Positions 1-64,000 of a DNA stretch of 64,000 bases are shown one piece after another. Within the stretch, counting starts at the first letter, position 1, and each line of letters opens with the position of its first letter. The notes below the pieces were generated by a model. The model had not been told where the DNA came from. It saw only the letters and a list, made by a program, of their open reading frames with translations, and did not search any database. Source of the DNA: Bacteroidia bacterium (GTDB taxonomy: Bacteria; Bacteroidota; Bacteroidia; UBA8524); contig JBBKVO010000018.1 of the NCBI GenBank assembly GCA_037968475.1, forward strand, positions 108,603-172,602. The letters run 5' to 3'. A program made the position numbers and the translations under genes.

Positions 1-2057
1 TTATAGGCTACTTGCACATCTAATTTGGCTAAATGATTGAACCTATATTTTAAAGTGTTAGAATTAGTATCTGAACTGCTTTTGTGATACGTAAGCGGGT
101 TCTTATTTATATCGTAGCCGTATACATTATCAGGGTCTAAGCTTTTAGGGTTCATATAAGTATACCCTCCAATAATATTCACTTCGGTTTTCCCCATTTT
201 TCCCTCACCGCCAATACTAATATCAATGCCGTTTACCCTTGCCTTACCCACATTTACCGAGCTAAAGCCCAAACCTAATAAATTCTCGAAACCTAAGTTT
301 GGCCCCCATTGCCCAAAATTAAATTCCATCATACGATTATATTCCGTCCAAAAGCCTGCAATATCAACAAACCCCATCCATTTACCTATTTTAAAACCTT
401 GTTTTACGGCTATTTCGGCATTCCACCCTGTTTCTGATTTTAGATTTGCATTGGGATATACTTGCAATGGCCCCGCCGATGTGCGCACATAACTTTCAAC
501 TATACTAGGAAAACGGTATCCTTGCCCATACGATGCACGTAAAAAAGTAGCTTTTGCAGCCTCGTAGTTTATGCCTGCCCTAAATACGGGTTTCGACTCA
601 AAATAATCATCCAACCTAAAATTCTCGTAGCGTGCGCCAACATTAGCCGTTAGTTTTTTCCACTTTTTTTCTAATTGAAGAAAGGGAGCCAAATTGGCAT
701 TTTGATGTATTCCCTGAAACAATGGCGAGTTGGATAGGGTATAATTGGCCGCCACGCCGCCTACCAAACTCAACCCTATTTTCTCAAAATTGTGCTGCAC
801 TTGATACTCTACATAATAATAATCTGAGCTATTAGATTGGTCGTTGGCTGTATCGCCGTTATCAACATTATTATCTAAATAAAAAAACCTACCGCGCAGG
901 CTATGGCGGGTTTCCCCCGTATAAAAAATAGCGTAAGGGTCAATATTAAAACGGATGCTATTGGTAAAATTAAACCCTGAATCGAGCTGTGTATAGCCTA
1001 AAGCATAACTGTGCCACAAAAGAAATGAGCCTGTATAGCTGCTCATAAAATTACCGTTAATGCCATACACCAAGTTTTTTACTTTTTTGGGAGTATAACG
1101 GGTATTGAAGCTAAAACGTCCGCGTTTTTCGGGGTCGCCCATTCTATAACCGTCATCGTTTAAATAGTTTACTGAAAATGTACCATCAAACCTTCCCCAC
1201 CGTTGCGAGTGGACTATGTTTGCCCCATTTTTAAACAGGGTGCGACCGCCTTGCCATTTAAGACCTTCACTACGCGGGTTATCGTAAACACCTGTAAATA
1301 AATTTGCGGCGGTATAGGGTTTGTCTTTTGGGCGAATTGTACGAATATTTATTACTCCGTTTAATGCTGCCGAACCATACAGCACTGATGAAGCACCTTT
1401 TATTACTTCTACTTGGTCTATATTTTCAACGGGTATTAAACTCCATTGTGCTTGTGCCGCATCACCCGATACCATAGGCATATCATCCAACAACACTAAA
1501 ACACGAGTACCAGCGCCATAACTCCATCCGCTACCGCCACGTATACTGGCTTGCCCATCAATAAAACTAACACTGGGTATTTGGTCAATACCTTCATCAA
1601 TATTTACATTATTACGGTCTTGAAAAAGGTAGGGTTTTACCATCTCCATTGATACAGTAACGTTTTTTAGCTTTTGCTCCCCCTTGCCAGCCGTTACCAC
1701 CACTTGATCGAAATATACCGAGCCGTCCTTCATTTTCACATCCAACAGTAACTCGTTATTTTGTATTTCAACCGCATTTTTTATTGGGTCGTATACATAT
1801 TCAAATGTTATATAGCCAATATACACAAAGCTAACAGTAGTTTTTTGCTTGCTATTTAACTCAAGTGAATAATTTCCGTTTATATCAGTACTAACGCCTT
1901 TTGCTTGGTCAACGTGTACAGTAACACCATACAAAGCCTCGCTAGTAGTGGCATCAGTAACTTTTCCTTTTAGGGTAAAGGTTTGTGCATACATCGAAAA
2001 GGTAGCTACAACCGTCCATAGCACTACACATACATATTGTTTTAACGAAACCGACAT
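1..2057 (-). CDS. TonB-dependent receptor, N-terminal part (gene runs off the window start). Signal peptide, CarboxypepD_reg-like domain, plug and barrel.
   Basis: The minus-strand translation from ATG (complement of 2055-2057) reads MSVSLKQYVCVVLWTVVATFSMYAQTFTLKGKVTDATTSEALYGVTVHVDQ..., then plug-like motifs (VVVTAGKGEQKLKNV..., IDQVEVIKGASSVLYGSAALNGVINI). The reading frame stays open to position 1. It is not in the ORF track because it is truncated by the window edge. Confidence 0.8.
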   Translation of the reverse strand, partial: MSVSLKQYVCVVLWTVVATFSMYAQTFTLKGKVTDATTSEALYGVTVHVDQAKGVSTDINGNYSLELNSKQKTTVSFVYIGYITFEYVYDPIKNAVEIQNNELLLDVKMKDGSVYFDQVVVTAGKGEQKLKNVTVSMEMVKPYLFQDRNNVNIDEGIDQIPSVSFIDGQASIRGGSGWSYGAGTRVLVLLDDMPMVSGDAAQAQWSLIPVENIDQVEVIKGASSVLYGSAALNGVINIRTIRPKDKPYTAANLFTGVYDNPRSEGLKWQGGRTLFKNGANIVHSQRWGRFDGTFSVNYLNDDGYRMGDPEKRGRFSFNTRYTPKKVKNLVYGINGNFMSSYTGSFLLWHSYALGYTQLDSGFNFTNSIRFNIDPYAIFYTGETRHSLRGRFFYLDNNVDNGDTANDQSNSSDYYYVEYQVQHNFEKIGLSLVGGVAANYTLSNSPLFQGIHQNANLAPFLQLEKKWKKLTANVGARYENFRLDDYFESKPVFRAGINYEAAKATFLRASYGQGYRFPSIVESYVRTSAGPLQVYPNANLKSETGWNAEIAVKQGFKIGKWMGFVDIAGFWTEYNRMMEFNFGQWGPNLGFENLLGLGFSSVNVGKARVNGIDISIGGEGKMGKTEVNIIGGYTYMNPKSLDPDNVYGYDINKNPLTYHKSSSDTNSNTLKYRFNHLAKLDVQVAY

Positions 2058-2107
2058 ACTACTTTTGAATCTGGCAATAATACAAGTTTAGTTAACCGCC
2101 GCCTATT

Positions 2108-2857
2108 ATGAAAAAAATTTACGCTGCTATTTTATTTACAGCCATTGCTTTTGGCTTAAATGCCCAATGTACACCCGATAATTCACTAAATCAACCGGGT
2201 TATTATCCTGAACAGTTAGATACTGCACAAATAGCCCAAGCCTATAATATGGTGCTACAATTGCGCATACCTGCCGACACTACAGTTACTTTTTTAGGGC
2301 AAACCATTGTTGCTGATATCGACTCTATAAAATTGGTTTCTGTAAACGGAATGCCTTCAGGGTTTACATACGTATGTAATGTGTCTAATTGTATGTTTGA
2401 ACCTACGCAAACCTATTGCGCTGTGATTAGTGGTAATGCTACAGCCCAACAACAAGGTGTGTACCCTTTAAAATTGGCTATTTTGGCTTATGCGCATGGC
2501 GTAATTTTTGGGTCTACTACTAATTTCCCTCCTCAACCTGATACAATAAAACGTTTTAGTTTGGTTGTTGGACAAGGCACGGTAGGCATACAAACTGTTG
2601 AGGCGAATAAAACTTTTAAAATATTCCCTAACCCTACCAATGACATATTACGTATTTGGATTAACGGGCAAGCGGGCGAAACTGTAACCTATACCATTAG
2701 CGATATTACAGGTAAAGTATACCGCCAAGAAACTGTTGCTCTTGAAAACGGTGAAGTGCTAATAGGCACTACCACTAAAGGATTAGCAAAAGGCATATAC
2801 ATTGTACAACTAAACACCCAAAACGGCATATATGCCGAAAGGTTGATGGTTGAGTAA
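2108..2857 (+). CDS. Secreted protein with a T9SS type-A C-terminal sorting domain
   Basis: N-terminal signal peptide (MKKIYAAILFTAIAFGLNAQ). The C-terminal ~80 aa (KIFPNPTNDILRIWINGQ...KGIYIVQLNTQNGIYAERLMVE) match the Por-secretion-tail pattern. Confidence 0.7.
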   Translation: MKKIYAAILFTAIAFGLNAQCTPDNSLNQPGYYPEQLDTAQIAQAYNMVLQLRIPADTTVTFLGQTIVADIDSIKLVSVNGMPSGFTYVCNVSNCMFEPTQTYCAVISGNATAQQQGVYPLKLAILAYAHGVIFGSTTNFPPQPDTIKRFSLVVGQGTVGIQTVEANKTFKIFPNPTNDILRIWINGQAGETVTYTISDITGKVYRQETVALENGEVLIGTTTKGLAKGIYIVQLNTQNGIYAERLMVE

Positions 2858-2878
2858 CTCTTATACATAATTTAAAAG

Positions 2879-2920
2879 AATAGCCCCAAAAGACTTTGTC
2901 TTTTGGGGCTATTCTTTTTT
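2879..2920 (+). terminator. Rho-independent terminator
   Basis: Hairpin TAGCCCCAAAAGA...TCTTTTGGGGCTA followed by a T-run, directly after the 2857 stop. Confidence 0.6.
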
Positions 2921-3168
2921 GGGCTCTCTGTCATTCTCATTTAAAATGAGAATCTGATTGTAGGGTATTTTTTTGGGTTAGCTCCCCACAGATTCCTTCT
3001 TTCGAGGGAATGACTTGATAAGTAATGGGGTTGAAAAACCATTCTATAAAAAAAATTACAGCCTGAAAGAGGACTTAAGTCCCCTTTCGCTTTGTAATAG
3101 TAACAGCAATGGGTTTTAATCTGTCGCAAATACAGAGACAATTAACTCATTTACCTCCAAACTGACGC

Positions 3169-4200
3169 TTAAATTGTATTGTACCAAGCCAGTGCTTCTT
3201 TAATTTCTTGCGGGGTACAATAATTATCAATAGTTGCGCTGCCAATTTCTTCTAACAAAGTAAAATTAATGCCTTGCACGGTATTTTTCTTATCGGCACC
3301 CATTAGCTTTATTAATTCATCCCAATTAGCATCATCAAGTTTTGGTAGGGTGTACAGGTTTTGTATACACTTAACTATGGCTTGCAATTCGCCTTCATCC
3401 AGTCCATTTTTTTGTGATAGATAGCTTTCGCACAATATACCCAAGGCTACGGCTTCGCCATGCAATAGTGATGCTTCGCTGTTTTCTAAAAACCACGACT
3501 CAACTGCATGGCCTATGGTATGCCCAAAGTTTAACAGTTTGCGCAAACCGTTTTCGTGTAGATCTTCTTCAACAATTTCGTTTTTTATAGCTACAGATGT
3601 AGTTATTTGATTTTTGAACCTACGAGGGTTAAACTCTTGCAACTCCACCCAATGGTCAGCATCGTATATCAACGCGTGTTTTAGCATTTCGGCATAACCT
3701 GCTTTGGTTTCCCTATCGGGTAAGGTTTTTAAAAACGGCGGATGAATAAAAACACCCAAAGGTTCTTTAAACAAACCGATATAATTTTTTAGCCCTTTAT
3801 AATCAACCCCCAGTTTGCCACCTATGGCGGCATCAACCATTGCTAAAAGACTTGTAGGTACATTAATAAAATAGATCCCGCGTTGAAAAACAGCAGCACT
3901 AAAACCACCCATATCGCCTACCACGCCGCCACCTACATTTATTAGCAGCGATTTACGGTTGGCACCCCTTTCTATCAGTATATCAAAAACACTTTCGCAC
4001 GTGCTTAGGCTTTTGTGTTCTTCGCCTGCATCAATGGTAATGGCTTCAAAATCAAAACCTTGTAGCAAGGGTACACAATGCTGCGCTGTGTTTTCATCAG
4101 ACAAAACAAATATGCCTTCAAAATCGCGCGAGTTGACAAAGTTGGCCAAATACTCTAAAGCATTATCGCTTATTACTATATGTTCGTTTATTAGCTGCAT
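3169..4200 (-). CDS. aroB: 3-dehydroquinate synthase
   Basis: Full-length 343 aa with the GGGVVGDMGGF and NVPTSLLAMVDAAIGGKLGV motifs characteristic of DHQ synthase. Confidence 0.9.
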   Translation of the reverse strand: MQLINEHIVISDNALEYLANFVNSRDFEGIFVLSDENTAQHCVPLLQGFDFEAITIDAGEEHKSLSTCESVFDILIERGANRKSLLINVGGGVVGDMGGFSAAVFQRGIYFINVPTSLLAMVDAAIGGKLGVDYKGLKNYIGLFKEPLGVFIHPPFLKTLPDRETKAGYAEMLKHALIYDADHWVELQEFNPRRFKNQITTSVAIKNEIVEEDLHENGLRKLLNFGHTIGHAVESWFLENSEASLLHGEAVALGILCESYLSQKNGLDEGELQAIVKCIQNLYTLPKLDDANWDELIKLMGADKKNTVQGINFTLLEEIGSATIDNYCTPQEIKEALAWYNTI

Positions 4201-4306
4201 ATTTTTTATTGATTGATTTGTTGATTGATTTGTTGATTTTGAGATTAACTGATTTTAAATCTATTAATTTTTTGTCATAGTTCGAGAACCTCACTATAAC
4301 AAAAAA

Positions 4307-5317
4307 TTAATACCCCCTTTTCACAACTCCCCAACCTATGCGTGCACCTGTATATTGGTCGGTAGGGGCATTGTTTAGTAATTCTTCAATATGAATATCA
4401 ATTTCAGGGGTTAGTTGCACTTCTATTGCTTTACAATTGGCATCCACTTGTTCAGGACGTGATGCGCCAATAATAAGCGATGTAACAGGAGGTTTGTTTA
4501 GTGCCCAAGCCAATGCCAATGCAGCTTGTGTGCAATTTAAGCCATCAGCAATTTTTTTAAGCTCATTTTGCATATCAAAAAACTCATCTGTCATTCGTTT
4601 GCGGGGGAAATATGCTCCTAAATCCTCGCTGCTCATGCGCGAATCATCGGGCACATTATCGCGTGTGTATTTACCTGTTAGTAAACCTTGCGCCAATGGC
4701 GAGTAGCACACCAAACCCAAACCATCTTTGTGGCATACATCCATCACATCTACTTCAAGGCTACGGTTTAGCATATTGTATACGGGTTGGTTGCTTATAG
4801 GTTTGCGCCATCCGTTTTTTTCGCAAATGCGTAAAGCATCAACTATTTGCACGGCACTCCATTGGCTCACTCCCCAATGTAGTATATAGCCACGATCTAC
4901 CAAGTTGTGCATGGCATAGCAGGTTTCTTCTAGCGGGGTGTCAATATCGTAGCGGTGGCATTGGTATAAATCGATGTAATCGGTACGCAGGCGCAACAAA
5001 CTAGCCTCGCAGGCGGTGCGTATATGGCGCATAGATAACCCTTGTGCCATCCAATGATTACTCATTGGGCCAAAAACTTTGGTAGCCACCACAAACTCGC
5101 TACGGACTTTCCCGTGCAGCCATTCGCCAAGTACTTTTTCGCTTTCGCCCATATAATACATATCGGCAGTGTCATAAAAGTTAATACCGTTTTCTAAGGC
5201 TTTATCTAAGGTGGCTATCATATTTTGCCTATTTCCTTTTAGCTGAAAATTCAGCCACATCCCCATCCCTATTTCTGATATATAAATGCCTGTATTGCCC
5301 AGTTGCCTGTATTTCAT
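4307..5317 (-). CDS. Aldo/keto reductase family oxidoreductase (Tas/Kv-beta-like)
   Basis: 336 aa with the typical AKR N-terminus (MKYRQLGNTGIYISEIGMG) and an AKR fold pattern throughout. Confidence 0.85.
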   Translation of the reverse strand: MKYRQLGNTGIYISEIGMGMWLNFQLKGNRQNMIATLDKALENGINFYDTADMYYMGESEKVLGEWLHGKVRSEFVVATKVFGPMSNHWMAQGLSMRHIRTACEASLLRLRTDYIDLYQCHRYDIDTPLEETCYAMHNLVDRGYILHWGVSQWSAVQIVDALRICEKNGWRKPISNQPVYNMLNRSLEVDVMDVCHKDGLGLVCYSPLAQGLLTGKYTRDNVPDDSRMSSEDLGAYFPRKRMTDEFFDMQNELKKIADGLNCTQAALALAWALNKPPVTSLIIGASRPEQVDANCKAIEVQLTPEIDIHIEELLNNAPTDQYTGARIGWGVVKRGY

Positions 5318-5384
5318 AAGTTTATCTTTTTAAGGTAGTCGTTTTGCCAGTAAGCAATTTAAGCACTTTAGCTATAAACAAAAA

Positions 5385-5408
5385 ATGGCCTTTTTAGGCC
5401 ATTTAATA
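5385..5408 (-). terminator. Putative rho-independent terminator on the minus strand
   Basis: Stem ATGGCCT/AGGCCAT with a 5-nt loop. On the minus strand it is followed by a T-run. It lies between the lipoprotein gene and the AKR start. Confidence 0.35.
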
Positions 5409-5576
5409 TTCATTGGTTTAAAAACCGGTGCTACTCATGCCTATCGGAAATCCCGATAGGGTATCAGTGGTAGGTTTTAACCCATCAAGGGATTATCAAA
5501 AATCTTGTGCTCAGGCCTTAAACAGTTTTTGAACAATTAATGTTAGATGTAAAACAGTTATTTTTTTATGTATCAA

Positions 5577-6077
5577 CTACTCTTGCCTTGTCCAAACAAT
5601 CTCACCGCTTAGGCATTCTTCTTTTTTTAGTGAGGTCTCTATTTGAGTACGTAAGCTTTCCGTTGATTTTACGGCTTCAGTACCTCCATCAAGCAAACCA
5701 ACATCGTAGGTATACATTTTTCCATTATTGTACTCGTAGCAATACAAATAGTAGCTATTATCGTCTTTTGGAAGAGAGTATATAAACGTTTTGCCACTAA
5801 TTTTAGTTACCCACCCTATAAATTCATTGGTTTCAAGGCTATACATTGTGCCCGTATTTTCTACTTTAATAGAATAGCTATTGGCAGAAGCTTTTGTTAT
5901 AGTTACTTTACCAAATTCAGGGTCTTCCTCGTTGTTCGTCCATGTACCCAAAAGGTTAGGGTCGATTTTTTCAGTGCCCGTGTTTCCGGCAGGGTAGTCT
6001 AAACCAATTGGGCAACCGCTAAGTAATACCATTACCGGCAGCAGCATTATTATTACAAATTTTGTAGTTTTCATCAT
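5577..6077 (-). CDS. Hypothetical lipoprotein
   Basis: Signal peptide with a lipobox-like LLSGC motif. No recognisable domain. Confidence 0.5.
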   Translation of the reverse strand: MMKTTKFVIIMLLPVMVLLSGCPIGLDYPAGNTGTEKIDPNLLGTWTNNEEDPEFGKVTITKASANSYSIKVENTGTMYSLETNEFIGWVTKISGKTFIYSLPKDDNSYYLYCYEYNNGKMYTYDVGLLDGGTEAVKSTESLRTQIETSLKKEECLSGEIVWTRQE

Positions 6078-6160
6078 TTAGGTTAATACACCAAATATCA
6101 TCATAAGTAAATTATTTTTTCTACGATTTTTTTTAACCCGCTCGCACCTATTTTTGCACC

Positions 6161-6865
6161 ATGCAAAAACGCACTAAAATACCTGTATGGATAAAAACAG
6201 TTTGGGGCTATACAAAACCAATTGCTGTTTTATTGATGCAACTGTTTTTGCTGTTTACCATTGTGTTTAGGGTAGTGCCTATCCCTTTATCACCATTGAT
6301 GGTATTGCGCCCTTCGCCCATAAAAAAAGATTGGGTGGCGTATGAAAAAATTAATAAAAATGTGCTGGTAGCAGCTCTGACTGCCGAAGACCCACACTTT
6401 GCCACCCATTGGGGGTTTGAGTTTGAGGCAATGGTAGATGCTGTTGAGGATAATATTGAAGGAAAAAAGAAACACCTACGCGGTGGTAGTACTATTAGCC
6501 AGCAAACAGCAAAAAATGTATTTCTTTTTCCGGGTAATGGTATTACACGTTATATACGCAAGGGGTTTGAGTTTCCGCTAACGGCTTGGCTTGAACTAAT
6601 GTGGAACAAACGCCGCATATTGGAGGTATACTTAAATATTATTGAAATGGGCGATGGTATTTATGGTATTGAGGCCGCTGCACAGCATTATTATAAAACC
6701 ACAGCAGCAAAACTAACGGCGCAGCAAGCTGCTTCAATTGTGGTTTGTTTTCCTAATCCTTTGAAAAGAAATCCATTGAAGCTAACGCCCCGTTTGCAAA
6801 AAAGGCGAAACAAATATGTGCGCTGGATGGCAGGCTATAAGTTGCCCGCCAACCTGCAACCCTAA
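6161..6865 (+). CDS. mtgA: Monofunctional biosynthetic peptidoglycan transglycosylase (GT51)
   Basis: 234 aa with an N-terminal TM helix and GT51 motifs ([26 protein letters not shown]). Confidence 0.85.
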
Positions 6866-7731
6866 AACATTTGCTCCATTATTTTTATAAGGTAGCGGCC
6901 ATAGCCACTTTTCATAAGCGGATGGGCTAGTTTTTCAAGCTGCTCTTTATTAATAAAGCCCATACGGTAAGCTATTTCTTCAGGGCAACCGATTTTTAGG
7001 CCTTGCCTTTCTTCAATCACCTGTACAAATGTGCCTGCTTGTATTAGCGAGTCTATAGTACCTGTATCTAACCATGCCGTTCCCCTGTTCATCAGGGCTA
7101 CTTTTAGGCGATTGCGTTGCAGGTATATTTTATTAATATCGGTTATTTCCAACTCGCCGCGTGGCGATGGTTTTAGGCTGCGGGCATAGGCCACCACATC
7201 GTTATCGTAGTAGTAAAGGCCGGGTACTGCATAGTTTGATTTTGGTTTTTCGGGTTTCTCTTCAATGCTTAGCACGTTCATATCCTCGTCAAAATCAACC
7301 ACACCGTAACGCTCAGGGTCGTTTACGTGGTAGGCGAAAACTATACCGCCTTCAGGGTCGTTACAGGCCTGCAAAGTGCGCGAAAAGCCCGAACCATAAA
7401 ATATATTATCACCCAAAATAAGGGCTACTTTTTCTTTACCGATAAAATCAGCACCTATGGTAAATGCTTGCGCAAGTCCTTTTGGTTCTGGTTGTTCAGC
7501 ATAGCTAAACTCGCAGCCAAACTGCTTACCATCGCCCAAAAGTTGACGAAAAAGGGGTAAATCGTGCGGGGTAGATATAATAAGTATTTCGCGTATGCCC
7601 GATAGCATTAGGGTGCTGAGGGGATAGTATATCATGGGTTTATCGTACACAGGCATTAGCTGTTTGCTAACGGCAATTGTAAGTGGATGCAAGCGTGTAC
7701 CCGAACCTCCTGCTAATATTATACCTTTCAT
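6862..7731 (-). CDS. rfbA: Glucose-1-phosphate thymidylyltransferase
   Basis: [19 protein letters not shown]-terminus, 289 aa. Canonical RmlA. Confidence 0.9.
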
Positions 7732-7996
7732 TCTACAATTATACTAAGTTTGGGCTGAATTGCCTTACAGTATGGCGTTACTAATTTTTTGTTTGCCAGT
7801 ATGAGCGTCCGCTTGTGCTAAACAATAGGGTAGCATCCGCTACCTGCTTAAATGTTTCATCCACAATGCCTGCCGCACTCCTTCAACTTCATCCAGAAAA
7901 AACCACTTGTTATCCCGTCATGCCGACGCAGGTCGGCATCTCGTTGCCCAATAAAGTTTACACAGATTGAGATCCTGAAACAAGTTCAGGATGACA

Positions 7997-8030
7997 GCCA
8001 CACAAGGTGACAATGGTTAGTTTAGGCATT
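7997..8030. repeat. Short dispersed repeat CAGGATGACAG.CACAAGG.ACAATGGTTAG (copy 1)
   Basis: Near-identical to 39999-40032. A partial match (ATGACAGCCGCGCA) lies at 9425-9438. Confidence 0.5.
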
Positions 8031-8052
8031 GCTTAAAACTGTAAACCAAAAA

Positions 8053-8105
8053 CTTAAAACTGTTTACAAATCCTCAGCACGCTCGACCAACTTAAGGTCG
8101 GGTTG
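8053..8105 (-). pseudogene. Displaced, diverged copy of the rmuC 3' end (last ~11 codons plus stop)
   Basis: The minus-strand translation of 8062-8097 reads ...PDLKLVERAEDL*, the same as the true RmuC C-terminus (DPKLVERAEDL*) at 9464-9499. The DNA is about 85% identical to 9453-9510. Confidence 0.65.
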
Positions 8106-8185
8106 TTTTAAATTTTATAATTTAAGTTATCATTATTTTGTAGAGATAATATAAATTATTAAATTGCTTCAAACTATCGTAAATT

Positions 8186-8956
8186 ATGTGGAAAGGATTT
8201 AATTTAAAATTGGAAGGCTTTGAAAATTTAGATCAGTACGAAACTATTGGCAAAAGTCTCTATACCGCAAATAAAAATCAAGCTATGAAAGGGCTTGAGG
8301 AATATACTACTAAAAATGGTCGAATTAATGGTACCGAAATGAAAAAAGATTGGTTTCCTGAAATTATGGCCGATATTTTTATTTCGCATTCACATAGTGA
8401 TGAAAAAATTGCTGTTGCTTTGTCTGGGTATCTTCATGATAATTTTGGTTTAAATACATTTATCGACTCTTGTGTATGGGGGTACGCAAACGACCTACTG
8501 TTTGAAATTGATAAAAAAAACTGTTCTTCTGGTGATAATCTTTTCAGCTATGAGGCCAGAAATTATTCAACTAGTAATGTTCACATGATGTTAGCTACAG
8601 CAATATCTAAAATGATGGATAAAACAGAGTGTGTATTCTTTTTGAATACACAAAACTCAATTACCACTAACGTAGCTCTGATCTCTCAAACTGAATCACC
8701 ATGGATTTATTTCGAATTAGCGATGACGAAAATCCTTAGAGCTAATATTCCAAATAGATTAAAAGAGGAAACTAGAACCATGTCTGAATCTCTTAATAAG
8801 AAATCTACATTTGTTTATGAGTTAGATTTGAGTGACTTGATAGAAATTAGTTTTACTCACTTATTAAGATGGGAAAGGGAAAATAAGCTTACAGCTGCAT
8901 CAGCACTCGATAAACTATATGAAATAACGAATAGTAATGGCATTATCAGAGGATAA
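8186..8956 (+). CDS. TIR-domain protein (candidate NADase-type immune TIR)
   Basis: Residues 63-98 are DIFISHSHSDEKIAVALSGYLHDNFGLNTFIDS, the betaA-alphaA-betaB TIR signature. Residues 139-178 are AISKMMDKTECVFFLNTQNSITT...SPWIYFEL, matching the vvvlS.ny..S.WC..EL block with a candidate catalytic Glu at residue 177. The gene is AT-rich. Confidence 0.6.
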   Translation: MWKGFNLKLEGFENLDQYETIGKSLYTANKNQAMKGLEEYTTKNGRINGTEMKKDWFPEIMADIFISHSHSDEKIAVALSGYLHDNFGLNTFIDSCVWGYANDLLFEIDKKNCSSGDNLFSYEARNYSTSNVHMMLATAISKMMDKTECVFFLNTQNSITTNVALISQTESPWIYFELAMTKILRANIPNRLKEETRTMSESLNKKSTFVYELDLSDLIEISFTHLLRWERENKLTAASALDKLYEITNSNGIIRG

Positions 8957-9359
8957 AATCAAACATTTAGAGTTTATACAGAACATAATTACTCGTATGA
9001 ACTCTAATTCATTTCAGATTAAAGGCTTGGCAGTCACCCTAACAACTGGTTTATTGGCAGTTTATGGTGCAAATCCAAAAGTGATTTTTATATTCATAGG
9101 GATACTACCCAATATACTTTTTTGGCTCTTGGATACTTATTACCTACAAATGGAGTGGAAATTTAGAGGGCTGTATAATGATATTATAAACCCAGATAAT
9201 ACTATACCTTCATTTAGTATGGATATTATCAAATACAAAGGAAAAGAGTACTCGTTTGTTAATGTACTATGCTCTAAATCAATACTTCCTTTGTACCTAT
9301 CAATTATTGTTATTTTACTTTTGCTTGGTATTGGAATTCAATATAATTCCTGTGCTTAA
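8937..9359 (+). CDS. Small membrane protein with three predicted TM helices; candidate effector partner of the TIR protein
   Basis: 140 aa. It overlaps the upstream gene by 20 nt, which suggests translational coupling. Hydrophobic segments lie at about residues 28-47, 50-70 and 116-136. Confidence 0.5.
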   Translation: MALSEDKIKHLEFIQNIITRMNSNSFQIKGLAVTLTTGLLAVYGANPKVIFIFIGILPNILFWLLDTYYLQMEWKFRGLYNDIINPDNTIPSFSMDIIKYKGKEYSFVNVLCSKSILPLYLSIIVILLLLGIGIQYNSCA

Positions 9360-9463
9360 AAGATACTTGAATTATACTTTCTGATAAAAATCCCCTACCC
9401 GCCCATGTTTCGACTTCGCTCAACATGACAGCCGCGCAGCCATTAGTTATTACTTAAAACTGT

Positions 9464-10804
9464 TTACAAATCTTCTGCACGCTCTACCAACTTAGGGTCT
9501 AGCTGTTTAGATACTTTTGCTCCCAACTCGCGCAAAGTTTCGGCACGGCGTATAAGGTTTCCGCGCCCTTCGTAAAGCTTTTTCATACTGTCTTCATAAG
9601 CTCCCTGTGCCGATTTCATTTTCTTGCCCAAATCAATAAGGTCTTCGGTAAAGTTTACAAATTTATCGTACAAATCGCCGCCTTGCCTTGCTATCTCCAG
9701 CACGTTACGGTTTTGGTATTCTTGCTTCCAAATATTGGCTATGGTGCGCAGGGTGGCCAGCAGGGTACTACTGGTTACTATTACTATATTTTGATCGAAG
9801 GCATCATTAAATATTTCCGAATCGCTTTGCACTGCAACCGCAAAGGCCGATTCTATGGGGATAAACAACAATACAAAATCAGGCGTATCAATCTCGTACA
9901 ATTGGTGGTAGCGTTTTTCGCCCAGTTGTTTTATATGCTCGCGAACCGATTTTATATGCGCCTTTAGCCACGTTTGTTGCTCTTCTTGCGTATTGGCCGA
10001 TGAGTACCTTTCATACGCCGTTAGCGATACTTTTGAATCGACAATTATATTTTTATTGTCGGGCAGTTTTATAATAACGTCGGGCTGTTGGCGGCGACCT
10101 TCATCATTCACAAAACTTTCTTGCACACTATACTCTTGCCCCTTGGTAAGTCCGCTTTTCTCCAATACTTTCTCTAAAATCAGCTCACCCCAATTACCCT
10201 GTGTTTTGCTTTCGCCTTTCAGGGCTTTGGTTAGTCGGTTAGCATCCTCACGCATCCCTTGGTTTAGTTCGGTAAGTCCACGTATTTGCTCGGCTAGTCG
10301 GCTTTGCTCCTTGCTATTTTCAAGGTGGGTATCTTCCACCTTTTTCTTAAACTCATCCATCTTCTCCTTCAACGGGTTTAGCACTATATCTAAACTATCA
10401 CGGTTTTGACGAACAAATTTTTCGCTTTTCTCTTCAAATATTCTATTGGCAAGGTTTTCAAACTCTTTAGCTAAACGCTGCTGTAAGGCTTCAACCTCTT
10501 GTTTCTGTTCAGTAAGTTTTTGTTCAAGGTTTTGCAACTGGTTAGCCAGTCGGCTATTATCAGCCGTTAGGCTTAGGCTTTGTTTCTGGGCATCTTCAAA
10601 CTGGGTTTTAGCATCAAATAAAGTAGCCTGTAATGAGTTGGCTTTCTCTTCCAATCCTGCCTTCTCGGCAGTAATACGCGATATTTCTTGCCCACGCATA
10701 TCAAAATCGGTACGGGGCACCATTTGGGCTATTTTGTTTTTACCCAAAAGCCAGCCAATAAAAGCTCCTGCTACTAATCCCACCACTACAAACAGTATTT
10801 CCAT
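9464..10804 (-). CDS. rmuC: DNA recombination protein RmuC
   Basis: Coiled-coil N-terminal half and a conserved RmuC C-terminal nuclease-like domain (YHQLYEIDTPDFVLLFIPIESAF...). The ORF track extends to 10903. The start at MEILFVVVGLV (10804) is more likely, giving an N-terminal TM helix. Confidence 0.9.
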   Translation of the reverse strand: MEILFVVVGLVAGAFIGWLLGKNKIAQMVPRTDFDMRGQEISRITAEKAGLEEKANSLQATLFDAKTQFEDAQKQSLSLTADNSRLANQLQNLEQKLTEQKQEVEALQQRLAKEFENLANRIFEEKSEKFVRQNRDSLDIVLNPLKEKMDEFKKKVEDTHLENSKEQSRLAEQIRGLTELNQGMREDANRLTKALKGESKTQGNWGELILEKVLEKSGLTKGQEYSVQESFVNDEGRRQQPDVIIKLPDNKNIIVDSKVSLTAYERYSSANTQEEQQTWLKAHIKSVREHIKQLGEKRYHQLYEIDTPDFVLLFIPIESAFAVAVQSDSEIFNDAFDQNIVIVTSSTLLATLRTIANIWKQEYQNRNVLEIARQGGDLYDKFVNFTEDLIDLGKKMKSAQGAYEDSMKKLYEGRGNLIRRAETLRELGAKVSKQLDPKLVERAEDL

Positions 10805-10877
10805 ATTTTTGCCGCTTAATTTTTTATTACACCAATGCTTACCAAAGGGCAATATTCGTACTAATTTTGGACTTTTT

Positions 10878-12242
10878 ATGCTGAAAACACCCACAAAACC
10901 CACTCGCGCTATTACCCTAAAAGGTAGACTGTTGGCTCGTTTTGTGTGGTTACTACTGCTTTGCGTGCATTTTTTTAAGTGGAAAAAATGGCAATACCCG
11001 CCTGCGGGTTTTCACGATGACCCTTTGCATTTTAAACTTAAAGACATTCTGTTTTTTGCATATAAATACTATTTCCGCACGCTAGAAAAGGCCGAAAAAA
11101 ACTCTGGTATCGAAGATTATTTTAAAACTCAAAACTTTTCTTTTCCCGAAAAACCTTTGGGTGCAACTACCATTACACTGAGTGCAGGTGGCGATTTGAT
11201 GCCCTACGAATGGATAAACCCCAACAGCACAAAACACTTGTGGGACGAGGTGGGCGACTTTTTTTTTAACAGTGATATTGTTTTTGCCAACCTTGAAACA
11301 CCAATGGTTTTAAGCGAAAAACCTTCACTAACACCAGAAGTTATGCTTAACGATATGTATTTTAACGGTTCGGAAGAGTTGTACTCCATTTTTAGTGGAA
11401 ACAGAAAATACAAGGGCTACGATATTCTAAGCACTGCCAACAACCACATGTTGGATATGGGTGAAAAGGGACTAAAAACCAATTTAGATTTTTTAAAAGG
11501 AAAAGCCCTTGCCGTAGGTTCAGCATACGATAAAGAGGGACAAGATGATTTTCCTATTGTTGAACGAGACGGAATACAAGTAGCATTTTTGGCCTATACA
11601 TATAGCCTTAATAAACTACAACCTATTGAGGGCAAAGAATACCTTACCAACTACTTGCCTCTAAACCAAGACGGTTGCGATATTAGCTTGATTATTCATC
11701 ATGCAAAGTTGGCAAAACAGCGCGGGGCTGATATGGTAGTATGCTCGCTACACTGTGGTTGTGCCTACCAAGCCTATCCTGCCAATCATACGGTTGATTT
11801 GTACCATCGTGTTTTTGATGAGGCGGGCGTTGATGTAATTTTAGGGCACCACCCACACAACCCGCAACCTATGGAGCAATACCCTTTTACTGATCCTTTT
11901 ACAGGTAAAGATAAGCTGGGCTTTGCCATATACTCGCTAGGCGATTTTGTAGCGTACGATTTAAGTATTTTTTGCCGTATGCCTTTGCTTTTAAAGTTTG
12001 AAATAACAAAAACTTACGAGCATACTTTTGTCTCGGGCTTACAAATTTTACCCGCCTACCTTGCCGGTAAAAAAACTGCACAGGGTATGGATGTGCGCTT
12101 ACTAAACCTAGATAAAATTGCCCAAGAAAACTATACACATCCGTTTTTAAACAAGGCATTAAAAAAAGAAGCTGGCACTCTTTACAGCTTTTTACAAAAC
12201 CATATTATACGGCCACAACACGAAATATGGCTGAAACATTAA
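10878..12242 (+). CDS. CapA/PgsA-family protein (poly-gamma-glutamate synthesis-type metallophosphatase)
   Basis: The LSAGGDLMPYEW...DIVFANLETP motif matches the PGA_cap family. The ORF-track N-terminus (10446-10877) overlaps rmuC on the opposite strand and is judged spurious. The start was chosen at MLKTPTKP. Confidence 0.75.
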   Translation: MLKTPTKPTRAITLKGRLLARFVWLLLLCVHFFKWKKWQYPPAGFHDDPLHFKLKDILFFAYKYYFRTLEKAEKNSGIEDYFKTQNFSFPEKPLGATTITLSAGGDLMPYEWINPNSTKHLWDEVGDFFFNSDIVFANLETPMVLSEKPSLTPEVMLNDMYFNGSEELYSIFSGNRKYKGYDILSTANNHMLDMGEKGLKTNLDFLKGKALAVGSAYDKEGQDDFPIVERDGIQVAFLAYTYSLNKLQPIEGKEYLTNYLPLNQDGCDISLIIHHAKLAKQRGADMVVCSLHCGCAYQAYPANHTVDLYHRVFDEAGVDVILGHHPHNPQPMEQYPFTDPFTGKDKLGFAIYSLGDFVAYDLSIFCRMPLLLKFEITKTYEHTFVSGLQILPAYLAGKKTAQGMDVRLLNLDKIAQENYTHPFLNKALKKEAGTLYSFLQNHIIRPQHEIWLKH

Positions 12243-12326
12243 AATTTAACTGTATAATTCTTTATTTTGCGACTCGTTTTTAAAACTAAATAACATACAG
12301 CCAATTTTATAATACACCACACAGTT

Positions 12327-12887
12327 ATGGAAGATGTAAAAACTATACTTGACGAAACTAAAATGAGCATGGATAAATGCATACAACACACTGAGGTTGA
12401 GTTTGCAAATATTAGGGCAGGAAAAGCCAGCCCGAATATGCTTGATGGTATAAGTATAGACTACTACGGTGCAATGACACCCTTAGCACAAGCCGCCAAT
12501 ATTACCACCCCCGATGCACGCACTTTAGTGATACAACCTTGGGATAAAGGGTTGATTAGTGCTGTAGAGAAAGCAATTATAGACTCTAACCTTGGCCTAA
12601 ACCCACAAAACGATGGTATAGTGGTGCGCCTAAATATACCACCACTTACTGAAGACAGACGTAAAGGGTTGGTGAAAACCGTGAAAGCTGAAGGCGAAAA
12701 TGCCAAGGTAACTATACGTAACATACGCAAAGAAGGAAACGAGCAAATTAAAAAAGCACAAAAAGACGGACTTGCCGAAGATTTGGCAAAAGACGGTGAA
12801 GCAAAAGTGCAAATACTTACTGACCAGTACATTAAGAAAATTGATGAACTGCTAGTACTAAAAGAAAAAGAAATAATGACCGTTTAA
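12327..12887 (+). CDS. frr: Ribosome recycling factor
   Basis: 186 aa, collinear with RRF throughout (VRAGKASPNMLDGI..., TIRNIRKE...). Confidence 0.95.
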   Translation: MEDVKTILDETKMSMDKCIQHTEVEFANIRAGKASPNMLDGISIDYYGAMTPLAQAANITTPDARTLVIQPWDKGLISAVEKAIIDSNLGLNPQNDGIVVRLNIPPLTEDRRKGLVKTVKAEGENAKVTIRNIRKEGNEQIKKAQKDGLAEDLAKDGEAKVQILTDQYIKKIDELLVLKEKEIMTV

Positions 12888-12891
12888 GCCT

Positions 12892-14871
12892 TTGCAAAAA
12901 GCATTTAAAAAAATAGCATCTTTTAAAACGCTGAAATATGTAGTTATTACAATTTCAGCGTTTTTAGTTTTAGGCATTGTAGCATACTTTGCTCTGCGTA
13001 ACTATGTTTTGCAAAAAGCCTTGCAAAAAGTAAAAGGCAAGGTTGAAAATAGTACTCATCTAAGTTTTGCTGTGGGTAATGCCCAATTTAAAGGGTTAAA
13101 TACCATACAGCTTACCCAAATAAGTCTTGTGCCACAGGGTAAAGACACACTTTTTACTACCGATAGCGTACAAGTATCTATAAAACTATTACCTATTGTT
13201 TTTGGTAAAATACGTCTTAGTAAACTGCAAGTGGCCAATACCCATGTGTATTTGCGTAAAGACAGTTTGCAAACTAATTTTAGAGGACTTCTAAAACCTC
13301 GTAAAAAGACGGAAAAGAAAGAAAATGCAGACAGGGATGTATCAAAAAGCACCTTTGAAGCTATAAAAACTCTTTTACGTTACTTGCCCGATGAGGTAGA
13401 TGTAAAAAATGCTCGCCTTAGCTTAAAGTATAATGATAGCCTACGCTACATCACCCTAAAAAAACTGGATTGGGACAATAGTAAATTTGCAGCACTAATT
13501 GAACCCCAAAAAGAATTTGGACAAAGCGATTGGATAGCAGAAGGTTATTTTGATAAACACGAAATTAAAGGCGAGCTAAACCTATCAAGTTCTGAGGGAA
13601 TAGATATTTACCTTGCTTCGCTATTCAACTCAGGTTTAGGATTTAAAAAACTACACCTGCAAATAGATCAACTGGATTATAAAAACAAAACCCTTGTGTT
13701 TGATGCCAAGGGAGATATAGACAGTTTGCGTATATATAACGAACGCCTTGCATTGGATACGGTACGCATAGCCAAAACCGGTGGCAATCTTGCCCTGCAA
13801 ATAAACCGCAACTTTGTAGTTTTAGATTCATCATCAACCTTTAGTATTAATGATATTCGCCTTAGTGCTTTTGCCCAATACCCCTTGGGAAAAGAAAAGC
13901 AATATGCCCTAGCACTTAATATGCCCAGCACCAATGCGCAAAACTTTTTCAACTCGCTGCCACAAGGCATGTTTAGAAAGTTCGATGGTATAGAGGTAAA
14001 AGGTAATTTATCGTACAGGCTTAATTGTGCTATGGATGGTGCCATGCCCGATAGCTTGCAGTTTACATCTGAACTTAAAAAAGAAGATTTTGAAATTGTA
14101 AAATATGGTGCTGAAAACTTTGCCCGTATTAACGGTGCTTTCACCCAAACGGTGTTTGAAGGTGGAAAACCCATACGCAGTTTTGTGGTAGGAGAAGACA
14201 ATCCATACTTTACCCATAGCGAGGCAGTGAGCCCGTTTTTTAAAAATGCCTTGCTGATTAATGAAGATCCTTCATTTTTTTACCATCACGGTTTTATACC
14301 GCAATCGTTTAGAGATGCTATTGTAGCGGTGTATAAAGCAGGGTTTAAGTTTGTACGTGGCGGTAGCACCATAAGTATGCAATTGGTTAAAAATGTGTAC
14401 TTAGAACGCCGCAAAACCATATCGCGCAAAGCCGAAGAAGCCCTTATTGTTTGGCTGATAGAAAACAACCGAGTGAGTAGCAAAGAACGTATGTTTGAGG
14501 TATACGTTAATATTATTGAGCTTGCACCAGGTGTGTATGGTATTGGCGAGGGTGCACAATTTTATTTTAACAAACGTCCTGCCGATTTAACCCTTGCCGA
14601 AGGCATATACCTATCAAACATTATCCCACGTCCAAAAGCCTTTAAATACGGGTTTGAAAAAGACGGTAGTATGAAACATTGGCTGCAAGAAAAAGCCAAC
14701 CTTGTAGTGCGCCGTATGGTGCAGCGCGAGTGGTTACCCGCTACGGACACTATTGGTTTTAGCCCGCAAGTAGTACTAAAAGGAGCTGCAAAAAACTTTA
14801 TCATTCCTGATAGTGTGGCCATAGAACCTATGGATACTTTGCCTGACACATTAAAGATTTTTGAAGAGTAA
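12892..14871 (+). CDS. Membrane protein with a C-terminal GT51 transglycosylase domain
   Basis: N-terminal TM helix and a ~430 aa domain of unknown function. The C-terminal ~200 aa carry GT51 motifs (EDPSFFYHHGF, RGGSTISMQLVKNVYL). The gene starts 4 nt after frr. Confidence 0.7.
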   Translation: MQKAFKKIASFKTLKYVVITISAFLVLGIVAYFALRNYVLQKALQKVKGKVENSTHLSFAVGNAQFKGLNTIQLTQISLVPQGKDTLFTTDSVQVSIKLLPIVFGKIRLSKLQVANTHVYLRKDSLQTNFRGLLKPRKKTEKKENADRDVSKSTFEAIKTLLRYLPDEVDVKNARLSLKYNDSLRYITLKKLDWDNSKFAALIEPQKEFGQSDWIAEGYFDKHEIKGELNLSSSEGIDIYLASLFNSGLGFKKLHLQIDQLDYKNKTLVFDAKGDIDSLRIYNERLALDTVRIAKTGGNLALQINRNFVVLDSSSTFSINDIRLSAFAQYPLGKEKQYALALNMPSTNAQNFFNSLPQGMFRKFDGIEVKGNLSYRLNCAMDGAMPDSLQFTSELKKEDFEIVKYGAENFARINGAFTQTVFEGGKPIRSFVVGEDNPYFTHSEAVSPFFKNALLINEDPSFFYHHGFIPQSFRDAIVAVYKAGFKFVRGGSTISMQLVKNVYLERRKTISRKAEEALIVWLIENNRVSSKERMFEVYVNIIELAPGVYGIGEGAQFYFNKRPADLTLAEGIYLSNIIPRPKAFKYGFEKDGSMKHWLQEKANLVVRRMVQREWLPATDTIGFSPQVVLKGAAKNFIIPDSVAIEPMDTLPDTLKIFEE

Positions 14872-14924
14872 TTCTTTATTTATTAGTAATTATATTCTTC
14901 TAAAAATCGACATTTGCCCTCGGT

Positions 14925-16016
14925 TTGCAAAACATGAAAATATATCTGCTATTGGCATTGCTATGCTTTGGTATACCGTGTATTGCTCAAAAAATAGTTG
15001 TTGATTCCTCTTTACTTGATGCCCCTCCTTCCCCACCATTAACTTACGACACTAATTATATACACCGATTTGGCGATGTAATAGCTATTGAGCCATGGAT
15101 ATCCGCACCAACATTTTCATTCAGACTTGAACCAAAAACCGATAGTTTAGCCGTAAAAGGCAACGATTACCAACCGCACTTACGAGATGTAGTTGGATTT
15201 GATATTAGCTATCGTGCCTTTACCGTCTCTATTGGTTTTAAAGGCCGTGTTGTGGAAGAGGATAATGAGGTATATGGGAAAACCAACTATTCAATTATTA
15301 AAATTAGGCTAAATAGTAAACCCTTTGTGTACGAGTTTTACCACAATACTTTTAATGGCTTTGCCGATTATAATACATCATCGTACGATAGTAGCCATCC
15401 ACAATCCACACCTTTAATAAAACGAGGTGATATACGTGTGCAATACACCAAACTAAAAGCCATTTATATTTTCAGCAGAAAGAAGTTTTCGTATGGTGGT
15501 GCATATAGTTTTACCGAGCGACAAAAAAAGACTAGAGCCACAGCATTGGCCGTTGCCCATGTATACCGCATGAGTACAAGTGCCGATTCGACTTTTTTTA
15601 ACTACGGACAACAAGGTTTGTTTAGCAAATACGATAGTCTTAAACATTTGCGAGTGTATTCAATAGGATTAGGGCCCGGTTTTGCTGCTACTTTTGTAAA
15701 AAAGAAATGGTTTTTTTCTATCGGGGCATATATAATGGGCGATTTGCAATACCACAGCTCACACAATACCCATAACGAGATTATTAGCCAAGGTTGGAGG
15801 GCTGCCCTATTTGGCGACGTTTTTGTTTCGGGAGGATATAATGGCAATACATTTTATGCGGGCTTTGTAGCTCGGGGAGACCGTAATTTTGTATCACTAC
15901 CCAATGTAAATGCCTCAACTACTTTTTACAATACCGTATTAAGCATAGGTTTTAGGTTCAATCCACCTAAAATTATTTCTAAATTGTACGATGCCAGTCC
16001 ACTAAGATATTTATAA
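14925..16016 (+). CDS. Hypothetical secreted protein
   Basis: Signal peptide. No recognisable domain. Confidence 0.4.
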   Translation: MQNMKIYLLLALLCFGIPCIAQKIVVDSSLLDAPPSPPLTYDTNYIHRFGDVIAIEPWISAPTFSFRLEPKTDSLAVKGNDYQPHLRDVVGFDISYRAFTVSIGFKGRVVEEDNEVYGKTNYSIIKIRLNSKPFVYEFYHNTFNGFADYNTSSYDSSHPQSTPLIKRGDIRVQYTKLKAIYIFSRKKFSYGGAYSFTERQKKTRATALAVAHVYRMSTSADSTFFNYGQQGLFSKYDSLKHLRVYSIGLGPGFAATFVKKKWFFSIGAYIMGDLQYHSSHNTHNEIISQGWRAALFGDVFVSGGYNGNTFYAGFVARGDRNFVSLPNVNASTTFYNTVLSIGFRFNPPKIISKLYDASPLRYL

Positions 16017-16021
16017 CACAA

Positions 16022-16046
16022 AAGGGGGCTATTAGCCCCCTTTCAC
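16022..16046. terminator. Bidirectional hairpin terminator
   Basis: AAGGGGGCTATTAGCCCCCTT lies between convergent genes. Confidence 0.5.
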
Positions 16047-16067
16047 GTTTATTCTTCATACAAACAA

Positions 16068-16673
16068 CTACATAGCTTTTGCGTGCAACACTTTTGCATT
16101 TTCATCCAACTGGTATACAATAGGTCGTGCAGTGCCTAATTCTTTCTTCAAAATTTCATCGGGAGTAAGGTTCTCCAAATACATTATCAAAGCACGCAGG
16201 CTATTACCATGTGCTGATATTATAATGTTTTTACCTTGCTTCAATAAAGGCTCAATATTCTCTTTGTAGTAGGGTAATACCCTTTCGGCAGTGTCTTTAA
16301 GGCTTTCACCGTTTGGAGGTGGTACATCAAAACTTCTACGCCAAATATGCACCTGCTCGTCACCATATTTCAGTGCAGTTTCAGCTTTATCAAGCCCTTG
16401 CAAATCGCCATACATACGCTCGTTCAACGCTTCGTTTTTGGTAACAGGTATATCTGTTTGTCCGCTAATTTCTAAAATGGCATCCAATGTTTTTTGAGCA
16501 CGTTGCAAACTCGATGTAAATGCTTCATCAAACTTATAACCTTTTAGTATTTCTCCCGCTTGTTTAGCTTCTTCAATACCTTTGGTCGAAAGTTCAACAT
16601 CAACCCAACCCGTAAAACGGTTTTCTAAATTCCATTGCGATTGCCCGTGCCTAATAATTACTAATTGTGCCAT
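16068..16673 (-). CDS. gpmA: 2,3-bisphosphoglycerate-dependent phosphoglycerate mutase
   Basis: The [20 protein letters not shown]-terminus gives the catalytic His motif. Confidence 0.9.
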
Positions 16674-16867
16674 TGTTAAAAATTTGCTACAAATATAGGT
16701 GTATTGCTTTTTTTAAAAACCTGTAAATGCAATATGTACCTGCAAACTAAACAAAATCAGTACAAATAGCCCATAAATACAAGGCCACAATACTATACAC
16801 CCATACTATTTCCGTTTATAAAGATAGACTGGCTTTTATTACTTTTGCCATGGCTTATTGTATACAC

Positions 16868-17113
16868 ATGACAAACGAGGAAATAAAAGAAAAAACAAAC
16901 TCCATTTTTCATAAAGTTTTTAGCGACGAGAGTATAGGAATACACCCTGAAATGACTGCAAAGGATGTGGAGCGTTGGGACTCGCTAAACCATCTCACCC
17001 TTATAACATCGGTAGAAGAAGCCTTTGGGATAAAATTTAAGCTGAAAGAACTAATAAGTATGAAAAACGTAGGTGATTTACTTCGCTTAATAGAAGCCAA
17101 AACAAACGGCTAA
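16868..17113 (+). CDS. Acyl/D-alanyl carrier protein-like
   Basis: ~81 aa with a DSL(N) phosphopantetheine-attachment-like motif (WDSLNHLTLI). It is the first gene of a tight operon. Confidence 0.65.
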   Translation: MTNEEIKEKTNSIFHKVFSDESIGIHPEMTAKDVERWDSLNHLTLITSVEEAFGIKFKLKELISMKNVGDLLRLIEAKTNG

Positions 17114-17122
17114 TACAATACC

Positions 17123-18721
17123 ATGAATAAAATTTGGCAATCGGTAGCTATACTTTTTACACTCAATGCAGCCCTATTGGGCTTTGCCTTTGTGTATGAA
17201 AATACTTTTGCCGCTTGGGATAGTGAAGCCAACACCAAAGACGGACGTTTTCGCTTTATTACCCTTAGTCAAATACTTACGCCCGATACCCTTTCCATCA
17301 ATCAAAATGCCGAACAGATAGCTGAGGACTTGCTAAAAAGCGATATGCTTGAGATTGTTAAGATGGAGAAAAAAGGTAAACTAGATTCGGCATTTTTAGA
17401 TAAACCGGGTGATACAACCATAAAATCAAACCTGATTATTAACCCCCAAGCATTAGACGATTTTTTTGCTACGCTTATACAAGAAAAAGACAATACATTG
17501 GTACGCGTAGCCCATTACGGAGACTCGCAACTTGAGGGAGATAGGGTAACAGCACATATACGCAGAAACCTACAAGCTAAATTTGGCGGTGGTGGTTTGG
17601 GCTATGTGCCTTTTGACGATGTAGCCAGTAACTCAAACTATACCCGCACCAATACAGGCAAATGGTGGCGGTACAACGTGTTTAATATGCGCCGCAAAAA
17701 CAACAGTTACTACGGACTTAGTGGTAGCGTGTTTAGGTTTGCAAAAGGCAGTAATACACCCGATAGCGCTAAGGCTTCAAAAAGCATAAAAATCATTAAA
17801 CCTGATAGCACTATAAAGATAAAAAAAGACACTGTAAAGCTAATTGCCAAAGCCGACACCGTTAAAAAAGCTAAAAAAGATACCAATAGTACCCAAACTG
17901 CAAAGGCATTACCACAAAATGGGATACTAAAAAATGCTTCGGTTACTTATAAATTAGCTAAATGGGTAAACTACCAGCGTGTATCGTTGATGTATGGACA
18001 GGCTAAAGAAAGTTTTGGGGTTAAATGCTTTACTTTAGATAATGAGTTGATATATACCGATAGTATAGTACCTCTTATGGGTTTTGCCAGCAAAAAACTT
18101 AACATCCCCGCTGGGTTAAAAGGTTTTAAACTAGAGTTTACAGGTACTACCAGCCCTGATTTGTATGGGCTGCAAATTGATGATACCACAGGTATTATTG
18201 TAGATAACTATGCCATACGCGGCCACAGTGGCGATGGCCTTTTTAGAATAAACGACGAATATTTGGCGCAGCAATTGCAAGGTACTAATACAAAGCTTAT
18301 TATATTTCAGTACGGTGCCAATATGCTGCCCTACTTAGAAAGCGAAAAAGAGTGCAAGTATTACGAAGATGCCTTTTATCGTTTGTTTAGAAAATTTAAA
18401 AAAGCTGCCCCAAATGCTGCTATATTGGTAATAGGTAACGGCGATATGGGGTTTGTAAAAGAAGGCGAAGAACAATCGTACCCGTTTGTGCGCTGCCTTA
18501 GCGATGTACAAAAAAATGCAGCCACACGCGCAGGTTGTGCATTTTGGAGTTTACTAGATGCAATGGGTGGCGAAAACGCTATATTGACATGGAATAGAAA
18601 AGGCTTGTGCGCGCTTGATGGGCATTTATCGCCCAAAGGGCAAAAAATAATAGCCAACCTTATATTCAAATCGATAATGCGCGAATACAATAACTTTATA
18701 CTAAAACAACAAAATAGTTAA
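17123..18721 (+). CDS. SGNH/GDSL-like hydrolase or acyltransferase (DltD/AlgX-like)
   Basis: Block I motif HYGDSQLEGD, an N-terminal TM/signal segment, and a 10-nt gap from the ACP gene. Confidence 0.5.
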   Translation: MNKIWQSVAILFTLNAALLGFAFVYENTFAAWDSEANTKDGRFRFITLSQILTPDTLSINQNAEQIAEDLLKSDMLEIVKMEKKGKLDSAFLDKPGDTTIKSNLIINPQALDDFFATLIQEKDNTLVRVAHYGDSQLEGDRVTAHIRRNLQAKFGGGGLGYVPFDDVASNSNYTRTNTGKWWRYNVFNMRRKNNSYYGLSGSVFRFAKGSNTPDSAKASKSIKIIKPDSTIKIKKDTVKLIAKADTVKKAKKDTNSTQTAKALPQNGILKNASVTYKLAKWVNYQRVSLMYGQAKESFGVKCFTLDNELIYTDSIVPLMGFASKKLNIPAGLKGFKLEFTGTTSPDLYGLQIDDTTGIIVDNYAIRGHSGDGLFRINDEYLAQQLQGTNTKLIIFQYGANMLPYLESEKECKYYEDAFYRLFRKFKKAAPNAAILVIGNGDMGFVKEGEEQSYPFVRCLSDVQKNAATRAGCAFWSLLDAMGGENAILTWNRKGLCALDGHLSPKGQKIIANLIFKSIMREYNNFILKQQNS

Positions 18722-18742
18722 CGCTACGTTTAACACACAAAT

Positions 18743-20515
18743 TTGAAACTAATAAAAAACATATTACCCCTACTACTGCTATTGGCAGGGCAAATTGCCC
18801 AAGCCCAAAACAGCGGTATGAAAAGTAGTTTGTATAACGATACGTTTGCCGATGAAAGCTATGTATCGCGTTTTGTGCGCTATCAAAAATATTATTCGTT
18901 TATAAAATACGACGAGAACTATTTTGAGTGGGCAGATGTAACAGCTGTTGATAATATATATGCCAAACTGGCTCGCGCCAACAGCAAAAAAGTAAACATA
19001 TTACATATTGGCGACTCGCATATACAAGCCGATTTTTATACAGGTTATGTACGCGAGAATATTCAAAAAGTATTTGGCTATGGCGGTAGGGGCTTTATAT
19101 TTCCCTATGCGTGCGCAGGCACACACTCTACCTACGATTATCGTACTTGGAAATACGGCAACTGGGATGGTGCCCGTAACGTGAAAAATCCTAACCTGAT
19201 GGATATTGGTATTACAGGTGCTGTAGCCCGTACTACCGATGAAAAAGCAGGTTTTAAATTTGGTTTTAAAGAAGGCATACTTATGCCTGAATTTACAACA
19301 CTAAAAATCTATTGTAAAAAAGACAGCCAAAGTTTTAACCTGAAACTGAAACTTGCCAACTACCCCGATACCATATACCTAAACACTAACGCCCGACCCA
19401 ACAGCCCATACATACGTGTTGATTTACCCGTAGTATCTGATACATTTGAAGTATTTGTTGATAAAACCGACAGCACACAAACCTTTTTTGAGTGTTACGG
19501 CCTAATGATAGAAAGCTGCAAAGACAAGGGCGTAACTTATAGCAGTGTGGGTATTAACGGTGCTGGTTTTGGCAATGTTCTAGCCCAAACCTTGTTTGAA
19601 GGGCAGGTACAAGAACTAAAACCTGATTTGGTGGTAATAGATTTGGGTGCCAACGATTTTTATGGTTTTAACTATAACGAATTTGAACTGCGTACCAACC
19701 TAGAGAGTCTTATAAACACTATTAAAAAAGCATCACCTAAAGCATCAATACTTATATCTTGTTCGCAAGATATTTACTATCGTCGCCGTAAAAATGTATA
19801 TGCTACACACCCGTTTTCAAAACTTATACAGACCACCGCAAAAGCTAACGGAGCTATTTGGTACGATTATTTTGCCATATCGGGCGGGCAATATTCTATG
19901 CAAAAGTGGAGGCGTTACCATTTGGCAAAAAATGATAAAGTACACCTTACCACAGCGGGTTATAACCTTAAAGGCGACTTATTTCTAAATGCTTTGTTAA
20001 ACTCGTACTTAGAGTATCTGAAAGGGCGTCCCGAAAGCCTTATAGTAGCTAATGGCGGGCTAAAAAGTAAAAGTGTTATAGATAACCTTTTTAGTGATAA
20101 AAATAGTGTTACCGACCCTGAAAACGACAGCACCAAAACCCAAATAGTGTACAGAGTTAAAAAAGGCGAATACCTTAGCAGCATAGCCAAACGGTATGAT
20201 GTAGATATTGAGGATATTATGGATTGGAACGGGCTGGAAAAAACCTACCTGTACTATGGTCAAAAACTAACCTTATATGTAGATAAAACCGTAGCCACCA
20301 AACCACAGGTTACCGCTACTACACAGACTGAACCTAAAACTACCCCTAAAAAATCCACAACAACCGGTGGTGGGGTAAAATACAAAGTAAAATCAGGCGA
20401 TACACTTTGGGATATTGCAAACCGCAATGGAGTTAGCGTAGCAGAAATTAAAAAACTTAACAACCTGCGCGGAGATGCCATCAGGGCGGGACAAACCTTA
20501 GTTATCAGCAAATAA
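18743..20515 (+). CDS. SGNH/GDSL-like protein with two C-terminal LysM domains
   Basis: Signal peptide and a LHIGDSHIQAD block. Two LysM repeats (YRVKKGEYLSSIAKRYDVDIEDIMDWN..., YKVKSGDTLWDIANRNGVSVAEIKKLNNL...). TTG start as annotated in the track. Confidence 0.55.
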   Translation: MKLIKNILPLLLLLAGQIAQAQNSGMKSSLYNDTFADESYVSRFVRYQKYYSFIKYDENYFEWADVTAVDNIYAKLARANSKKVNILHIGDSHIQADFYTGYVRENIQKVFGYGGRGFIFPYACAGTHSTYDYRTWKYGNWDGARNVKNPNLMDIGITGAVARTTDEKAGFKFGFKEGILMPEFTTLKIYCKKDSQSFNLKLKLANYPDTIYLNTNARPNSPYIRVDLPVVSDTFEVFVDKTDSTQTFFECYGLMIESCKDKGVTYSSVGINGAGFGNVLAQTLFEGQVQELKPDLVVIDLGANDFYGFNYNEFELRTNLESLINTIKKASPKASILISCSQDIYYRRRKNVYATHPFSKLIQTTAKANGAIWYDYFAISGGQYSMQKWRRYHLAKNDKVHLTTAGYNLKGDLFLNALLNSYLEYLKGRPESLIVANGGLKSKSVIDNLFSDKNSVTDPENDSTKTQIVYRVKKGEYLSSIAKRYDVDIEDIMDWNGLEKTYLYYGQKLTLYVDKTVATKPQVTATTQTEPKTTPKKSTTTGGGVKYKVKSGDTLWDIANRNGVSVAEIKKLNNLRGDAIRAGQTLVISK

Positions 20516-20518
20516 TAC

Positions 20519-22003
20519 ATGGATTTTTCTGGCTTTTTGCAGCAGTTTGCCTACAACCCTATAAAAATACTTCAGTTCAATTCGGTCTTCTTTTTTGGCC
20601 TATTCTCCATATTCTATGTGCTGTATGCTGCTTTCTTCAATCGCATACAAGTTCGCAATGGTTTACTACTACTCTTTAGCCTGTTTATCTATTACAAACT
20701 AAGCGGTTTGTATATAGTGCTAATGTGCCTAGTAGCACTCAGCGATTTTTTAATAGGTAAGCAAATACTAAAAACACAAAACGAAGGAAAAAAGAAATGG
20801 TGGCTGCTGCTATCCCTTATTATTAGTGTGGGTTCGCTTATTTATTTTAAATACACCCCGTTTATATTAGAAAATGTAAACACACTTTTAGGTTCAAACT
20901 TTACCCCACCCACAGGCTTTTTAATGCCTATTGGTATATCTTTTTACATATTCAAAACCATCAGCTATGTAATGGATTGCTATAACGAGATGATTGAAGA
21001 GCCTGAAAAAAATTACTTCGATTATCTATTATACTTATCACTATTTACCACACTAATAGCAGGCCCCATAGTTCGTGCCCGCGACGTATTGCCCCAACTA
21101 AAACAAAAACTTGTAGTAAGTAAGGAGTTTATGGGACAAGGCTTTTATTTAATACTGATTGGAGCTGTAAAAAAATACCTAATTGCCGATTTTTTGTGGG
21201 TCAACTTTATCGAGCGTGTGTTTACCTCGCCCACAATATTTTCTGGCTTCGATAATCTGATGGCCATGCTAATGGGCACCATACAGTTTTATTACGATTT
21301 TGCAGGATACACTGATATGATGCTGGGCATATCGCTACTACTAGGGTTACAATTGCAGGGTAATTTTAACCGTCCGTTTATGGCACAAAACATTAGCGAT
21401 TTTTGGCGCAGGTGGCACATAACCCTATCTACTTGGCTAAACGAGTACGTGTTTATGCCCATGTCGTTCGCGTGGCGTAGCGGTGGCAAGGCGGGAGTGG
21501 TTTTTGCCAGTTTATTCACCTTTGTAATATCGGGAATTTGGCATGGACCAAAATATACGTACATACTTTGGGGCACACTTCACGGTGCAGCAATAGCATG
21601 GGATGTTGCCAGCCAAAACTGGCGTTTTAAGCTAAAAAAGAAGATAAACAGTACTTTGTACAAGGTAGTAAGCATAATCATCACCTTTGCCTTTATAAGC
21701 CTTACTATGGTGATTTTTAATGTGAAGCAATTGCCAATGGCTTGGGATATGTACGAAATGATATTTGCCAAAATGAATTGGGCATTAGCGCCTGAGTGGT
21801 TTAGCATATACTACAAAGAGTTTATCATTTTTGCATTGGCTGCCTTAGTACATTTTTTACCGTTAAAAATTAAAACATACTCAATGCAGCAATACACACT
21901 ATTGCCTTGGCCGCTAAAATCGATAGTAGGTTTGGTGGTTATTATATTTATATACCAGTTCTTCTCAGCAGAAACACAGCCTTTTATTTACTTGCAGTTT
22001 TAG
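20519..22003 (+). CDS. MBOAT-family membrane O-acyltransferase (DltB/AlgI/PatA-like)
   Basis: Multi-TM protein with an FYIFKTISYVMDCY motif and a conserved His (RRWHITLSTWLNEY). Confidence 0.85.
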   Translation: MDFSGFLQQFAYNPIKILQFNSVFFFGLFSIFYVLYAAFFNRIQVRNGLLLLFSLFIYYKLSGLYIVLMCLVALSDFLIGKQILKTQNEGKKKWWLLLSLIISVGSLIYFKYTPFILENVNTLLGSNFTPPTGFLMPIGISFYIFKTISYVMDCYNEMIEEPEKNYFDYLLYLSLFTTLIAGPIVRARDVLPQLKQKLVVSKEFMGQGFYLILIGAVKKYLIADFLWVNFIERVFTSPTIFSGFDNLMAMLMGTIQFYYDFAGYTDMMLGISLLLGLQLQGNFNRPFMAQNISDFWRRWHITLSTWLNEYVFMPMSFAWRSGGKAGVVFASLFTFVISGIWHGPKYTYILWGTLHGAAIAWDVASQNWRFKLKKKINSTLYKVVSIIITFAFISLTMVIFNVKQLPMAWDMYEMIFAKMNWALAPEWFSIYYKEFIIFALAALVHFLPLKIKTYSMQQYTLLPWPLKSIVGLVVIIFIYQFFSAETQPFIYLQF

Positions 22004-22234
22004 CCTATACTAAAGTCCTCTATGGTAAATATGATTTTTATCATAGCCTAATTGTTAACCTTTAGCTAACCTTGCAGGTAAAACATCAACATTAGTGTAC
22101 TTTATACACTAATTAATATAGTTTAATATACTGAAAAACAATACCTTAAATCGCTACATATTCAAGGGTTGTTTTGAAATATTTAGTACTTTTGTAGCTT
22201 TAATTTTTTTGAAATTTCAACCAATTAAATCCAA

Positions 22235-23824
22235 ATGAACCAAGTAATTGAGAAAGTTTTGGGAAAAGCAGGTAAGGTATACAACAACCTTAGTCCTGCT
22301 GAACTTGTAGAAGCCGCTTTAAAAAGGGGTGAAGGTGTTTTAGCCGATAGCGGAGCTCTTGCCGCAGATACCGGAGAGTTTACAGGTCGTTCGCCAAAAG
22401 ACAAATTCTGTGTGAAGGATGCCAAAACTGAAAATACAGTATGGTGGGGTGATGTGAACCAACCGTTTGACGGGGATAAATTTGAAAAACTACTTAATAA
22501 AGTTATAGCCCATCTTGAAGGAAAAGAAATTTTTGCTCGTGATGCTTATGCTTGTGCCGACCCTAACTACCGCCTTACTGTTAAGGTGTTTACAGAAACT
22601 GCATACAACAACTTATTTTGCCACAACCTTTTCTTACGTCCAACTGCCGAAGAGTTGAAAAACTTTGATAGCGAATGGGTGATAATAAATGCTCCTAGTT
22701 TCCATGCCGATCCTGCTGTTGATGGCACACGTCAACACAATTTCTCTATGTTAGACTTTACCCGCAAAATTATTTTGATTGGCGGTAGCGGCTATACTGG
22801 TGAGATGAAGAAAGGTATTTTTACAGTTCTTAACTACATTTTGCCCGAAGAGAAAAACGTGCTTTCTATGCACTGCTCGGCAAATATTGGTAATGAAACT
22901 GATGATACTGCTATTTTCTTTGGATTGAGCGGTACTGGTAAAACTACTTTGAGTGCCGACCCTAATCGCCGTTTGATTGGTGATGATGAGCACGGCTGGA
23001 GCGGTAATACCGTATTTAACTTTGAAGGTGGTTGCTATGCTAAATGTATAGACCTTACCAAAGAAAAAGAGCCTCAAATTTTTGATGCCATCAAATTCGG
23101 TACTTTGCTTGAAAACATCCGTTTTAATGACGGTACACGTACACCAGATTATACCAATACATCGGTAACTGAAAATACGCGTGCAGCATACCCAATCTAC
23201 TCAGTAGATAATATTGCTACTCCTTCTATCGGCTCTACTCCAAAAAATATATTTTTCCTTACGGCTGATGCCTTTGGTGTATTGCCTCCAATATCAAAAC
23301 TAACGCCTGAACAAGCTATGTACCACTTCATATCTGGATATACTGCAAAGGTTGCAGGTACTGAAGCAGGTGTTACTGAGCCACAAGCTACATTTTCAGC
23401 TTGTTTTGGTAAAGCATTTTTACCATTACACCCGGGCAAATACGCTAAACTTTTGGGAGAAAAACTAAAAGAAAGCGGTGCTAATGTATGGTTGGTAAAC
23501 ACAGGATGGAGCGGTGGCCCTTACGGTGTTGGTAACCGTATGAAACTTAGCTTTACCCGTGCAATGATAACCGCTGCACTTAAAGGCGAACTAAGCAATG
23601 TGGGCTATACTACACACAAAGTGTTTGGTTTAGCTATGCCAAACAGTTGCCCTGCTGTACCAACTGAAATTTTGCACCCACGTACTACTTGGGCAGATTC
23701 AAATGCCTACGACCAAAAAGCAAACCAATTGGCCGAATTGTTTATTAAAAACTTTAGCCAATATGCTGATGGAGTTACAGAAGATATACTTTCTGCTGCC
23801 CCAAAAGCGCATGCTACTGCATAA
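22235..23824 (+). CDS. pckA: Phosphoenolpyruvate carboxykinase (ATP)
   Basis: GLSGTGKTTLS P-loop and collinear throughout. A TAcTTTTG (-7-like) element lies at 22187-22194 upstream. Confidence 0.95.
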   Translation: MNQVIEKVLGKAGKVYNNLSPAELVEAALKRGEGVLADSGALAADTGEFTGRSPKDKFCVKDAKTENTVWWGDVNQPFDGDKFEKLLNKVIAHLEGKEIFARDAYACADPNYRLTVKVFTETAYNNLFCHNLFLRPTAEELKNFDSEWVIINAPSFHADPAVDGTRQHNFSMLDFTRKIILIGGSGYTGEMKKGIFTVLNYILPEEKNVLSMHCSANIGNETDDTAIFFGLSGTGKTTLSADPNRRLIGDDEHGWSGNTVFNFEGGCYAKCIDLTKEKEPQIFDAIKFGTLLENIRFNDGTRTPDYTNTSVTENTRAAYPIYSVDNIATPSIGSTPKNIFFLTADAFGVLPPISKLTPEQAMYHFISGYTAKVAGTEAGVTEPQATFSACFGKAFLPLHPGKYAKLLGEKLKESGANVWLVNTGWSGGPYGVGNRMKLSFTRAMITAALKGELSNVGYTTHKVFGLAMPNSCPAVPTEILHPRTTWADSNAYDQKANQLAELFIKNFSQYADGVTEDILSAAPKAHATA

Positions 23825-23857
23825 ACAGAAAAAACGATAACAGAGTTTTTATACTAA

Positions 23858-23892
23858 AAAATCCCGACCCGAAAGGTTGGGATTTTTTGTTT
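23858..23892 (+). terminator. Rho-independent terminator
   Basis: AAATCCCGACCCGAAAGGTTGGGATTT followed by a T-run. Confidence 0.6.
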
Positions 23893-23897
23893 TCCAC

Positions 23898-23946
23898 TAT
23901 TTCAATGATTTGTCAAATTTTAAAAATTTGACAAATCATTGAAATA
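23898..23946. repeat. Perfect ~23-bp-stem palindrome
   Basis: TATTTCAATGATTTGTCAAATTT-TA-AAATTTGACAAATCATTGAAATA. Confidence 0.7.
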
Positions 23947-23983
23947 TCGCCCTAATCCCTCTCCCTCTTTCTTGCTTATTAGT

Positions 23984-24042
23984 GTCGTGAAGTTTTGAAT
24001 TTGACAAACTTTTAAAGTTTGTCAAATTCAAAACTTTACGAC
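23984..24042. repeat. Near-perfect ~28-bp-stem palindrome
   Basis: GTCGTGAAGTTTTGAATTTGACAAACTT-TTAA-AAGTTTGTCAAATTCAAAACTTTACGAC has one mismatch. It abuts the sulfatase stop codon. Confidence 0.7.
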
Positions 24043-25367
24043 TATTGCCTTATTCTAGCTATTTCAACCTCTAAAGCCAGTTTAGCCGCTATTTGCTCTG
24101 CACTTAGGGTGCTTTGCAGCAAATTAGTGTTTTCGTAAGAGTCGGTGCTAAGGTCGTATAGCTCTTTAGTGCCCGTGCTATATTCAATCAGTTTGTATTT
24201 TGTATTGCGCACCGTCCAATAATCTTTTCCGTTACCTTTAAGTTCATCGTACACAAACTCTCTAAAATTGGTTTGGGTTTGGATAAACAAAGGGCGTATG
24301 CTTTTGCTATCATTAATTTGTGTACTCCCCGCCCCTGCAACATCAGCAATAGTGGCAAATAAATCAGTACTGTTTATTAAAGCTGCTTCTCGCTCACCTT
24401 TTCTGCTCACACCACTGCCACTAACTATCATAGGCACTGCTACACCACCCTGATATATAGTACTCTTGGCTTTTAGTTTACTGTATGGCGTTTGTATTAC
24501 CTCTCGGGTAGTGCCGTTATCTCCAATAAAAATAATAAGGGTATTGTTGCGCTCCGCTTCACTCATCGATGCCAACAACCTGCCTATTTCAGTATCCATT
24601 GCTTCCATCATAGCAAAAAAGTAAGGCTGTGGGTTAGCACTTATCGAGGTACTATCAGCAGGCAAATTATCCCTATCGTGTAAGTCAACAGGAGGTAAGT
24701 GAAAAGGAGTATGTGGCGCGGTATAAGCCAACCACAAAAACCAAGGTTGTTTTTGCGCACCTATCCAATCAATTGCCAAATTCGTAAATTTTGTAGTAGC
24801 ATAGTCGGTACAATTTTGCTGTGCCCCATTAATAGTAAGCTGCCAATTGCTATAATCTTGCATAGCTCCTATTAAAAAACCTGCATAGTAGCCTACCCCC
24901 ATATTGGCGGGATTATTTTTACCTCCATTACTTGCCCCTCCCAAATGCCATTTTCCTATAACAGCATGACTATATGCTGCATTGGTTTTATCGTCTAAAT
25001 ATTTCTGAATAGAGGTTTCGCTAAGTGGTATTTCATTATTTTCTGATACGCTGAGAACGCCTGTGTGGTAGCCGTACCTGCCTGTAAGTATTGATGCTCG
25101 TGTGGGTGAACACTCAGGGTATGCCCATACATTATCAAAGGTGATTCCGTTTTGCATTAAACTTTGCAATACAGGTAAATTGGGTTTTGAAGCTCCTACA
25201 CTGTAATTGGGAGTGGCATCCAGCCCCATATCATCAGCTATTATTAGTAATATATTAGGTTGTGATACAGCGGGAAGAGTAATACTGCCATCACTATTTT
25301 TTTTACAAGCCGCAAGAGTTATTAATACACCAAATGCCACTGTACATATTCTCCACTGTATCTTCAT
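24042..25367 (-). CDS. Sulfatase (Cys-type, formylglycine-dependent)
   Basis: Lipoprotein signal peptide, LIIADDMGLD, and the active-site CSPTRAS motif. Confidence 0.85.
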   Translation of the reverse strand: MKIQWRICTVAFGVLITLAACKKNSDGSITLPAVSQPNILLIIADDMGLDATPNYSVGASKPNLPVLQSLMQNGITFDNVWAYPECSPTRASILTGRYGYHTGVLSVSENNEIPLSETSIQKYLDDKTNAAYSHAVIGKWHLGGASNGGKNNPANMGVGYYAGFLIGAMQDYSNWQLTINGAQQNCTDYATTKFTNLAIDWIGAQKQPWFLWLAYTAPHTPFHLPPVDLHDRDNLPADSTSISANPQPYFFAMMEAMDTEIGRLLASMSEAERNNTLIIFIGDNGTTREVIQTPYSKLKAKSTIYQGGVAVPMIVSGSGVSRKGEREAALINSTDLFATIADVAGAGSTQINDSKSIRPLFIQTQTNFREFVYDELKGNGKDYWTVRNTKYKLIEYSTGTKELYDLSTDSYENTNLLQSTLSAEQIAAKLALEVEIARIRQ

Positions 25368-25407
25368 GTTTATTTTGACTGCACTTTTTACAAATGGTTT
25401 AAAAATA

Positions 25408-26004
25408 CTAAAATCTATACCCTATGCCCACACCCGTGGGTTGCACGCCAAGGGTTAACCCTTTTGGTTGTTTGGTATAATCTAAATAGCGTTGGGCTTT
25501 TATAAGGTTATTGCCTGCTGATAAATTACAAATAAAGGCCGCTAAATACGCACCTCCTGCAATAATATACCCTGCTGTGCGGCCTGCATTATCGTTTTTA
25601 CTAGCGATAATTATACCTCCGCCTACCAAAGTACCTGCAATGGGTAATGTAGTACCCAGTATAAGATTTGTACCCGCTTTTTCTAAGTATGCTTGATAAG
25701 GGGCGTAAAATGTATTTTTTGAAAGTGAATCAATAGCAACTTTTGCAGTAGAAACAGTATCCCCTACTGCCCCCCTTAGTGAGTCCACATCCATCCATCT
25801 ACCATTATAATATAACTGCTTAATATTATCCCAGTCCATCCGATACAGAGCCTCTTGAGGCGGAAGGGTAAAGGTTACCCCTTCGGCTTCAACCTTCTGT
25901 ATTGCGCAGTTGGTGGTTACATTTTGAATATTTACTAAAATGTCTTGTGCTTGTGCAAATACTACTGAGCAAATAACGGCAAGGCAGGCAAATAGATTTT
26001 TCAT
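25408..26004 (-). CDS. Hypothetical secreted/membrane protein
   Basis: Signal peptide and a Gly-rich hydrophobic C-terminal half. Confidence 0.4.
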   Translation of the reverse strand: MKNLFACLAVICSVVFAQAQDILVNIQNVTTNCAIQKVEAEGVTFTLPPQEALYRMDWDNIKQLYYNGRWMDVDSLRGAVGDTVSTAKVAIDSLSKNTFYAPYQAYLEKAGTNLILGTTLPIAGTLVGGGIIIASKNDNAGRTAGYIIAGGAYLAAFICNLSAGNNLIKAQRYLDYTKQPKGLTLGVQPTGVGIGYRF

Positions 26005-26262
26005 TAATCAAATAAACAATTTTTAGGTTAACAAACTCATAAACAGTCTGTTTTTTATGTTCTACTCAATAAAAAACAGACTGCTGAGTAACGTATATTT
26101 AGGATAAGAAATCCCTGTTTTCAATAATTTGTGGTGGATTTAAACCCGCTGTATTTGACAAAATCGATTTTCATACCTATTTAAGAAAACTCTGCCAATC
26201 CATCAGCTCCAAACAAAACAAGCCTATATTTGTAGTTATTATTAGATTATTTAACACTAATT

Positions 26263-27084
26263 ATGGATATAGATTTTAACAAAGTAAGCGAACTAATTAC
26301 AGCACTAATAATAGATTACGGACTGAGAGTAGTTTTTGCTGTTATTATACTTTTTGTGGGTTGGCGAGTGATAAAGATAATTACCAATCAATTAGCAAAA
26401 ATTCTTAAAAAACGTGAGATTGATGATACTGTTAGAATTTTCTTGGGTGATTTAACCTCGTGGATGCTAAAGGCTATGTTGCTAATTAGCATTGCACAAA
26501 TGTTTGGCATTGCTACAACATCGTTTATTGCTGTATTAGGAGCAATGGGTTTGGCAATTGGCTTGGCTTTGCAGGGTACACTGGGCAATTTTGCAGGGGG
26601 TATTTTGCTGTTAACATTTAAACCTTATAAAGTGGGTGATGTAGTGGAAATAATGGGGCATACCGGTACAGTGAAAAAAATAGAGCTGTTTACAACTGTT
26701 GTTGGTGGCTTTGACGGGAAAACACATATATGTCCCAATGGGGCTGTTATGAATAGTGATATAACAAATATTAGCGCACAAGGAATACTTAGGGCGGAGG
26801 TAAAAGTTGGTATATCGTACAATGCTAATATTAAACAAGCTAAAGAAGTGCTTACCAATATAATAACAGGTGATGAAAGAATATTGCAAGACCCTGCCCC
26901 ATTTGTGGGTGTAGTAGAGTTGGGTAATAGTTCTGTAAATCTTGTAGCTAGGGGTTGGTGTGATGCTAGTATTAAATTTGGCGTTGAAACCGACTTGATT
27001 GAAAAATGTAAAGTGGCACTAGATGAGGCCAATATAGAGATACCATTCCCTCAAATGGATGTACACGTATCAAAAAATCTATAA
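26263..27084 (+). CDS. mscS: Small-conductance mechanosensitive channel
   Basis: Three N-terminal TM helices followed by the MscS beta-domain pattern. Confidence 0.85.
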   Translation: MDIDFNKVSELITALIIDYGLRVVFAVIILFVGWRVIKIITNQLAKILKKREIDDTVRIFLGDLTSWMLKAMLLISIAQMFGIATTSFIAVLGAMGLAIGLALQGTLGNFAGGILLLTFKPYKVGDVVEIMGHTGTVKKIELFTTVVGGFDGKTHICPNGAVMNSDITNISAQGILRAEVKVGISYNANIKQAKEVLTNIITGDERILQDPAPFVGVVELGNSSVNLVARGWCDASIKFGVETDLIEKCKVALDEANIEIPFPQMDVHVSKNL

Positions 27085-27139
27085 TTAATTTATCCGTTGT
27101 GGTAGTACCATAACGGATAAATTATTATTTTACAAAAAG

Positions 27140-28369
27140 TTATTCAATACTAATTTTTTGGTTTATCAAACCTTCGGCTGTTGTAATTTGGACGGTATAA
27201 ATGCCTTTGGCAACATTGCCTATATTTAATTGTAATACGGGGTTGGTAATTATTTTATTTGTATACACTACTTGCCCAATAGCATTGCTAACAGTTACTT
27301 GTTGAGCATTTGTATTCTCCAGCAATTCTAAAGTAAAAATACCGCTACTAGGATTGGGATAAATACTTACCGCACTATTATTTTTTACTGATTTAATACC
27401 TGTGATAACTTCGGCAGTTGGCCTGCGCCATACTGTGCTATCAGTACCTATAAGCAAAAAATGTCCGTTGGTAGCCACAGAAAACACTTGTGTTGATGCA
27501 GGTAATCCAATACTGATATCAACCCAAGTAGCTGCATTATCTTTTGATAAAAAAATACCGCTATTGGTACCAGCCAGTATATTTTTACCGCTAACAAAAA
27601 GATTATTTACGCCCAAATTGGTGAGGCCGCTATTAGAGATAGTCCAACTATCACCATTATTAGTAGAAATATAAACACCACCCCCACCTTTAGTCGCGGC
27701 TATAAGTGTAGTACCACTTTGTTGTATTGAGGTAAAGTTTTTATTGGTGATACCTGTGTTTTTGTTTTCCCAAGTAGTTCCATTATTAATAGAGCGAAAA
27801 ATCCCTTCCCCGCCTACACTGCTGCTGCTAACACCTGCGAAAATAGTATCACCTTTGGCAAACAGTGCTGTAACAGAGGCATTTGATGGTAGACCTGTAG
27901 TAGGCAGTGTAGCCCATTTATCTCCATTATCGGTTGATTTTGCTACTCCAAACCATGTGCCTGCCAATAAATCGTTTCCTTGTTCAACCATACAGAATAA
28001 ATAACCTGAGTAGGGACTGGTGGGTACATCCCAAGTATCGCCCTGATCTTTTGATACAAACACTGCAGCACCAAACCCACTAACACCAAGTATTACAACT
28101 GTATCTTTTATTATAACCGAACTCACGTTTTTATTAGAAAGCCCTACGTTTTTCTCCGTCCAAGAATATCCAAAGTCGGTGGATATATATACTCCCCCAG
28201 TATCTGTACCTGCAAAAACAGTTGAACCTTTTGAGCTAATGGCATTTACTTTACCAATGGAGAAATTTTGAGCTTGCGTCCACTGCGCTTGAGTAGATTG
28301 TGTAGATAGTAAAAGTGCAGTAATTGTAATTAATGCCACCAGTGTGTAGCGCGTGTAGTTGTTTTTCAT
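27140..28369 (-). CDS. BNR/Asp-box repeat protein with a T9SS type-A C-terminal domain
   Basis: Several S.D.G.TW Asp-box repeats (SKDQGDTW, STDNGDKW, SINNGTTW, STNNGDSW) and a C-terminal sorting domain (SIYPNPSSGIFTLEL...KGIYTVQITTAEGLINQKISIE). Confidence 0.65.
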   Translation of the reverse strand: MKNNYTRYTLVALITITALLLSTQSTQAQWTQAQNFSIGKVNAISSKGSTVFAGTDTGGVYISTDFGYSWTEKNVGLSNKNVSSVIIKDTVVILGVSGFGAAVFVSKDQGDTWDVPTSPYSGYLFCMVEQGNDLLAGTWFGVAKSTDNGDKWATLPTTGLPSNASVTALFAKGDTIFAGVSSSSVGGEGIFRSINNGTTWENKNTGITNKNFTSIQQSGTTLIAATKGGGGVYISTNNGDSWTISNSGLTNLGVNNLFVSGKNILAGTNSGIFLSKDNAATWVDISIGLPASTQVFSVATNGHFLLIGTDSTVWRRPTAEVITGIKSVKNNSAVSIYPNPSSGIFTLELLENTNAQQVTVSNAIGQVVYTNKIITNPVLQLNIGNVAKGIYTVQITTAEGLINQKISIE

Positions 28370-28537
28370 TTTAATCTTTTTAAAACTGTATCAGTAAAAT
28401 TACTGATACAGACAACAAAAAGGCAGGGTTCGTCCCAAGTGTTGTGTAAATTTATGTGGATTGATATAATTTATAGCGTAAAAAACTGTTATATATAGCA
28501 TTTAAGCATGATTTAATACCTATATTTATCGTAAATA

Positions 28538-29098
28538 GTGTGCAAATTATCTTTATATTTTATCGGGTTATTGCTGTTGCTATATAGCGGCAAAGCAAAC
28601 GCTAATTTGGCTGATACCATTGCAAAACCAACATGGATAAAGCAGACAGGCTGGAACTGGGCAGTGGGTTATACACGGAACAATTACAATAGTTTTTCGG
28701 TTGATATTGGTAGATACAAAACTTACCGCAAAAGTTTTCCTTCACCAATGTGTGCATTCTCATCACCTCCTTTTGTAATTAGAGGTATTGGCTTTGATTA
28801 TATATACAAAGGTACTAGCCAAGCCTACGCCATACGGGCTTATGCACAGCTTAATATACTCTCGACTATAGGTATGCGGCTTGATATAGTAAATGTATTT
28901 GAAAATGGGAAGTATAGCCCCAAAATTCGCCCAAGTATTGGTATATCGGCAGGAGATATGCTTGATATACACCTAAACTATACTATTGGGGTGTATAATA
29001 CTGACGTAATGAAACAAGGATTGGGTGTGAGTGTAAGGCTTAATTTTAATAAATTTCTTCTTGATAGAAGAGGTCCTAGCCCCAACTACAATTGGTAA
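28538..29098 (+). CDS. Hypothetical protein (GTG start; may be an outer-membrane protein)
   Basis: Hydrophobic N-terminus only. Weak evidence. Confidence 0.3.
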   Translation: MCKLSLYFIGLLLLLYSGKANANLADTIAKPTWIKQTGWNWAVGYTRNNYNSFSVDIGRYKTYRKSFPSPMCAFSSPPFVIRGIGFDYIYKGTSQAYAIRAYAQLNILSTIGMRLDIVNVFENGKYSPKIRPSIGISAGDMLDIHLNYTIGVYNTDVMKQGLGVSVRLNFNKFLLDRRGPSPNYNW

Positions 29099-29175
29099 TT
29101 TACCTGAATAATACTTTACACTCCCTAATACCGACTTATCCATTTTAAGCTAAGTTTGCACAAACGTTTCTCCTA

Positions 29176-30366
29176 TTGGCAAACCGTATTATAACCCGCC
29201 GTGTATGGATGCTTTCGCTTATCAGCTTGTTTACTGATATGGCCAGCGAAATGCTATACCCTGTTATGCCCCTTTATCTTAAAAGCATTGGTTTTACCAT
29301 GGTTTTTATTGGTTTTTTGGAAGGCGCAGCAGAGTTTACGGCAGGTGTGAGTAAAGGGTATTTTGGCCAACTATCAGACAAATGGCAAAAACGTGTGCCG
29401 TTTATCCGTTGGGGATATACACTTAGTGCAGCTGCAAAACCTATGGTAGTGCTGTTTCGCAATCCTTTTTGGGTATTGTTTATGCGTGTTGGCGACCGCT
29501 TGGGTAAAGGGCTACGCACGGGTGCTCGCGATGCTCTTTTGGCAGATGAATGCACGCCTCAAAATCGGGGGCGTGTTTTTGGCTTGCACAGAGGCATGGA
29601 TACATTGGGTGCAACTTTGGGGGCATTATCTGCATTTTTAATCCTAACCGTTCAGCCCCAAGATTTTGAGAATGTATTTGTATGGGCTATCGTGCCTGGT
29701 ATTGTAGCTATTTTTCTTAGTTTTTTGCTGACAGAAAGCAAACGCAACAACGATTTTATCGCATCAAAAGAAAAGGTAGGATTTCTCTCGTACTTTAAAT
29801 ATTGGAAAACGGCCACCCCACAATACAGAAAACTAACAGGAGGCATAATTCTGTTTTATTTATTTAATACCTCAGACGTGTTTTTATTATTGTTTTTAAA
29901 ACATCAGGGATTTAGCGCAACGTTTATTATTGGCGCATATATACTTTACAATGCCTTTTATGCGCTGCTTTCATATCCTTTTGGGCATTTATCAGATAAA
30001 ATAGGCTACCAAAAAGTATATATGTTGGGCTTATTGTGTTTTGTAATTACGTATGCACTGCTGCCCTTCTCTACCCAATATTGGCAGGTGATAGTACTTT
30101 TTTCTATTTACGGAGCATTTTCAGCATTAACCGACGGTATTAGCAAAGCATGGATGAGCCAGCATTGCAAGCCCAATGAAAAAGGTACTGCTTATGGTTT
30201 TTTGGGGAGTAGTATTAGCATAGCTCTTGTCATCTCTAATACCCTAATAGGTTTTATTTGGGATGGCTTTACACCCGCCTACGCTCTTTTACTTTCAGCA
30301 GTGGGAGCACTGGCCTGCTTTGTCTATTTTTTGAGGTGGAAAGAAACTACACCCTTACCTAAATAA
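29176..30366 (+). CDS. MFS transporter
   Basis: 12-TM pattern with an MFS signature loop (GDRLGKGLR). Confidence 0.8.
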   Translation: MANRIITRRVWMLSLISLFTDMASEMLYPVMPLYLKSIGFTMVFIGFLEGAAEFTAGVSKGYFGQLSDKWQKRVPFIRWGYTLSAAAKPMVVLFRNPFWVLFMRVGDRLGKGLRTGARDALLADECTPQNRGRVFGLHRGMDTLGATLGALSAFLILTVQPQDFENVFVWAIVPGIVAIFLSFLLTESKRNNDFIASKEKVGFLSYFKYWKTATPQYRKLTGGIILFYLFNTSDVFLLLFLKHQGFSATFIIGAYILYNAFYALLSYPFGHLSDKIGYQKVYMLGLLCFVITYALLPFSTQYWQVIVLFSIYGAFSALTDGISKAWMSQHCKPNEKGTAYGFLGSSISIALVISNTLIGFIWDGFTPAYALLLSAVGALACFVYFLRWKETTPLPK

Positions 30367-33300
30367 TAATACCGTGCCTCTGTAATGGCTTCGGCGGTAA
30401 AAATAATCCATAATACTTATCTCGTAAACATATACTCCTTCAGGGGCAAACGCACCTCTATAATTACCGTCCCACTTATGTAATACCGAGTTTGACTCGA
30501 ACATTTTTTCACCCCAACGATTATAAATACGCATCTGGTACTCCCGTATCCCCTTAAAAATACCCTCAGCACCAAAAGTTGGGTTTAAGTCGCCTTCATC
30601 AGGAGTGAAAGCCGTAGGAATAAACAATGTATAATCAGGTGAGATAAAAATACGTTTCTGTGCGCTGTCAAAACACCAATTTTGGTTTCTCACCACCAAG
30701 TCTACCCAATACCTGCCTGTATCGTTATACTCATATACAAGATTTTGTGCATTAGAAGTACTTCCGTCTCCCATTCGCCAATCCCATGCCACTACATCAG
30801 TACTAGAAGCATCGGTAAAGGTAATTTGTGCCGTAAAAAACGATACCGAATCAGGCTTGGCGGTGAAATCAGCAACAGGTAGCTGGTACACGGTTATGAA
30901 ATTAGTAAAAGTAGAATCGTGTCTACACCCTTTATCCGTAAGTATTGTTAAAATGGGCGAATATGTGCCCCATTTGGTGTATGTATGTGTAGGGTTTTGC
31001 AAGGTATCTGAATACTTATCGCCAAACTGCCACGACCATTTGGTGATAGTGGTTTGAGGCACTTTGCTCTGGTCGGTAAATACTACTTCAAAAGGCTGGC
31101 ATCCATCAGGAGTAGGTGTAAAAATTTCTGCCTGAGGCAAAGGGTTTACACTTACAGTATTTTTTACGTTACCTATACACCCTTTATCACTGGTAACTAT
31201 TAACTCAACATTATAATCGCCCCAATTGTTATAGGCATGGGTAGGTCTTTTACCACTGCCTGTATAGCCGTCGTCAAAAATCCATTGGTAGCTTGTTGTG
31301 CTGCCACTACTTAGGGTTACATTGTCTGTAAACTGTGTTGTATCAAGTAGGCACACTTCGGTTGCAGTAAAGGCTGCTTTAGGTTCAGGGTGAATGGTAA
31401 TCTTTTTTATAGCAGTGTCTTTACAACCAAACTGCGACGCTACAATAAGTTGTATGTTTTTGTTTCCCTCAACAAAATAGATATTACTAATTACTTTTCC
31501 TGTATCGGTTTTGCCACTCAAATCCCAATCACGACTAACAATTGATCCAACATTTACTGTTGAAGAATCAGTAAATGTAGCAGGTAGTTTCACGCATTGG
31601 TCATTAAAATAAAAGTTAGCCTTGGGACGTGGATATATAGTAATGGTTTTTTGTGCACTATCTACACAATGCCCGCTAACTTCAACTTTTAGCTTTACTA
31701 AGTAGCTGCCTAGTACACTGTATTTGTGTTTGGGGGCTATGGAAGTGTCTGTATACCCATCACCCAATTGCCAAAACCTTGCCGTAGTAGTACCGTTTGA
31801 GAATGTACTATAATCAGAGAAAACTGCGGTATCGTACACACAAACATCGTTTATATCAAATTTCACATTGGGCATATCAAATGCTTCAATGGTTTTGCCT
31901 GCTGTATCGCTACACCCCTTATCGCTAATGGTTATCAATTGTGTTTGGTAAGTACCTGCTATACTATAGTTTTTTGGAGGTTTAGTAGTATTTAATGCCC
32001 CCGAACCATCTCCAAACGACCACAAACGTTTATCTATATACCCTTCATCAATGGTACTTCCATCTATAAATATTGCAGTATCTATATAGCAAATATCTCC
32101 AATGGCATAGGCTGCTTTGGGGTTTGAGTACACATCAACCACAGTGGTTTGGGTATCGGTACAGCCAAAATTGTTTTCTACCCAAAGCAGTATAGTATGA
32201 AGGCCTGTATCAACAGGTAACCATTTTTGAACTTGATTGGTATCAATAAAATATACGCCCTCCCACCATTGACGTTGCACCAAAGTATCGGTTGTGGGTT
32301 GCGTTAAATCAGTTAGTACAACCGTATCACCCTTGCAAACATTTGCAGTTTGTACTTTTGCCAAAGGGCGTGGGTATATTACAATAGCATTGCTAGTATC
32401 GTTCTTACACCCCATATCTGATATGGCTGTGTGCTTAACTACAAAAGTATCGGCGTATGGGTACAGGTATTTTGCGTGTTGTAAGCTATCGGTTTGCCCA
32501 TCACCATACTCCCATAAATATTTAAGTATTTGGGTGCTGTCAATTGAGCTCGTATCTGTAAAAGTAGCACTATCGGCATAGCATACATTAGCCAATGTAA
32601 AGCCTACTTTTGGCACAGGAAACACGGGCACTTGCTTAGTTACGGTGTCTACACAGCCGTGATTGGTAGTAGCTATCAGTTTAACTATGAAGTTGTACGC
32701 ACTATCGTAGTGTTTTATCGGGTTCTTGCTTGTACTAATGCTTCCATCGCCAAATTCCCACCGCCATTTGTTTATTGTTGAAGTTGTGCCTTCTATCACA
32801 CTACTATCAATAAATTTAATGGTATCGTTTTGGCAAAAATGCGGGACTAAAAACCTTGCCTCAAGTTGTTGGCGAACGGTAATAGTTGTTGTGCTAGAAT
32901 CTTGCGATTCGCAATCGTTTTGGTTATTGTTTATAGTTACTAAAGCCAAATTAAACGTACCCAAAGTATCGAAGGTTATTACCGGCCTAGCACTGTCTGA
33001 GTAAAAAGTATCGGCCAAATACCATCGGTATTCATCAGGTGTATAGTTGGTGTTGGGTATAAAAGTAGTGGGCACCCCTTTGCAAACCGCAGCAGTAGAA
33101 GTACTTATATAATGGGTAAGATTGCGAATGTTTGCCCCCGCTGCATAGCCATACGATTCTACATTTCCAAACCCATACGCCAAAGCATTAAAACCACTAT
33201 CGGCAGTTAAACTGTGGTTGCCTGCGGCAACAGTAGTTTGCGAGTACATATAGGTGGGATTTGAAGATACAAAAGACCATTGCACACTATTGTTATCCAA

Positions 33301-34428
33301 TCTAAACGTACCCGTATCGGCACGTTTCATCACAATATTAATATGATGATTAGTAATATTTTGATAGGGTGATGAGTACAAGGTAATCTCGTTGAGTTGT
33401 TGCTCAATTGGGCTTAAAATAGTCATCGAAGGGTCGCCTGTAATACCATCACAATTTTGAGTACGCTGAAATTGAGCCATTTTTGCAGGTTTGGTGCAGC
33501 GTACATAATTTGCTGTTGAACTTAAAAACTCGTGGTATTGCCCTTTTTGTAGATTTTTTTGAAAGGTATTATTTACATACACCTGTGTATTATCCGCTCC
33601 TGCCAATACCCTAAAATAATCACCGCCTGTGCGGGTTTTCATTGGTACGGTAATAAACTCTTTTCCCCACGCACTTACAGGGTACATTTGTTGGTATAGA
33701 TTATCTCCACTACCTGCACCTGTGCAGCCTAATACCGTAAACGAACTACCCGAAAATACAGAAATACGTTTGCACCCACCACTACCACTTGAAACTGAAA
33801 GAAGTCTTGAACCTGTAATATCAGAAGTAGAACGATACTGATATGCCTCGCCTTTATTAAGACTTATAGTAAAAGTGGTGTTTGCTTGCCTAAAGCCTGT
33901 TGTATTGTTTGCAGTAGGGGTAATTTCTACCAAAGTACTATCTTCAGTGGCTAATACCATGAACTGATTGCGATGGGCACTACCAGTTGAAGCCTGAGTA
34001 AAACTCATAGCATAATATTCTCTACCCAATGTAGCTGTGGGTAGTACTAAGGTAGCATCAGAACGTGCATTGGCGTGTATGTGTGAGTATACCACCACGG
34101 GATCGTTTGCAATAAGTTTAATCCCTTTGTTTTCTATACAATCATCGCACCCCACATAAGCTGAGGCGGGGGGTATATTTAATACGGTTACTGAGTTTGC
34201 CGATACACTAAAGTTTTGCGACCAACTTTGCCCCGGAATGCTTACTACACCTGAAGTAGATACATCAGAAGTAACATATAATTTCATATTTGATCCCGTA
34301 CCGTCTATATGTCCCATATAGCCAATCCAAAAATCAGTACCCTTGTTTGATGTTACTTGTGAAAAAGCACTAAATGATAGTAGCAATACAATTGCACTAA
34401 GCACTAGCCCTATATGTCTACCTCTCAT
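30355..34428 (-). CDS. Large PKD-repeat adhesin with a T9SS type-B (gliding motility-associated) C-terminal domain
   Basis: 1357 aa. Many PKD-like repeats (WEFGDGS...S...NP.H.Y). The C-terminal ~90 aa (YTLFIPTAFTPDEGDLNPTF...EGVYVYEISIMDYF...GTVLLFR) fit the type-B sorting domain. Its 3' end overlaps the MFS gene by 12 nt. Confidence 0.8.
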   Translation of the reverse strand: MRGRHIGLVLSAIVLLLSFSAFSQVTSNKGTDFWIGYMGHIDGTGSNMKLYVTSDVSTSGVVSIPGQSWSQNFSVSANSVTVLNIPPASAYVGCDDCIENKGIKLIANDPVVVYSHIHANARSDATLVLPTATLGREYYAMSFTQASTGSAHRNQFMVLATEDSTLVEITPTANNTTGFRQANTTFTISLNKGEAYQYRSTSDITGSRLLSVSSGSGGCKRISVFSGSSFTVLGCTGAGSGDNLYQQMYPVSAWGKEFITVPMKTRTGGDYFRVLAGADNTQVYVNNTFQKNLQKGQYHEFLSSTANYVRCTKPAKMAQFQRTQNCDGITGDPSMTILSPIEQQLNEITLYSSPYQNITNHHINIVMKRADTGTFRLDNNSVQWSFVSSNPTYMYSQTTVAAGNHSLTADSGFNALAYGFGNVESYGYAAGANIRNLTHYISTSTAAVCKGVPTTFIPNTNYTPDEYRWYLADTFYSDSARPVITFDTLGTFNLALVTINNNQNDCESQDSSTTTITVRQQLEARFLVPHFCQNDTIKFIDSSVIEGTTSTINKWRWEFGDGSISTSKNPIKHYDSAYNFIVKLIATTNHGCVDTVTKQVPVFPVPKVGFTLANVCYADSATFTDTSSIDSTQILKYLWEYGDGQTDSLQHAKYLYPYADTFVVKHTAISDMGCKNDTSNAIVIYPRPLAKVQTANVCKGDTVVLTDLTQPTTDTLVQRQWWEGVYFIDTNQVQKWLPVDTGLHTILLWVENNFGCTDTQTTVVDVYSNPKAAYAIGDICYIDTAIFIDGSTIDEGYIDKRLWSFGDGSGALNTTKPPKNYSIAGTYQTQLITISDKGCSDTAGKTIEAFDMPNVKFDINDVCVYDTAVFSDYSTFSNGTTTARFWQLGDGYTDTSIAPKHKYSVLGSYLVKLKVEVSGHCVDSAQKTITIYPRPKANFYFNDQCVKLPATFTDSSTVNVGSIVSRDWDLSGKTDTGKVISNIYFVEGNKNIQLIVASQFGCKDTAIKKITIHPEPKAAFTATEVCLLDTTQFTDNVTLSSGSTTSYQWIFDDGYTGSGKRPTHAYNNWGDYNVELIVTSDKGCIGNVKNTVSVNPLPQAEIFTPTPDGCQPFEVVFTDQSKVPQTTITKWSWQFGDKYSDTLQNPTHTYTKWGTYSPILTILTDKGCRHDSTFTNFITVYQLPVADFTAKPDSVSFFTAQITFTDASSTDVVAWDWRMGDGSTSNAQNLVYEYNDTGRYWVDLVVRNQNWCFDSAQKRIFISPDYTLFIPTAFTPDEGDLNPTFGAEGIFKGIREYQMRIYNRWGEKMFESNSVLHKWDGNYRGAFAPEGVYVYEISIMDYFYRRSHYRGTVLLFR

Positions 34429-34582
34429 TAACTACCTAATAAACAAAAATTTGCTTTGTTGCAAAGTTCAACCCACAACAAAGCAAGTTAACTAAATTTT
34501 ACTCTAAACACACTTACTATTGTTTTAATATCACTTTAACTAAACCAAAAGCATCATTAAGTAAAAAGATGTTTGTAAAAGT

Positions 34583-36595
34583 GTGAGCAAATTTGCTGTA
34601 CTTTTGCGCCCATTATCTATGAAATTCGACCGTAAGCACTATACCGACGACACACTTTTACAGTTGTATAAAGCCATTCTTTATCCCCGAATGATAGAGG
34701 AAAAAATGTTGATTCTACTGCGCCAAGGTAAAATAAGCAAATGGTTTAGCGGCATTGGACAAGAAGCTATTTCGGCAGGACTTACTGCTGCACTGCATTC
34801 TGACGAATATATAATGCCATTGCATCGCAACTTGGCGGTGTTTACAGGTAGAAAAATACCTTTTACCAAACTGTTTGCTCAATGGCAAGGCAAAAAAGAA
34901 GGATTTACAAAAGGACGCGATCGTAGTTTCCATTTTGGCACTAACGAGTACCATATAGTAGGTATGATATCTCACCTAGGTGCAATGCTGGGTGTAGCGG
35001 ATGGTATTGCCCTTGCACATAAATTAAAAGGAGAGAAAAAAATTGCTGTTGCCTTTAGTGGTGATGGTGGAGCCAGTGAAGGCGATTTTCACGAGGCTAT
35101 AAACGTAGCAGCCGTATGGGATTTACCCGTAATATTTGTGGTAGAAAACAACGGCTACGGATTATCAACCCCAAGCAACCAACAGTTTCGCCAAAAACAG
35201 TTTATTGATAAAGCCATAGGCTTTGGTATTGAAGCGATGCAGGTGGATGGTAATAATGTACTTGAAGTATACCATGCTATAAACACCATTGCCGAAGATA
35301 TGCGCAATAACCCTCGCCCGATATTGTTTGAGGCAATGACCTTTAGGATGCGCGGCCACGAGGAAGCATCGGGCACTAAATATGTACCCCAAGAGTTGTT
35401 TGATGAATGGGGCAAAAAAGACCCATTGCTAAACTATCAAAACTACCTTAAAGAAATTGGTCTTTTAACAGACGAGAAAATAGCCGCATTAAAAACGGTA
35501 ATAAAAAGCACTATGGATGCTGAGCTTGAAGAAGTTTTTGCCATGCCTGAAATAGTAGCCAACACCGCCGAAGAGTTGGCCGATATGTACCACCCCGTGC
35601 AAAGCACATCTATGGCGCCGATAAGCCAAACCAAAACTGAAAAACGTTTGGTAGATGCCATAAGCGATGGCCTACGCCAAAGCATGGAACGCCACGACAA
35701 TTTGGTGTTGATGGGACAAGATATTGGTGCGTATGGTGGTGTATTTAAAATAACACAAGGTTTTGTAGAACAATTTGGTACAGATAGGGTGCGCAATACT
35801 CCCTTGTGCGAATCGGCAATTGTGGGTGCTGCCTACGGCCTTTCTGTTAAAGGCTTTAAAGCAATGATGGAAATGCAGTTTGCCGATTTTGTAACCTGCG
35901 GATTTAACCAAATAATAAATAACCTAGCTAAAAGCCATTACCGTTGGGGGCAAAATGCCGATGTGGTAATACGTATGCCCACAGGTGCTGGTGTAAATGC
36001 AGGGCCATTCCATAGCCAAAGTAACGAAGCTTGGTTTTTTCATACCCCCGGCCTAAAAGTGGTATACCCTTCTACCCCATCGGATGCTAAAGGATTGCTT
36101 TGTGCTGCCTTTAACGACCCTAACCCCATACTGTTTTTTGAGCATAAAGCACTATACCGCAGCCTTGAAGAAGATGTATTTGACGATTACTATACCATAG
36201 AAATTGGCAAAGCACGTACAGTAACCGAAGGCGAAAAGCTTAGTATAATTACCTATGGTGCAGCAGTGCATTGGGCAGTAGCAGAGTGTAAAAAACAGAA
36301 TATTGATGCCGAAATTGTAGACCTGCGTACCCTATTGCCTTGGGACAAAGAAGCTGTTGAAGCCGCTGTGAAAAAAACAGGCCGTGTGCTTATAGTACAC
36401 GAAGACACACTAACAGGTGGTATTGGTGCTGAAATAGCAGCATGGATAAGTGAAAATTGCTTCACCCACCTTGATGCACCAGTAATGCGTATAGGCAGCC
36501 TTGATACTGCCGTGCCAATGGCAAAAGATCTTGAAGAACACTTTTTGGCCAAGCATTGGCTAGGTGATGCTCTTGAAAAATTAAGAGCTTATTAA
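34583..36595 (+). CDS. 2-oxoacid dehydrogenase E1 component, fused alpha/beta subunits
   Basis: N-terminal TPP-binding alpha-like half (GDGGASEGDFHEAINVAAVW) and a C-terminal transketolase-like beta half. Confidence 0.85.
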   Translation: MSKFAVLLRPLSMKFDRKHYTDDTLLQLYKAILYPRMIEEKMLILLRQGKISKWFSGIGQEAISAGLTAALHSDEYIMPLHRNLAVFTGRKIPFTKLFAQWQGKKEGFTKGRDRSFHFGTNEYHIVGMISHLGAMLGVADGIALAHKLKGEKKIAVAFSGDGGASEGDFHEAINVAAVWDLPVIFVVENNGYGLSTPSNQQFRQKQFIDKAIGFGIEAMQVDGNNVLEVYHAINTIAEDMRNNPRPILFEAMTFRMRGHEEASGTKYVPQELFDEWGKKDPLLNYQNYLKEIGLLTDEKIAALKTVIKSTMDAELEEVFAMPEIVANTAEELADMYHPVQSTSMAPISQTKTEKRLVDAISDGLRQSMERHDNLVLMGQDIGAYGGVFKITQGFVEQFGTDRVRNTPLCESAIVGAAYGLSVKGFKAMMEMQFADFVTCGFNQIINNLAKSHYRWGQNADVVIRMPTGAGVNAGPFHSQSNEAWFFHTPGLKVVYPSTPSDAKGLLCAAFNDPNPILFFEHKALYRSLEEDVFDDYYTIEIGKARTVTEGEKLSIITYGAAVHWAVAECKKQNIDAEIVDLRTLLPWDKEAVEAAVKKTGRVLIVHEDTLTGGIGAEIAAWISENCFTHLDAPVMRIGSLDTAVPMAKDLEEHFLAKHWLGDALEKLRAY

Positions 36596-36597
36596 GA

Positions 36598-37143
36598 TTA
36601 CTTAGCCACTAAAAAAATAAGTGTTGTGGCTGCCAAGCCAACACCAAAACCACCTAGTCCCCAACGTAGGCGGTCTTTCCATTGGTTTTTCTTTTCTTGT
36701 TCTAGCAGCATCTGGGTTTGTGTTAGCAAGGCTTTTGTATCGTTTATATTTTTAGCCACTGCACCCAACGTATCGTTTAGCTGGCTAAGGGTGCTTTGTG
36801 TGATAGATAGAAACTGCCCCGTATTGTTACCCAAACTGTCAAACTTATCCCTAAGCTCATTAAAGCGTTGGTTTTGTTGGCCTATCATACTGTCTTGTGT
36901 GTTTGATAGTGCTGCATAAGTTTTAACTATCTCAGTACAATTGCGGTTATTTTGCAGTGTTTTGCGGTAATTATCTATTACATTTTGGTTTAATATGTAC
37001 GCAGCATTACACCCTATAATTACCGTATCACCCATATTTACTTTTTTAATAGTATCGGCACTATTGCAAATATCAAAGGTTTTAAGTTGAGCCGTTGTGC
37101 ACAAACAAGCAAGCGATAGCAAAAAAGAAAAAAGTATTTTCAT
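36598..37143 (-). CDS. Hypothetical coiled-coil protein with signal peptide and C-terminal TM anchor
   Basis: Composition and hydrophobicity only. Confidence 0.4.
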   Translation of the reverse strand: MKILFSFLLSLACLCTTAQLKTFDICNSADTIKKVNMGDTVIIGCNAAYILNQNVIDNYRKTLQNNRNCTEIVKTYAALSNTQDSMIGQQNQRFNELRDKFDSLGNNTGQFLSITQSTLSQLNDTLGAVAKNINDTKALLTQTQMLLEQEKKNQWKDRLRWGLGGFGVGLAATTLIFLVAK

Positions 37144-37178
37144 CTTAATTTTAGATAATAGTTTTTTGAAGCATTAAG

Positions 37179-37562
37179 TTAATTGGTAACTACAAAATCA
37201 GGCAAATTATCTGCTGTAGTATCTACATTATGGTATAAATCGTTGAGGCGACTTTTCAGACTGTCTTTATATTTAGTATAGGTGCGCATACCGCTACGGT
37301 TTTCCAGATCCAAAATCTCAACCCTGCTTTGTATATCTTTTATATAGCTTTTAAACACCTGTATATCATTTCGTATCGAGTCTATTTTAGTACGGGTATA
37401 GTTTATCTGCGCTAATGAAGAATCGAGTTTTTGCTGGCTTTTATTAATATTTTCAATGGCTTGATTTAGGTTATTATCCCCGCTATTAAATAATCCCCTT
37501 ACTAAAGTTATAAGAAGTAGTACAGCCAGTGCAATCAATACGTATTTCAAATATTTATCCAT
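37179..37562 (-). CDS. Hypothetical coiled-coil membrane protein
   Basis: N-terminal TM helix. No recognisable domain. Confidence 0.4.
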   Translation of the reverse strand: MDKYLKYVLIALAVLLLITLVRGLFNSGDNNLNQAIENINKSQQKLDSSLAQINYTRTKIDSIRNDIQVFKSYIKDIQSRVEILDLENRSGMRTYTKYKDSLKSRLNDLYHNVDTTADNLPDFVVTN

Positions 37563-37717
37563 GTTAAAGATAGTTTATAGTTAGCCCAAATATATTAATT
37601 TAATGTTTTTAATGCAGCTATTAAGCACTAATTTAATATTTGCTTGTTTGTGCCACTAAAAAATAAAGCCCGTATTGTTTACAATACGAGCTTTATAAAT
37701 TCTTATCTCAACCTAGA

Positions 37718-38527
37718 TTATGGTATCAGGTTATTTTTAAAGTTAGCATAGTCGGCATCAAAAGTTTGAGTACCACTGCAATTTAAGGTTGCTTTTTCGT
37801 CGTGTATATTTTTCACACGTTCATCAGGACTAGGGTGTGTGCTAAAAAACGCATCTATTTTACCACTGTTTTGTCCATCGGCAGCCAGTTTATCAAAAAA
37901 GTTGGCAAAGCCATCTGCTTTGTAATCGGTGGGGCAAAGGTACGTTACACCGTATTTATCGGCTTCGCGTTCTGCATCACGCCCGTATTTTAGCAGCAAC
38001 ATATTCTCGGCTATTTTAGTTAGCGTACCTTGATTGTTACCTATCACAATACTTAGCATAAGTTCTATACCGTATTGTTTGGTCATTTGGTCGGTACTGT
38101 GGCGACGGTCGGCGTGAGCCATCTCGTGTCCCATAACTCCCGCAAGCTCGTCTTCACTTTCCAAATATTTTATTAAACCTGTATACACGTACATATAACC
38201 ACCAGGTACACAAAAGGCATTGATAACATTGTCATCTTTTATTATATAGGTTTCCCAAACAAATTTATCTTTATAAAACACTTTATTACCAGCAAGTATT
38301 TTACTCACTATTCCGCGCAAATAGGTGTGTGCTGCTGCGTATTGTGTTTCATCTAATAAAGGATATTCAGTAGGGTTTCCTGCTATTTCTACTTTTACTT
38401 GTTGTCCAAGTTTTATATCATCATCAATAGAAAATATATTAATGCTATTATCATCGGGGTTTTTGCTACAGTTGCTCAAAAACGCCAAAGAAAGGGCGGC
38501 AAAACTCAAAACGAGTATTTTTTTCAT
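37718..38527 (-). CDS. M48-family zinc metallopeptidase lipoprotein
   Basis: HEMAH zinc-binding motif (GVMGHEMAHADRRH) and a signal peptide. Confidence 0.8.
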   Translation of the reverse strand: MKKILVLSFAALSLAFLSNCSKNPDDNSINIFSIDDDIKLGQQVKVEIAGNPTEYPLLDETQYAAAHTYLRGIVSKILAGNKVFYKDKFVWETYIIKDDNVINAFCVPGGYMYVYTGLIKYLESEDELAGVMGHEMAHADRRHSTDQMTKQYGIELMLSIVIGNNQGTLTKIAENMLLLKYGRDAEREADKYGVTYLCPTDYKADGFANFFDKLAADGQNSGKIDAFFSTHPSPDERVKNIHDEKATLNCSGTQTFDADYANFKNNLIP

Positions 38528-38577
38528 AGGGTGGCTTTTGTACGAAATTAAAACAAAAACCCTGCTAAACCTATTGC

Positions 38578-39924
38578 CTAGCGAAACACATTTTCGTTTT
38601 TAAGTAAAATTTTCTCATCTCCATCACGATAAGGTAAAACTAATATCACCAAACGCATCATTTCGTCTTTATCGTCCATGCCTCGTTCAAAAAAAAGATC
38701 TTTTGGCGGACTGTGTGGGTTGGCAAAGTTGTTTGCTGTGTTATCGTACACTGCATCAACCCTTAGCACACTGCCTTTGGGTAGTTTTACCATGGTATCA
38801 AAACGATAAAACTCTTGCCAGTTAAAATCCCAATCGGTTATTTCTACCAAAGGTATTGTATCACCAACGGGAGGTATACAGTATGCTTTAAAGTACTTGC
38901 CCAACTTGTGCATATGCGGGTTAATGGCCAGTAGCGATATATCATCGTGTATCTTAATGTTGATATGAAAGTTTTTGATACTATCTGCAGGAATCATCCA
39001 ATCTTGCTGAGGATTGGGGTTTGTGGGTTTAAAGGTTACAAAACCAATGGTTCTATCTACAGGCTTTTTTGAAAAATAGATATGTATTTTTGATTTATCG
39101 CTTTGCTCAATAGGGCTTGGGGCGTATTGCAAATTACGTATCATTAATATGCCACGTTTGGGTAGCTTAAAACCTATACCGTGATTAAATATTTGTGGTG
39201 ATGTGCCTGGCAAATACCCGCTATGGAAAACCTCATAAGGCATATTTCCGTTAGAATCTATCAAGTTAAAATAGCTGTAATCGTGCTCATCGTTTATAAA
39301 ACTACTATCACCAAAAATAAAATAATCGGGACTGTTGTATATATCTACTCCATGGGGAACGGCAAGTAATTGGTAGCTGGCATGGTGCACCAATGTAGGG
39401 TTACCCGCTATAAATTCTATACCGCTAACAAAAGTATCGTTGGCCAACTCGTAGGGTATTTTATAGCAGATATAGGTTTCTTTATTATTACCTTTAACTG
39501 TAAAAGGTTCTTTCATCTCCAATACCAAATCAGGCTTACCCAGTATTTGTGAGCCACTAGGAAATTGAGGCTTTGCAGGTAGTTTATCAGCATTGCCTTC
39601 TTTTGCACCACTTTGTACCCATTGCTTTATTTGCTGTTTTTCTTTTTCTGTTAGATACTTTTCGTTGGCAAAGCTGCGGTAATGTGGGTTGGCTTTCCAC
39701 GGGGGCATATACCCTGCTTCGGTAACGTATTGTATAAATTTACCTTTCTGCTTCACCTGCTTATAGGTTTCAAGCGCAAAAGGAGCTGATCCGCCTGCGC
39801 GATGGCAAGGCAAACAGTTTTTGTATACAATAGGTGCAATGTGTTCTGTGTAGGTTACCGCTTCTGTTTGACCAAAAGCAAAGTTTACGCAAACAAAAAT
39901 TAGTAGTAAAACAATATATCTCAT
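38578..39924 (-). CDS. Cytochrome c domain fused to a copper type II ascorbate-dependent monooxygenase-like (PHM/DBH-like) domain
   Basis: N-terminal CLPCH haem-binding motif (HIAPIVYKNCLPCHRAGGSAPF). Downstream His clusters (VHHASY, HMHKLGK) and Met positions resemble the PHM CuH/CuM sites. Confidence 0.5.
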   Translation of the reverse strand: MRYIVLLLIFVCVNFAFGQTEAVTYTEHIAPIVYKNCLPCHRAGGSAPFALETYKQVKQKGKFIQYVTEAGYMPPWKANPHYRSFANEKYLTEKEKQQIKQWVQSGAKEGNADKLPAKPQFPSGSQILGKPDLVLEMKEPFTVKGNNKETYICYKIPYELANDTFVSGIEFIAGNPTLVHHASYQLLAVPHGVDIYNSPDYFIFGDSSFINDEHDYSYFNLIDSNGNMPYEVFHSGYLPGTSPQIFNHGIGFKLPKRGILMIRNLQYAPSPIEQSDKSKIHIYFSKKPVDRTIGFVTFKPTNPNPQQDWMIPADSIKNFHINIKIHDDISLLAINPHMHKLGKYFKAYCIPPVGDTIPLVEITDWDFNWQEFYRFDTMVKLPKGSVLRVDAVYDNTANNFANPHSPPKDLFFERGMDDKDEMMRLVILVLPYRDGDEKILLKNENVFR

Positions 39925-39998
39925 CTATATAGCTGTGTTTGTTTCATCCCCCTACCCCCTTCTCTCATGCGCTTTATCCTTCTACTCCGCTCAGGATG

Positions 39999-40032
39999 AC
40001 AGTGCACAAGGGGAACAATGGTTAGGATGGAT
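39999..40032. repeat. Short dispersed repeat (copy 2)
   Basis: CAGGATGACAGTGCACAAGGGGAACAATGGTTAG compared with 7997-8030 CAGGATGACAGCCACACAAGGTGACAATGGTTAG. Confidence 0.5.
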
Positions 40033-40230
40033 TAATTTATTATTCTTAACATATCATTTTATCCACTCGCAACTGAAAAAATAACCTAGTACTCCCCTCC
40101 TATTACACGTTCATTCAGTTCGGGGTAGTTTCAAATTTAGGCAAAGAGTTATTGAATTTTATGAAGAAGTGCGCCATAAATTTTTACAAAAGTTTTATGG
40201 TAGGCATAGTTTTTGTAAATTTGAATTACT

Positions 40231-40626
40231 GTGATTAAAGGTATAGCCACCATATTATTAATAGTATATACTACCGTACAGGCCATTGGCCTATCGGTAA
40301 ACCTACACTATTGTGGCAATTACCTATCAGATATAACTTTATATAATACTTCGCAAAACTGCTGTGGCGATATTGAATCGAAAGACAAAGATTGCTGCGA
40401 AAATCACGAGGTGTATTTAAAAGTAAGTACTGAACACGCGGTAGCACAAGCCCACCAAGCACCAAAAAACAATATTTTATTGTGGTTGCCCCATTTTACA
40501 GGCAATAAAGCAAATACAATCCCTACAAAATTATCCCAATACAGCGCCCACTTGTATGCTGATAGAGGCTCACCGCCCAAATCACAACCAAATACATGGC
40601 TGCTCCTCTGCACACTTAGGTTATGA
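40231..40626 (+). CDS. Hypothetical small Cys-rich membrane protein (may be spurious)
   Basis: N-terminal TM helix followed by CGNY...CCGD...DCCENHE cysteine clusters. It lies upstream of the TonB-dependent receptor. Confidence 0.25.
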   Translation: MIKGIATILLIVYTTVQAIGLSVNLHYCGNYLSDITLYNTSQNCCGDIESKDKDCCENHEVYLKVSTEHAVAQAHQAPKNNILLWLPHFTGNKANTIPTKLSQYSAHLYADRGSPPKSQPNTWLLLCTLRL

Positions 40627-40704
40627 TATAAGGTTTTCTAAAACCTATGGTATAGCTATGCTATGCCCTTATCATATTTAATTTTCTTAAAACCTGAGTA
40701 ACAA

Positions 40705-42993
40705 ATGAATTTGAAACAACTTAAGGCATTAATCCTGCTTTTAGTACTTATTGCTTGCACTAACGTCCTACAAGCCCAACATATAATTAAAGGTGTTGTG
40801 GTTGAAAAAACCAAGAAGGACAAATTGGTACCAATACAACTGGCAACGGTGTACTGGGCAAACAGTACTATAAATACTTATACGGATAGTAATGGGATAT
40901 TTAGAATACCGCATACAGAAGAACACAAATATTTAGTAGTTAGTTTTATAGGTTATCAGTCGGATACTATTGAGATAACCCCACAAAACATGAACAATAT
41001 ACAGGTAGTACTAAAAACTGAAGCCACACTAAAACTAAGTGAGGTAGAAGTAACTGCCGAAACAAAATCTATGACTATTGACCGCCTAAGCGGGATAAAG
41101 GCCAATATAATGACGGAGAAAGAACTTTTTAAGGCAGCTTGTTGTAACCTATCAGAAAGTTTTGAAACTAACCCCGCCATTGATGTTACGTATAGTGATG
41201 CTGTAACAGGCACTAAGCAAATACAAATGCTAGGGTTAGCAGGAAATTACACCCTGATAACTGCTGAGAATTTACCTGCCGTTCGCGGTTTGGCATCATC
41301 ATACGGATTGGGTTATTTACCCGGTTCATGGATAGAAAGTATACAAGTAACCAAAGGTATAGGCAGCGTTGCTAATGGATACGAAAGTATTACAGGACAA
41401 ATAAATGTTGAACTACGCAAACCAGAGGGTAAAGACCGTGTTTTTGCTAATGTGTATGCCAACCAACAAGGCCGCTACGAGGCCAACTTGGTAGTTACCC
41501 AAAAAGTAAACAGTAAATGGAGCACTGCTTTGCTGATGCACAGCAGCACCCGCAACCAAAAGCTTGACCAAAACAAGGATGGTTTTGTTGATATGCCCAC
41601 CGGCTACCAACATAATATTATAAACCGCTGGAAATACAGTAATGGTAAAGGACTTGAAGGCCAAATAGGTGTGAAAGCATTGGTTGAAAACCGTATTGGA
41701 GGCTCAACCAAATATAATGGCGAAAGTCAAACTGAATCCATTTTAAATAATGCCTACGGGGTTAATATTGCAACAGAACGCTTTGAAGTTTTTGGTAAAA
41801 CAGGCTACGTATTTCCACAAGAGAAATACAAAAGCATTGGTTTTATGTGGAGCGCACTCACGCACAAACAAAATAGTTTTTTTGGCGAAAGTGCCATTAA
41901 CTCAAGAGAACAAAGCGTGTATGCAAATCTTATTTTTCAATCTATCATCGGCAATACTCACCACAAATACCGCACAGGCTTTAGCTTTCTACACGATATA
42001 TATAGTGAACAAATTTCATCACCAAATTTAAACTTTAGCGGTAATGTAGGCAGAGTCGAAAACGTGCCGGGTGCATTTTTTGAATATACTTGGACAGTTA
42101 ACGATAAGTGGCTGGTTATAGGCGGGCTACGTGGTGATTACCACAATTTATTTGGCTTTTTTGCTACCCCACGCATAAATGCCCGTTATGATAGAGGTGA
42201 TGGAACTGTACTACACTTTACCGCAGGACGCGGACAGCGTACTGCCAATATATTTGCTGAGAATATGCAGCTATTGGTTACATCACGTCAATTTGTGTTA
42301 CCTGCCAATTGGCAAACACAATCGGCTTACGGGTTACAACCCGAAGTAGCGTGGAATATGGGAGTAAGCCTTACTACAGACGTAAAAATAGGTCGCCGCT
42401 ATGCCACACTTGAAGCCGATTTATTTTCTACACAATTCCAAAATCAAGTAGTGGTTGATTTAGACAATAGTGCTCGCCAAGTATCTATGTATAATCTAAA
42501 AGGAAAATCGTTTGCCAATAGTGCTCAACTACAAATAAGCTACGAGCCTATACGTAGATTGGAAACCCGTATAGCCTACCGCTATTACGATGTACGTACA
42601 CAATACCAAAGCGGCACATTGCAACGCTATTTGCTATCACCACACCGTGCCTTTATTAATGTAGCTTATAAAACCCGCAAAAAATGGGTATTTGATGTTA
42701 CCCTAAACTGGTTTGGCCCTAAACGTTTACCTACTACCGAAGACAATCCTGAAGACTTGCAGTTGGGTAAAAAATCGCCCGGTTTTGCTATGGTTAATGC
42801 ACAAATAACCAAAAGCATAGGTAAAAAATGGGAGGTGTATACAGGCATAGAAAATGCTTTTGATTTCCGCCAAACTCGTTTGATAGTTGACCCTTCAAAC
42901 CCTTTTGGGTCAAATTTTGATGCTTCAATAGTATGGGGGCCTGTACAAGGGCGTATGATATATGTAGGCGCTAGGTTTAGAATTAAAAATTAA
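40705..42993 (+). CDS. TonB-dependent receptor
   Basis: Signal peptide, CarboxypepD_reg-like N-terminal domain, plug and barrel, with a C-terminal ...GARFRIKN. Confidence 0.85.
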   Translation: MNLKQLKALILLLVLIACTNVLQAQHIIKGVVVEKTKKDKLVPIQLATVYWANSTINTYTDSNGIFRIPHTEEHKYLVVSFIGYQSDTIEITPQNMNNIQVVLKTEATLKLSEVEVTAETKSMTIDRLSGIKANIMTEKELFKAACCNLSESFETNPAIDVTYSDAVTGTKQIQMLGLAGNYTLITAENLPAVRGLASSYGLGYLPGSWIESIQVTKGIGSVANGYESITGQINVELRKPEGKDRVFANVYANQQGRYEANLVVTQKVNSKWSTALLMHSSTRNQKLDQNKDGFVDMPTGYQHNIINRWKYSNGKGLEGQIGVKALVENRIGGSTKYNGESQTESILNNAYGVNIATERFEVFGKTGYVFPQEKYKSIGFMWSALTHKQNSFFGESAINSREQSVYANLIFQSIIGNTHHKYRTGFSFLHDIYSEQISSPNLNFSGNVGRVENVPGAFFEYTWTVNDKWLVIGGLRGDYHNLFGFFATPRINARYDRGDGTVLHFTAGRGQRTANIFAENMQLLVTSRQFVLPANWQTQSAYGLQPEVAWNMGVSLTTDVKIGRRYATLEADLFSTQFQNQVVVDLDNSARQVSMYNLKGKSFANSAQLQISYEPIRRLETRIAYRYYDVRTQYQSGTLQRYLLSPHRAFINVAYKTRKKWVFDVTLNWFGPKRLPTTEDNPEDLQLGKKSPGFAMVNAQITKSIGKKWEVYTGIENAFDFRQTRLIVDPSNPFGSNFDASIVWGPVQGRMIYVGARFRIKN

Positions 42994-43007
42994 ACAGAAT
43001 TACACAC

Positions 43008-43544
43008 ATGAAAAATTTTATAATACTGCTGCTTATTTCAATAGCATTTGGGGCAACAGCACAAGACACAGCCATAAAAGATTACAGCAAAGCCGATAAA
43101 AAAACAAAAAAAGGCATTGATGAGGCTTTAGTATCGTACTTAAAAGTAAAAGATGCTTTAGTAGCCACTAACAAAGTTGAAGTACAAACTGCTGCTGCCG
43201 AACTAAAAACCGCTATAGTAAGTATACCCGCCGATAAACTTACCGATGAGCAAAAACAATATCTTAATACACACCGCACCTATATAGTGCTACAAAGCAC
43301 CTCAATACAAAACGACAGTATAGATATAGAACAAAAAAGAGTGGCTTTTGAAAAAGTAACCCAAAGTATGTATGCCCTTATAAAAAGTTTTAAGGCTAAC
43401 AAAGTAGGTGTATACCTGCAATACTGCCCAATGGCTATGAACTATAATGGTGCATTTTGGCTAAGCGATAGGGAAACTATAATGAATCCCTATTTTGGAG
43501 ACCTAATGCTTCACTGCGGTGATGTTGAGGAAGTTATAGAGTAA
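43008..43544 (+). CDS. DUF3347-like periplasmic protein
   Basis: Signal peptide. The C-terminal YCPMAMNYNGAFWLS...NPYFGDLMLHCGD motif is reminiscent of DUF3347, which is often found in metal-homeostasis loci. Confidence 0.4.
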   Translation: MKNFIILLLISIAFGATAQDTAIKDYSKADKKTKKGIDEALVSYLKVKDALVATNKVEVQTAAAELKTAIVSIPADKLTDEQKQYLNTHRTYIVLQSTSIQNDSIDIEQKRVAFEKVTQSMYALIKSFKANKVGVYLQYCPMAMNYNGAFWLSDRETIMNPYFGDLMLHCGDVEEVIE

Positions 43545-44138
43545 CTACTCTTGTCCAAACACATCAAACACTGCATACATTTCATCAAAATCACGTATGC
43601 CGGGGGCTGTTTCAAAGCCCCCGCTTATGTTTATACCATAAGGGGTTAATCCTTTTAGTTGTTCCAACTCGTTTTGAGACAAGCCTTCAACATCAAACAA
43701 AACAAATGGGTATTGTTCTTTAATTTCAGCTATTTTACCTATAGGGCATTTTTTTATCAAAAATGCTTTAACCGCATTTGATGGTGATTGTAAATGTTGT
43801 TCAAAATCCGGTGCTGTAGCATCCAACTCTAAAATCACTTGTATATCACTTCCTTCAAAATAGTGCACCATAGCAGGTTCGGCCAATTGTATCCAATCAA
43901 ACCCTAAAAGGCGTACTATATCTTCAATTTCACCCAAGCTCTGTTTAGCAGCAAACTCTGCAACAGGCTGTGGCCCCGATAGCCAACCAATAATGGCTTC
44001 AGCCTGCACTGGTGATATATATAAAGGGTTTGTACTATCAAAATTAAAACCAATCCACTCGGCACCTCCGGCAGCACCAAAACGTGCATCGGTAAGGTTG
44101 TTTACATTACCAAGTTTTATCTTGCAACTATTATCCAT
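43545..44138 (-). CDS. trpF: Phosphoribosylanthranilate isomerase
   Basis: IKLGNVNNLTDARFGAAGGAEWIGFNF...SPVQA matches the PRAI pattern. Confidence 0.75.
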   Translation of the reverse strand: MDNSCKIKLGNVNNLTDARFGAAGGAEWIGFNFDSTNPLYISPVQAEAIIGWLSGPQPVAEFAAKQSLGEIEDIVRLLGFDWIQLAEPAMVHYFEGSDIQVILELDATAPDFEQHLQSPSNAVKAFLIKKCPIGKIAEIKEQYPFVLFDVEGLSQNELEQLKGLTPYGINISGGFETAPGIRDFDEMYAVFDVFGQE

Positions 44139-44169
44139 GCTTCACTTTTTATAAAACGCTGCAAATGTA

Positions 44170-44508
44170 ATGGAAAACAAAGATTTAAGCTTTTTTGATA
44201 TGGTGCACCAAGTAGCAAGGCTAATCCCTTATGGTCGTGTAACTAGTTATGGAGCCATAGCACGCTATTTGGGTAGCGGAAAATCGGCACGTATGGTAGG
44301 TTGGGCTATGAATGCGGCTCACAATATACCCAATGTCCCTGCACACCGTGTTGTAAATAGTTCAGGCTTACTTAGCGGTAAGCACCATTTTGGACACCCC
44401 AACCGTATGCAAGAACTTTTGGAAGCTGAAGGGATTATTGTTGAAGATAATCAAGTTAAAGATTTTGAACATTTACTTTGGGAACCTCTAAAAGAGCTTC
44501 GACTTTGA
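44170..44508 (+). CDS. MGMT-family alkyltransferase-like protein (ATL; active-site Cys replaced by Ala)
   Basis: YGRVTSYGAIA helix-turn-helix region. The PAHRVV motif stands in place of the catalytic PCHRVV. Confidence 0.7.
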   Translation: MENKDLSFFDMVHQVARLIPYGRVTSYGAIARYLGSGKSARMVGWAMNAAHNIPNVPAHRVVNSSGLLSGKHHFGHPNRMQELLEAEGIIVEDNQVKDFEHLLWEPLKELRL

Positions 44509-44629
44509 TTACTCAAAATTTTAAGGCAAATACTAATTATTTATAATGAAAACTTGTCTAATCGCCGAATTCTATAAAAATTGCAACTGAGTTTATAAAA
44601 AAATTACTACTCTATCATTTGTATTTATT

Positions 44630-46390
44630 ATGAAAAAACTACTACTAACAGCAGTTGTGCTGGTTGCAGGTATTGCAGCGCATGCACAGTATTTCCAAAA
44701 TCTTTACGGCGTTCCCGTAAATGAAACTCTAACATCAGGTATCAATACTACAGCTTCGGGAAACGGCTATTTTATGGCTAGTTCTAACAGCGGCTTTGCT
44801 TTTGGTACTCCTTCAATTTCAGCTGCATTTGCAGACGTTACAGGTAATATACCCGGTGGCCCTTACTTTACTAACGAGTACATGGTAGTAAGCAATGCAG
44901 GTAATCCATTACAAACCCAAGACCCACAGGTATTTGAGTTTGACAACGGTTCTGGCTTTGGTATTATAGGCAGGTATACCGACCCTACAATGGCTAGCCC
45001 AAACACTGGAATTTATTTTCTTCAATTAGACCCTTCGGGAAATGTACTAAATTCTTTTAACTATACTGTTAACCCTAATGGCAGTAGCTTTTGGGATGTT
45101 ATAAAAGTGAGTGCTATTGCCGAATCGGCCACTGGTAAAGAAATATACGTTACAGGCTGGTTACAACCCAATTTTGCACAAGTAAACAGCTTTGTATTAA
45201 AAATTGACGCTGCCTCTGGAGCAATAATTTGGGGTTATGTATACGATGTTATCAACCCTAGCTTCTCGTCAAAAGATTTGTTTAACGACATTGTAGAAAG
45301 CCCTTATTCTAGTGAAGTTATTGTTGTGGGTCAAACTTATGATGGCACTACAACTTCTGATGGCTTGTTTATGCGTATTAATTCAAATACAGGAGCTGCT
45401 TTTCCTATCGTAAACCTTCACGGAACAGCAACCTCATGGGATGCTTTTAATGCTATAACCGTAGCTAACAGCCCTGCCGCTGGTGGCCCTGGTTTTGCAA
45501 TTGGTGGTACAAGCGATGCTAACGGTACTAATGATTTTTGGTTTACTTTAGTTGATCCTACAGGTACTTTTATCACTTCAACCCTACACGATTATAGTAT
45601 AAACCCAGGCGCCAACGATATTTGCGAAGATATAATTGAGCGCAAAAACACATTTGGCAAATATGAATACTACATGGCTGGCAGCACCTTTAAAGGAGCA
45701 TTTGGCAAGTACGATGTATTAGTAATAAAAACTGATGCTAAGGGTAATGGTGTTGCCAATGGAGAATTTACTTATGGTAGCGCAGGTAACGATTTTGGTA
45801 AAAGCATTGACCAATATAACGGTACAGGTAATGATGGCCTAAGCATATTTGGCACTTATGATGATAATGTTATAGGCGGTTCTGATATGTACTTGGTAAG
45901 AGCTTATTTTAATGGCGCATCAGGTTGTAACGAAAAATTTAGCACACCAACCCCAAAAAGTGGCCCTAAACTATACTTACGCTATGATGTAAAAGATATA
46001 GCCAAGTTTAAAGACAACAAATTCTTATGGAAACAAACTACTGCCAAAGACAAAAATCTTTGCTTTGCTTGGACAATAACAGGTGGCAGTAACGCCCGTG
46101 TAGCTCCAGCCGAACCTAGCGGAGATAAAGAAGCAAAAGTCAGCCCTAACCCAATTGCACAAGGCACACAATATGCCGCCCTTGAAGTTGAAGTAGAAAA
46201 CCCGACCACAGCACAAGTGGCTATTTATGATATGCTTGGCCGTACCTACTATGCTCAAACCTTTACATTAGTAAAAGGTAAAAACAACATAGTGCTTGAT
46301 ATTAACAACGTTAATATGGCACAAGGTATGTATACTGTTAAAGTACAAGGTGAAAACCTAAACCAAAACATTATATGGTTAGTAAAATAG
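44630..46390 (+). CDS. T9SS type-A C-terminal-domain secreted protein, paralog 1 of 4
   Basis: Signal peptide ending ...AHAQYFQNLYG. Conserved C-terminal block GGSNARVAPAEP.GDKEAKVSPNPIAQG... plus a sorting-domain tail. Confidence 0.7.
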   Translation: MKKLLLTAVVLVAGIAAHAQYFQNLYGVPVNETLTSGINTTASGNGYFMASSNSGFAFGTPSISAAFADVTGNIPGGPYFTNEYMVVSNAGNPLQTQDPQVFEFDNGSGFGIIGRYTDPTMASPNTGIYFLQLDPSGNVLNSFNYTVNPNGSSFWDVIKVSAIAESATGKEIYVTGWLQPNFAQVNSFVLKIDAASGAIIWGYVYDVINPSFSSKDLFNDIVESPYSSEVIVVGQTYDGTTTSDGLFMRINSNTGAAFPIVNLHGTATSWDAFNAITVANSPAAGGPGFAIGGTSDANGTNDFWFTLVDPTGTFITSTLHDYSINPGANDICEDIIERKNTFGKYEYYMAGSTFKGAFGKYDVLVIKTDAKGNGVANGEFTYGSAGNDFGKSIDQYNGTGNDGLSIFGTYDDNVIGGSDMYLVRAYFNGASGCNEKFSTPTPKSGPKLYLRYDVKDIAKFKDNKFLWKQTTAKDKNLCFAWTITGGSNARVAPAEPSGDKEAKVSPNPIAQGTQYAALEVEVENPTTAQVAIYDMLGRTYYAQTFTLVKGKNNIVLDINNVNMAQGMYTVKVQGENLNQNIIWLVK

Positions 46391-46416
46391 TTTAGATAAA
46401 ACACTAAATTAATTTA

Positions 46417-46447
46417 AAGCTACCCCTTTTGGGGTAGCTTTTTTTTT
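46417..46447 (+). terminator. Rho-independent terminator (module copy 1)
   Basis: AAAGCTACCCC-TTTT-GGGGTAGCTTT followed by a T-run. Confidence 0.7.
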
Positions 46448-46466
46448 GTAAAACCAAAAAGGGTAG

Positions 46467-46517
46467 TTCACAAAGTCAAAAGGGTAGTTCACAAATTCAA
46501 AATGGTATTTCACAAAG
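46467..46517 (+). promoter_or_regulatory. Three TTCACAAA(G/T) direct repeats phased at 21 bp
   Basis: Repeats start at 46467, 46488 and 46508/9. They are upstream of the conserved CAAATTGTATACACA promoter-proximal block. Confidence 0.5.
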
Positions 46518-46582
46518 TGAACATGTTTTAACAAATAGTATTTGTGCAAATTGTATACACAAATTTTAAAACACTATCTATT

Positions 46583-48340
46583 ATGAAAAACATTATTCTA
46601 ATTGTCTTTTTACTAGCCGGTTTCACTAGCAAGGCTCAGTATTTCCAACATCTTTACGGTCAAGACCCCGCTATTGGCAGCTTAATAGGAAATGGCATGA
46701 ACACCAAAGCAACAGGGCCCGGACATTTAATAGGGGGTTTACATATAAAAGATTTATTAATACCCCCCGGTCCGTATGATTTTTACAACTTTGCTCTGCA
46801 TGTTATTAGAACCGATGCTGACGGCAGGTTTGCTTCTCCAAACGATTTTAATAATACTTATAGGCTAACTAACTCAGCTGGTGCTGCTATCCGTTTCTCA
46901 GCAGGTTCTGTTGTCGAGTTTAGTGATGGCAGTGGCTATGGTGCTATAGGTACTTATTTTTACGAGCCTCTGCCTCGCTCGTTTGGTATTGCCTACATCC
47001 GCTTAGATGTACTCGGTAATGTAATTAGTTCACAAGGCTACGCTTTACCTTATAGGGGCGGTAGCTATATTGATTTGAGGGGAATGAAAGAATCAGTATC
47101 AAACCCCGGCGATCTATTTGCTACAGGCACATCTGCAAATTCAAATGGTGATGAGTATATGTGGGCACTTAAAATTGACCAAACCGGCACTCTTTTATGG
47201 GGGAATTTATATGATTTTGGATTAGGTATTATTGAAGATCCAGCTGATTTAATTGAAAGCCCTTATGCCTCAGAACTTATTGTTGTAGGAGGGGTGAAAT
47301 CATCGTTAAGAGCCTTATGGATGGTTTTAGACCCTAACACAGGCAGTGTGATTTCAGCCGATGAGATGTCGTCTTTTTACGGTACAACTGAGATTTTAAA
47401 CTCCATTGATGTAAGTGATGACCCTTTAATGCCCGGTTTTATACTTTCAGGTGTAGTGGATGAAAAGGTATGGGTAGTAAAAACCGACCAAATGGGCACT
47501 TACCAATGGGGAGGAATATATCAACCCTCATTTAGTCAAGTAGAATATATGTATGGTTTTGATGCCGTTGGTCGCCTAAAAGAAGATGGCTCTGATGGCT
47601 ATAATTATGAATACTTTATTACTGGAGCGATATATGTTACATCTGCACCAAACCCTGATGCTTTTGTTTTTAAACTAGACCGTTGGGGCAACCCCGTCAA
47701 CCCAAATGCATTATTTATTTATAACTATGGTATTGAAGAAACAGGATTGGATGTAGATGTAAATATAAGTGGCAGTGGCGATGGTGTTACTATGTATGGT
47801 ATTGGTGAAGATAACAATATCCCTACCAAAGAAATATATGTTGTTAAGGCCTATTTTAATGGTGTTTCTGGTTGCAATGAGCGGTTTGAAGATTTACAAC
47901 AAAATGTAGGAGAACTTTTTCCTGTTAATTCGTTAGGCGTTGCATTAACTCCACTAAGCACAGAAATTCTTACATTATACAATATCGAGAATGAATTAGA
48001 TAAAGAGATTTGCTATAACACTACAATACCCAGTGGTAGCAATGCACGCGTAGCTCCTGCTGAACCTAAAGGTGATAAAGAAGCAAAAATTAGCCCTAAC
48101 CCTATTGCACAAGGCGTTCAATATGCTAATATAGACGTTGATATTGAACAACCTACAACTGCACAAGTATCGGTTTACGATATGCTAGGCCGTACCTACT
48201 ACTCGCAAACATTTACTTTGGTAAAAGGCAAAAACAACCTAGTGCTTGATATTAGTAATATTAACATGGCACAAGGTATGTATACTGTGAAAATACAAGG
48301 TGATAACCTAAACCAAAATATAGCATTACTTGTAAAATAA
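46583..48340 (+). CDS. T9SS type-A C-terminal-domain secreted protein, paralog 2 (start chosen at MKNIILIVF)
   Basis: The ORF-track start at 46544 lies inside the conserved promoter block. A signal peptide begins at 46583. The C-terminal ~100 aa are ~90% identical to the other paralogs. Confidence 0.7.
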   Translation: MKNIILIVFLLAGFTSKAQYFQHLYGQDPAIGSLIGNGMNTKATGPGHLIGGLHIKDLLIPPGPYDFYNFALHVIRTDADGRFASPNDFNNTYRLTNSAGAAIRFSAGSVVEFSDGSGYGAIGTYFYEPLPRSFGIAYIRLDVLGNVISSQGYALPYRGGSYIDLRGMKESVSNPGDLFATGTSANSNGDEYMWALKIDQTGTLLWGNLYDFGLGIIEDPADLIESPYASELIVVGGVKSSLRALWMVLDPNTGSVISADEMSSFYGTTEILNSIDVSDDPLMPGFILSGVVDEKVWVVKTDQMGTYQWGGIYQPSFSQVEYMYGFDAVGRLKEDGSDGYNYEYFITGAIYVTSAPNPDAFVFKLDRWGNPVNPNALFIYNYGIEETGLDVDVNISGSGDGVTMYGIGEDNNIPTKEIYVVKAYFNGVSGCNERFEDLQQNVGELFPVNSLGVALTPLSTEILTLYNIENELDKEICYNTTIPSGSNARVAPAEPKGDKEAKISPNPIAQGVQYANIDVDIEQPTTAQVSVYDMLGRTYYSQTFTLVKGKNNLVLDISNINMAQGMYTVKIQGDNLNQNIALLVK

Positions 48341-48372
48341 AATAGTATTTATAATCATCATATCTGTTTTAT

Positions 48373-48406
48373 AAAAGCTACCTCAAAAGGGTAGCTTTTT
48401 TTTCAC
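48373..48406 (+). terminator. Rho-independent terminator (module copy 2)
   Basis: AAAGCTACC-TCAAAA-GGGTAGCTTT followed by a T-run. Confidence 0.7.
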
Positions 48407-48473
48407 AAACCCAAAATAGTGTTTCACAAAACAGAAACTGCATTTCACAAAGTCAAATGCCCATTTCACAAAG
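48401..48473 (+). promoter_or_regulatory. Four TTTCACAAA(C/A/G) direct repeats at exactly 21-bp spacing
   Basis: Repeats start at 48401, 48422, 48443 and 48464. Confidence 0.55.
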
Positions 48474-48537
48474 TAATCACACTGTTGCAGTTAATATTCT
48501 ACAAATTGTATGTACTAATATTAAAATACTATCTACA

Positions 48538-50292
48538 ATGAAAAAAATCTTTTTAATCACCTTAGCCTTTGCTTCTATTGGTGCAAGTGCTCAATTCTTT
48601 CAACACAACTATGGCACTAAAGACAGTGAGAATGCAAGCAATGGGTTAAACACCACTGCAACAGGGTTGGGACATTTTATTGTCTCAAGTACTTTTAATT
48701 CTCCAACAAATGAAATTTTAGCGGTTAATACCGATATTAATGGAAATGTTGCCGCCTTTAATAATTTATATACTTTAACTCATTCATCTGGAGTATTGCT
48801 AGATATTGACAATACTTTACCTATCGAATTTAGTAACGGAAGCGGTTATGGTATTTTTGGCAGATTTCACGACCCAGGTCTTAGCATACCTACAGGTATT
48901 TTTTACCTTGAAATTGATCCCGCAGGAAACATTTTAAATGTTACTGAATACAATCCTATTAGCACTGTCGGCACAAATTATTATGTAGTAGAAGTTGCTG
49001 ATGTAACCGAATCATTAGGTGGTGGTTTCTTTTATATTACGGGGACTGTTGACCCCAGTATTATGGGTAACTTTTGGATTTTTGTTATAAAAATTGACCA
49101 AGCAGGAAATATAATATGGTCTATTGTAGACGACCTAGTAAACTCAACATCGGTATCACGTGATTGGGCAAAAGGGATTGTCGAAAGTCCGTATTCTCCT
49201 TCGGGTACTCCTGAATTGGTGGTTGTAGGACAAACCTATGATGGAGGAGGTTCAGCAGATGCATTTCTCGTAAGGCTTGATGCCAATAGCGGAACATCAC
49301 TAGCACCTGTAAATTTATATGGCACTACTACCAGTAATGAGATTTTTAATTCTATTAAGATAGCAAACAACACTATATCAGGTGCGCCCGGCTTTATTAT
49401 TGGCGGTAGTAGTGATATAAATAGTGGTGGTGCAAATCGTGATTTTTGGCTACTTCAAACAGATGACCAAGGTAATCCATTTTGGAGCTACACTTATGAT
49501 TATAATGGTAGTTCAGGCAATAACGATTACAGTACAGATGTAATTGAAAGGCTTAATACTGGGGGATTATATGAATACTATCTTGGCGGGCATACCAATA
49601 ATGGAAACCTTGGTGGTGCCGATTTGGTAGTTATAAAAACTGATAATTTAGGTAATGCCGTTGGTCAATTTACTTATGGTAGCCCTTCTGATGATGTTGG
49701 CACTTATCTTGACTATTACGACCTCGTGGGGCCTGATGGCTTAAGCGTTTTTGGTACATACAATGGAGGTGGTATAGGTTTAATGGATACATACCATGTA
49801 AAAGCTTATTTTAATGGTTTATCTGGTTGTAATGAAAATCTTGGTATGACCCATAATTTAATAGGCCCCGGCCTATTTATGAACTTACAGGATAGATTAA
49901 AAACAACATTTAAAAATGTTTCTATGACATCCGCCCTATCTAGTGCGAAAGATGCTAACCTTTGTTTCAACTTCTCTATACCCGGTGGTAGCAATGCACG
50001 CGTTGCTCCTGCTGAACCCAAAGGAGATAAAGAAGCAAAAATTAGCCCTAACCCAATTGCTCAAGGTGTACAATATGCCAATGTAGAAATTGATATTGAA
50101 AAACCTACAACCGCCCAAGTATCGGTGTACGATATGCTTGGTCGTAGCTACTATGCACAAACCTTTACTTTGGTAAAAGGCAAAAACAACCTAGTGCTTG
50201 ATATTAGTAATATTAACATGGCACAAGGTATGTATACTGTGAAAATACAAGGTGAAAACCTTAACCAAAACATAGCATTACTTGTGAAATAG
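48538..50292 (+). CDS. T9SS type-A C-terminal-domain secreted protein, paralog 3 (start at MKKIFLITLAF)
   Basis: The signal peptide starts at 48538. The ORF-track 5' extension covers the promoter region. Confidence 0.7.
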   Translation: MKKIFLITLAFASIGASAQFFQHNYGTKDSENASNGLNTTATGLGHFIVSSTFNSPTNEILAVNTDINGNVAAFNNLYTLTHSSGVLLDIDNTLPIEFSNGSGYGIFGRFHDPGLSIPTGIFYLEIDPAGNILNVTEYNPISTVGTNYYVVEVADVTESLGGGFFYITGTVDPSIMGNFWIFVIKIDQAGNIIWSIVDDLVNSTSVSRDWAKGIVESPYSPSGTPELVVVGQTYDGGGSADAFLVRLDANSGTSLAPVNLYGTTTSNEIFNSIKIANNTISGAPGFIIGGSSDINSGGANRDFWLLQTDDQGNPFWSYTYDYNGSSGNNDYSTDVIERLNTGGLYEYYLGGHTNNGNLGGADLVVIKTDNLGNAVGQFTYGSPSDDVGTYLDYYDLVGPDGLSVFGTYNGGGIGLMDTYHVKAYFNGLSGCNENLGMTHNLIGPGLFMNLQDRLKTTFKNVSMTSALSSAKDANLCFNFSIPGGSNARVAPAEPKGDKEAKISPNPIAQGVQYANVEIDIEKPTTAQVSVYDMLGRSYYAQTFTLVKGKNNLVLDISNINMAQGMYTVKIQGENLNQNIALLVK

Positions 50293-50324
50293 TATTTGTG
50301 CTGATAAATATTCATCACTTTATA

Positions 50325-50350
50325 AAAGCTACCTCAAAAGGGTAGCTTTT
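50325..50350 (+). terminator. Rho-independent terminator (module copy 3)
   Basis: AAAAGCTACC-TCAAAA-GGGTAGCTTTT. Confidence 0.65.
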
Positions 50351-50351
50351 A

Positions 50352-50408
50352 TTTTACAAACCCAAAACAGTATTTCACAAAACAGAAAGCTTATTTCACA
50401 AAGTGAAG
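50352..50408 (+). promoter_or_regulatory. Three TTT(C/T)ACAAA repeats at 21-bp spacing
   Basis: Repeats start at 50352 (degenerate), 50373 and 50394. Confidence 0.5.
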
Positions 50409-50467
50409 TCTTTTTTCCCCATTCCATTTATTCAAATTGTATACACATATTTTAAAAAACTATCATT

Positions 50468-52234
50468 ATGAAAAAACTATTTCTAATTGTATTTGCATTA
50501 ACCTCAATTGGAGCCAATGCACAGTATTTCCAACATCTGTATGGAAGCGTTGACGAAGAGCGCGATATATCAGGAGTGAACACCTTTATACAGCCACAGG
50601 GACATCTTATGGCATCAAACAATATTAACAACCAACTAGGTACATCAAACCTTATTGTTACCTACACTGATATAGATGGAAGAATACTAGGAGCACCAAA
50701 CTTTAATAATGAGTATGTGATAACCTCACCTATTTCGGGAAACGCAGTATCAATATCATCGGCCAAAGTATTTGAGCTTGAAAATGGCAGTGGCTTTGGC
50801 GTAGTTGGCTTATACAGAGACAATTTATTACCCCAACCCGGTATTTTTTATTTACAGCTTGACCCTATGGGTAATGCGCTAACTATATACGATTATACAC
50901 CCAACTCGGGTATTATAGCTTGGTATAGCCTATTAAATGTGGGAGCAGTATCAAAATCACCCGGTACTGATGATTTGTACATTACAGGTGGAACAGAATC
51001 TAGCGCCGCAGCAAATTTTTTATACGCTTTAAAAATAAATACTATGACAGGTACTATACTTTGGTCGAGTTTTTATGATATAGTGCAACCAAATTCCCCC
51101 AAAAAAGAATCGGCTGCAGATATTATAGAAAGCCCCTATATGCCATTAGGTCAAACTGAAGTAATAATTGTAGGTAGCGGATATGATGTAACTTCAACTA
51201 GTATTGATGGATTCCTTATCCGCTTAAATGCAAATACGGGGATCCCTATGGTGGGTTGGGCTAACTACTATGGTACCACAGCAACTTCTGAAAAATTTTC
51301 AAGTATCGATATTGCCAGCAGCACCGCAGGTGGCTCAGATGGTTTTATTATTGGCGGAACAGCAGCAGGGGGCGATTTTTGGCTAATAAAAGTTGATCCT
51401 ACGGGCTCAACCATTTGGTCTCACGTATACGATAACAGCTTATTACCGGGTAATAGTGATGAATGCCACGATGTAAAAGAAAGACTTAATACATCAGGTA
51501 ATTATGAGTATTACGCTTGTGGAACAACGGGAAACATTAGCGGAAGCTCTGATATAATGGTAATAAAAACCGATGATTTGGGAAATGGAGTAGCAAACGG
51601 AGAGTTCACCTACAACAGCGGCATAGGTGTGGTTGATATGGGATATGCGCTTGACCAATATAATGGTACTGGAGCTGATGGACTAAGCATTTATGGTATA
51701 TCCTTCAACGGCAGTATTGGTCTAGCCGATCAATATCTTATCAAAGCATACTTTAATGGTAAATCAGGCTGTAACGAATCATTTAGCACTCCTAACGCAC
51801 AACTGGGAGCTGATTGGTATAGCGAAACTACATTGGATTATTTTGACAACTTCTCAGTAAGTACAATGTTATCAACCCAAGGTTCTGTTAGCGATTTTAA
51901 CCTTTGCTATAGGCGCAGAATAATCGGTGGTAGCAATGCACTAGTAGCTCCCGATGAACCTAAAGGTGATAAAGAAGCAAAAGTTAGCCCTAACCCTATT
52001 GCACAAGGCACACAATATGCGGCTCTTGAAGTTGAGATTGAGCAGCCTACAACCGCCCAAGTATCAGTGTACGATATGCTTGGCCGTAGCTACTATGCAC
52101 AAACCTTTACATTAGTAAAAGGCAAAAACAACTTAATGCTTGATATTAGCAATATCAATATGGCACAAGGAATGTATACAGTGAAAATACAAGGAGAAAA
52201 CCTTAATAAAAATATAGTACTGCTGGTAAAATAA
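50468..52234 (+). CDS. T9SS type-A C-terminal-domain secreted protein, paralog 4
   Basis: Same architecture and conserved C-terminal block as paralogs 1-3. Confidence 0.7.
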   Translation: MKKLFLIVFALTSIGANAQYFQHLYGSVDEERDISGVNTFIQPQGHLMASNNINNQLGTSNLIVTYTDIDGRILGAPNFNNEYVITSPISGNAVSISSAKVFELENGSGFGVVGLYRDNLLPQPGIFYLQLDPMGNALTIYDYTPNSGIIAWYSLLNVGAVSKSPGTDDLYITGGTESSAAANFLYALKINTMTGTILWSSFYDIVQPNSPKKESAADIIESPYMPLGQTEVIIVGSGYDVTSTSIDGFLIRLNANTGIPMVGWANYYGTTATSEKFSSIDIASSTAGGSDGFIIGGTAAGGDFWLIKVDPTGSTIWSHVYDNSLLPGNSDECHDVKERLNTSGNYEYYACGTTGNISGSSDIMVIKTDDLGNGVANGEFTYNSGIGVVDMGYALDQYNGTGADGLSIYGISFNGSIGLADQYLIKAYFNGKSGCNESFSTPNAQLGADWYSETTLDYFDNFSVSTMLSTQGSVSDFNLCYRRRIIGGSNALVAPDEPKGDKEAKVSPNPIAQGTQYAALEVEIEQPTTAQVSVYDMLGRSYYAQTFTLVKGKNNLMLDISNINMAQGMYTVKIQGENLNKNIVLLVK

Positions 52235-52265
52235 ACCACAGCATGCCTCTCAAACCTACCTATAT

Positions 52266-52295
52266 ATGTATGCTGAAAAGGGGGCTTTTGTCCCC
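52266..52295. terminator. Hairpin terminator between convergent genes
   Basis: AAAAGGGGGC-TTTTG-TCCCCTTTTT. Confidence 0.5.
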
Positions 52296-52328
52296 TTTTT
52301 CTTTTATCTCAATTGTTGATTAATCCAA

Positions 52329-52697
52329 CTAGCGATTCATATCCCAAGCTGCAAACAGCTTATCTATCAATCGGCTTTCGTCGTCAGTCATTTGCTTATC
52401 GGCCATTACTACCTTCATAGCAAACTCAACCAATTTATTTCTTTCCTTTGTGTCCGATATAGAATAAAACTTATCACATACCTCTTCAAAGTGTGTGTAA
52501 TGTTCTGATGGAGGCAAAGCAGTAAGAAATGCTTGTTCTTTTATCAAGTCCATCTCTTCATCAAAATTCTTCTCTAAAAAATCAAGAATGACTCTTTTTT
52601 CTTTACTATCAGAAGAACCATCGGCACGAGAAAGAATGCCTAGTAAGTGAAATGCCGACTCGCATTTATTTAGTTTTGCTATAAAATTGGTGCTCAT
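52329..52697 (-). CDS. TerB-like (tellurite-resistance / DjlA N-domain-like) small protein
   Basis: 122 aa. The helical pattern resembles TerB. Weak evidence. Confidence 0.4.
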   Translation of the reverse strand: MSTNFIAKLNKCESAFHLLGILSRADGSSDSKEKRVILDFLEKNFDEEMDLIKEQAFLTALPPSEHYTHFEEVCDKFYSISDTKERNKLVEFAMKVVMADKQMTDDESRLIDKLFAAWDMNR

Positions 52698-52722
52698 AAA
52701 CTCTTGTCAAATCTAACTAAAA

Positions 52723-53769
52723 TTAAAAAATTGTCCACCCTTTTGTGAGTACATAGCTAATATAACCATTTTGCATTTGCAAAGGGCTTTCAAAATTATT
52801 TGTAAACAACTGCCCTGTGCCCAGTCCCTGCGGCATTGTTACCTTATACTGCGAGGTAAATTGTGCAATGGCATTTAAGCCCACATTACTCTCTAAAGCT
52901 GATGTTACCCACCAACCTATATTGTTTTTATTAGCTAAATCTATCCATTGTTTGCTTGCTTCAAAGCCACCAAGCAAACCAGGTTTAAGTATTATATATG
53001 CAGGTTTTATAAAGGTTAGCAGTTTTTGCCCTTGTGTGCTCACAGGTATGCCTATTAGTTCTTCATCTAAAGCAACATGTATTTTACTTTTAGCACAAAT
53101 TTCTTGCATAGCATCCCATTGGCCTTGTTTTATGGGCTGCTCAATACTGTGCACCTCAAAACGGGCAAGTTCTTTCAACTGCTCTAAAGCCATATCAGGT
53201 GCAAAAGCACCATTAGCATCTAGGCGTATTTCTACTTCAAAAGCATTGTGCTTTTTACGCAATGCCTCTAGCATTCGGCACTCTTCGTCAAAGTCAAGTG
53301 CTCCAATCTTAAATTTTATACAGGTAAACCCCTCTGCAATTTTCTCTTTAGCTTGTTGCAGCATACCGGCACTATCACTCATCCAAACAAGCCCGTTTAT
53401 GGGCAACTTTGTTCCTTTAGTGTAGAAAGAAGTATCAAATATTTTTCGTGTACCACCGTTTTTCAAATCGAGCATAGCTGTTTCTATACCGAAATTGATA
53501 GAAGGCCATTGCTCTAAGCTTAAATCAAATGGAGATATACCATCGTTTATAAGTTGAACAGTTTGGTTTAGTTTATCTTCAAAACCATCAACATCATCAA
53601 TACTCAGGCTTTTTAATGGGCTGATTTCGCCAATACCTTTAGTATCAGGTTGTTTTTCGTTGTATAGCTGTATTAGCCACAATGGTTTTTGGGTAAGTGT
53701 GTTGCGCGATGTTTTAGCAGGACTTTTAAACTCAAGATTATGTTTTGAAACTACAGCAGCTAACTTCAT
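52723..53769 (-). CDS. menC: o-Succinylbenzoate synthase-like enolase-superfamily enzyme
   Basis: Enolase-superfamily metal-ligand pattern (IRLDANGAF, VALDEEL). It is immediately downstream of menA. Confidence 0.6.
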   Translation of the reverse strand: MKLAAVVSKHNLEFKSPAKTSRNTLTQKPLWLIQLYNEKQPDTKGIGEISPLKSLSIDDVDGFEDKLNQTVQLINDGISPFDLSLEQWPSINFGIETAMLDLKNGGTRKIFDTSFYTKGTKLPINGLVWMSDSAGMLQQAKEKIAEGFTCIKFKIGALDFDEECRMLEALRKKHNAFEVEIRLDANGAFAPDMALEQLKELARFEVHSIEQPIKQGQWDAMQEICAKSKIHVALDEELIGIPVSTQGQKLLTFIKPAYIILKPGLLGGFEASKQWIDLANKNNIGWWVTSALESNVGLNAIAQFTSQYKVTMPQGLGTGQLFTNNFESPLQMQNGYISYVLTKGWTIF

Positions 53770-53772
53770 TAT

Positions 53773-54696
53773 CTAAACAAAAAAACTAATAATAAATAGC
53801 CCCACAGCCAACAATGCTGAACCTAACGAAGTGAATTTTAGCTCTTTATTAAGTGCTAACTCCTCCCCTTCTTTATTTTTTTGTACTCTTTTAAAGCTGA
53901 AAAATAATGGTATCCACAAAACAGTCATTGCCATAAACACCCAAAGACTATCAATATTACGACTCACAAAAAAAGCGATTGAATTATACCCTACTAAAAA
54001 GAGTATTAATTGATATCGTTTAGCTTTATGCCTACCCAAACGCACGGCTACAGTTATTTTGTTGCTGGCTTTATCATTCTCAATATCGCGGATATTATTA
54101 ATGTTTAGCACACTTACCGATAAGCAACCCATACAAATGGCAGGCAAAAGTATTTGCCAATCAAGCTGGCCTGTGATAAGAAAGTATGTTCCGCCAACGG
54201 CAACAAAACCAAAAAATATAAACACAAAAATATCGCCCAAACCGCTATAGCCATAGGCACTTTTACCTATTGTATATTTTATAGCCGCTGCAATAGCGGC
54301 TAATCCTATGCCTATCATGGCAAAAGTTTGCCAACTACTAAAGTTTTTCAAACCAAGCCATATCACCCATATTCCGCAAGCAAGGCTGAGTACTGAAAAA
54401 AGTACTACGGCACGTAGCATGGCTTTTTCTGTTATTATACCTGATTGCAATGCTCGTGCAGGACCTTTGCGTTGGTCGTTATCAGTTCCTTTTTTAAAAT
54501 CGCCATAATCATTGGCAAGGTTAGAGAGTATTTGTAAAAAAATAGCGGTAACAAGACATAGTATATATATATCCCATTGAAAAACACCATTAACTTTAGC
54601 GGTAAAAGCGCCCATGGTAATAGCCCCAAGGGCAAGGGGAAGCGTGCGTAGCCTAAATGCTTGTAGCCAGTTTTTTAGCATAAATTGGACACGCAA
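53773..54696 (-). CDS. menA: 1,4-dihydroxy-2-naphthoate polyprenyltransferase
   Basis: UbiA-family multi-TM protein with an NDYGDFKKGTD Asp-rich motif. Confidence 0.85.
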   Translation of the reverse strand: MRVQFMLKNWLQAFRLRTLPLALGAITMGAFTAKVNGVFQWDIYILCLVTAIFLQILSNLANDYGDFKKGTDNDQRKGPARALQSGIITEKAMLRAVVLFSVLSLACGIWVIWLGLKNFSSWQTFAMIGIGLAAIAAAIKYTIGKSAYGYSGLGDIFVFIFFGFVAVGGTYFLITGQLDWQILLPAICMGCLSVSVLNINNIRDIENDKASNKITVAVRLGRHKAKRYQLILFLVGYNSIAFFVSRNIDSLWVFMAMTVLWIPLFFSFKRVQKNKEGEELALNKELKFTSLGSALLAVGLFIISFFV

Positions 54697-54722
54697 TTTA
54701 CACTTTGCGGCTGTAAAGGACT

Positions 54723-55391
54723 TTATTTTTTCTTCTTAAAATCGCCGTTTTTCCACGCCTTTATAAACTGTGCCCACGCAAACGGATTAAGAATGTTGAT
54801 GGGAGGGGCTTGGCCTGCATAGTAGTATTTTGCAGCCTCGCGACGTATCATATAATCCTGATTTTCTGGCCCATCAGCTCCCATAGCGGCAGCTTGTTGA
54901 CGTAGTAATTCGCTTTCTAAATTCCTTTTGGCCAACACGTCCATTTCATCTTCGGGCAGGTTTAGTGTTGCAAAATAATAGGGTAATAATGCACTGCTAA
55001 TAAATGGAGTAACGATAACAGTGGATACGGTAAATGTATCAGCCGTTAAAGTGATTATCATTGAATACAGTTTACTTTTTAAATTATTGGGTACAACATA
55101 CTCGTTGCGTTTATACCCTATGCGAGTAAACAAAACAGTATCACCCGGGTGGGTTACAAGTGTAAATATACCTTGCATGTTACTTATAGTTCCAAAAATC
55201 CTTCCTTTCACACGTATATTAACATCTTCTAACCCAATAAGGCTATCGCTGCTTAGTACAATACCCGAAAATTGAATTAGCGAATCATTCTTCTTGTTTG
55301 ATTGTGCCCAAAGTTGATTGGTCATAGCCAATAACAACAACAGCACAAGCGAAATATTTTTATAACCGAACCTCATTTGTATATATAACAA
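54723..55391 (-). CDS. Hypothetical secreted protein with a CarboxypepD_reg-like beta-sandwich
   Basis: Signal peptide and a FSGIVLSSDSLIGLEDVNIRVKG... segment. Confidence 0.4.
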   Translation of the reverse strand: MLYIQMRFGYKNISLVLLLLLAMTNQLWAQSNKKNDSLIQFSGIVLSSDSLIGLEDVNIRVKGRIFGTISNMQGIFTLVTHPGDTVLFTRIGYKRNEYVVPNNLKSKLYSMIITLTADTFTVSTVIVTPFISSALLPYYFATLNLPEDEMDVLAKRNLESELLRQQAAAMGADGPENQDYMIRREAAKYYYAGQAPPINILNPFAWAQFIKAWKNGDFKKKK

Positions 55392-55419
55392 AGTTAATAT
55401 ATTGTATTCTTTGTATTCA

Positions 55420-56643
55420 CTAAATTATAAAACCCAAAACCAGCGTTAGTACAACTACCAATGGCGATGGTATTTTGGTATATAACAATAATAGTACCGT
55501 AGCCACTATTACTAGTATGTTTTGCCATTCATAATACTCTATACCTCTAAAAAGTAAATAGGCTGCGGCCAAAATTAATCCTGCCGATGCTGCTGCAATA
55601 CCATCAAAGGCACGAGTAACTAACGGATGTTTCTTTACTTTATTCCAAATAGGGTACAAAAACATTATAAATAATGCCCCAGGTAAAAATATAGCAATGG
55701 TGCCAATAAGGCCACCCAAAATTTGCCAAGGTATGCCCCAATCTTTCATTATCATACTACCAGTATAGGCTGAAAGGCTAAATACGGGGCCTGGTATAGC
55801 TTGCACAAAACCTACACCTGTAATAAACTCTTCAGAAGTAAGGTAGTGTTTAAACGATACAAATTGTTCATACATCATGGGTATAAGCACATTGCCGCCT
55901 CCAAATACCAAACTACCAAAGCGGTACGAGTTTTCAAAAACTAAAAACGGCCGTGCCTCATCAATACCATCGGTCATTTTTACAATGGCTGCTGATACAA
56001 CAGCGACTATGAAAACAACAAAAAAGTAGGTTAAGTTTCTCCAGCGTATTTTTATTTTGGGTTTTTTATACACAATACCACCTTGTTTGTTGTAACGCAT
56101 AGCTATAGCCCCACCCAAAAGTATGATAAGCGGGTAGGCGTAAGGGCCTAAAAACTGTAGCGATGCTAACAAGGCTGCCCCAAAAAACAAGAAAATATTG
56201 AGGCGTTTGGTTTTTATGATTTTAAAAATTTTAATAGCCGCAACTAATATAAACCCCACTGCCATAGGTTGCAGATATTTCAAAAAGTCTTTGTTAGGCG
56301 ATACTTCTTGATAGTATTTATAAGAGATGCCCAAAAAAGTCATAATAATACTTGCAGGCAAAATCCATATCAGTAAGGTGGTAAATGCCCTAATAGGGCC
56401 TCCCATACGGTAGCCTATTGCTGTAATTGTTTGTGTTGATGTTGGCCCTGGTAGTATTTGACAAAAGGCATAAATATCTAAAAACTCTTTCTGAGTAAGG
56501 TATTGCTTTTCATCAACTAAGCGTTTAATAAACAAGGCTAAATGTGTACCAGGCCCGCCTACACAAGTGAGGGCAAGTATTAAAATATCTTTGTAGTAGA
56601 TATTTTTTTTTATTTGCTTTACTTTGGCAGAAGGTAAGTGCAC
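55420..56643 (-). CDS. chrA: Chromate transporter (two CHR repeats)
   Basis: Internally duplicated multi-TM protein of ChrA size. Confidence 0.7.
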   Translation of the reverse strand: MHLPSAKVKQIKKNIYYKDILILALTCVGGPGTHLALFIKRLVDEKQYLTQKEFLDIYAFCQILPGPTSTQTITAIGYRMGGPIRAFTTLLIWILPASIIMTFLGISYKYYQEVSPNKDFLKYLQPMAVGFILVAAIKIFKIIKTKRLNIFLFFGAALLASLQFLGPYAYPLIILLGGAIAMRYNKQGGIVYKKPKIKIRWRNLTYFFVVFIVAVVSAAIVKMTDGIDEARPFLVFENSYRFGSLVFGGGNVLIPMMYEQFVSFKHYLTSEEFITGVGFVQAIPGPVFSLSAYTGSMIMKDWGIPWQILGGLIGTIAIFLPGALFIMFLYPIWNKVKKHPLVTRAFDGIAAASAGLILAAAYLLFRGIEYYEWQNILVIVATVLLLLYTKIPSPLVVVLTLVLGFII

Positions 56644-56670
56644 CAGCGGGTAGATACTAAAGAATTATAA

Positions 56671-57228
56671 TTGGCAACAAAAATAGAATTTATTAACCAT
56701 AGCATGAATTTTTTTAAGGTAACAATTGGTATAGGCTTGTTTTTTTTTATTGTTGCGGGGCAATGGGCTTGCAGTGAGCCTATTACTGATTATACACGTG
56801 AAAAAGTTTTTTTAGATAGTATTGATAATACACTAAAAGCTACTGAACTAAGTTTAAATATTGATGAGAAAGAGCTTGAAACACGTATAGCCACCATTAA
56901 TACTTGGTATATAAAACTTAGCGATACTACCTATGATGTAGCTAAGAAAATGCAGGTAGATTTTAATGGTTTTAAGATAGTGTATAGTAGATATATAGAA
57001 AACTTTTTTGCATACAGCACAGCCACAAACCTACACAAAAACAGTTTTGAACAGCTAAAAGCCGATGTTGAGAAACAAAAAATAACCCGCGATGATTTTA
57101 AGCAACGCTATACTATACTGAAAAGAGAGGTTGACGCTACTCATACTGCTGCTAAAAGCATAGCCAAACCGGTATACGATTTAGAATTTAGCTGGAAAAG
57201 ATATTATAAAACGATGAACAGTTGGTAA
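56671..57228 (+). CDS. Hypothetical protein (possible lipoprotein)
   Basis: N-terminal hydrophobic segment with Cys (WACSEP). Confidence 0.4.
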   Translation: MATKIEFINHSMNFFKVTIGIGLFFFIVAGQWACSEPITDYTREKVFLDSIDNTLKATELSLNIDEKELETRIATINTWYIKLSDTTYDVAKKMQVDFNGFKIVYSRYIENFFAYSTATNLHKNSFEQLKADVEKQKITRDDFKQRYTILKREVDATHTAAKSIAKPVYDLEFSWKRYYKTMNSW

Positions 57229-57234
57229 TAACAG

Positions 57235-57846
57235 CTATTCACCATTTGAAGCAGAAGTATTTAATTGCTTTTGCTTATCGCTTAAAATAGTTTCAGCATG
57301 GGCTTTTATGTGCATATCTGAAAATGGCACATATTCTTCAGGAGTTTCGGGGTGTTTCTTCAAAATGCGGTGTACCCAAAGTACGTCGTGCCATTGATTA
57401 TTTTTATAACCTACCTTTTTGTATACACCAACAGGCGTAAATCCCAGTTTTATATGAAACATTGTGCTGCTTTCATTAGGCTGTGCTATTCCTGCATACA
57501 CATTTATCACATTTTGATGGTTCAGTATTTCTAGCAATGCTTCATAAAGCAATTTAGCTAATCCCCTACCCTGATAATCGTTGTGTACATATATGGAACT
57601 TTCGGCACACCAACGGTATGCTGTTCTATCACGGTGTTTTTTTGCATAGGAATACCCTACTATTTTTCCTTCGTATTCTGCTATAATCCAAGGGAATTCA
57701 ATAAGCATTTCATCAATTTGCTGGCAAAATACCTTTGCCTCTTCTACATCATAATCAAATGTTACGTTTGTTTCTTTCACATACGGAGTATATATAGCCA
57801 ATATCCCCTCGGCATCTTCACTGCGAGCTATTCTTAGATTTATCAT
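57235..57846 (-). CDS. GNAT-family N-acetyltransferase
   Basis: Q/RGRGLAKLLYEAL acetyl-CoA-binding motif. Confidence 0.8.
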   Translation of the reverse strand: MINLRIARSEDAEGILAIYTPYVKETNVTFDYDVEEAKVFCQQIDEMLIEFPWIIAEYEGKIVGYSYAKKHRDRTAYRWCAESSIYVHNDYQGRGLAKLLYEALLEILNHQNVINVYAGIAQPNESSTMFHIKLGFTPVGVYKKVGYKNNQWHDVLWVHRILKKHPETPEEYVPFSDMHIKAHAETILSDKQKQLNTSASNGE

Positions 57847-57988
57847 TAAGTTAAACTACCAACTAAAAAATGTAAACTATTAAAAAACAAGTACTTAAGC
57901 GCAATGTAAAAAAATCATTTTTAAGCCTAAACTATTTTTTTACATAAATTTTAACTATGATATAGTAATCATAGTTACAAAACTAGAG

Positions 57989-59062
57989 TCAGACCCTCTC
58001 TATCCAACCAAAAATATCTTCTTCCCTACCGGTTTTTATACCTGTAAGTATTTTGCTTAGCTTATTAGCATATTCCCAGTTTTCATGTCCGTTTATTGCA
58101 TAGTCTATCCCCTCATATCCTATGGTTACAATGGGTACTAACGTAGCCGCAGTTCCTGCTGCAAATACCTCAGTTACTGTACCATTATTTATCCCTTCTA
58201 CTACCTCGTTTATGCTCACTTTGCGTTCTTCCACCTCAATACCCCAATGCTTCAAAAGTTGTATTATACTATCACGAGTTATACCTGCCAATATAGTACC
58301 ATCTAGCTCAGGAGTAACAACTTTATCTCCAATACGAACAAAAACATTAGTAGTTCCCGTTTCTTCAATATACTTATGTTCATGTGCATTAGTCCAAAGT
58401 ACTTGTGTATACCCTTCTGATTGTGCTTGGCGGGTAGCATACATTTGTGAGCCATAATTGCCTGCACATTTAGCAAAACCAACACCTCCTTCAACTGCAC
58501 GTACAAAATTGGTTTCTACTTTCACCTTAAGTGGTTGCAAATAATATGCATTTACAGGGCAAGTAAAAATACTGAAACGGTAAGTATCGCTTGGGCGCAC
58601 ACCTATAAAAGCATCGGTAGCAAACATAAATGGTCGTATATACAACCCGCTACCCTGTTTTGTTGGTATCCATCCCTTATCCAAACGTACCAATTGCTTT
58701 AGGCTTTCTATAAAGTATTCCTCAGGCAACTGTTGCATACACATACGTTCGGCAGAAACATTAAGTCGCTTTAAATTATCTTTAGGACGAAACAAAAGAG
58801 GCGTTCCATCAGGAGCCATCTGAGCCTTCATTCCTTCAAAAATGGCTTGCCCATAATGTATGGCCGATATGGCCAAACTCATAGGTAATTCACCATATTG
58901 CATAATTTTGGCATTCTGCCATTCACCATTAATAAAATCAATTATCAACTGGTGGTCAGAAAAAACCCGTCCAAACTGAATATTGTCAAAATCCATTTCA
59001 GCCAATCGGCTTTTTACCGTTGGCTCAATTTCCACGTTAAACTTCGATGCATTCACACTCAT
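57989..59062 (-). CDS. ilvE: Branched-chain amino acid aminotransferase (fold-type IV)
   Basis: 357 aa, collinear with class IV BCAT (GTILAGITRDSIIQL...). Confidence 0.9.
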   Translation of the reverse strand: MSVNASKFNVEIEPTVKSRLAEMDFDNIQFGRVFSDHQLIIDFINGEWQNAKIMQYGELPMSLAISAIHYGQAIFEGMKAQMAPDGTPLLFRPKDNLKRLNVSAERMCMQQLPEEYFIESLKQLVRLDKGWIPTKQGSGLYIRPFMFATDAFIGVRPSDTYRFSIFTCPVNAYYLQPLKVKVETNFVRAVEGGVGFAKCAGNYGSQMYATRQAQSEGYTQVLWTNAHEHKYIEETGTTNVFVRIGDKVVTPELDGTILAGITRDSIIQLLKHWGIEVEERKVSINEVVEGINNGTVTEVFAAGTAATLVPIVTIGYEGIDYAINGHENWEYANKLSKILTGIKTGREEDIFGWIERV

Positions 59063-59201
59063 ATCTCAAAATTATTGCACCCCAGGGGTCAGGAAAGAAC
59101 GATAATTTACCCAATAAGGAAAACCTGTGTATAACCTTAGGCAAGGGTAAGTAACTTTGCGTGCAATTTTACATATTTTCACTTGAATACAAACCTAAAC
59201 T

Positions 59202-59675
59202 ATGTTAAAAATTGAAGGGAACGCCCTAAAATATTTATTCAACGGTCAAACTTTATATATACCTAAAGCTAGTACTACGCAAGCTCCGCTTGTATTTGAC
59301 TATGATGGGGGTAACAATAAATATATTTTAATGCTGTTTAGCCATAGTGGAAAAAGCGGTGTTCCACAGCCTCAAAAACAGTTTTTAGAGAAGATATTGG
59401 GGGCTACCAAGCTAAGTTTTGACGATGTAGCTATGGCAAACCTGCAAACTATTGGCAATGCTTCTTTCGATGATTTGAAAGGCTTTTTTGCACCATCATC
59501 ATTATTTTTATGGGGTATAAGCCCAAATCAATTGGGTATAAAAGCTGATTTGTACCAACCCATAATACATAACAAAGTAAAAGTAATTTGTGTTGATGCT
59601 ATTGATGCTGTAGAGAACGACAAAGCACTGAAAGCTAAACTTTGGGGTATTTTACAAACACATTTTCTTAAATAA
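59202..59675 (+). CDS. Hypothetical protein
   Basis: No recognisable domain. Its stop overlaps the rdgB start. Confidence 0.4.
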   Translation: MLKIEGNALKYLFNGQTLYIPKASTTQAPLVFDYDGGNNKYILMLFSHSGKSGVPQPQKQFLEKILGATKLSFDDVAMANLQTIGNASFDDLKGFFAPSSLFLWGISPNQLGIKADLYQPIIHNKVKVICVDAIDAVENDKALKAKLWGILQTHFLK

Positions 59676-60250
59676 TGGAATTAGTATTTGCCACACAAAA
59701 CCCCAACAAAGCCAAAGAAATTGAAGCTAAACTAGGCACTGGCTTTAGCATAATAGGTTTAGATGCTTTGGGAATAACCGAGGAAATACCCGAAACCGCA
59801 CCAAACCTTGAAGGTAATGCCCTGCAAAAAGCCCGCTACGTATACCAAAAAACGCAACGCAATTGCTTTGCCGATGATACAGGGCTAGAGGTAGAAGCAC
59901 TAAATGGCAAACCGGGTGTACTTAGTGCGCGATATGCAGGCTTGCAAAAAAATGCTGAGGATAATATGGCCTTGCTGCTTGCTAATCTTAAAGGCAAGCC
60001 CAACCGCAAGGCACAGTTTAGAACTGTAATAGCATTGATTGTTGATGGCAAAGAACTTTTGTTTGAAGGTATAGCCACAGGAACTATTATTACAGAAAAA
60101 CACGGCACCGAAGGTTTTGGCTACGACCCGATTTTTGTACCTGATGGACATACCCGCACCTTTGCACAAATGGGCTTGGACGAGAAAAACCAATTGAGCC
60201 ACCGCGCCAAAGCCTTTGACAAAATGAAGGAGTTTTTGAAAACCAAATAA
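59675..60250 (+). CDS. rdgB: dITP/XTP pyrophosphatase (Ham1/RdgB)
   Basis: MELVFATQNPNKAKEI N-terminus and a ...FGYDPIF motif. Confidence 0.9.
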   Translation: MELVFATQNPNKAKEIEAKLGTGFSIIGLDALGITEEIPETAPNLEGNALQKARYVYQKTQRNCFADDTGLEVEALNGKPGVLSARYAGLQKNAEDNMALLLANLKGKPNRKAQFRTVIALIVDGKELLFEGIATGTIITEKHGTEGFGYDPIFVPDGHTRTFAQMGLDEKNQLSHRAKAFDKMKEFLKTK

Positions 60251-60257
60251 ACACGAG

Positions 60258-61346
60258 TTGGGATTAGAGCAAAAATATTATGCTATAATAGGCGTGCCAC
60301 CATCGGCTACACTTGCTGATGTGAAAAAGGCATACCGCTATAAGGCTAAAAAACTTCACCCCGATCTTAATCCCTCACCAAATGCTGAGGCTGAATTTAT
60401 TGATCTGCAAGAAGCCTACGAGTATTTGTGTGCAGTGAAGCAGGGTAAAAAAAGTTTTACTACCGACCCACAAATTGATGAGTTTGAAAAATGGTGGAGG
60501 GCTGCCGCACAAGAGGCGCAACGCAAAGAAAAACAAAAACGTAATGCACAAATAAGGTATGAAGAGTACATTAACTCTGAAGAGTATAAACTTTCAGCAG
60601 CTATTAACGATGTAGGCAATCTGCTTAGGTTACTCTTTGCCATTGCTGTATTTATAGTCATCCCTCCCCTTGCATTTATATACAACGGTTGGTTAGGTCT
60701 TTTTACCAGTCTGTTTATAATGGCTGCCACTATACCTGTAACTTGGCCAATTATTACCGAACTTAAAAGTTTAAAGAAAAATTTAAGTGCGTTAAAAAAC
60801 TCTTTTGCCACCATCCGAAATCACGATTGGTTTTATAGTATTTCCAATACTCCAAAAGTTCTGTTTATTATTTTCCTTCCTGTAAACTTGCTTATACTTT
60901 TCAAAGTAGCATTCAATACACTAATTCCTTTAAGCAAATTATTTATAATATACTTAGCAGCAATACTATTAGGGGTTATTGTAACTTATTCAGTAAAAAA
61001 AATAAACAAAAAGTACCTCACTTTTTTATCGCTCTGCCTTGCCCCTTTTGTAATAAACATCTTCTTTCTTATCAATTTTGCAATCAGTTTTAATCCAAAA
61101 ACAGAAAGCTACTCATATTTTCATACTACACATCTTTCGCGATCGGGGAGCAGCTATGAATCCAGTAGTTTTATTTATTTAGAAAACAAAGCATACGAAG
61201 AGTATTATGGGCTACGATCATTTTCTGATTACACTGCACTAGAAGAGAATAACCGCATCACCTTCACTTTTAAAGAGGGTTTGTTTGGGTTGAGGGTAAT
61301 GACAGACTACACACTTGAAAATAGTATTATTGAATACGATTATTAA
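60258..61346 (+). CDS. J-domain (DnaJ-like) membrane protein
   Basis: N-terminal J-domain with HPD (YYAIIGV...AYRYKAKKLHPDLNP). Central TM helices. Confidence 0.6.
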   Translation: MGLEQKYYAIIGVPPSATLADVKKAYRYKAKKLHPDLNPSPNAEAEFIDLQEAYEYLCAVKQGKKSFTTDPQIDEFEKWWRAAAQEAQRKEKQKRNAQIRYEEYINSEEYKLSAAINDVGNLLRLLFAIAVFIVIPPLAFIYNGWLGLFTSLFIMAATIPVTWPIITELKSLKKNLSALKNSFATIRNHDWFYSISNTPKVLFIIFLPVNLLILFKVAFNTLIPLSKLFIIYLAAILLGVIVTYSVKKINKKYLTFLSLCLAPFVINIFFLINFAISFNPKTESYSYFHTTHLSRSGSSYESSSFIYLENKAYEEYYGLRSFSDYTALEENNRITFTFKEGLFGLRVMTDYTLENSIIEYDY

Positions 61347-61349
61347 AAC

Positions 61350-62369
61350 ATGAATCCAATATTAGTAGAAGTATACAGAGAAGGCGTATTAGAAAGTTTC
61401 CATCGCGGGGTGATTTGTGTGGTAGATAAAGACGGTAAAATACTTTATAGCGAGGGCGATGTGCAACAAATATGTTATCCGCGCTCAGCACTAAAACTAA
61501 TACAAGTTTTGCCTTTGCTTGAGCATGGCGGAATGGAACATTTTGGTTTTACCCTGCAAGAAATTGCCATAATGTGCGGCAGCCACAATGGTGAAGAAGA
61601 ACACCAACAGGTAGTAAACTCAATTCTACAAAAAATAGGATTGGATAAAGAACACTTGTTTTGCGGTGTACAATACCCTAGCGATAGAAAAACAGCAAAT
61701 ACCCTAATTAAAACCGACCAAAAACCCCACCACATCCACAACAATTGCAGCGGCAAACACGCAGGCTTTTTAGCCTACGCAGTACTTAGGGGTTGGGATA
61801 CTAAAGATTATATCAATCCGCAGCATCCTATGCAGCAAGAAATATTGCAAACCACTGCCGAGATGTACGAGTACCCCAAAGAAAAAATGACCATTGCCTA
61901 CGATGGTTGTTCCGCCCCAATATTTTCAGTCCCCGTATACAACCAAGCTGTTGGATATAAAAATTTGGTGCACCCTGTGCAGTTTAGCCCACAAAGGCAA
62001 AAAGCCTGTGCCACAATAGTTGAAGCCATCAGCCAATACCCATATATGGTAGCAGGGCGTGGCCGTTATTGCACTGATTTGATGCAAATAACAGCTCCCC
62101 GTATAATAGGAAAAACGGGTGCAGAAGGCATTTTTAGCCTAGGTTTGACAGAGGAAAAAATGGGTGTAACTATAAAAATTGACGACGGCAAAATGCTGCC
62201 CCAATACAATGTAGCCCAACGTTTTGTACAAGCTACAGGCATTTTTACTACCGAACAACTTGCCCCGTTAAAACATTACGAACGCGAAGAACTTAGCAAT
62301 TTTAACAAATTTGTAACGGGCGAAATAAAAACACGTGAAGGTTTGTTTGATAGCTTGGTTATAAAATAG
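61350..62369 (+). CDS. Asparaginase-II-family protein
   Basis: The pattern matches L-asparaginase II (PF06089-like): YPRSALKLIQ, CSGKHAGFLAYA. Confidence 0.65.
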   Translation: MNPILVEVYREGVLESFHRGVICVVDKDGKILYSEGDVQQICYPRSALKLIQVLPLLEHGGMEHFGFTLQEIAIMCGSHNGEEEHQQVVNSILQKIGLDKEHLFCGVQYPSDRKTANTLIKTDQKPHHIHNNCSGKHAGFLAYAVLRGWDTKDYINPQHPMQQEILQTTAEMYEYPKEKMTIAYDGCSAPIFSVPVYNQAVGYKNLVHPVQFSPQRQKACATIVEAISQYPYMVAGRGRYCTDLMQITAPRIIGKTGAEGIFSLGLTEEKMGVTIKIDDGKMLPQYNVAQRFVQATGIFTTEQLAPLKHYEREELSNFNKFVTGEIKTREGLFDSLVIK

Positions 62370-63268
62370 TGAATATTTTAAAAACCATATCTATTAGCGG
62401 GTTAAAACAACCTTTGCCCCTACCCCAATACCTACTGCACCATGTAAAAGGCTATAACAAGCAAAAGGTGCAAATGCTAATGCACAAAAAATGGGTAACT
62501 GTAAATAACATACCCAGTGGCGAAGATGCAGTGGTTAAAAACGGAGATGTACTACAAATAACCTCGCCCTATACTACCCATCAAAAAGTATTTGCAGAGG
62601 ATATCCCCCTTGAGATTTTAGAAGAAAACGAAGATTGGCTTGTGGTAAACAAACCACCAAAAATGGCCTGTCATGGTGGTTTGGGCAATTACCACGGCAC
62701 GCTGCTAAATGCCCTTGCCTATCATTATCAAAATACCAACCAAACGCCTGAATTAAATAATGGTTTGGTACACCGATTGGACAAGGAAACATCAGGACTA
62801 ATGGTAGTGGCAAAAACCAAAAAAGGGCTCGATTTTCTATCACCACAGTTTCAAAACAAAACAGCAAAACGCAAGTATATAGCTAAAGTACACGGCATAA
62901 TATCACCACAAAAAGGGACTATAAATGTGCCCATAGGTCGCCACCCACACGAAGAACTTACTATAATGGCCAACCCACCTCAAAATACGGGTAAAGAAGC
63001 CATAACTCACTATAAAGTTTTAGAGCAAAACAAAAATCATTCTATTGTAGAGTGCGAATTGGAAACAGGTCGCACCAACCAAATACGCATCCACTTGCAA
63101 TACATAGGTCATAGCATAGTAGGTGATAAACGTTATCCGCCTATAAATGGGGTTGATGAAAGTGCTGAAAGAATGATGCTACACGCCCATCAATTGATAT
63201 TTAACAGCTTTTCGGGAGAAATAAAAACCTACAAATGCCCCGCCCCTTTTATCGAAAACCTATCCTAA
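62369..63268 (+). CDS. RluA-family pseudouridine synthase
   Basis: Catalytic-Asp motif LVHRLDKETSGLMVVAKT. Confidence 0.85.
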   Translation: MNILKTISISGLKQPLPLPQYLLHHVKGYNKQKVQMLMHKKWVTVNNIPSGEDAVVKNGDVLQITSPYTTHQKVFAEDIPLEILEENEDWLVVNKPPKMACHGGLGNYHGTLLNALAYHYQNTNQTPELNNGLVHRLDKETSGLMVVAKTKKGLDFLSPQFQNKTAKRKYIAKVHGIISPQKGTINVPIGRHPHEELTIMANPPQNTGKEAITHYKVLEQNKNHSIVECELETGRTNQIRIHLQYIGHSIVGDKRYPPINGVDESAERMMLHAHQLIFNSFSGEIKTYKCPAPFIENLS

Positions 63269-63315
63269 GTGATTGATAATAATCAAACTGGCATTATTTT
63301 AGCTAAAAATTTCTT

Positions 63316-64000
63316 ATGCGTATAATCATCATTTGTATAATTGGTTTGTTATCACTGGCTTCTTGTAGCAAAAAATACATACAGGTAGCCACTGTAAAAT
63401 CTAATATTTTACAAAATGACACCCTGCTACGGTTTGAAAATGACACATTTGAGATTGTATACAATCTTTTTAGCGAAAACGGCCTATTAGCCTTTACCAT
63501 CTACAACAAATCAAATGTACCCCTGTATATAGATTGGAAACGAAGTGCCTACATTAAAGGCACAGAAAAATTTGCCTATTGGGAAGATAAATCAAATATT
63601 TATACTGTAACCGAAGGCAGCTCAGTACGTTGGTTGCGCGATTATAGTTCAAATAGAAATTATAGTACTAGCGTGCTAACAAAACCTGAGCAGATTACCT
63701 TTATTCCTCCAAAAACAGCCGTCAGCATGGCTAGATATAGCCTAAGTAGTTCGGTTTGGAGAGACGGTTTAAGTGAAGATACAATTGCTTCATCTTTAAA
63801 AAAGGGCAATACCAAAATTTGGAGAAAATCGTTCGATGCAAGTACATCACCTTTTGCATTTCGTAATTTCCTTACCTTATCACAAAAACATGATTTTTCT
63901 ACCGAATTTTATATCGACCATAGTTTTTGGATAAGTGATATTATGAAAATACAAGATAAAGAATTTGGCGGGTCGTTAATTATAATAAATACCAATGAAT
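63316..64000 (+). CDS. Hypothetical lipoprotein, N-terminal part (runs off the window end)
   Basis: The reading frame is open from ATG 63316 (MRIIICIIGLLSLASCSKK...) to the window end. It is not in the ORF track because it is truncated. Confidence 0.4.
   Translation, partial: MRIIIICIIGLLSLASCSKKYIQVATVKSNILQNDTLLRFENDTFEIVYNLFSENGLLAFTIYNKSNVPLYIDWKRSAYIKGTEKFAYWEDKSNIYTVTEGSSVRWLRDYSSNRNYSTSVLTKPEQITFIPPKTAVSMARYSLSSSVWRDGLSEDTIASSLKKGNTKIWRKSFDASTSPFAFRNFLTLSQKHDFSTEFYIDHSFWISDIMKIQDKEFGGSLIIINTNE

Follow-up and report, generated by a model that had tools for sequence, protein, structure and literature searches.

Four paralogous genes for T9SS cargo proteins lie in tandem on the forward strand of the window, i.e. 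the whole stretch of 64,000 nucleotides that was analysed. Each of the three regions between them contains a terminator hairpin, an array of short direct repeats (boxes) with the core sequence TTCACAAA, and a promoter-proximal block, in the following order:

44630..46390, + strand: paralog 1, 586 aa, T9SS cargo with a Por_Secre_tail domain
46416..46441, + strand: terminator hairpin of paralog 1, then a T-run; terminator scan; RNA fold -19.3 kcal/mol, z -5.9
46446..46516, + strand: array 1, boxes at 46446 (degenerate, TTGTAAAA), 46467, 46488 and 46509; period 21
46547..46582, + strand: promoter-proximal block before paralog 2, CAAATTGTATACACAAATTTTAAAACACTATCTATT, near-palindrome TTGTATACACAA; ends at the ATG; from alignments
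46583..48340, + strand: paralog 2, 585 aa, with signal peptide, predicted beta-propeller-like N-terminal part and T9SS C-terminal domain
48373..48399, + strand: terminator hairpin of paralog 2, its T-run entering the first box; RNA fold -13.7 kcal/mol, z -5.5
48402..48472, + strand: array 2, four exact TTCACAAA boxes; period 21
48502..48537, + strand: promoter-proximal block before paralog 3, conserved in alignments
48538..50292, + strand: paralog 3, 584 aa, T9SS cargo
50323..50351, + strand: terminator hairpin of paralog 3; RNA fold -15.1 kcal/mol, z -5.2
50353..50402, + strand: array 3, boxes at 50353 (TTTACAAA), 50374 and 50395 (both TTCACAAA)
50433..50467, + strand: promoter-proximal block before paralog 4, conserved in alignments
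50468..52234, + strand: paralog 4, 588 aa, T9SS cargo

The region 3' of paralog 4 has an unrelated terminator (52275-52300) and zero boxes. An AlphaFold model of paralog 2 (pLDDT 83) is all-beta, and its fold matches propellers in the PDB only weakly (TM-score <=0.39); sequence and fold searches of the PDB with the paralogs returned nothing beyond weak generic propeller matches. The paralogs share 78-89% identity over their final 330 nt versus 57-62% over the remainder, their 3' ends evolving in concert. At this one syntenic site close relatives have 2, 3 or 4 paralogs, and no recombinase gene was found near the locus.

The core TTCACAAA occurs 10 times in the window, versus 4.4 +/- 2.4 matches per window expected from shuffling. 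Nine of these matches fall within the three intergenic regions, all on the + strand, at 46467, 46488 and 46509 in array 1, at 48402, 48423, 48444 and 48465 in array 2, and at 50374 and 50395 in array 3; the sole match outside the arrays is at 10107. Since two array-1 boxes read GTTCACAAA, the invariant core is TTCACAAA. The degenerate boxes at 46446 and 50353 are in register and stand at the start of their arrays, where they adjoin the terminator T-run. In total, the arrays comprise 3+1, 4 and 2+1 copies of (T)TTCACAAA(G) in a single orientation, i.e. each has at least two direct repeats of about 9 bp. When one mismatch is allowed, seven box pairs in the window are 21 bp apart and five are 42 bp apart, with one pair each at 19, 28 and 40 bp; every pair at 21 bp belongs to the three intergenic regions, there is none on the minus strand, and no half-period copy of the box occurs inside the 21-bp unit. 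Exact and one-mismatch counts thus confirm a preliminary description of this DNA, according to which boxes phased at exactly 21 bp precede paralogs 2, 3 and 4. Its coordinates mark the core in the first region and the preceding T in the other two regions. Its statement that the region 5' of paralog 1 (44509-44629) lacks the motif holds as well, as no box, exact or degenerate, is present there. Tandem Repeats Finder reports array 1 only (46457-46518, period 21, 90% matches); it misses arrays 2 and 3 because their spacers have diverged. In each of the seven regions compared, 73-74 bp separate the start of the last box from the ATG.

Three relatives with two or three paralogs at the same site (L001, L003 and L126) have retained the arrays. 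An alignment of related regions revealed that box number varies by whole 21-bp units only. A conservation test covered six distinct intergenic regions, drawn from the window and these relatives. Fifteen of the 16 box columns are invariant (97.9% pairwise identity), versus 9 of the 45 non-box columns that lie between boxes and promoter block (54.2%). This difference in invariance corresponds to Fisher p = 2e-7, calculated from sequences that are not independent, because these regions are themselves paralogous and the neighbouring 3' gene ends undergo concerted evolution. The inverted repeat TTTCACAAAGTGAA, described earlier as the last copy in two regions, is present at 46508 and 50394. It is not kept in the relatives, where GTGG, GTCA or GTAG is found, and is therefore probably incidental. 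Paralog 1 has no array in any of the four genomes examined (the window, L001, L003 and L126), which fits the earlier suggestion that this gene is probably regulated differently. In L004, which encodes a single-copy homologue with 59% identity, a similar hairpin lies upstream, and phased boxes are absent there. One phased pair occurs inside a coding region of the L004 locus, probably by chance.

The placement of the arrays between a terminator hairpin and a promoter-proximal block, likewise noted before, is borne out by the strong folding of the hairpins (-13.7 to -19.3 kcal/mol, z of about -5 to -6) and by the conservation of the block. Neither a sigma-70 nor a Bacteroidota promoter consensus could be matched to the block with confidence: a sigma-70 scan found 22 promoter-like sites versus 29 in shuffles, i.e. 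fewer than in shuffled sequence, and visual inspection did not reveal a clean, plausibly placed TTG / TAnnTTTG pair of the Bacteroidota type. A known structured RNA was also considered and rejected, as no Rfam covariance model matched above its gathering score; the only match was a chance-level Phe_leader on the terminator (E = 0.44, 26.6 bits versus a gathering score of 55).

We then turn to the occurrence of the same box beyond this lineage, based on a motif search across public genome and metagenome collections. The metagenome scan was run with three phased boxes as query. Among the matches listed, most are plain 21-bp tandem repeats in which the whole unit is identical, and those with differing spacers, the only informative ones, form one class, located 73-118 bp 5' of genes with signal peptides; several of these genes encode Por_Secre_tail, PKD or DUF5122 domains. 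One array of the metagenome set (L147) lies directly 5' of a REC+LytTR regulator gene, and in another locus (L224) four boxes form an array about 580 bp 3' of an operon for a TPR kinase and a LytTR regulator, upstream of a signal-peptide gene. Further loci were fetched via homologues of the L147 regulator. Four boxes precede the regulator gene in L247 (regulator 78% identity), phased arrays of degenerate boxes occur in L251 and L249, and in L255 (39% identity) and L256 (42%) two to three boxes occupy a divergent region adjoining the kinase-regulator operon. Across six regulator loci (117 kb, both strands) there are seven box pairs at a spacing of 21 and three at the multiple 42, and each other spacing from 9 to 60 bp is represented by at most one pair. 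A genome scan for two phased TTTCACAAA yielded, among the matches listed, mostly chance matches, CACAAAG 10/11-bp repeat elements or an AraC site of Bacteroidales, and the source genome was absent from the matches listed. From the genome scan come also the isolate Lacihabitans soyangensis and a Chitinophagaceae genome, in both of which boxes adjoin a kinase and LytTR-regulator operon; in the latter an array additionally lies 5' of a gene for a Por_Secre_tail protein. Outside the source lineage the box is therefore found in Cytophagales, Flavobacteriales and Chitinophagaceae with identical spacing and orientation and unrelated spacers, 5' of genes of one REC+LytTR subfamily, adjoining their kinase-regulator operons, and 5' of signal-peptide or T9SS-cargo genes. 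The adjoining regulator is of the LytTR type in every non-Bacteroidales case examined, and the partner kinases in related systems are of the TPR+HisKA_2 or 7TMR-DISM+HisKA_2 types.

Published LytTR sites consist of 9-bp direct repeats with 12 bp between them (in a minority 11 or 13), just 5' of the -35 element, and their spacing and length are conserved while their sequence is not (PMC6193735). The arrays resemble the AgrA P2/P3 sites, ComE boxes, PlnC/PlnD repeats and HdrR/BrsR sites in having 9-bp repeats, an unconserved 12-bp spacer and a position 5' of the putative regulated promoter (PMC6193735). Their boxes are 9-10 bp long, with 12-13 bp from one to the next. The exact 21-bp period and the low identity of the spacers (54%) versus that of the boxes (98%) agree with the range of 11-13 bp and the lack of spacer conservation. 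The box 5' of the regulator's own gene in other Bacteroidota moreover matches the autoregulation known from LytTR systems (PMC6193735). In sequence, however, TTCACAAA(G) resembles neither the published ACCACTTAT-type repeats nor the classical consensus: neither TTCACAAAG nor its complement agrees with the ACCACTTAT type (PMC6193735). Two distant homologues of the paralogs have another 9-bp repeat with a 12-bp spacer, differing from the window box: ACACTTATT-N12-ACACTTATT directly 3' of a REC+LytTR gene in L254, and ACACTTATC-N12-ACACTTACA in L253. These repeats, ACACTTAT(T/C), do resemble the ACCACTTAT type of PMC6193735. Unlike LytTR operators with their usual two boxes, the arrays have three to four phased ones, and their targets are T9SS cargo genes in Bacteroidota. 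The box also differs from the classical LytTR consensus of Firmicutes and Proteobacteria. LytTR repeats sit about 4-11 bp upstream of the -35 or -33 promoter element. In Cyclobacteriaceae arrays a TTG follows 6-7 nt past the last box, and the gap between the last box and the putative promoter of the paralogs appears to be unlike this, which would speak against LytTR sites. A LytTR regulator gene was found neither in the window nor in the 20-kb loci of the relatives (profile search and Pfam), and source-lineage contigs were absent from the best 120 homologues listed for either of two regulator queries.

The preliminary description had proposed cooperative sites for a direct-repeat-recognising regulator. 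This proposal is supported, with a response regulator of the LytTR type as the more specific candidate, because the box is selectively conserved and the same box and spacing adjoin LytTR genes in other Bacteroidota. On the strength of these comparisons, the 21-bp-phased TTCACAAA(G) boxes are probably LytTR binding sites that would control paralogs 2-4 and not paralog 1. A two-component response regulator with a LytTR domain, presumably encoded in this genome, would bind at the arrays as a head-to-tail oligomer on one DNA face, upstream of the putative promoters of paralogs 2, 3 and 4. It would act as an activator rather than a repressor, so that a signal sensed by the kinase could switch on the three T9SS-cargo paralogs together, and paralog 1, with its different upstream region, would escape such control.

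The identical 9-mer at identical spacing also adjoins an AraC-family regulator gene in Bacteroidales, and therefore the box alone cannot identify the protein family. The boxes might accordingly serve another direct-repeat regulator, mainly of the AraC/XylS family, whose dimers would occupy half-sites every 21 bp, possibly through a hybrid two-component system with an AraC-type output domain. A half-site spacing of 21 bp is classical for AraC I1-I2, which likewise consists of direct repeats upstream of a promoter, and at least eight Bacteroidales genomes conserve TTTCACAAA-N12-TTTCACAAA, flanked on one side by a regulator gene of the AraC family (HTH_18) and on the other by a divergent gene resembling acetyltransferases. 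These Bacteroidales sites, however, conserve the 12-bp spacer too (aaaCAyCAtTat), as expected of a long AraC half-site of about 17 bp that is conserved over most of the unit, whereas the arrays of the window and of Cyclobacteriaceae conserve the 9-10-bp box only. Furthermore, the window ORFs scanned (most of those >=100 aa) gave no HTH_18 or HTH_AraC match, and the consistent LytTR-type neighbours in the non-Bacteroidales cases examined also argue against this family, which we consider unlikely here. Response regulators of the OmpR/PhoB family also bind tandem direct repeats head to tail, as at pho boxes, but these repeats recur every 10-11 bp, once per helical turn, instead of every 21 bp.

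Explanations without a dedicated regulator fare worse. A functionless 21-bp minisatellite could have arisen by slippage at the terminator 3' arm and T-run, been copied by gene duplication and kept alike by gene conversion; the whole units of array 1 are about 90% alike and include GGGTAG, a match to the terminator 3' arm, and the similar gene ends, the variation from 2 to 4 paralogs and the plain tandem repeats that make up most of the listed three-box metagenome matches point the same way. Homogenisation should have kept the spacers too, though, and it would not account for box and spacing recurring beside LytTR regulators with unrelated spacers and in unrelated contexts, which renders this origin improbable. 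The A+T-rich setting 5' of a putative promoter and the repeat every two helical turns would suit the UP-like curved element of the preliminary description, one that stimulates RNA polymerase, and a protein-nonspecific effect of intrinsically curved DNA or a nucleoid-associated protein site would belong to the same category. We do not favour it and regard it as very improbable: TTCAC is among the invariant positions and as conserved as the A-run, the spacers vary in base content (e.g. ACAGAAACTGCAT, GTCAAATGCCCAT) and are neither conserved nor phased A-tracts, the A-runs of the unit are not 10-11 bp apart, and the co-occurrence with one regulator subfamily would be left unexplained. Hardly any credence remains for repeats that act as recombination substrates or cassette junctions behind paralog gain and loss rather than in transcription. 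The variable copy number at one syntenic site and the same hairpin, array and block at every internal junction would suit such a role, but a recombinase gene is missing near the locus, the long, highly similar 3' gene ends suffice for unequal crossing-over, and arrays elsewhere precede single-copy, unrelated genes.

While the array layout of LytTR operators is already known, neither the box TTCACAAA nor its connection with type IX secretion cargo has been described. Full-text literature searches turned up no LytTR binding motif or regulon that had been characterised in Bacteroidota and no link to T9SS cargo, and a search for the motif string retrieved primer sequences only. Tentatively, TTCACAAA(G) at 21 bp may represent the operator of a conserved, uncharacterised system of a TPR- or 7TMR-DISM-type HisKA_2 kinase and a LytTR regulator in Cytophagales, Flavobacteriales, Chitinophagales and this lineage, controlling a T9SS-cargo/secreted regulon via at least three phased boxes. 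In that case, the three or more phased boxes would imply regulator oligomers larger than the canonical dimer.

At the level of the locus, the distribution of arrays would explain how one gene of a tandem family could be expressed independently of the others, and it illustrates regulatory arrays travelling with tandem gene duplications. The combination of a short box, a strict 21-bp phase, one regulator subfamily and secreted-protein genes in several orders provides a testable regulon definition. Environmental Bacteroidota have many LytTR response regulators, and if the operator assignment is true, one motif would open up the regulons of the phylum's most abundant and least studied response-regulator family.

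Four tandem paralogous genes lie within 44.6-52.2 kb of the window, each coding for a protein (~586 aa) that has a signal peptide and, at its C terminus, a T9SS sorting domain (Por_Secre_tail):

44630-46390, + strand, paralog 1
46583-48340, + strand, paralog 2
48538-50292, + strand, paralog 3
50468-52234, + strand, paralog 4

The N-terminal parts of the proteins (~480 aa) share 39-52% identity, and the final ~105 residues are almost unchanging. An AlphaFold model of paralog 2 (pLDDT 83) is all-beta, with PDB matches to beta-propellers only, all of them weak. On the nucleotide level, the last 330 nt, which encode the sorting domain, are 78-89% identical, compared with 57-62% elsewhere in the genes. 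Syntenic loci obtained via homologues of paralog 2 revealed that the number of paralogs at this one site varies among close relatives: there are two in the loci L001/L002 and L003, three in L126 (part of the 3.81-Mb Bacteroidia MAG chromosome OZ252261.1), and four in the window. Since copy number varies and the 3' gene ends are more alike than the rest of the genes, concerted evolution or unequal crossing-over of the paralogs is suggested.

The direct repeat preceding paralogs 2, 3 and 4, hereafter termed the box, has the exact form TTCACAAA. It occurs ten times in 64 kb, versus 4.4 +/- 2.4 in shuffled sequences, and an exact-match search placed nine copies in the three intergenic arrays, two of which open with a degenerate box in register:

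46446, + strand, degenerate first box TTGTAAAA, array 1
46467, 46488 and 46509, + strand, exact boxes, array 1
48402, 48423, 48444 and 48465, + strand, exact boxes, array 2
50353, + strand, degenerate first box TTTACAAA, array 3
50374 and 50395, + strand, exact boxes, array 3

When one mismatch was allowed, box pairs 21 bp apart (seven) and 42 bp apart (five) were confined to these regions, every other spacing yielded at most one pair in the window, and the minus strand yielded none. The preliminary description had thus captured the layout correctly, though its definition of the copy start wavered by one base. Each array opens with an extra in-register box adjoining the T-run of the upstream terminator; by folding, the three hairpins are intrinsic terminators (-13.7 to -19.3 kcal/mol, z -5.2 to -5.9). 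On the 3' side follows a conserved promoter-proximal block, CAAATTGTATACACAAATTTTAAAACACTATCTATT-ATG. An Rfam search gave no match. As had been proposed, the motif is missing upstream of paralog 1, where the search found no box, and none is present downstream of paralog 4. Three other T9SS-cargo genes of the window (2108-2857, 27140-28369 and 30355-34428; Por_Secre_tail or CHU_C) have no phased boxes upstream, so that the arrays are specific to the paralog family and not general to cargo genes. Within the promoter-proximal block we also noted a near-palindrome, TTGTATACACAA (46552-46563, 48507-48518 and 50438-50449), which is a perfect TTGTGTACACAA in L001 (9970-9981) and whose right half, CACAAA, looks like the box. 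This element might serve a dimeric regulator as a second operator, or act in the 5'-UTR.

Elsewhere in the window (8186-9359, + strand), a gene for a 256-aa ThsB-like TIR protein (PADLOC PDLC00430, E = 3e-73) runs into the start of a second gene, which encodes a 140-aa membrane protein with a match to the candidate defence family PDC-M50A (E = 3e-42). Pfam has no match for either protein; the genes may form a two-gene anti-phage system.

The internal intergenic regions of the relatives all match those of the window in hairpin and promoter-proximal block, and each has two to three good boxes preceded by a degenerate one, spaced exactly 21 bp apart. The first paralog, 3' of an MGMT-like gene, is never preceded by boxes in the window or the relatives examined. 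The distance from the start of the last box to the ATG is 73 or 74 bp in seven of seven regions, and array length varies in whole 21-bp units. When six distinct regions were compared from the penultimate box to the promoter block, 15 of 16 box columns were invariant (97.9% pairwise identity), versus 9 of 45 remaining columns (54.2%; Fisher p = 2.4e-7, the regions being paralogous or orthologous and not independent of each other). A single-copy homologue in a different genomic context (L004, 59% identity) has upstream of it a hairpin with a T-run (GCTGCCC...GGGGTAGC, 9820-9850) that resembles the window terminators despite lying behind an unrelated gene and is not followed by phased boxes.

Pattern scans extended the search to other Bacteroidota. 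A genome scan for TTTCACAAA-N12-TTTCACAAA gave at least 120 matches, and those listed fell into four groups: L099, from the same MAG as L126; a site kept in at least eight genomes of Bacteroidales, where an AraC-family (HTH_18) regulator gene lies on one side and a divergent gene on the other; many CACAAAG repeat elements of 10/11 bp; and scattered single matches. In the Bacteroidales loci L023, L027, L064, L083, L091, L095, L098 and L118, the spacer of the pair is conserved and the divergent gene is acetyltransferase-like. In the short elements, (T)TTCACAAAG-like units recur every 10-11 bp between inverted copies of CTTTGTG (L008, L013, L014, L017, L020, L021, L030, L085, L092 with three copies, L105, L111 and L123); these elements resemble REP- or MITE-type repeats and have a 10-mer in common with the boxes. 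Three phased TTCACAAA boxes were likewise matched at least 120 times in a metagenome scan. Among the matches listed, ordinary 21-bp tandem repeats dominate, and those whose spacers have diverged fall into a single class (L147, L161, L165, L174, L175, L180, L189, L199, L207, L212, L213 and L214) with the sequence ..caTTCACAAAG-N12-caTTCACAAAG-N12-cgTTCACAAA(a/g)aacgc... Wherever a downstream gene could be called, these arrays lie 73-118 bp upstream of signal-peptide genes, several of which encode Por_Secre_tail, PKD or DUF5122 propeller domains. The L147 array precedes a gene for a REC+LytTR response regulator.

In a reciprocal test, homologues of the L147 regulator were placed on contigs and their neighbourhoods inspected for boxes. 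Cyclobacteriaceae orthologues adjoin a convergent 7TMR-DISM+HisKA_2 kinase gene. Four boxes lie upstream of the regulator gene in L247 (78% identity to the L147 regulator) and an in-phase degenerate array in L251 (62%), and L249 (72%) has such arrays upstream of an adjacent Beta_helix gene and a nearby Calx-beta gene. For members further removed (38-42% identity, 237 aa), the regulator gene is co-transcribed with a gene for a TPR+HisKA_2 kinase. In L255 and L256, the divergent region contains an array directed at a neighbouring secreted-protein gene, made of two cATTCACAAA boxes at 21-bp spacing in the former and of three boxes (TTTACAAA/TTCACAAA/TTTACAAA) in the latter; in L258 there is a single exact box besides a weak in-phase pair. 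Over six non-redundant regulator loci (117 kb, both strands) there were seven pairs at spacing 21 and three at spacing 42, and any other spacing from 9 to 60 bp gave at most one. A profile of the L147-type subfamily, run against all fetched loci, detected a member in L224, a locus originally from a pattern scan, where the kinase-regulator operon is followed after ~580 bp by a 4-box array, and this array precedes a signal-peptide gene by ~100 bp. More distant LytTR regulators, found with the same profile, adjoin 2-box matches in L071 (Lacihabitans soyangensis KCTC 23259) and L080 (Chitinophagaceae), the former as part of a kinase-regulator operon and the latter with a second array 68 bp before a Por_Secre_tail protein gene. 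In Flavobacteriales/Cyclobacteriaceae loci, an rpoN (sigma-54) gene is found directly downstream of, or at most 8 kb from, the LytTR regulator (L256, 10780-12237; L247, 713-2173; L249, 1604-3067), either as a conserved neighbourhood or by coincidence; by eye, the arrays do not resemble sigma-54 promoters.

Distant homologues of the paralogs carry repeats that differ in sequence from the window box and share its layout: ACACTTATC-N12-ACACTTACA in L253 (50% identity to the window paralogs) and ACACTTATT-N12-ACACTTATT in L254 (45%), directly downstream of a REC+LytTR gene whose product belongs to another subfamily (sharing 29% identity with P0106, of the L147 subfamily). In L254, a second LytTR system flanks another T9SS protein, itself with GTGAAC repeats 21 bp apart. 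This locus (8987-18323) thus holds two separate kinase/LytTR-regulator systems beside T9SS-cargo genes, each with its own 21-bp-phased repeat (ACACTTATT; GTGAAC), which suggests that LytTR control of T9SS cargo is common in its group.

The sites described for LytTR-domain regulators lie upstream of the promoter and consist of 9-bp direct repeats with 12 bp between them; they keep their length, spacing and position but vary in sequence, and such regulators typically control their own genes (PMC6193735). Because the window arrays have the same layout, we read them as probable LytTR operators. What the comparisons establish is the layout, its conservation and its association with regulators across lineages; every functional reading draws on such sequence comparison. 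Binding by an AraC-type regulator, the main rival, appears unlikely. Its basis is the identical 9-mer pair beside the AraC-family gene in Bacteroidales, which is probably the operator of that adjoining regulator; there, however, the spacer is conserved as well, unlike in the window arrays, and the scanned ORFs of the window include neither an AraC-family nor a LytTR gene. That the arrays are a functionless minisatellite spread by duplication and conversion is improbable, as it is contradicted by their recurrence in unrelated contexts and by the box-spacer contrast: homogenisation would not spare boxes while scrambling spacers. Intrinsically curved DNA is more doubtful still, for it leaves the invariant TTCAC and the regulator association unexplained, and we give least credence to recombination junctions, which are unnecessary given the long conserved 3' gene ends.

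Elements of the LytTR-site kind are already known, but full-text literature searches found no description of a LytTR motif or regulon in Bacteroidota or of a link between a LytTR regulator and T9SS cargo; the box, the three or more phased copies, the host phylum and the targets have thus not been described. Consensus scans placed no promoter. A weak candidate for a Bacteroidota -7 box is an element resembling TAttTGTG/TAttTCTG, 30 nt past the last box; were it genuine, the last box and the -33 region would overlap. On the LytTR reading, a response regulator, presumably present in the source genome, would bind the arrays head to tail on one DNA face. Each paralog gene is its own predicted transcription unit between terminators, and paralog 1 has a different promoter region; paralogs 2-4 would be co-regulated, most probably activated, by the predicted LytTR regulator in response to its kinase.
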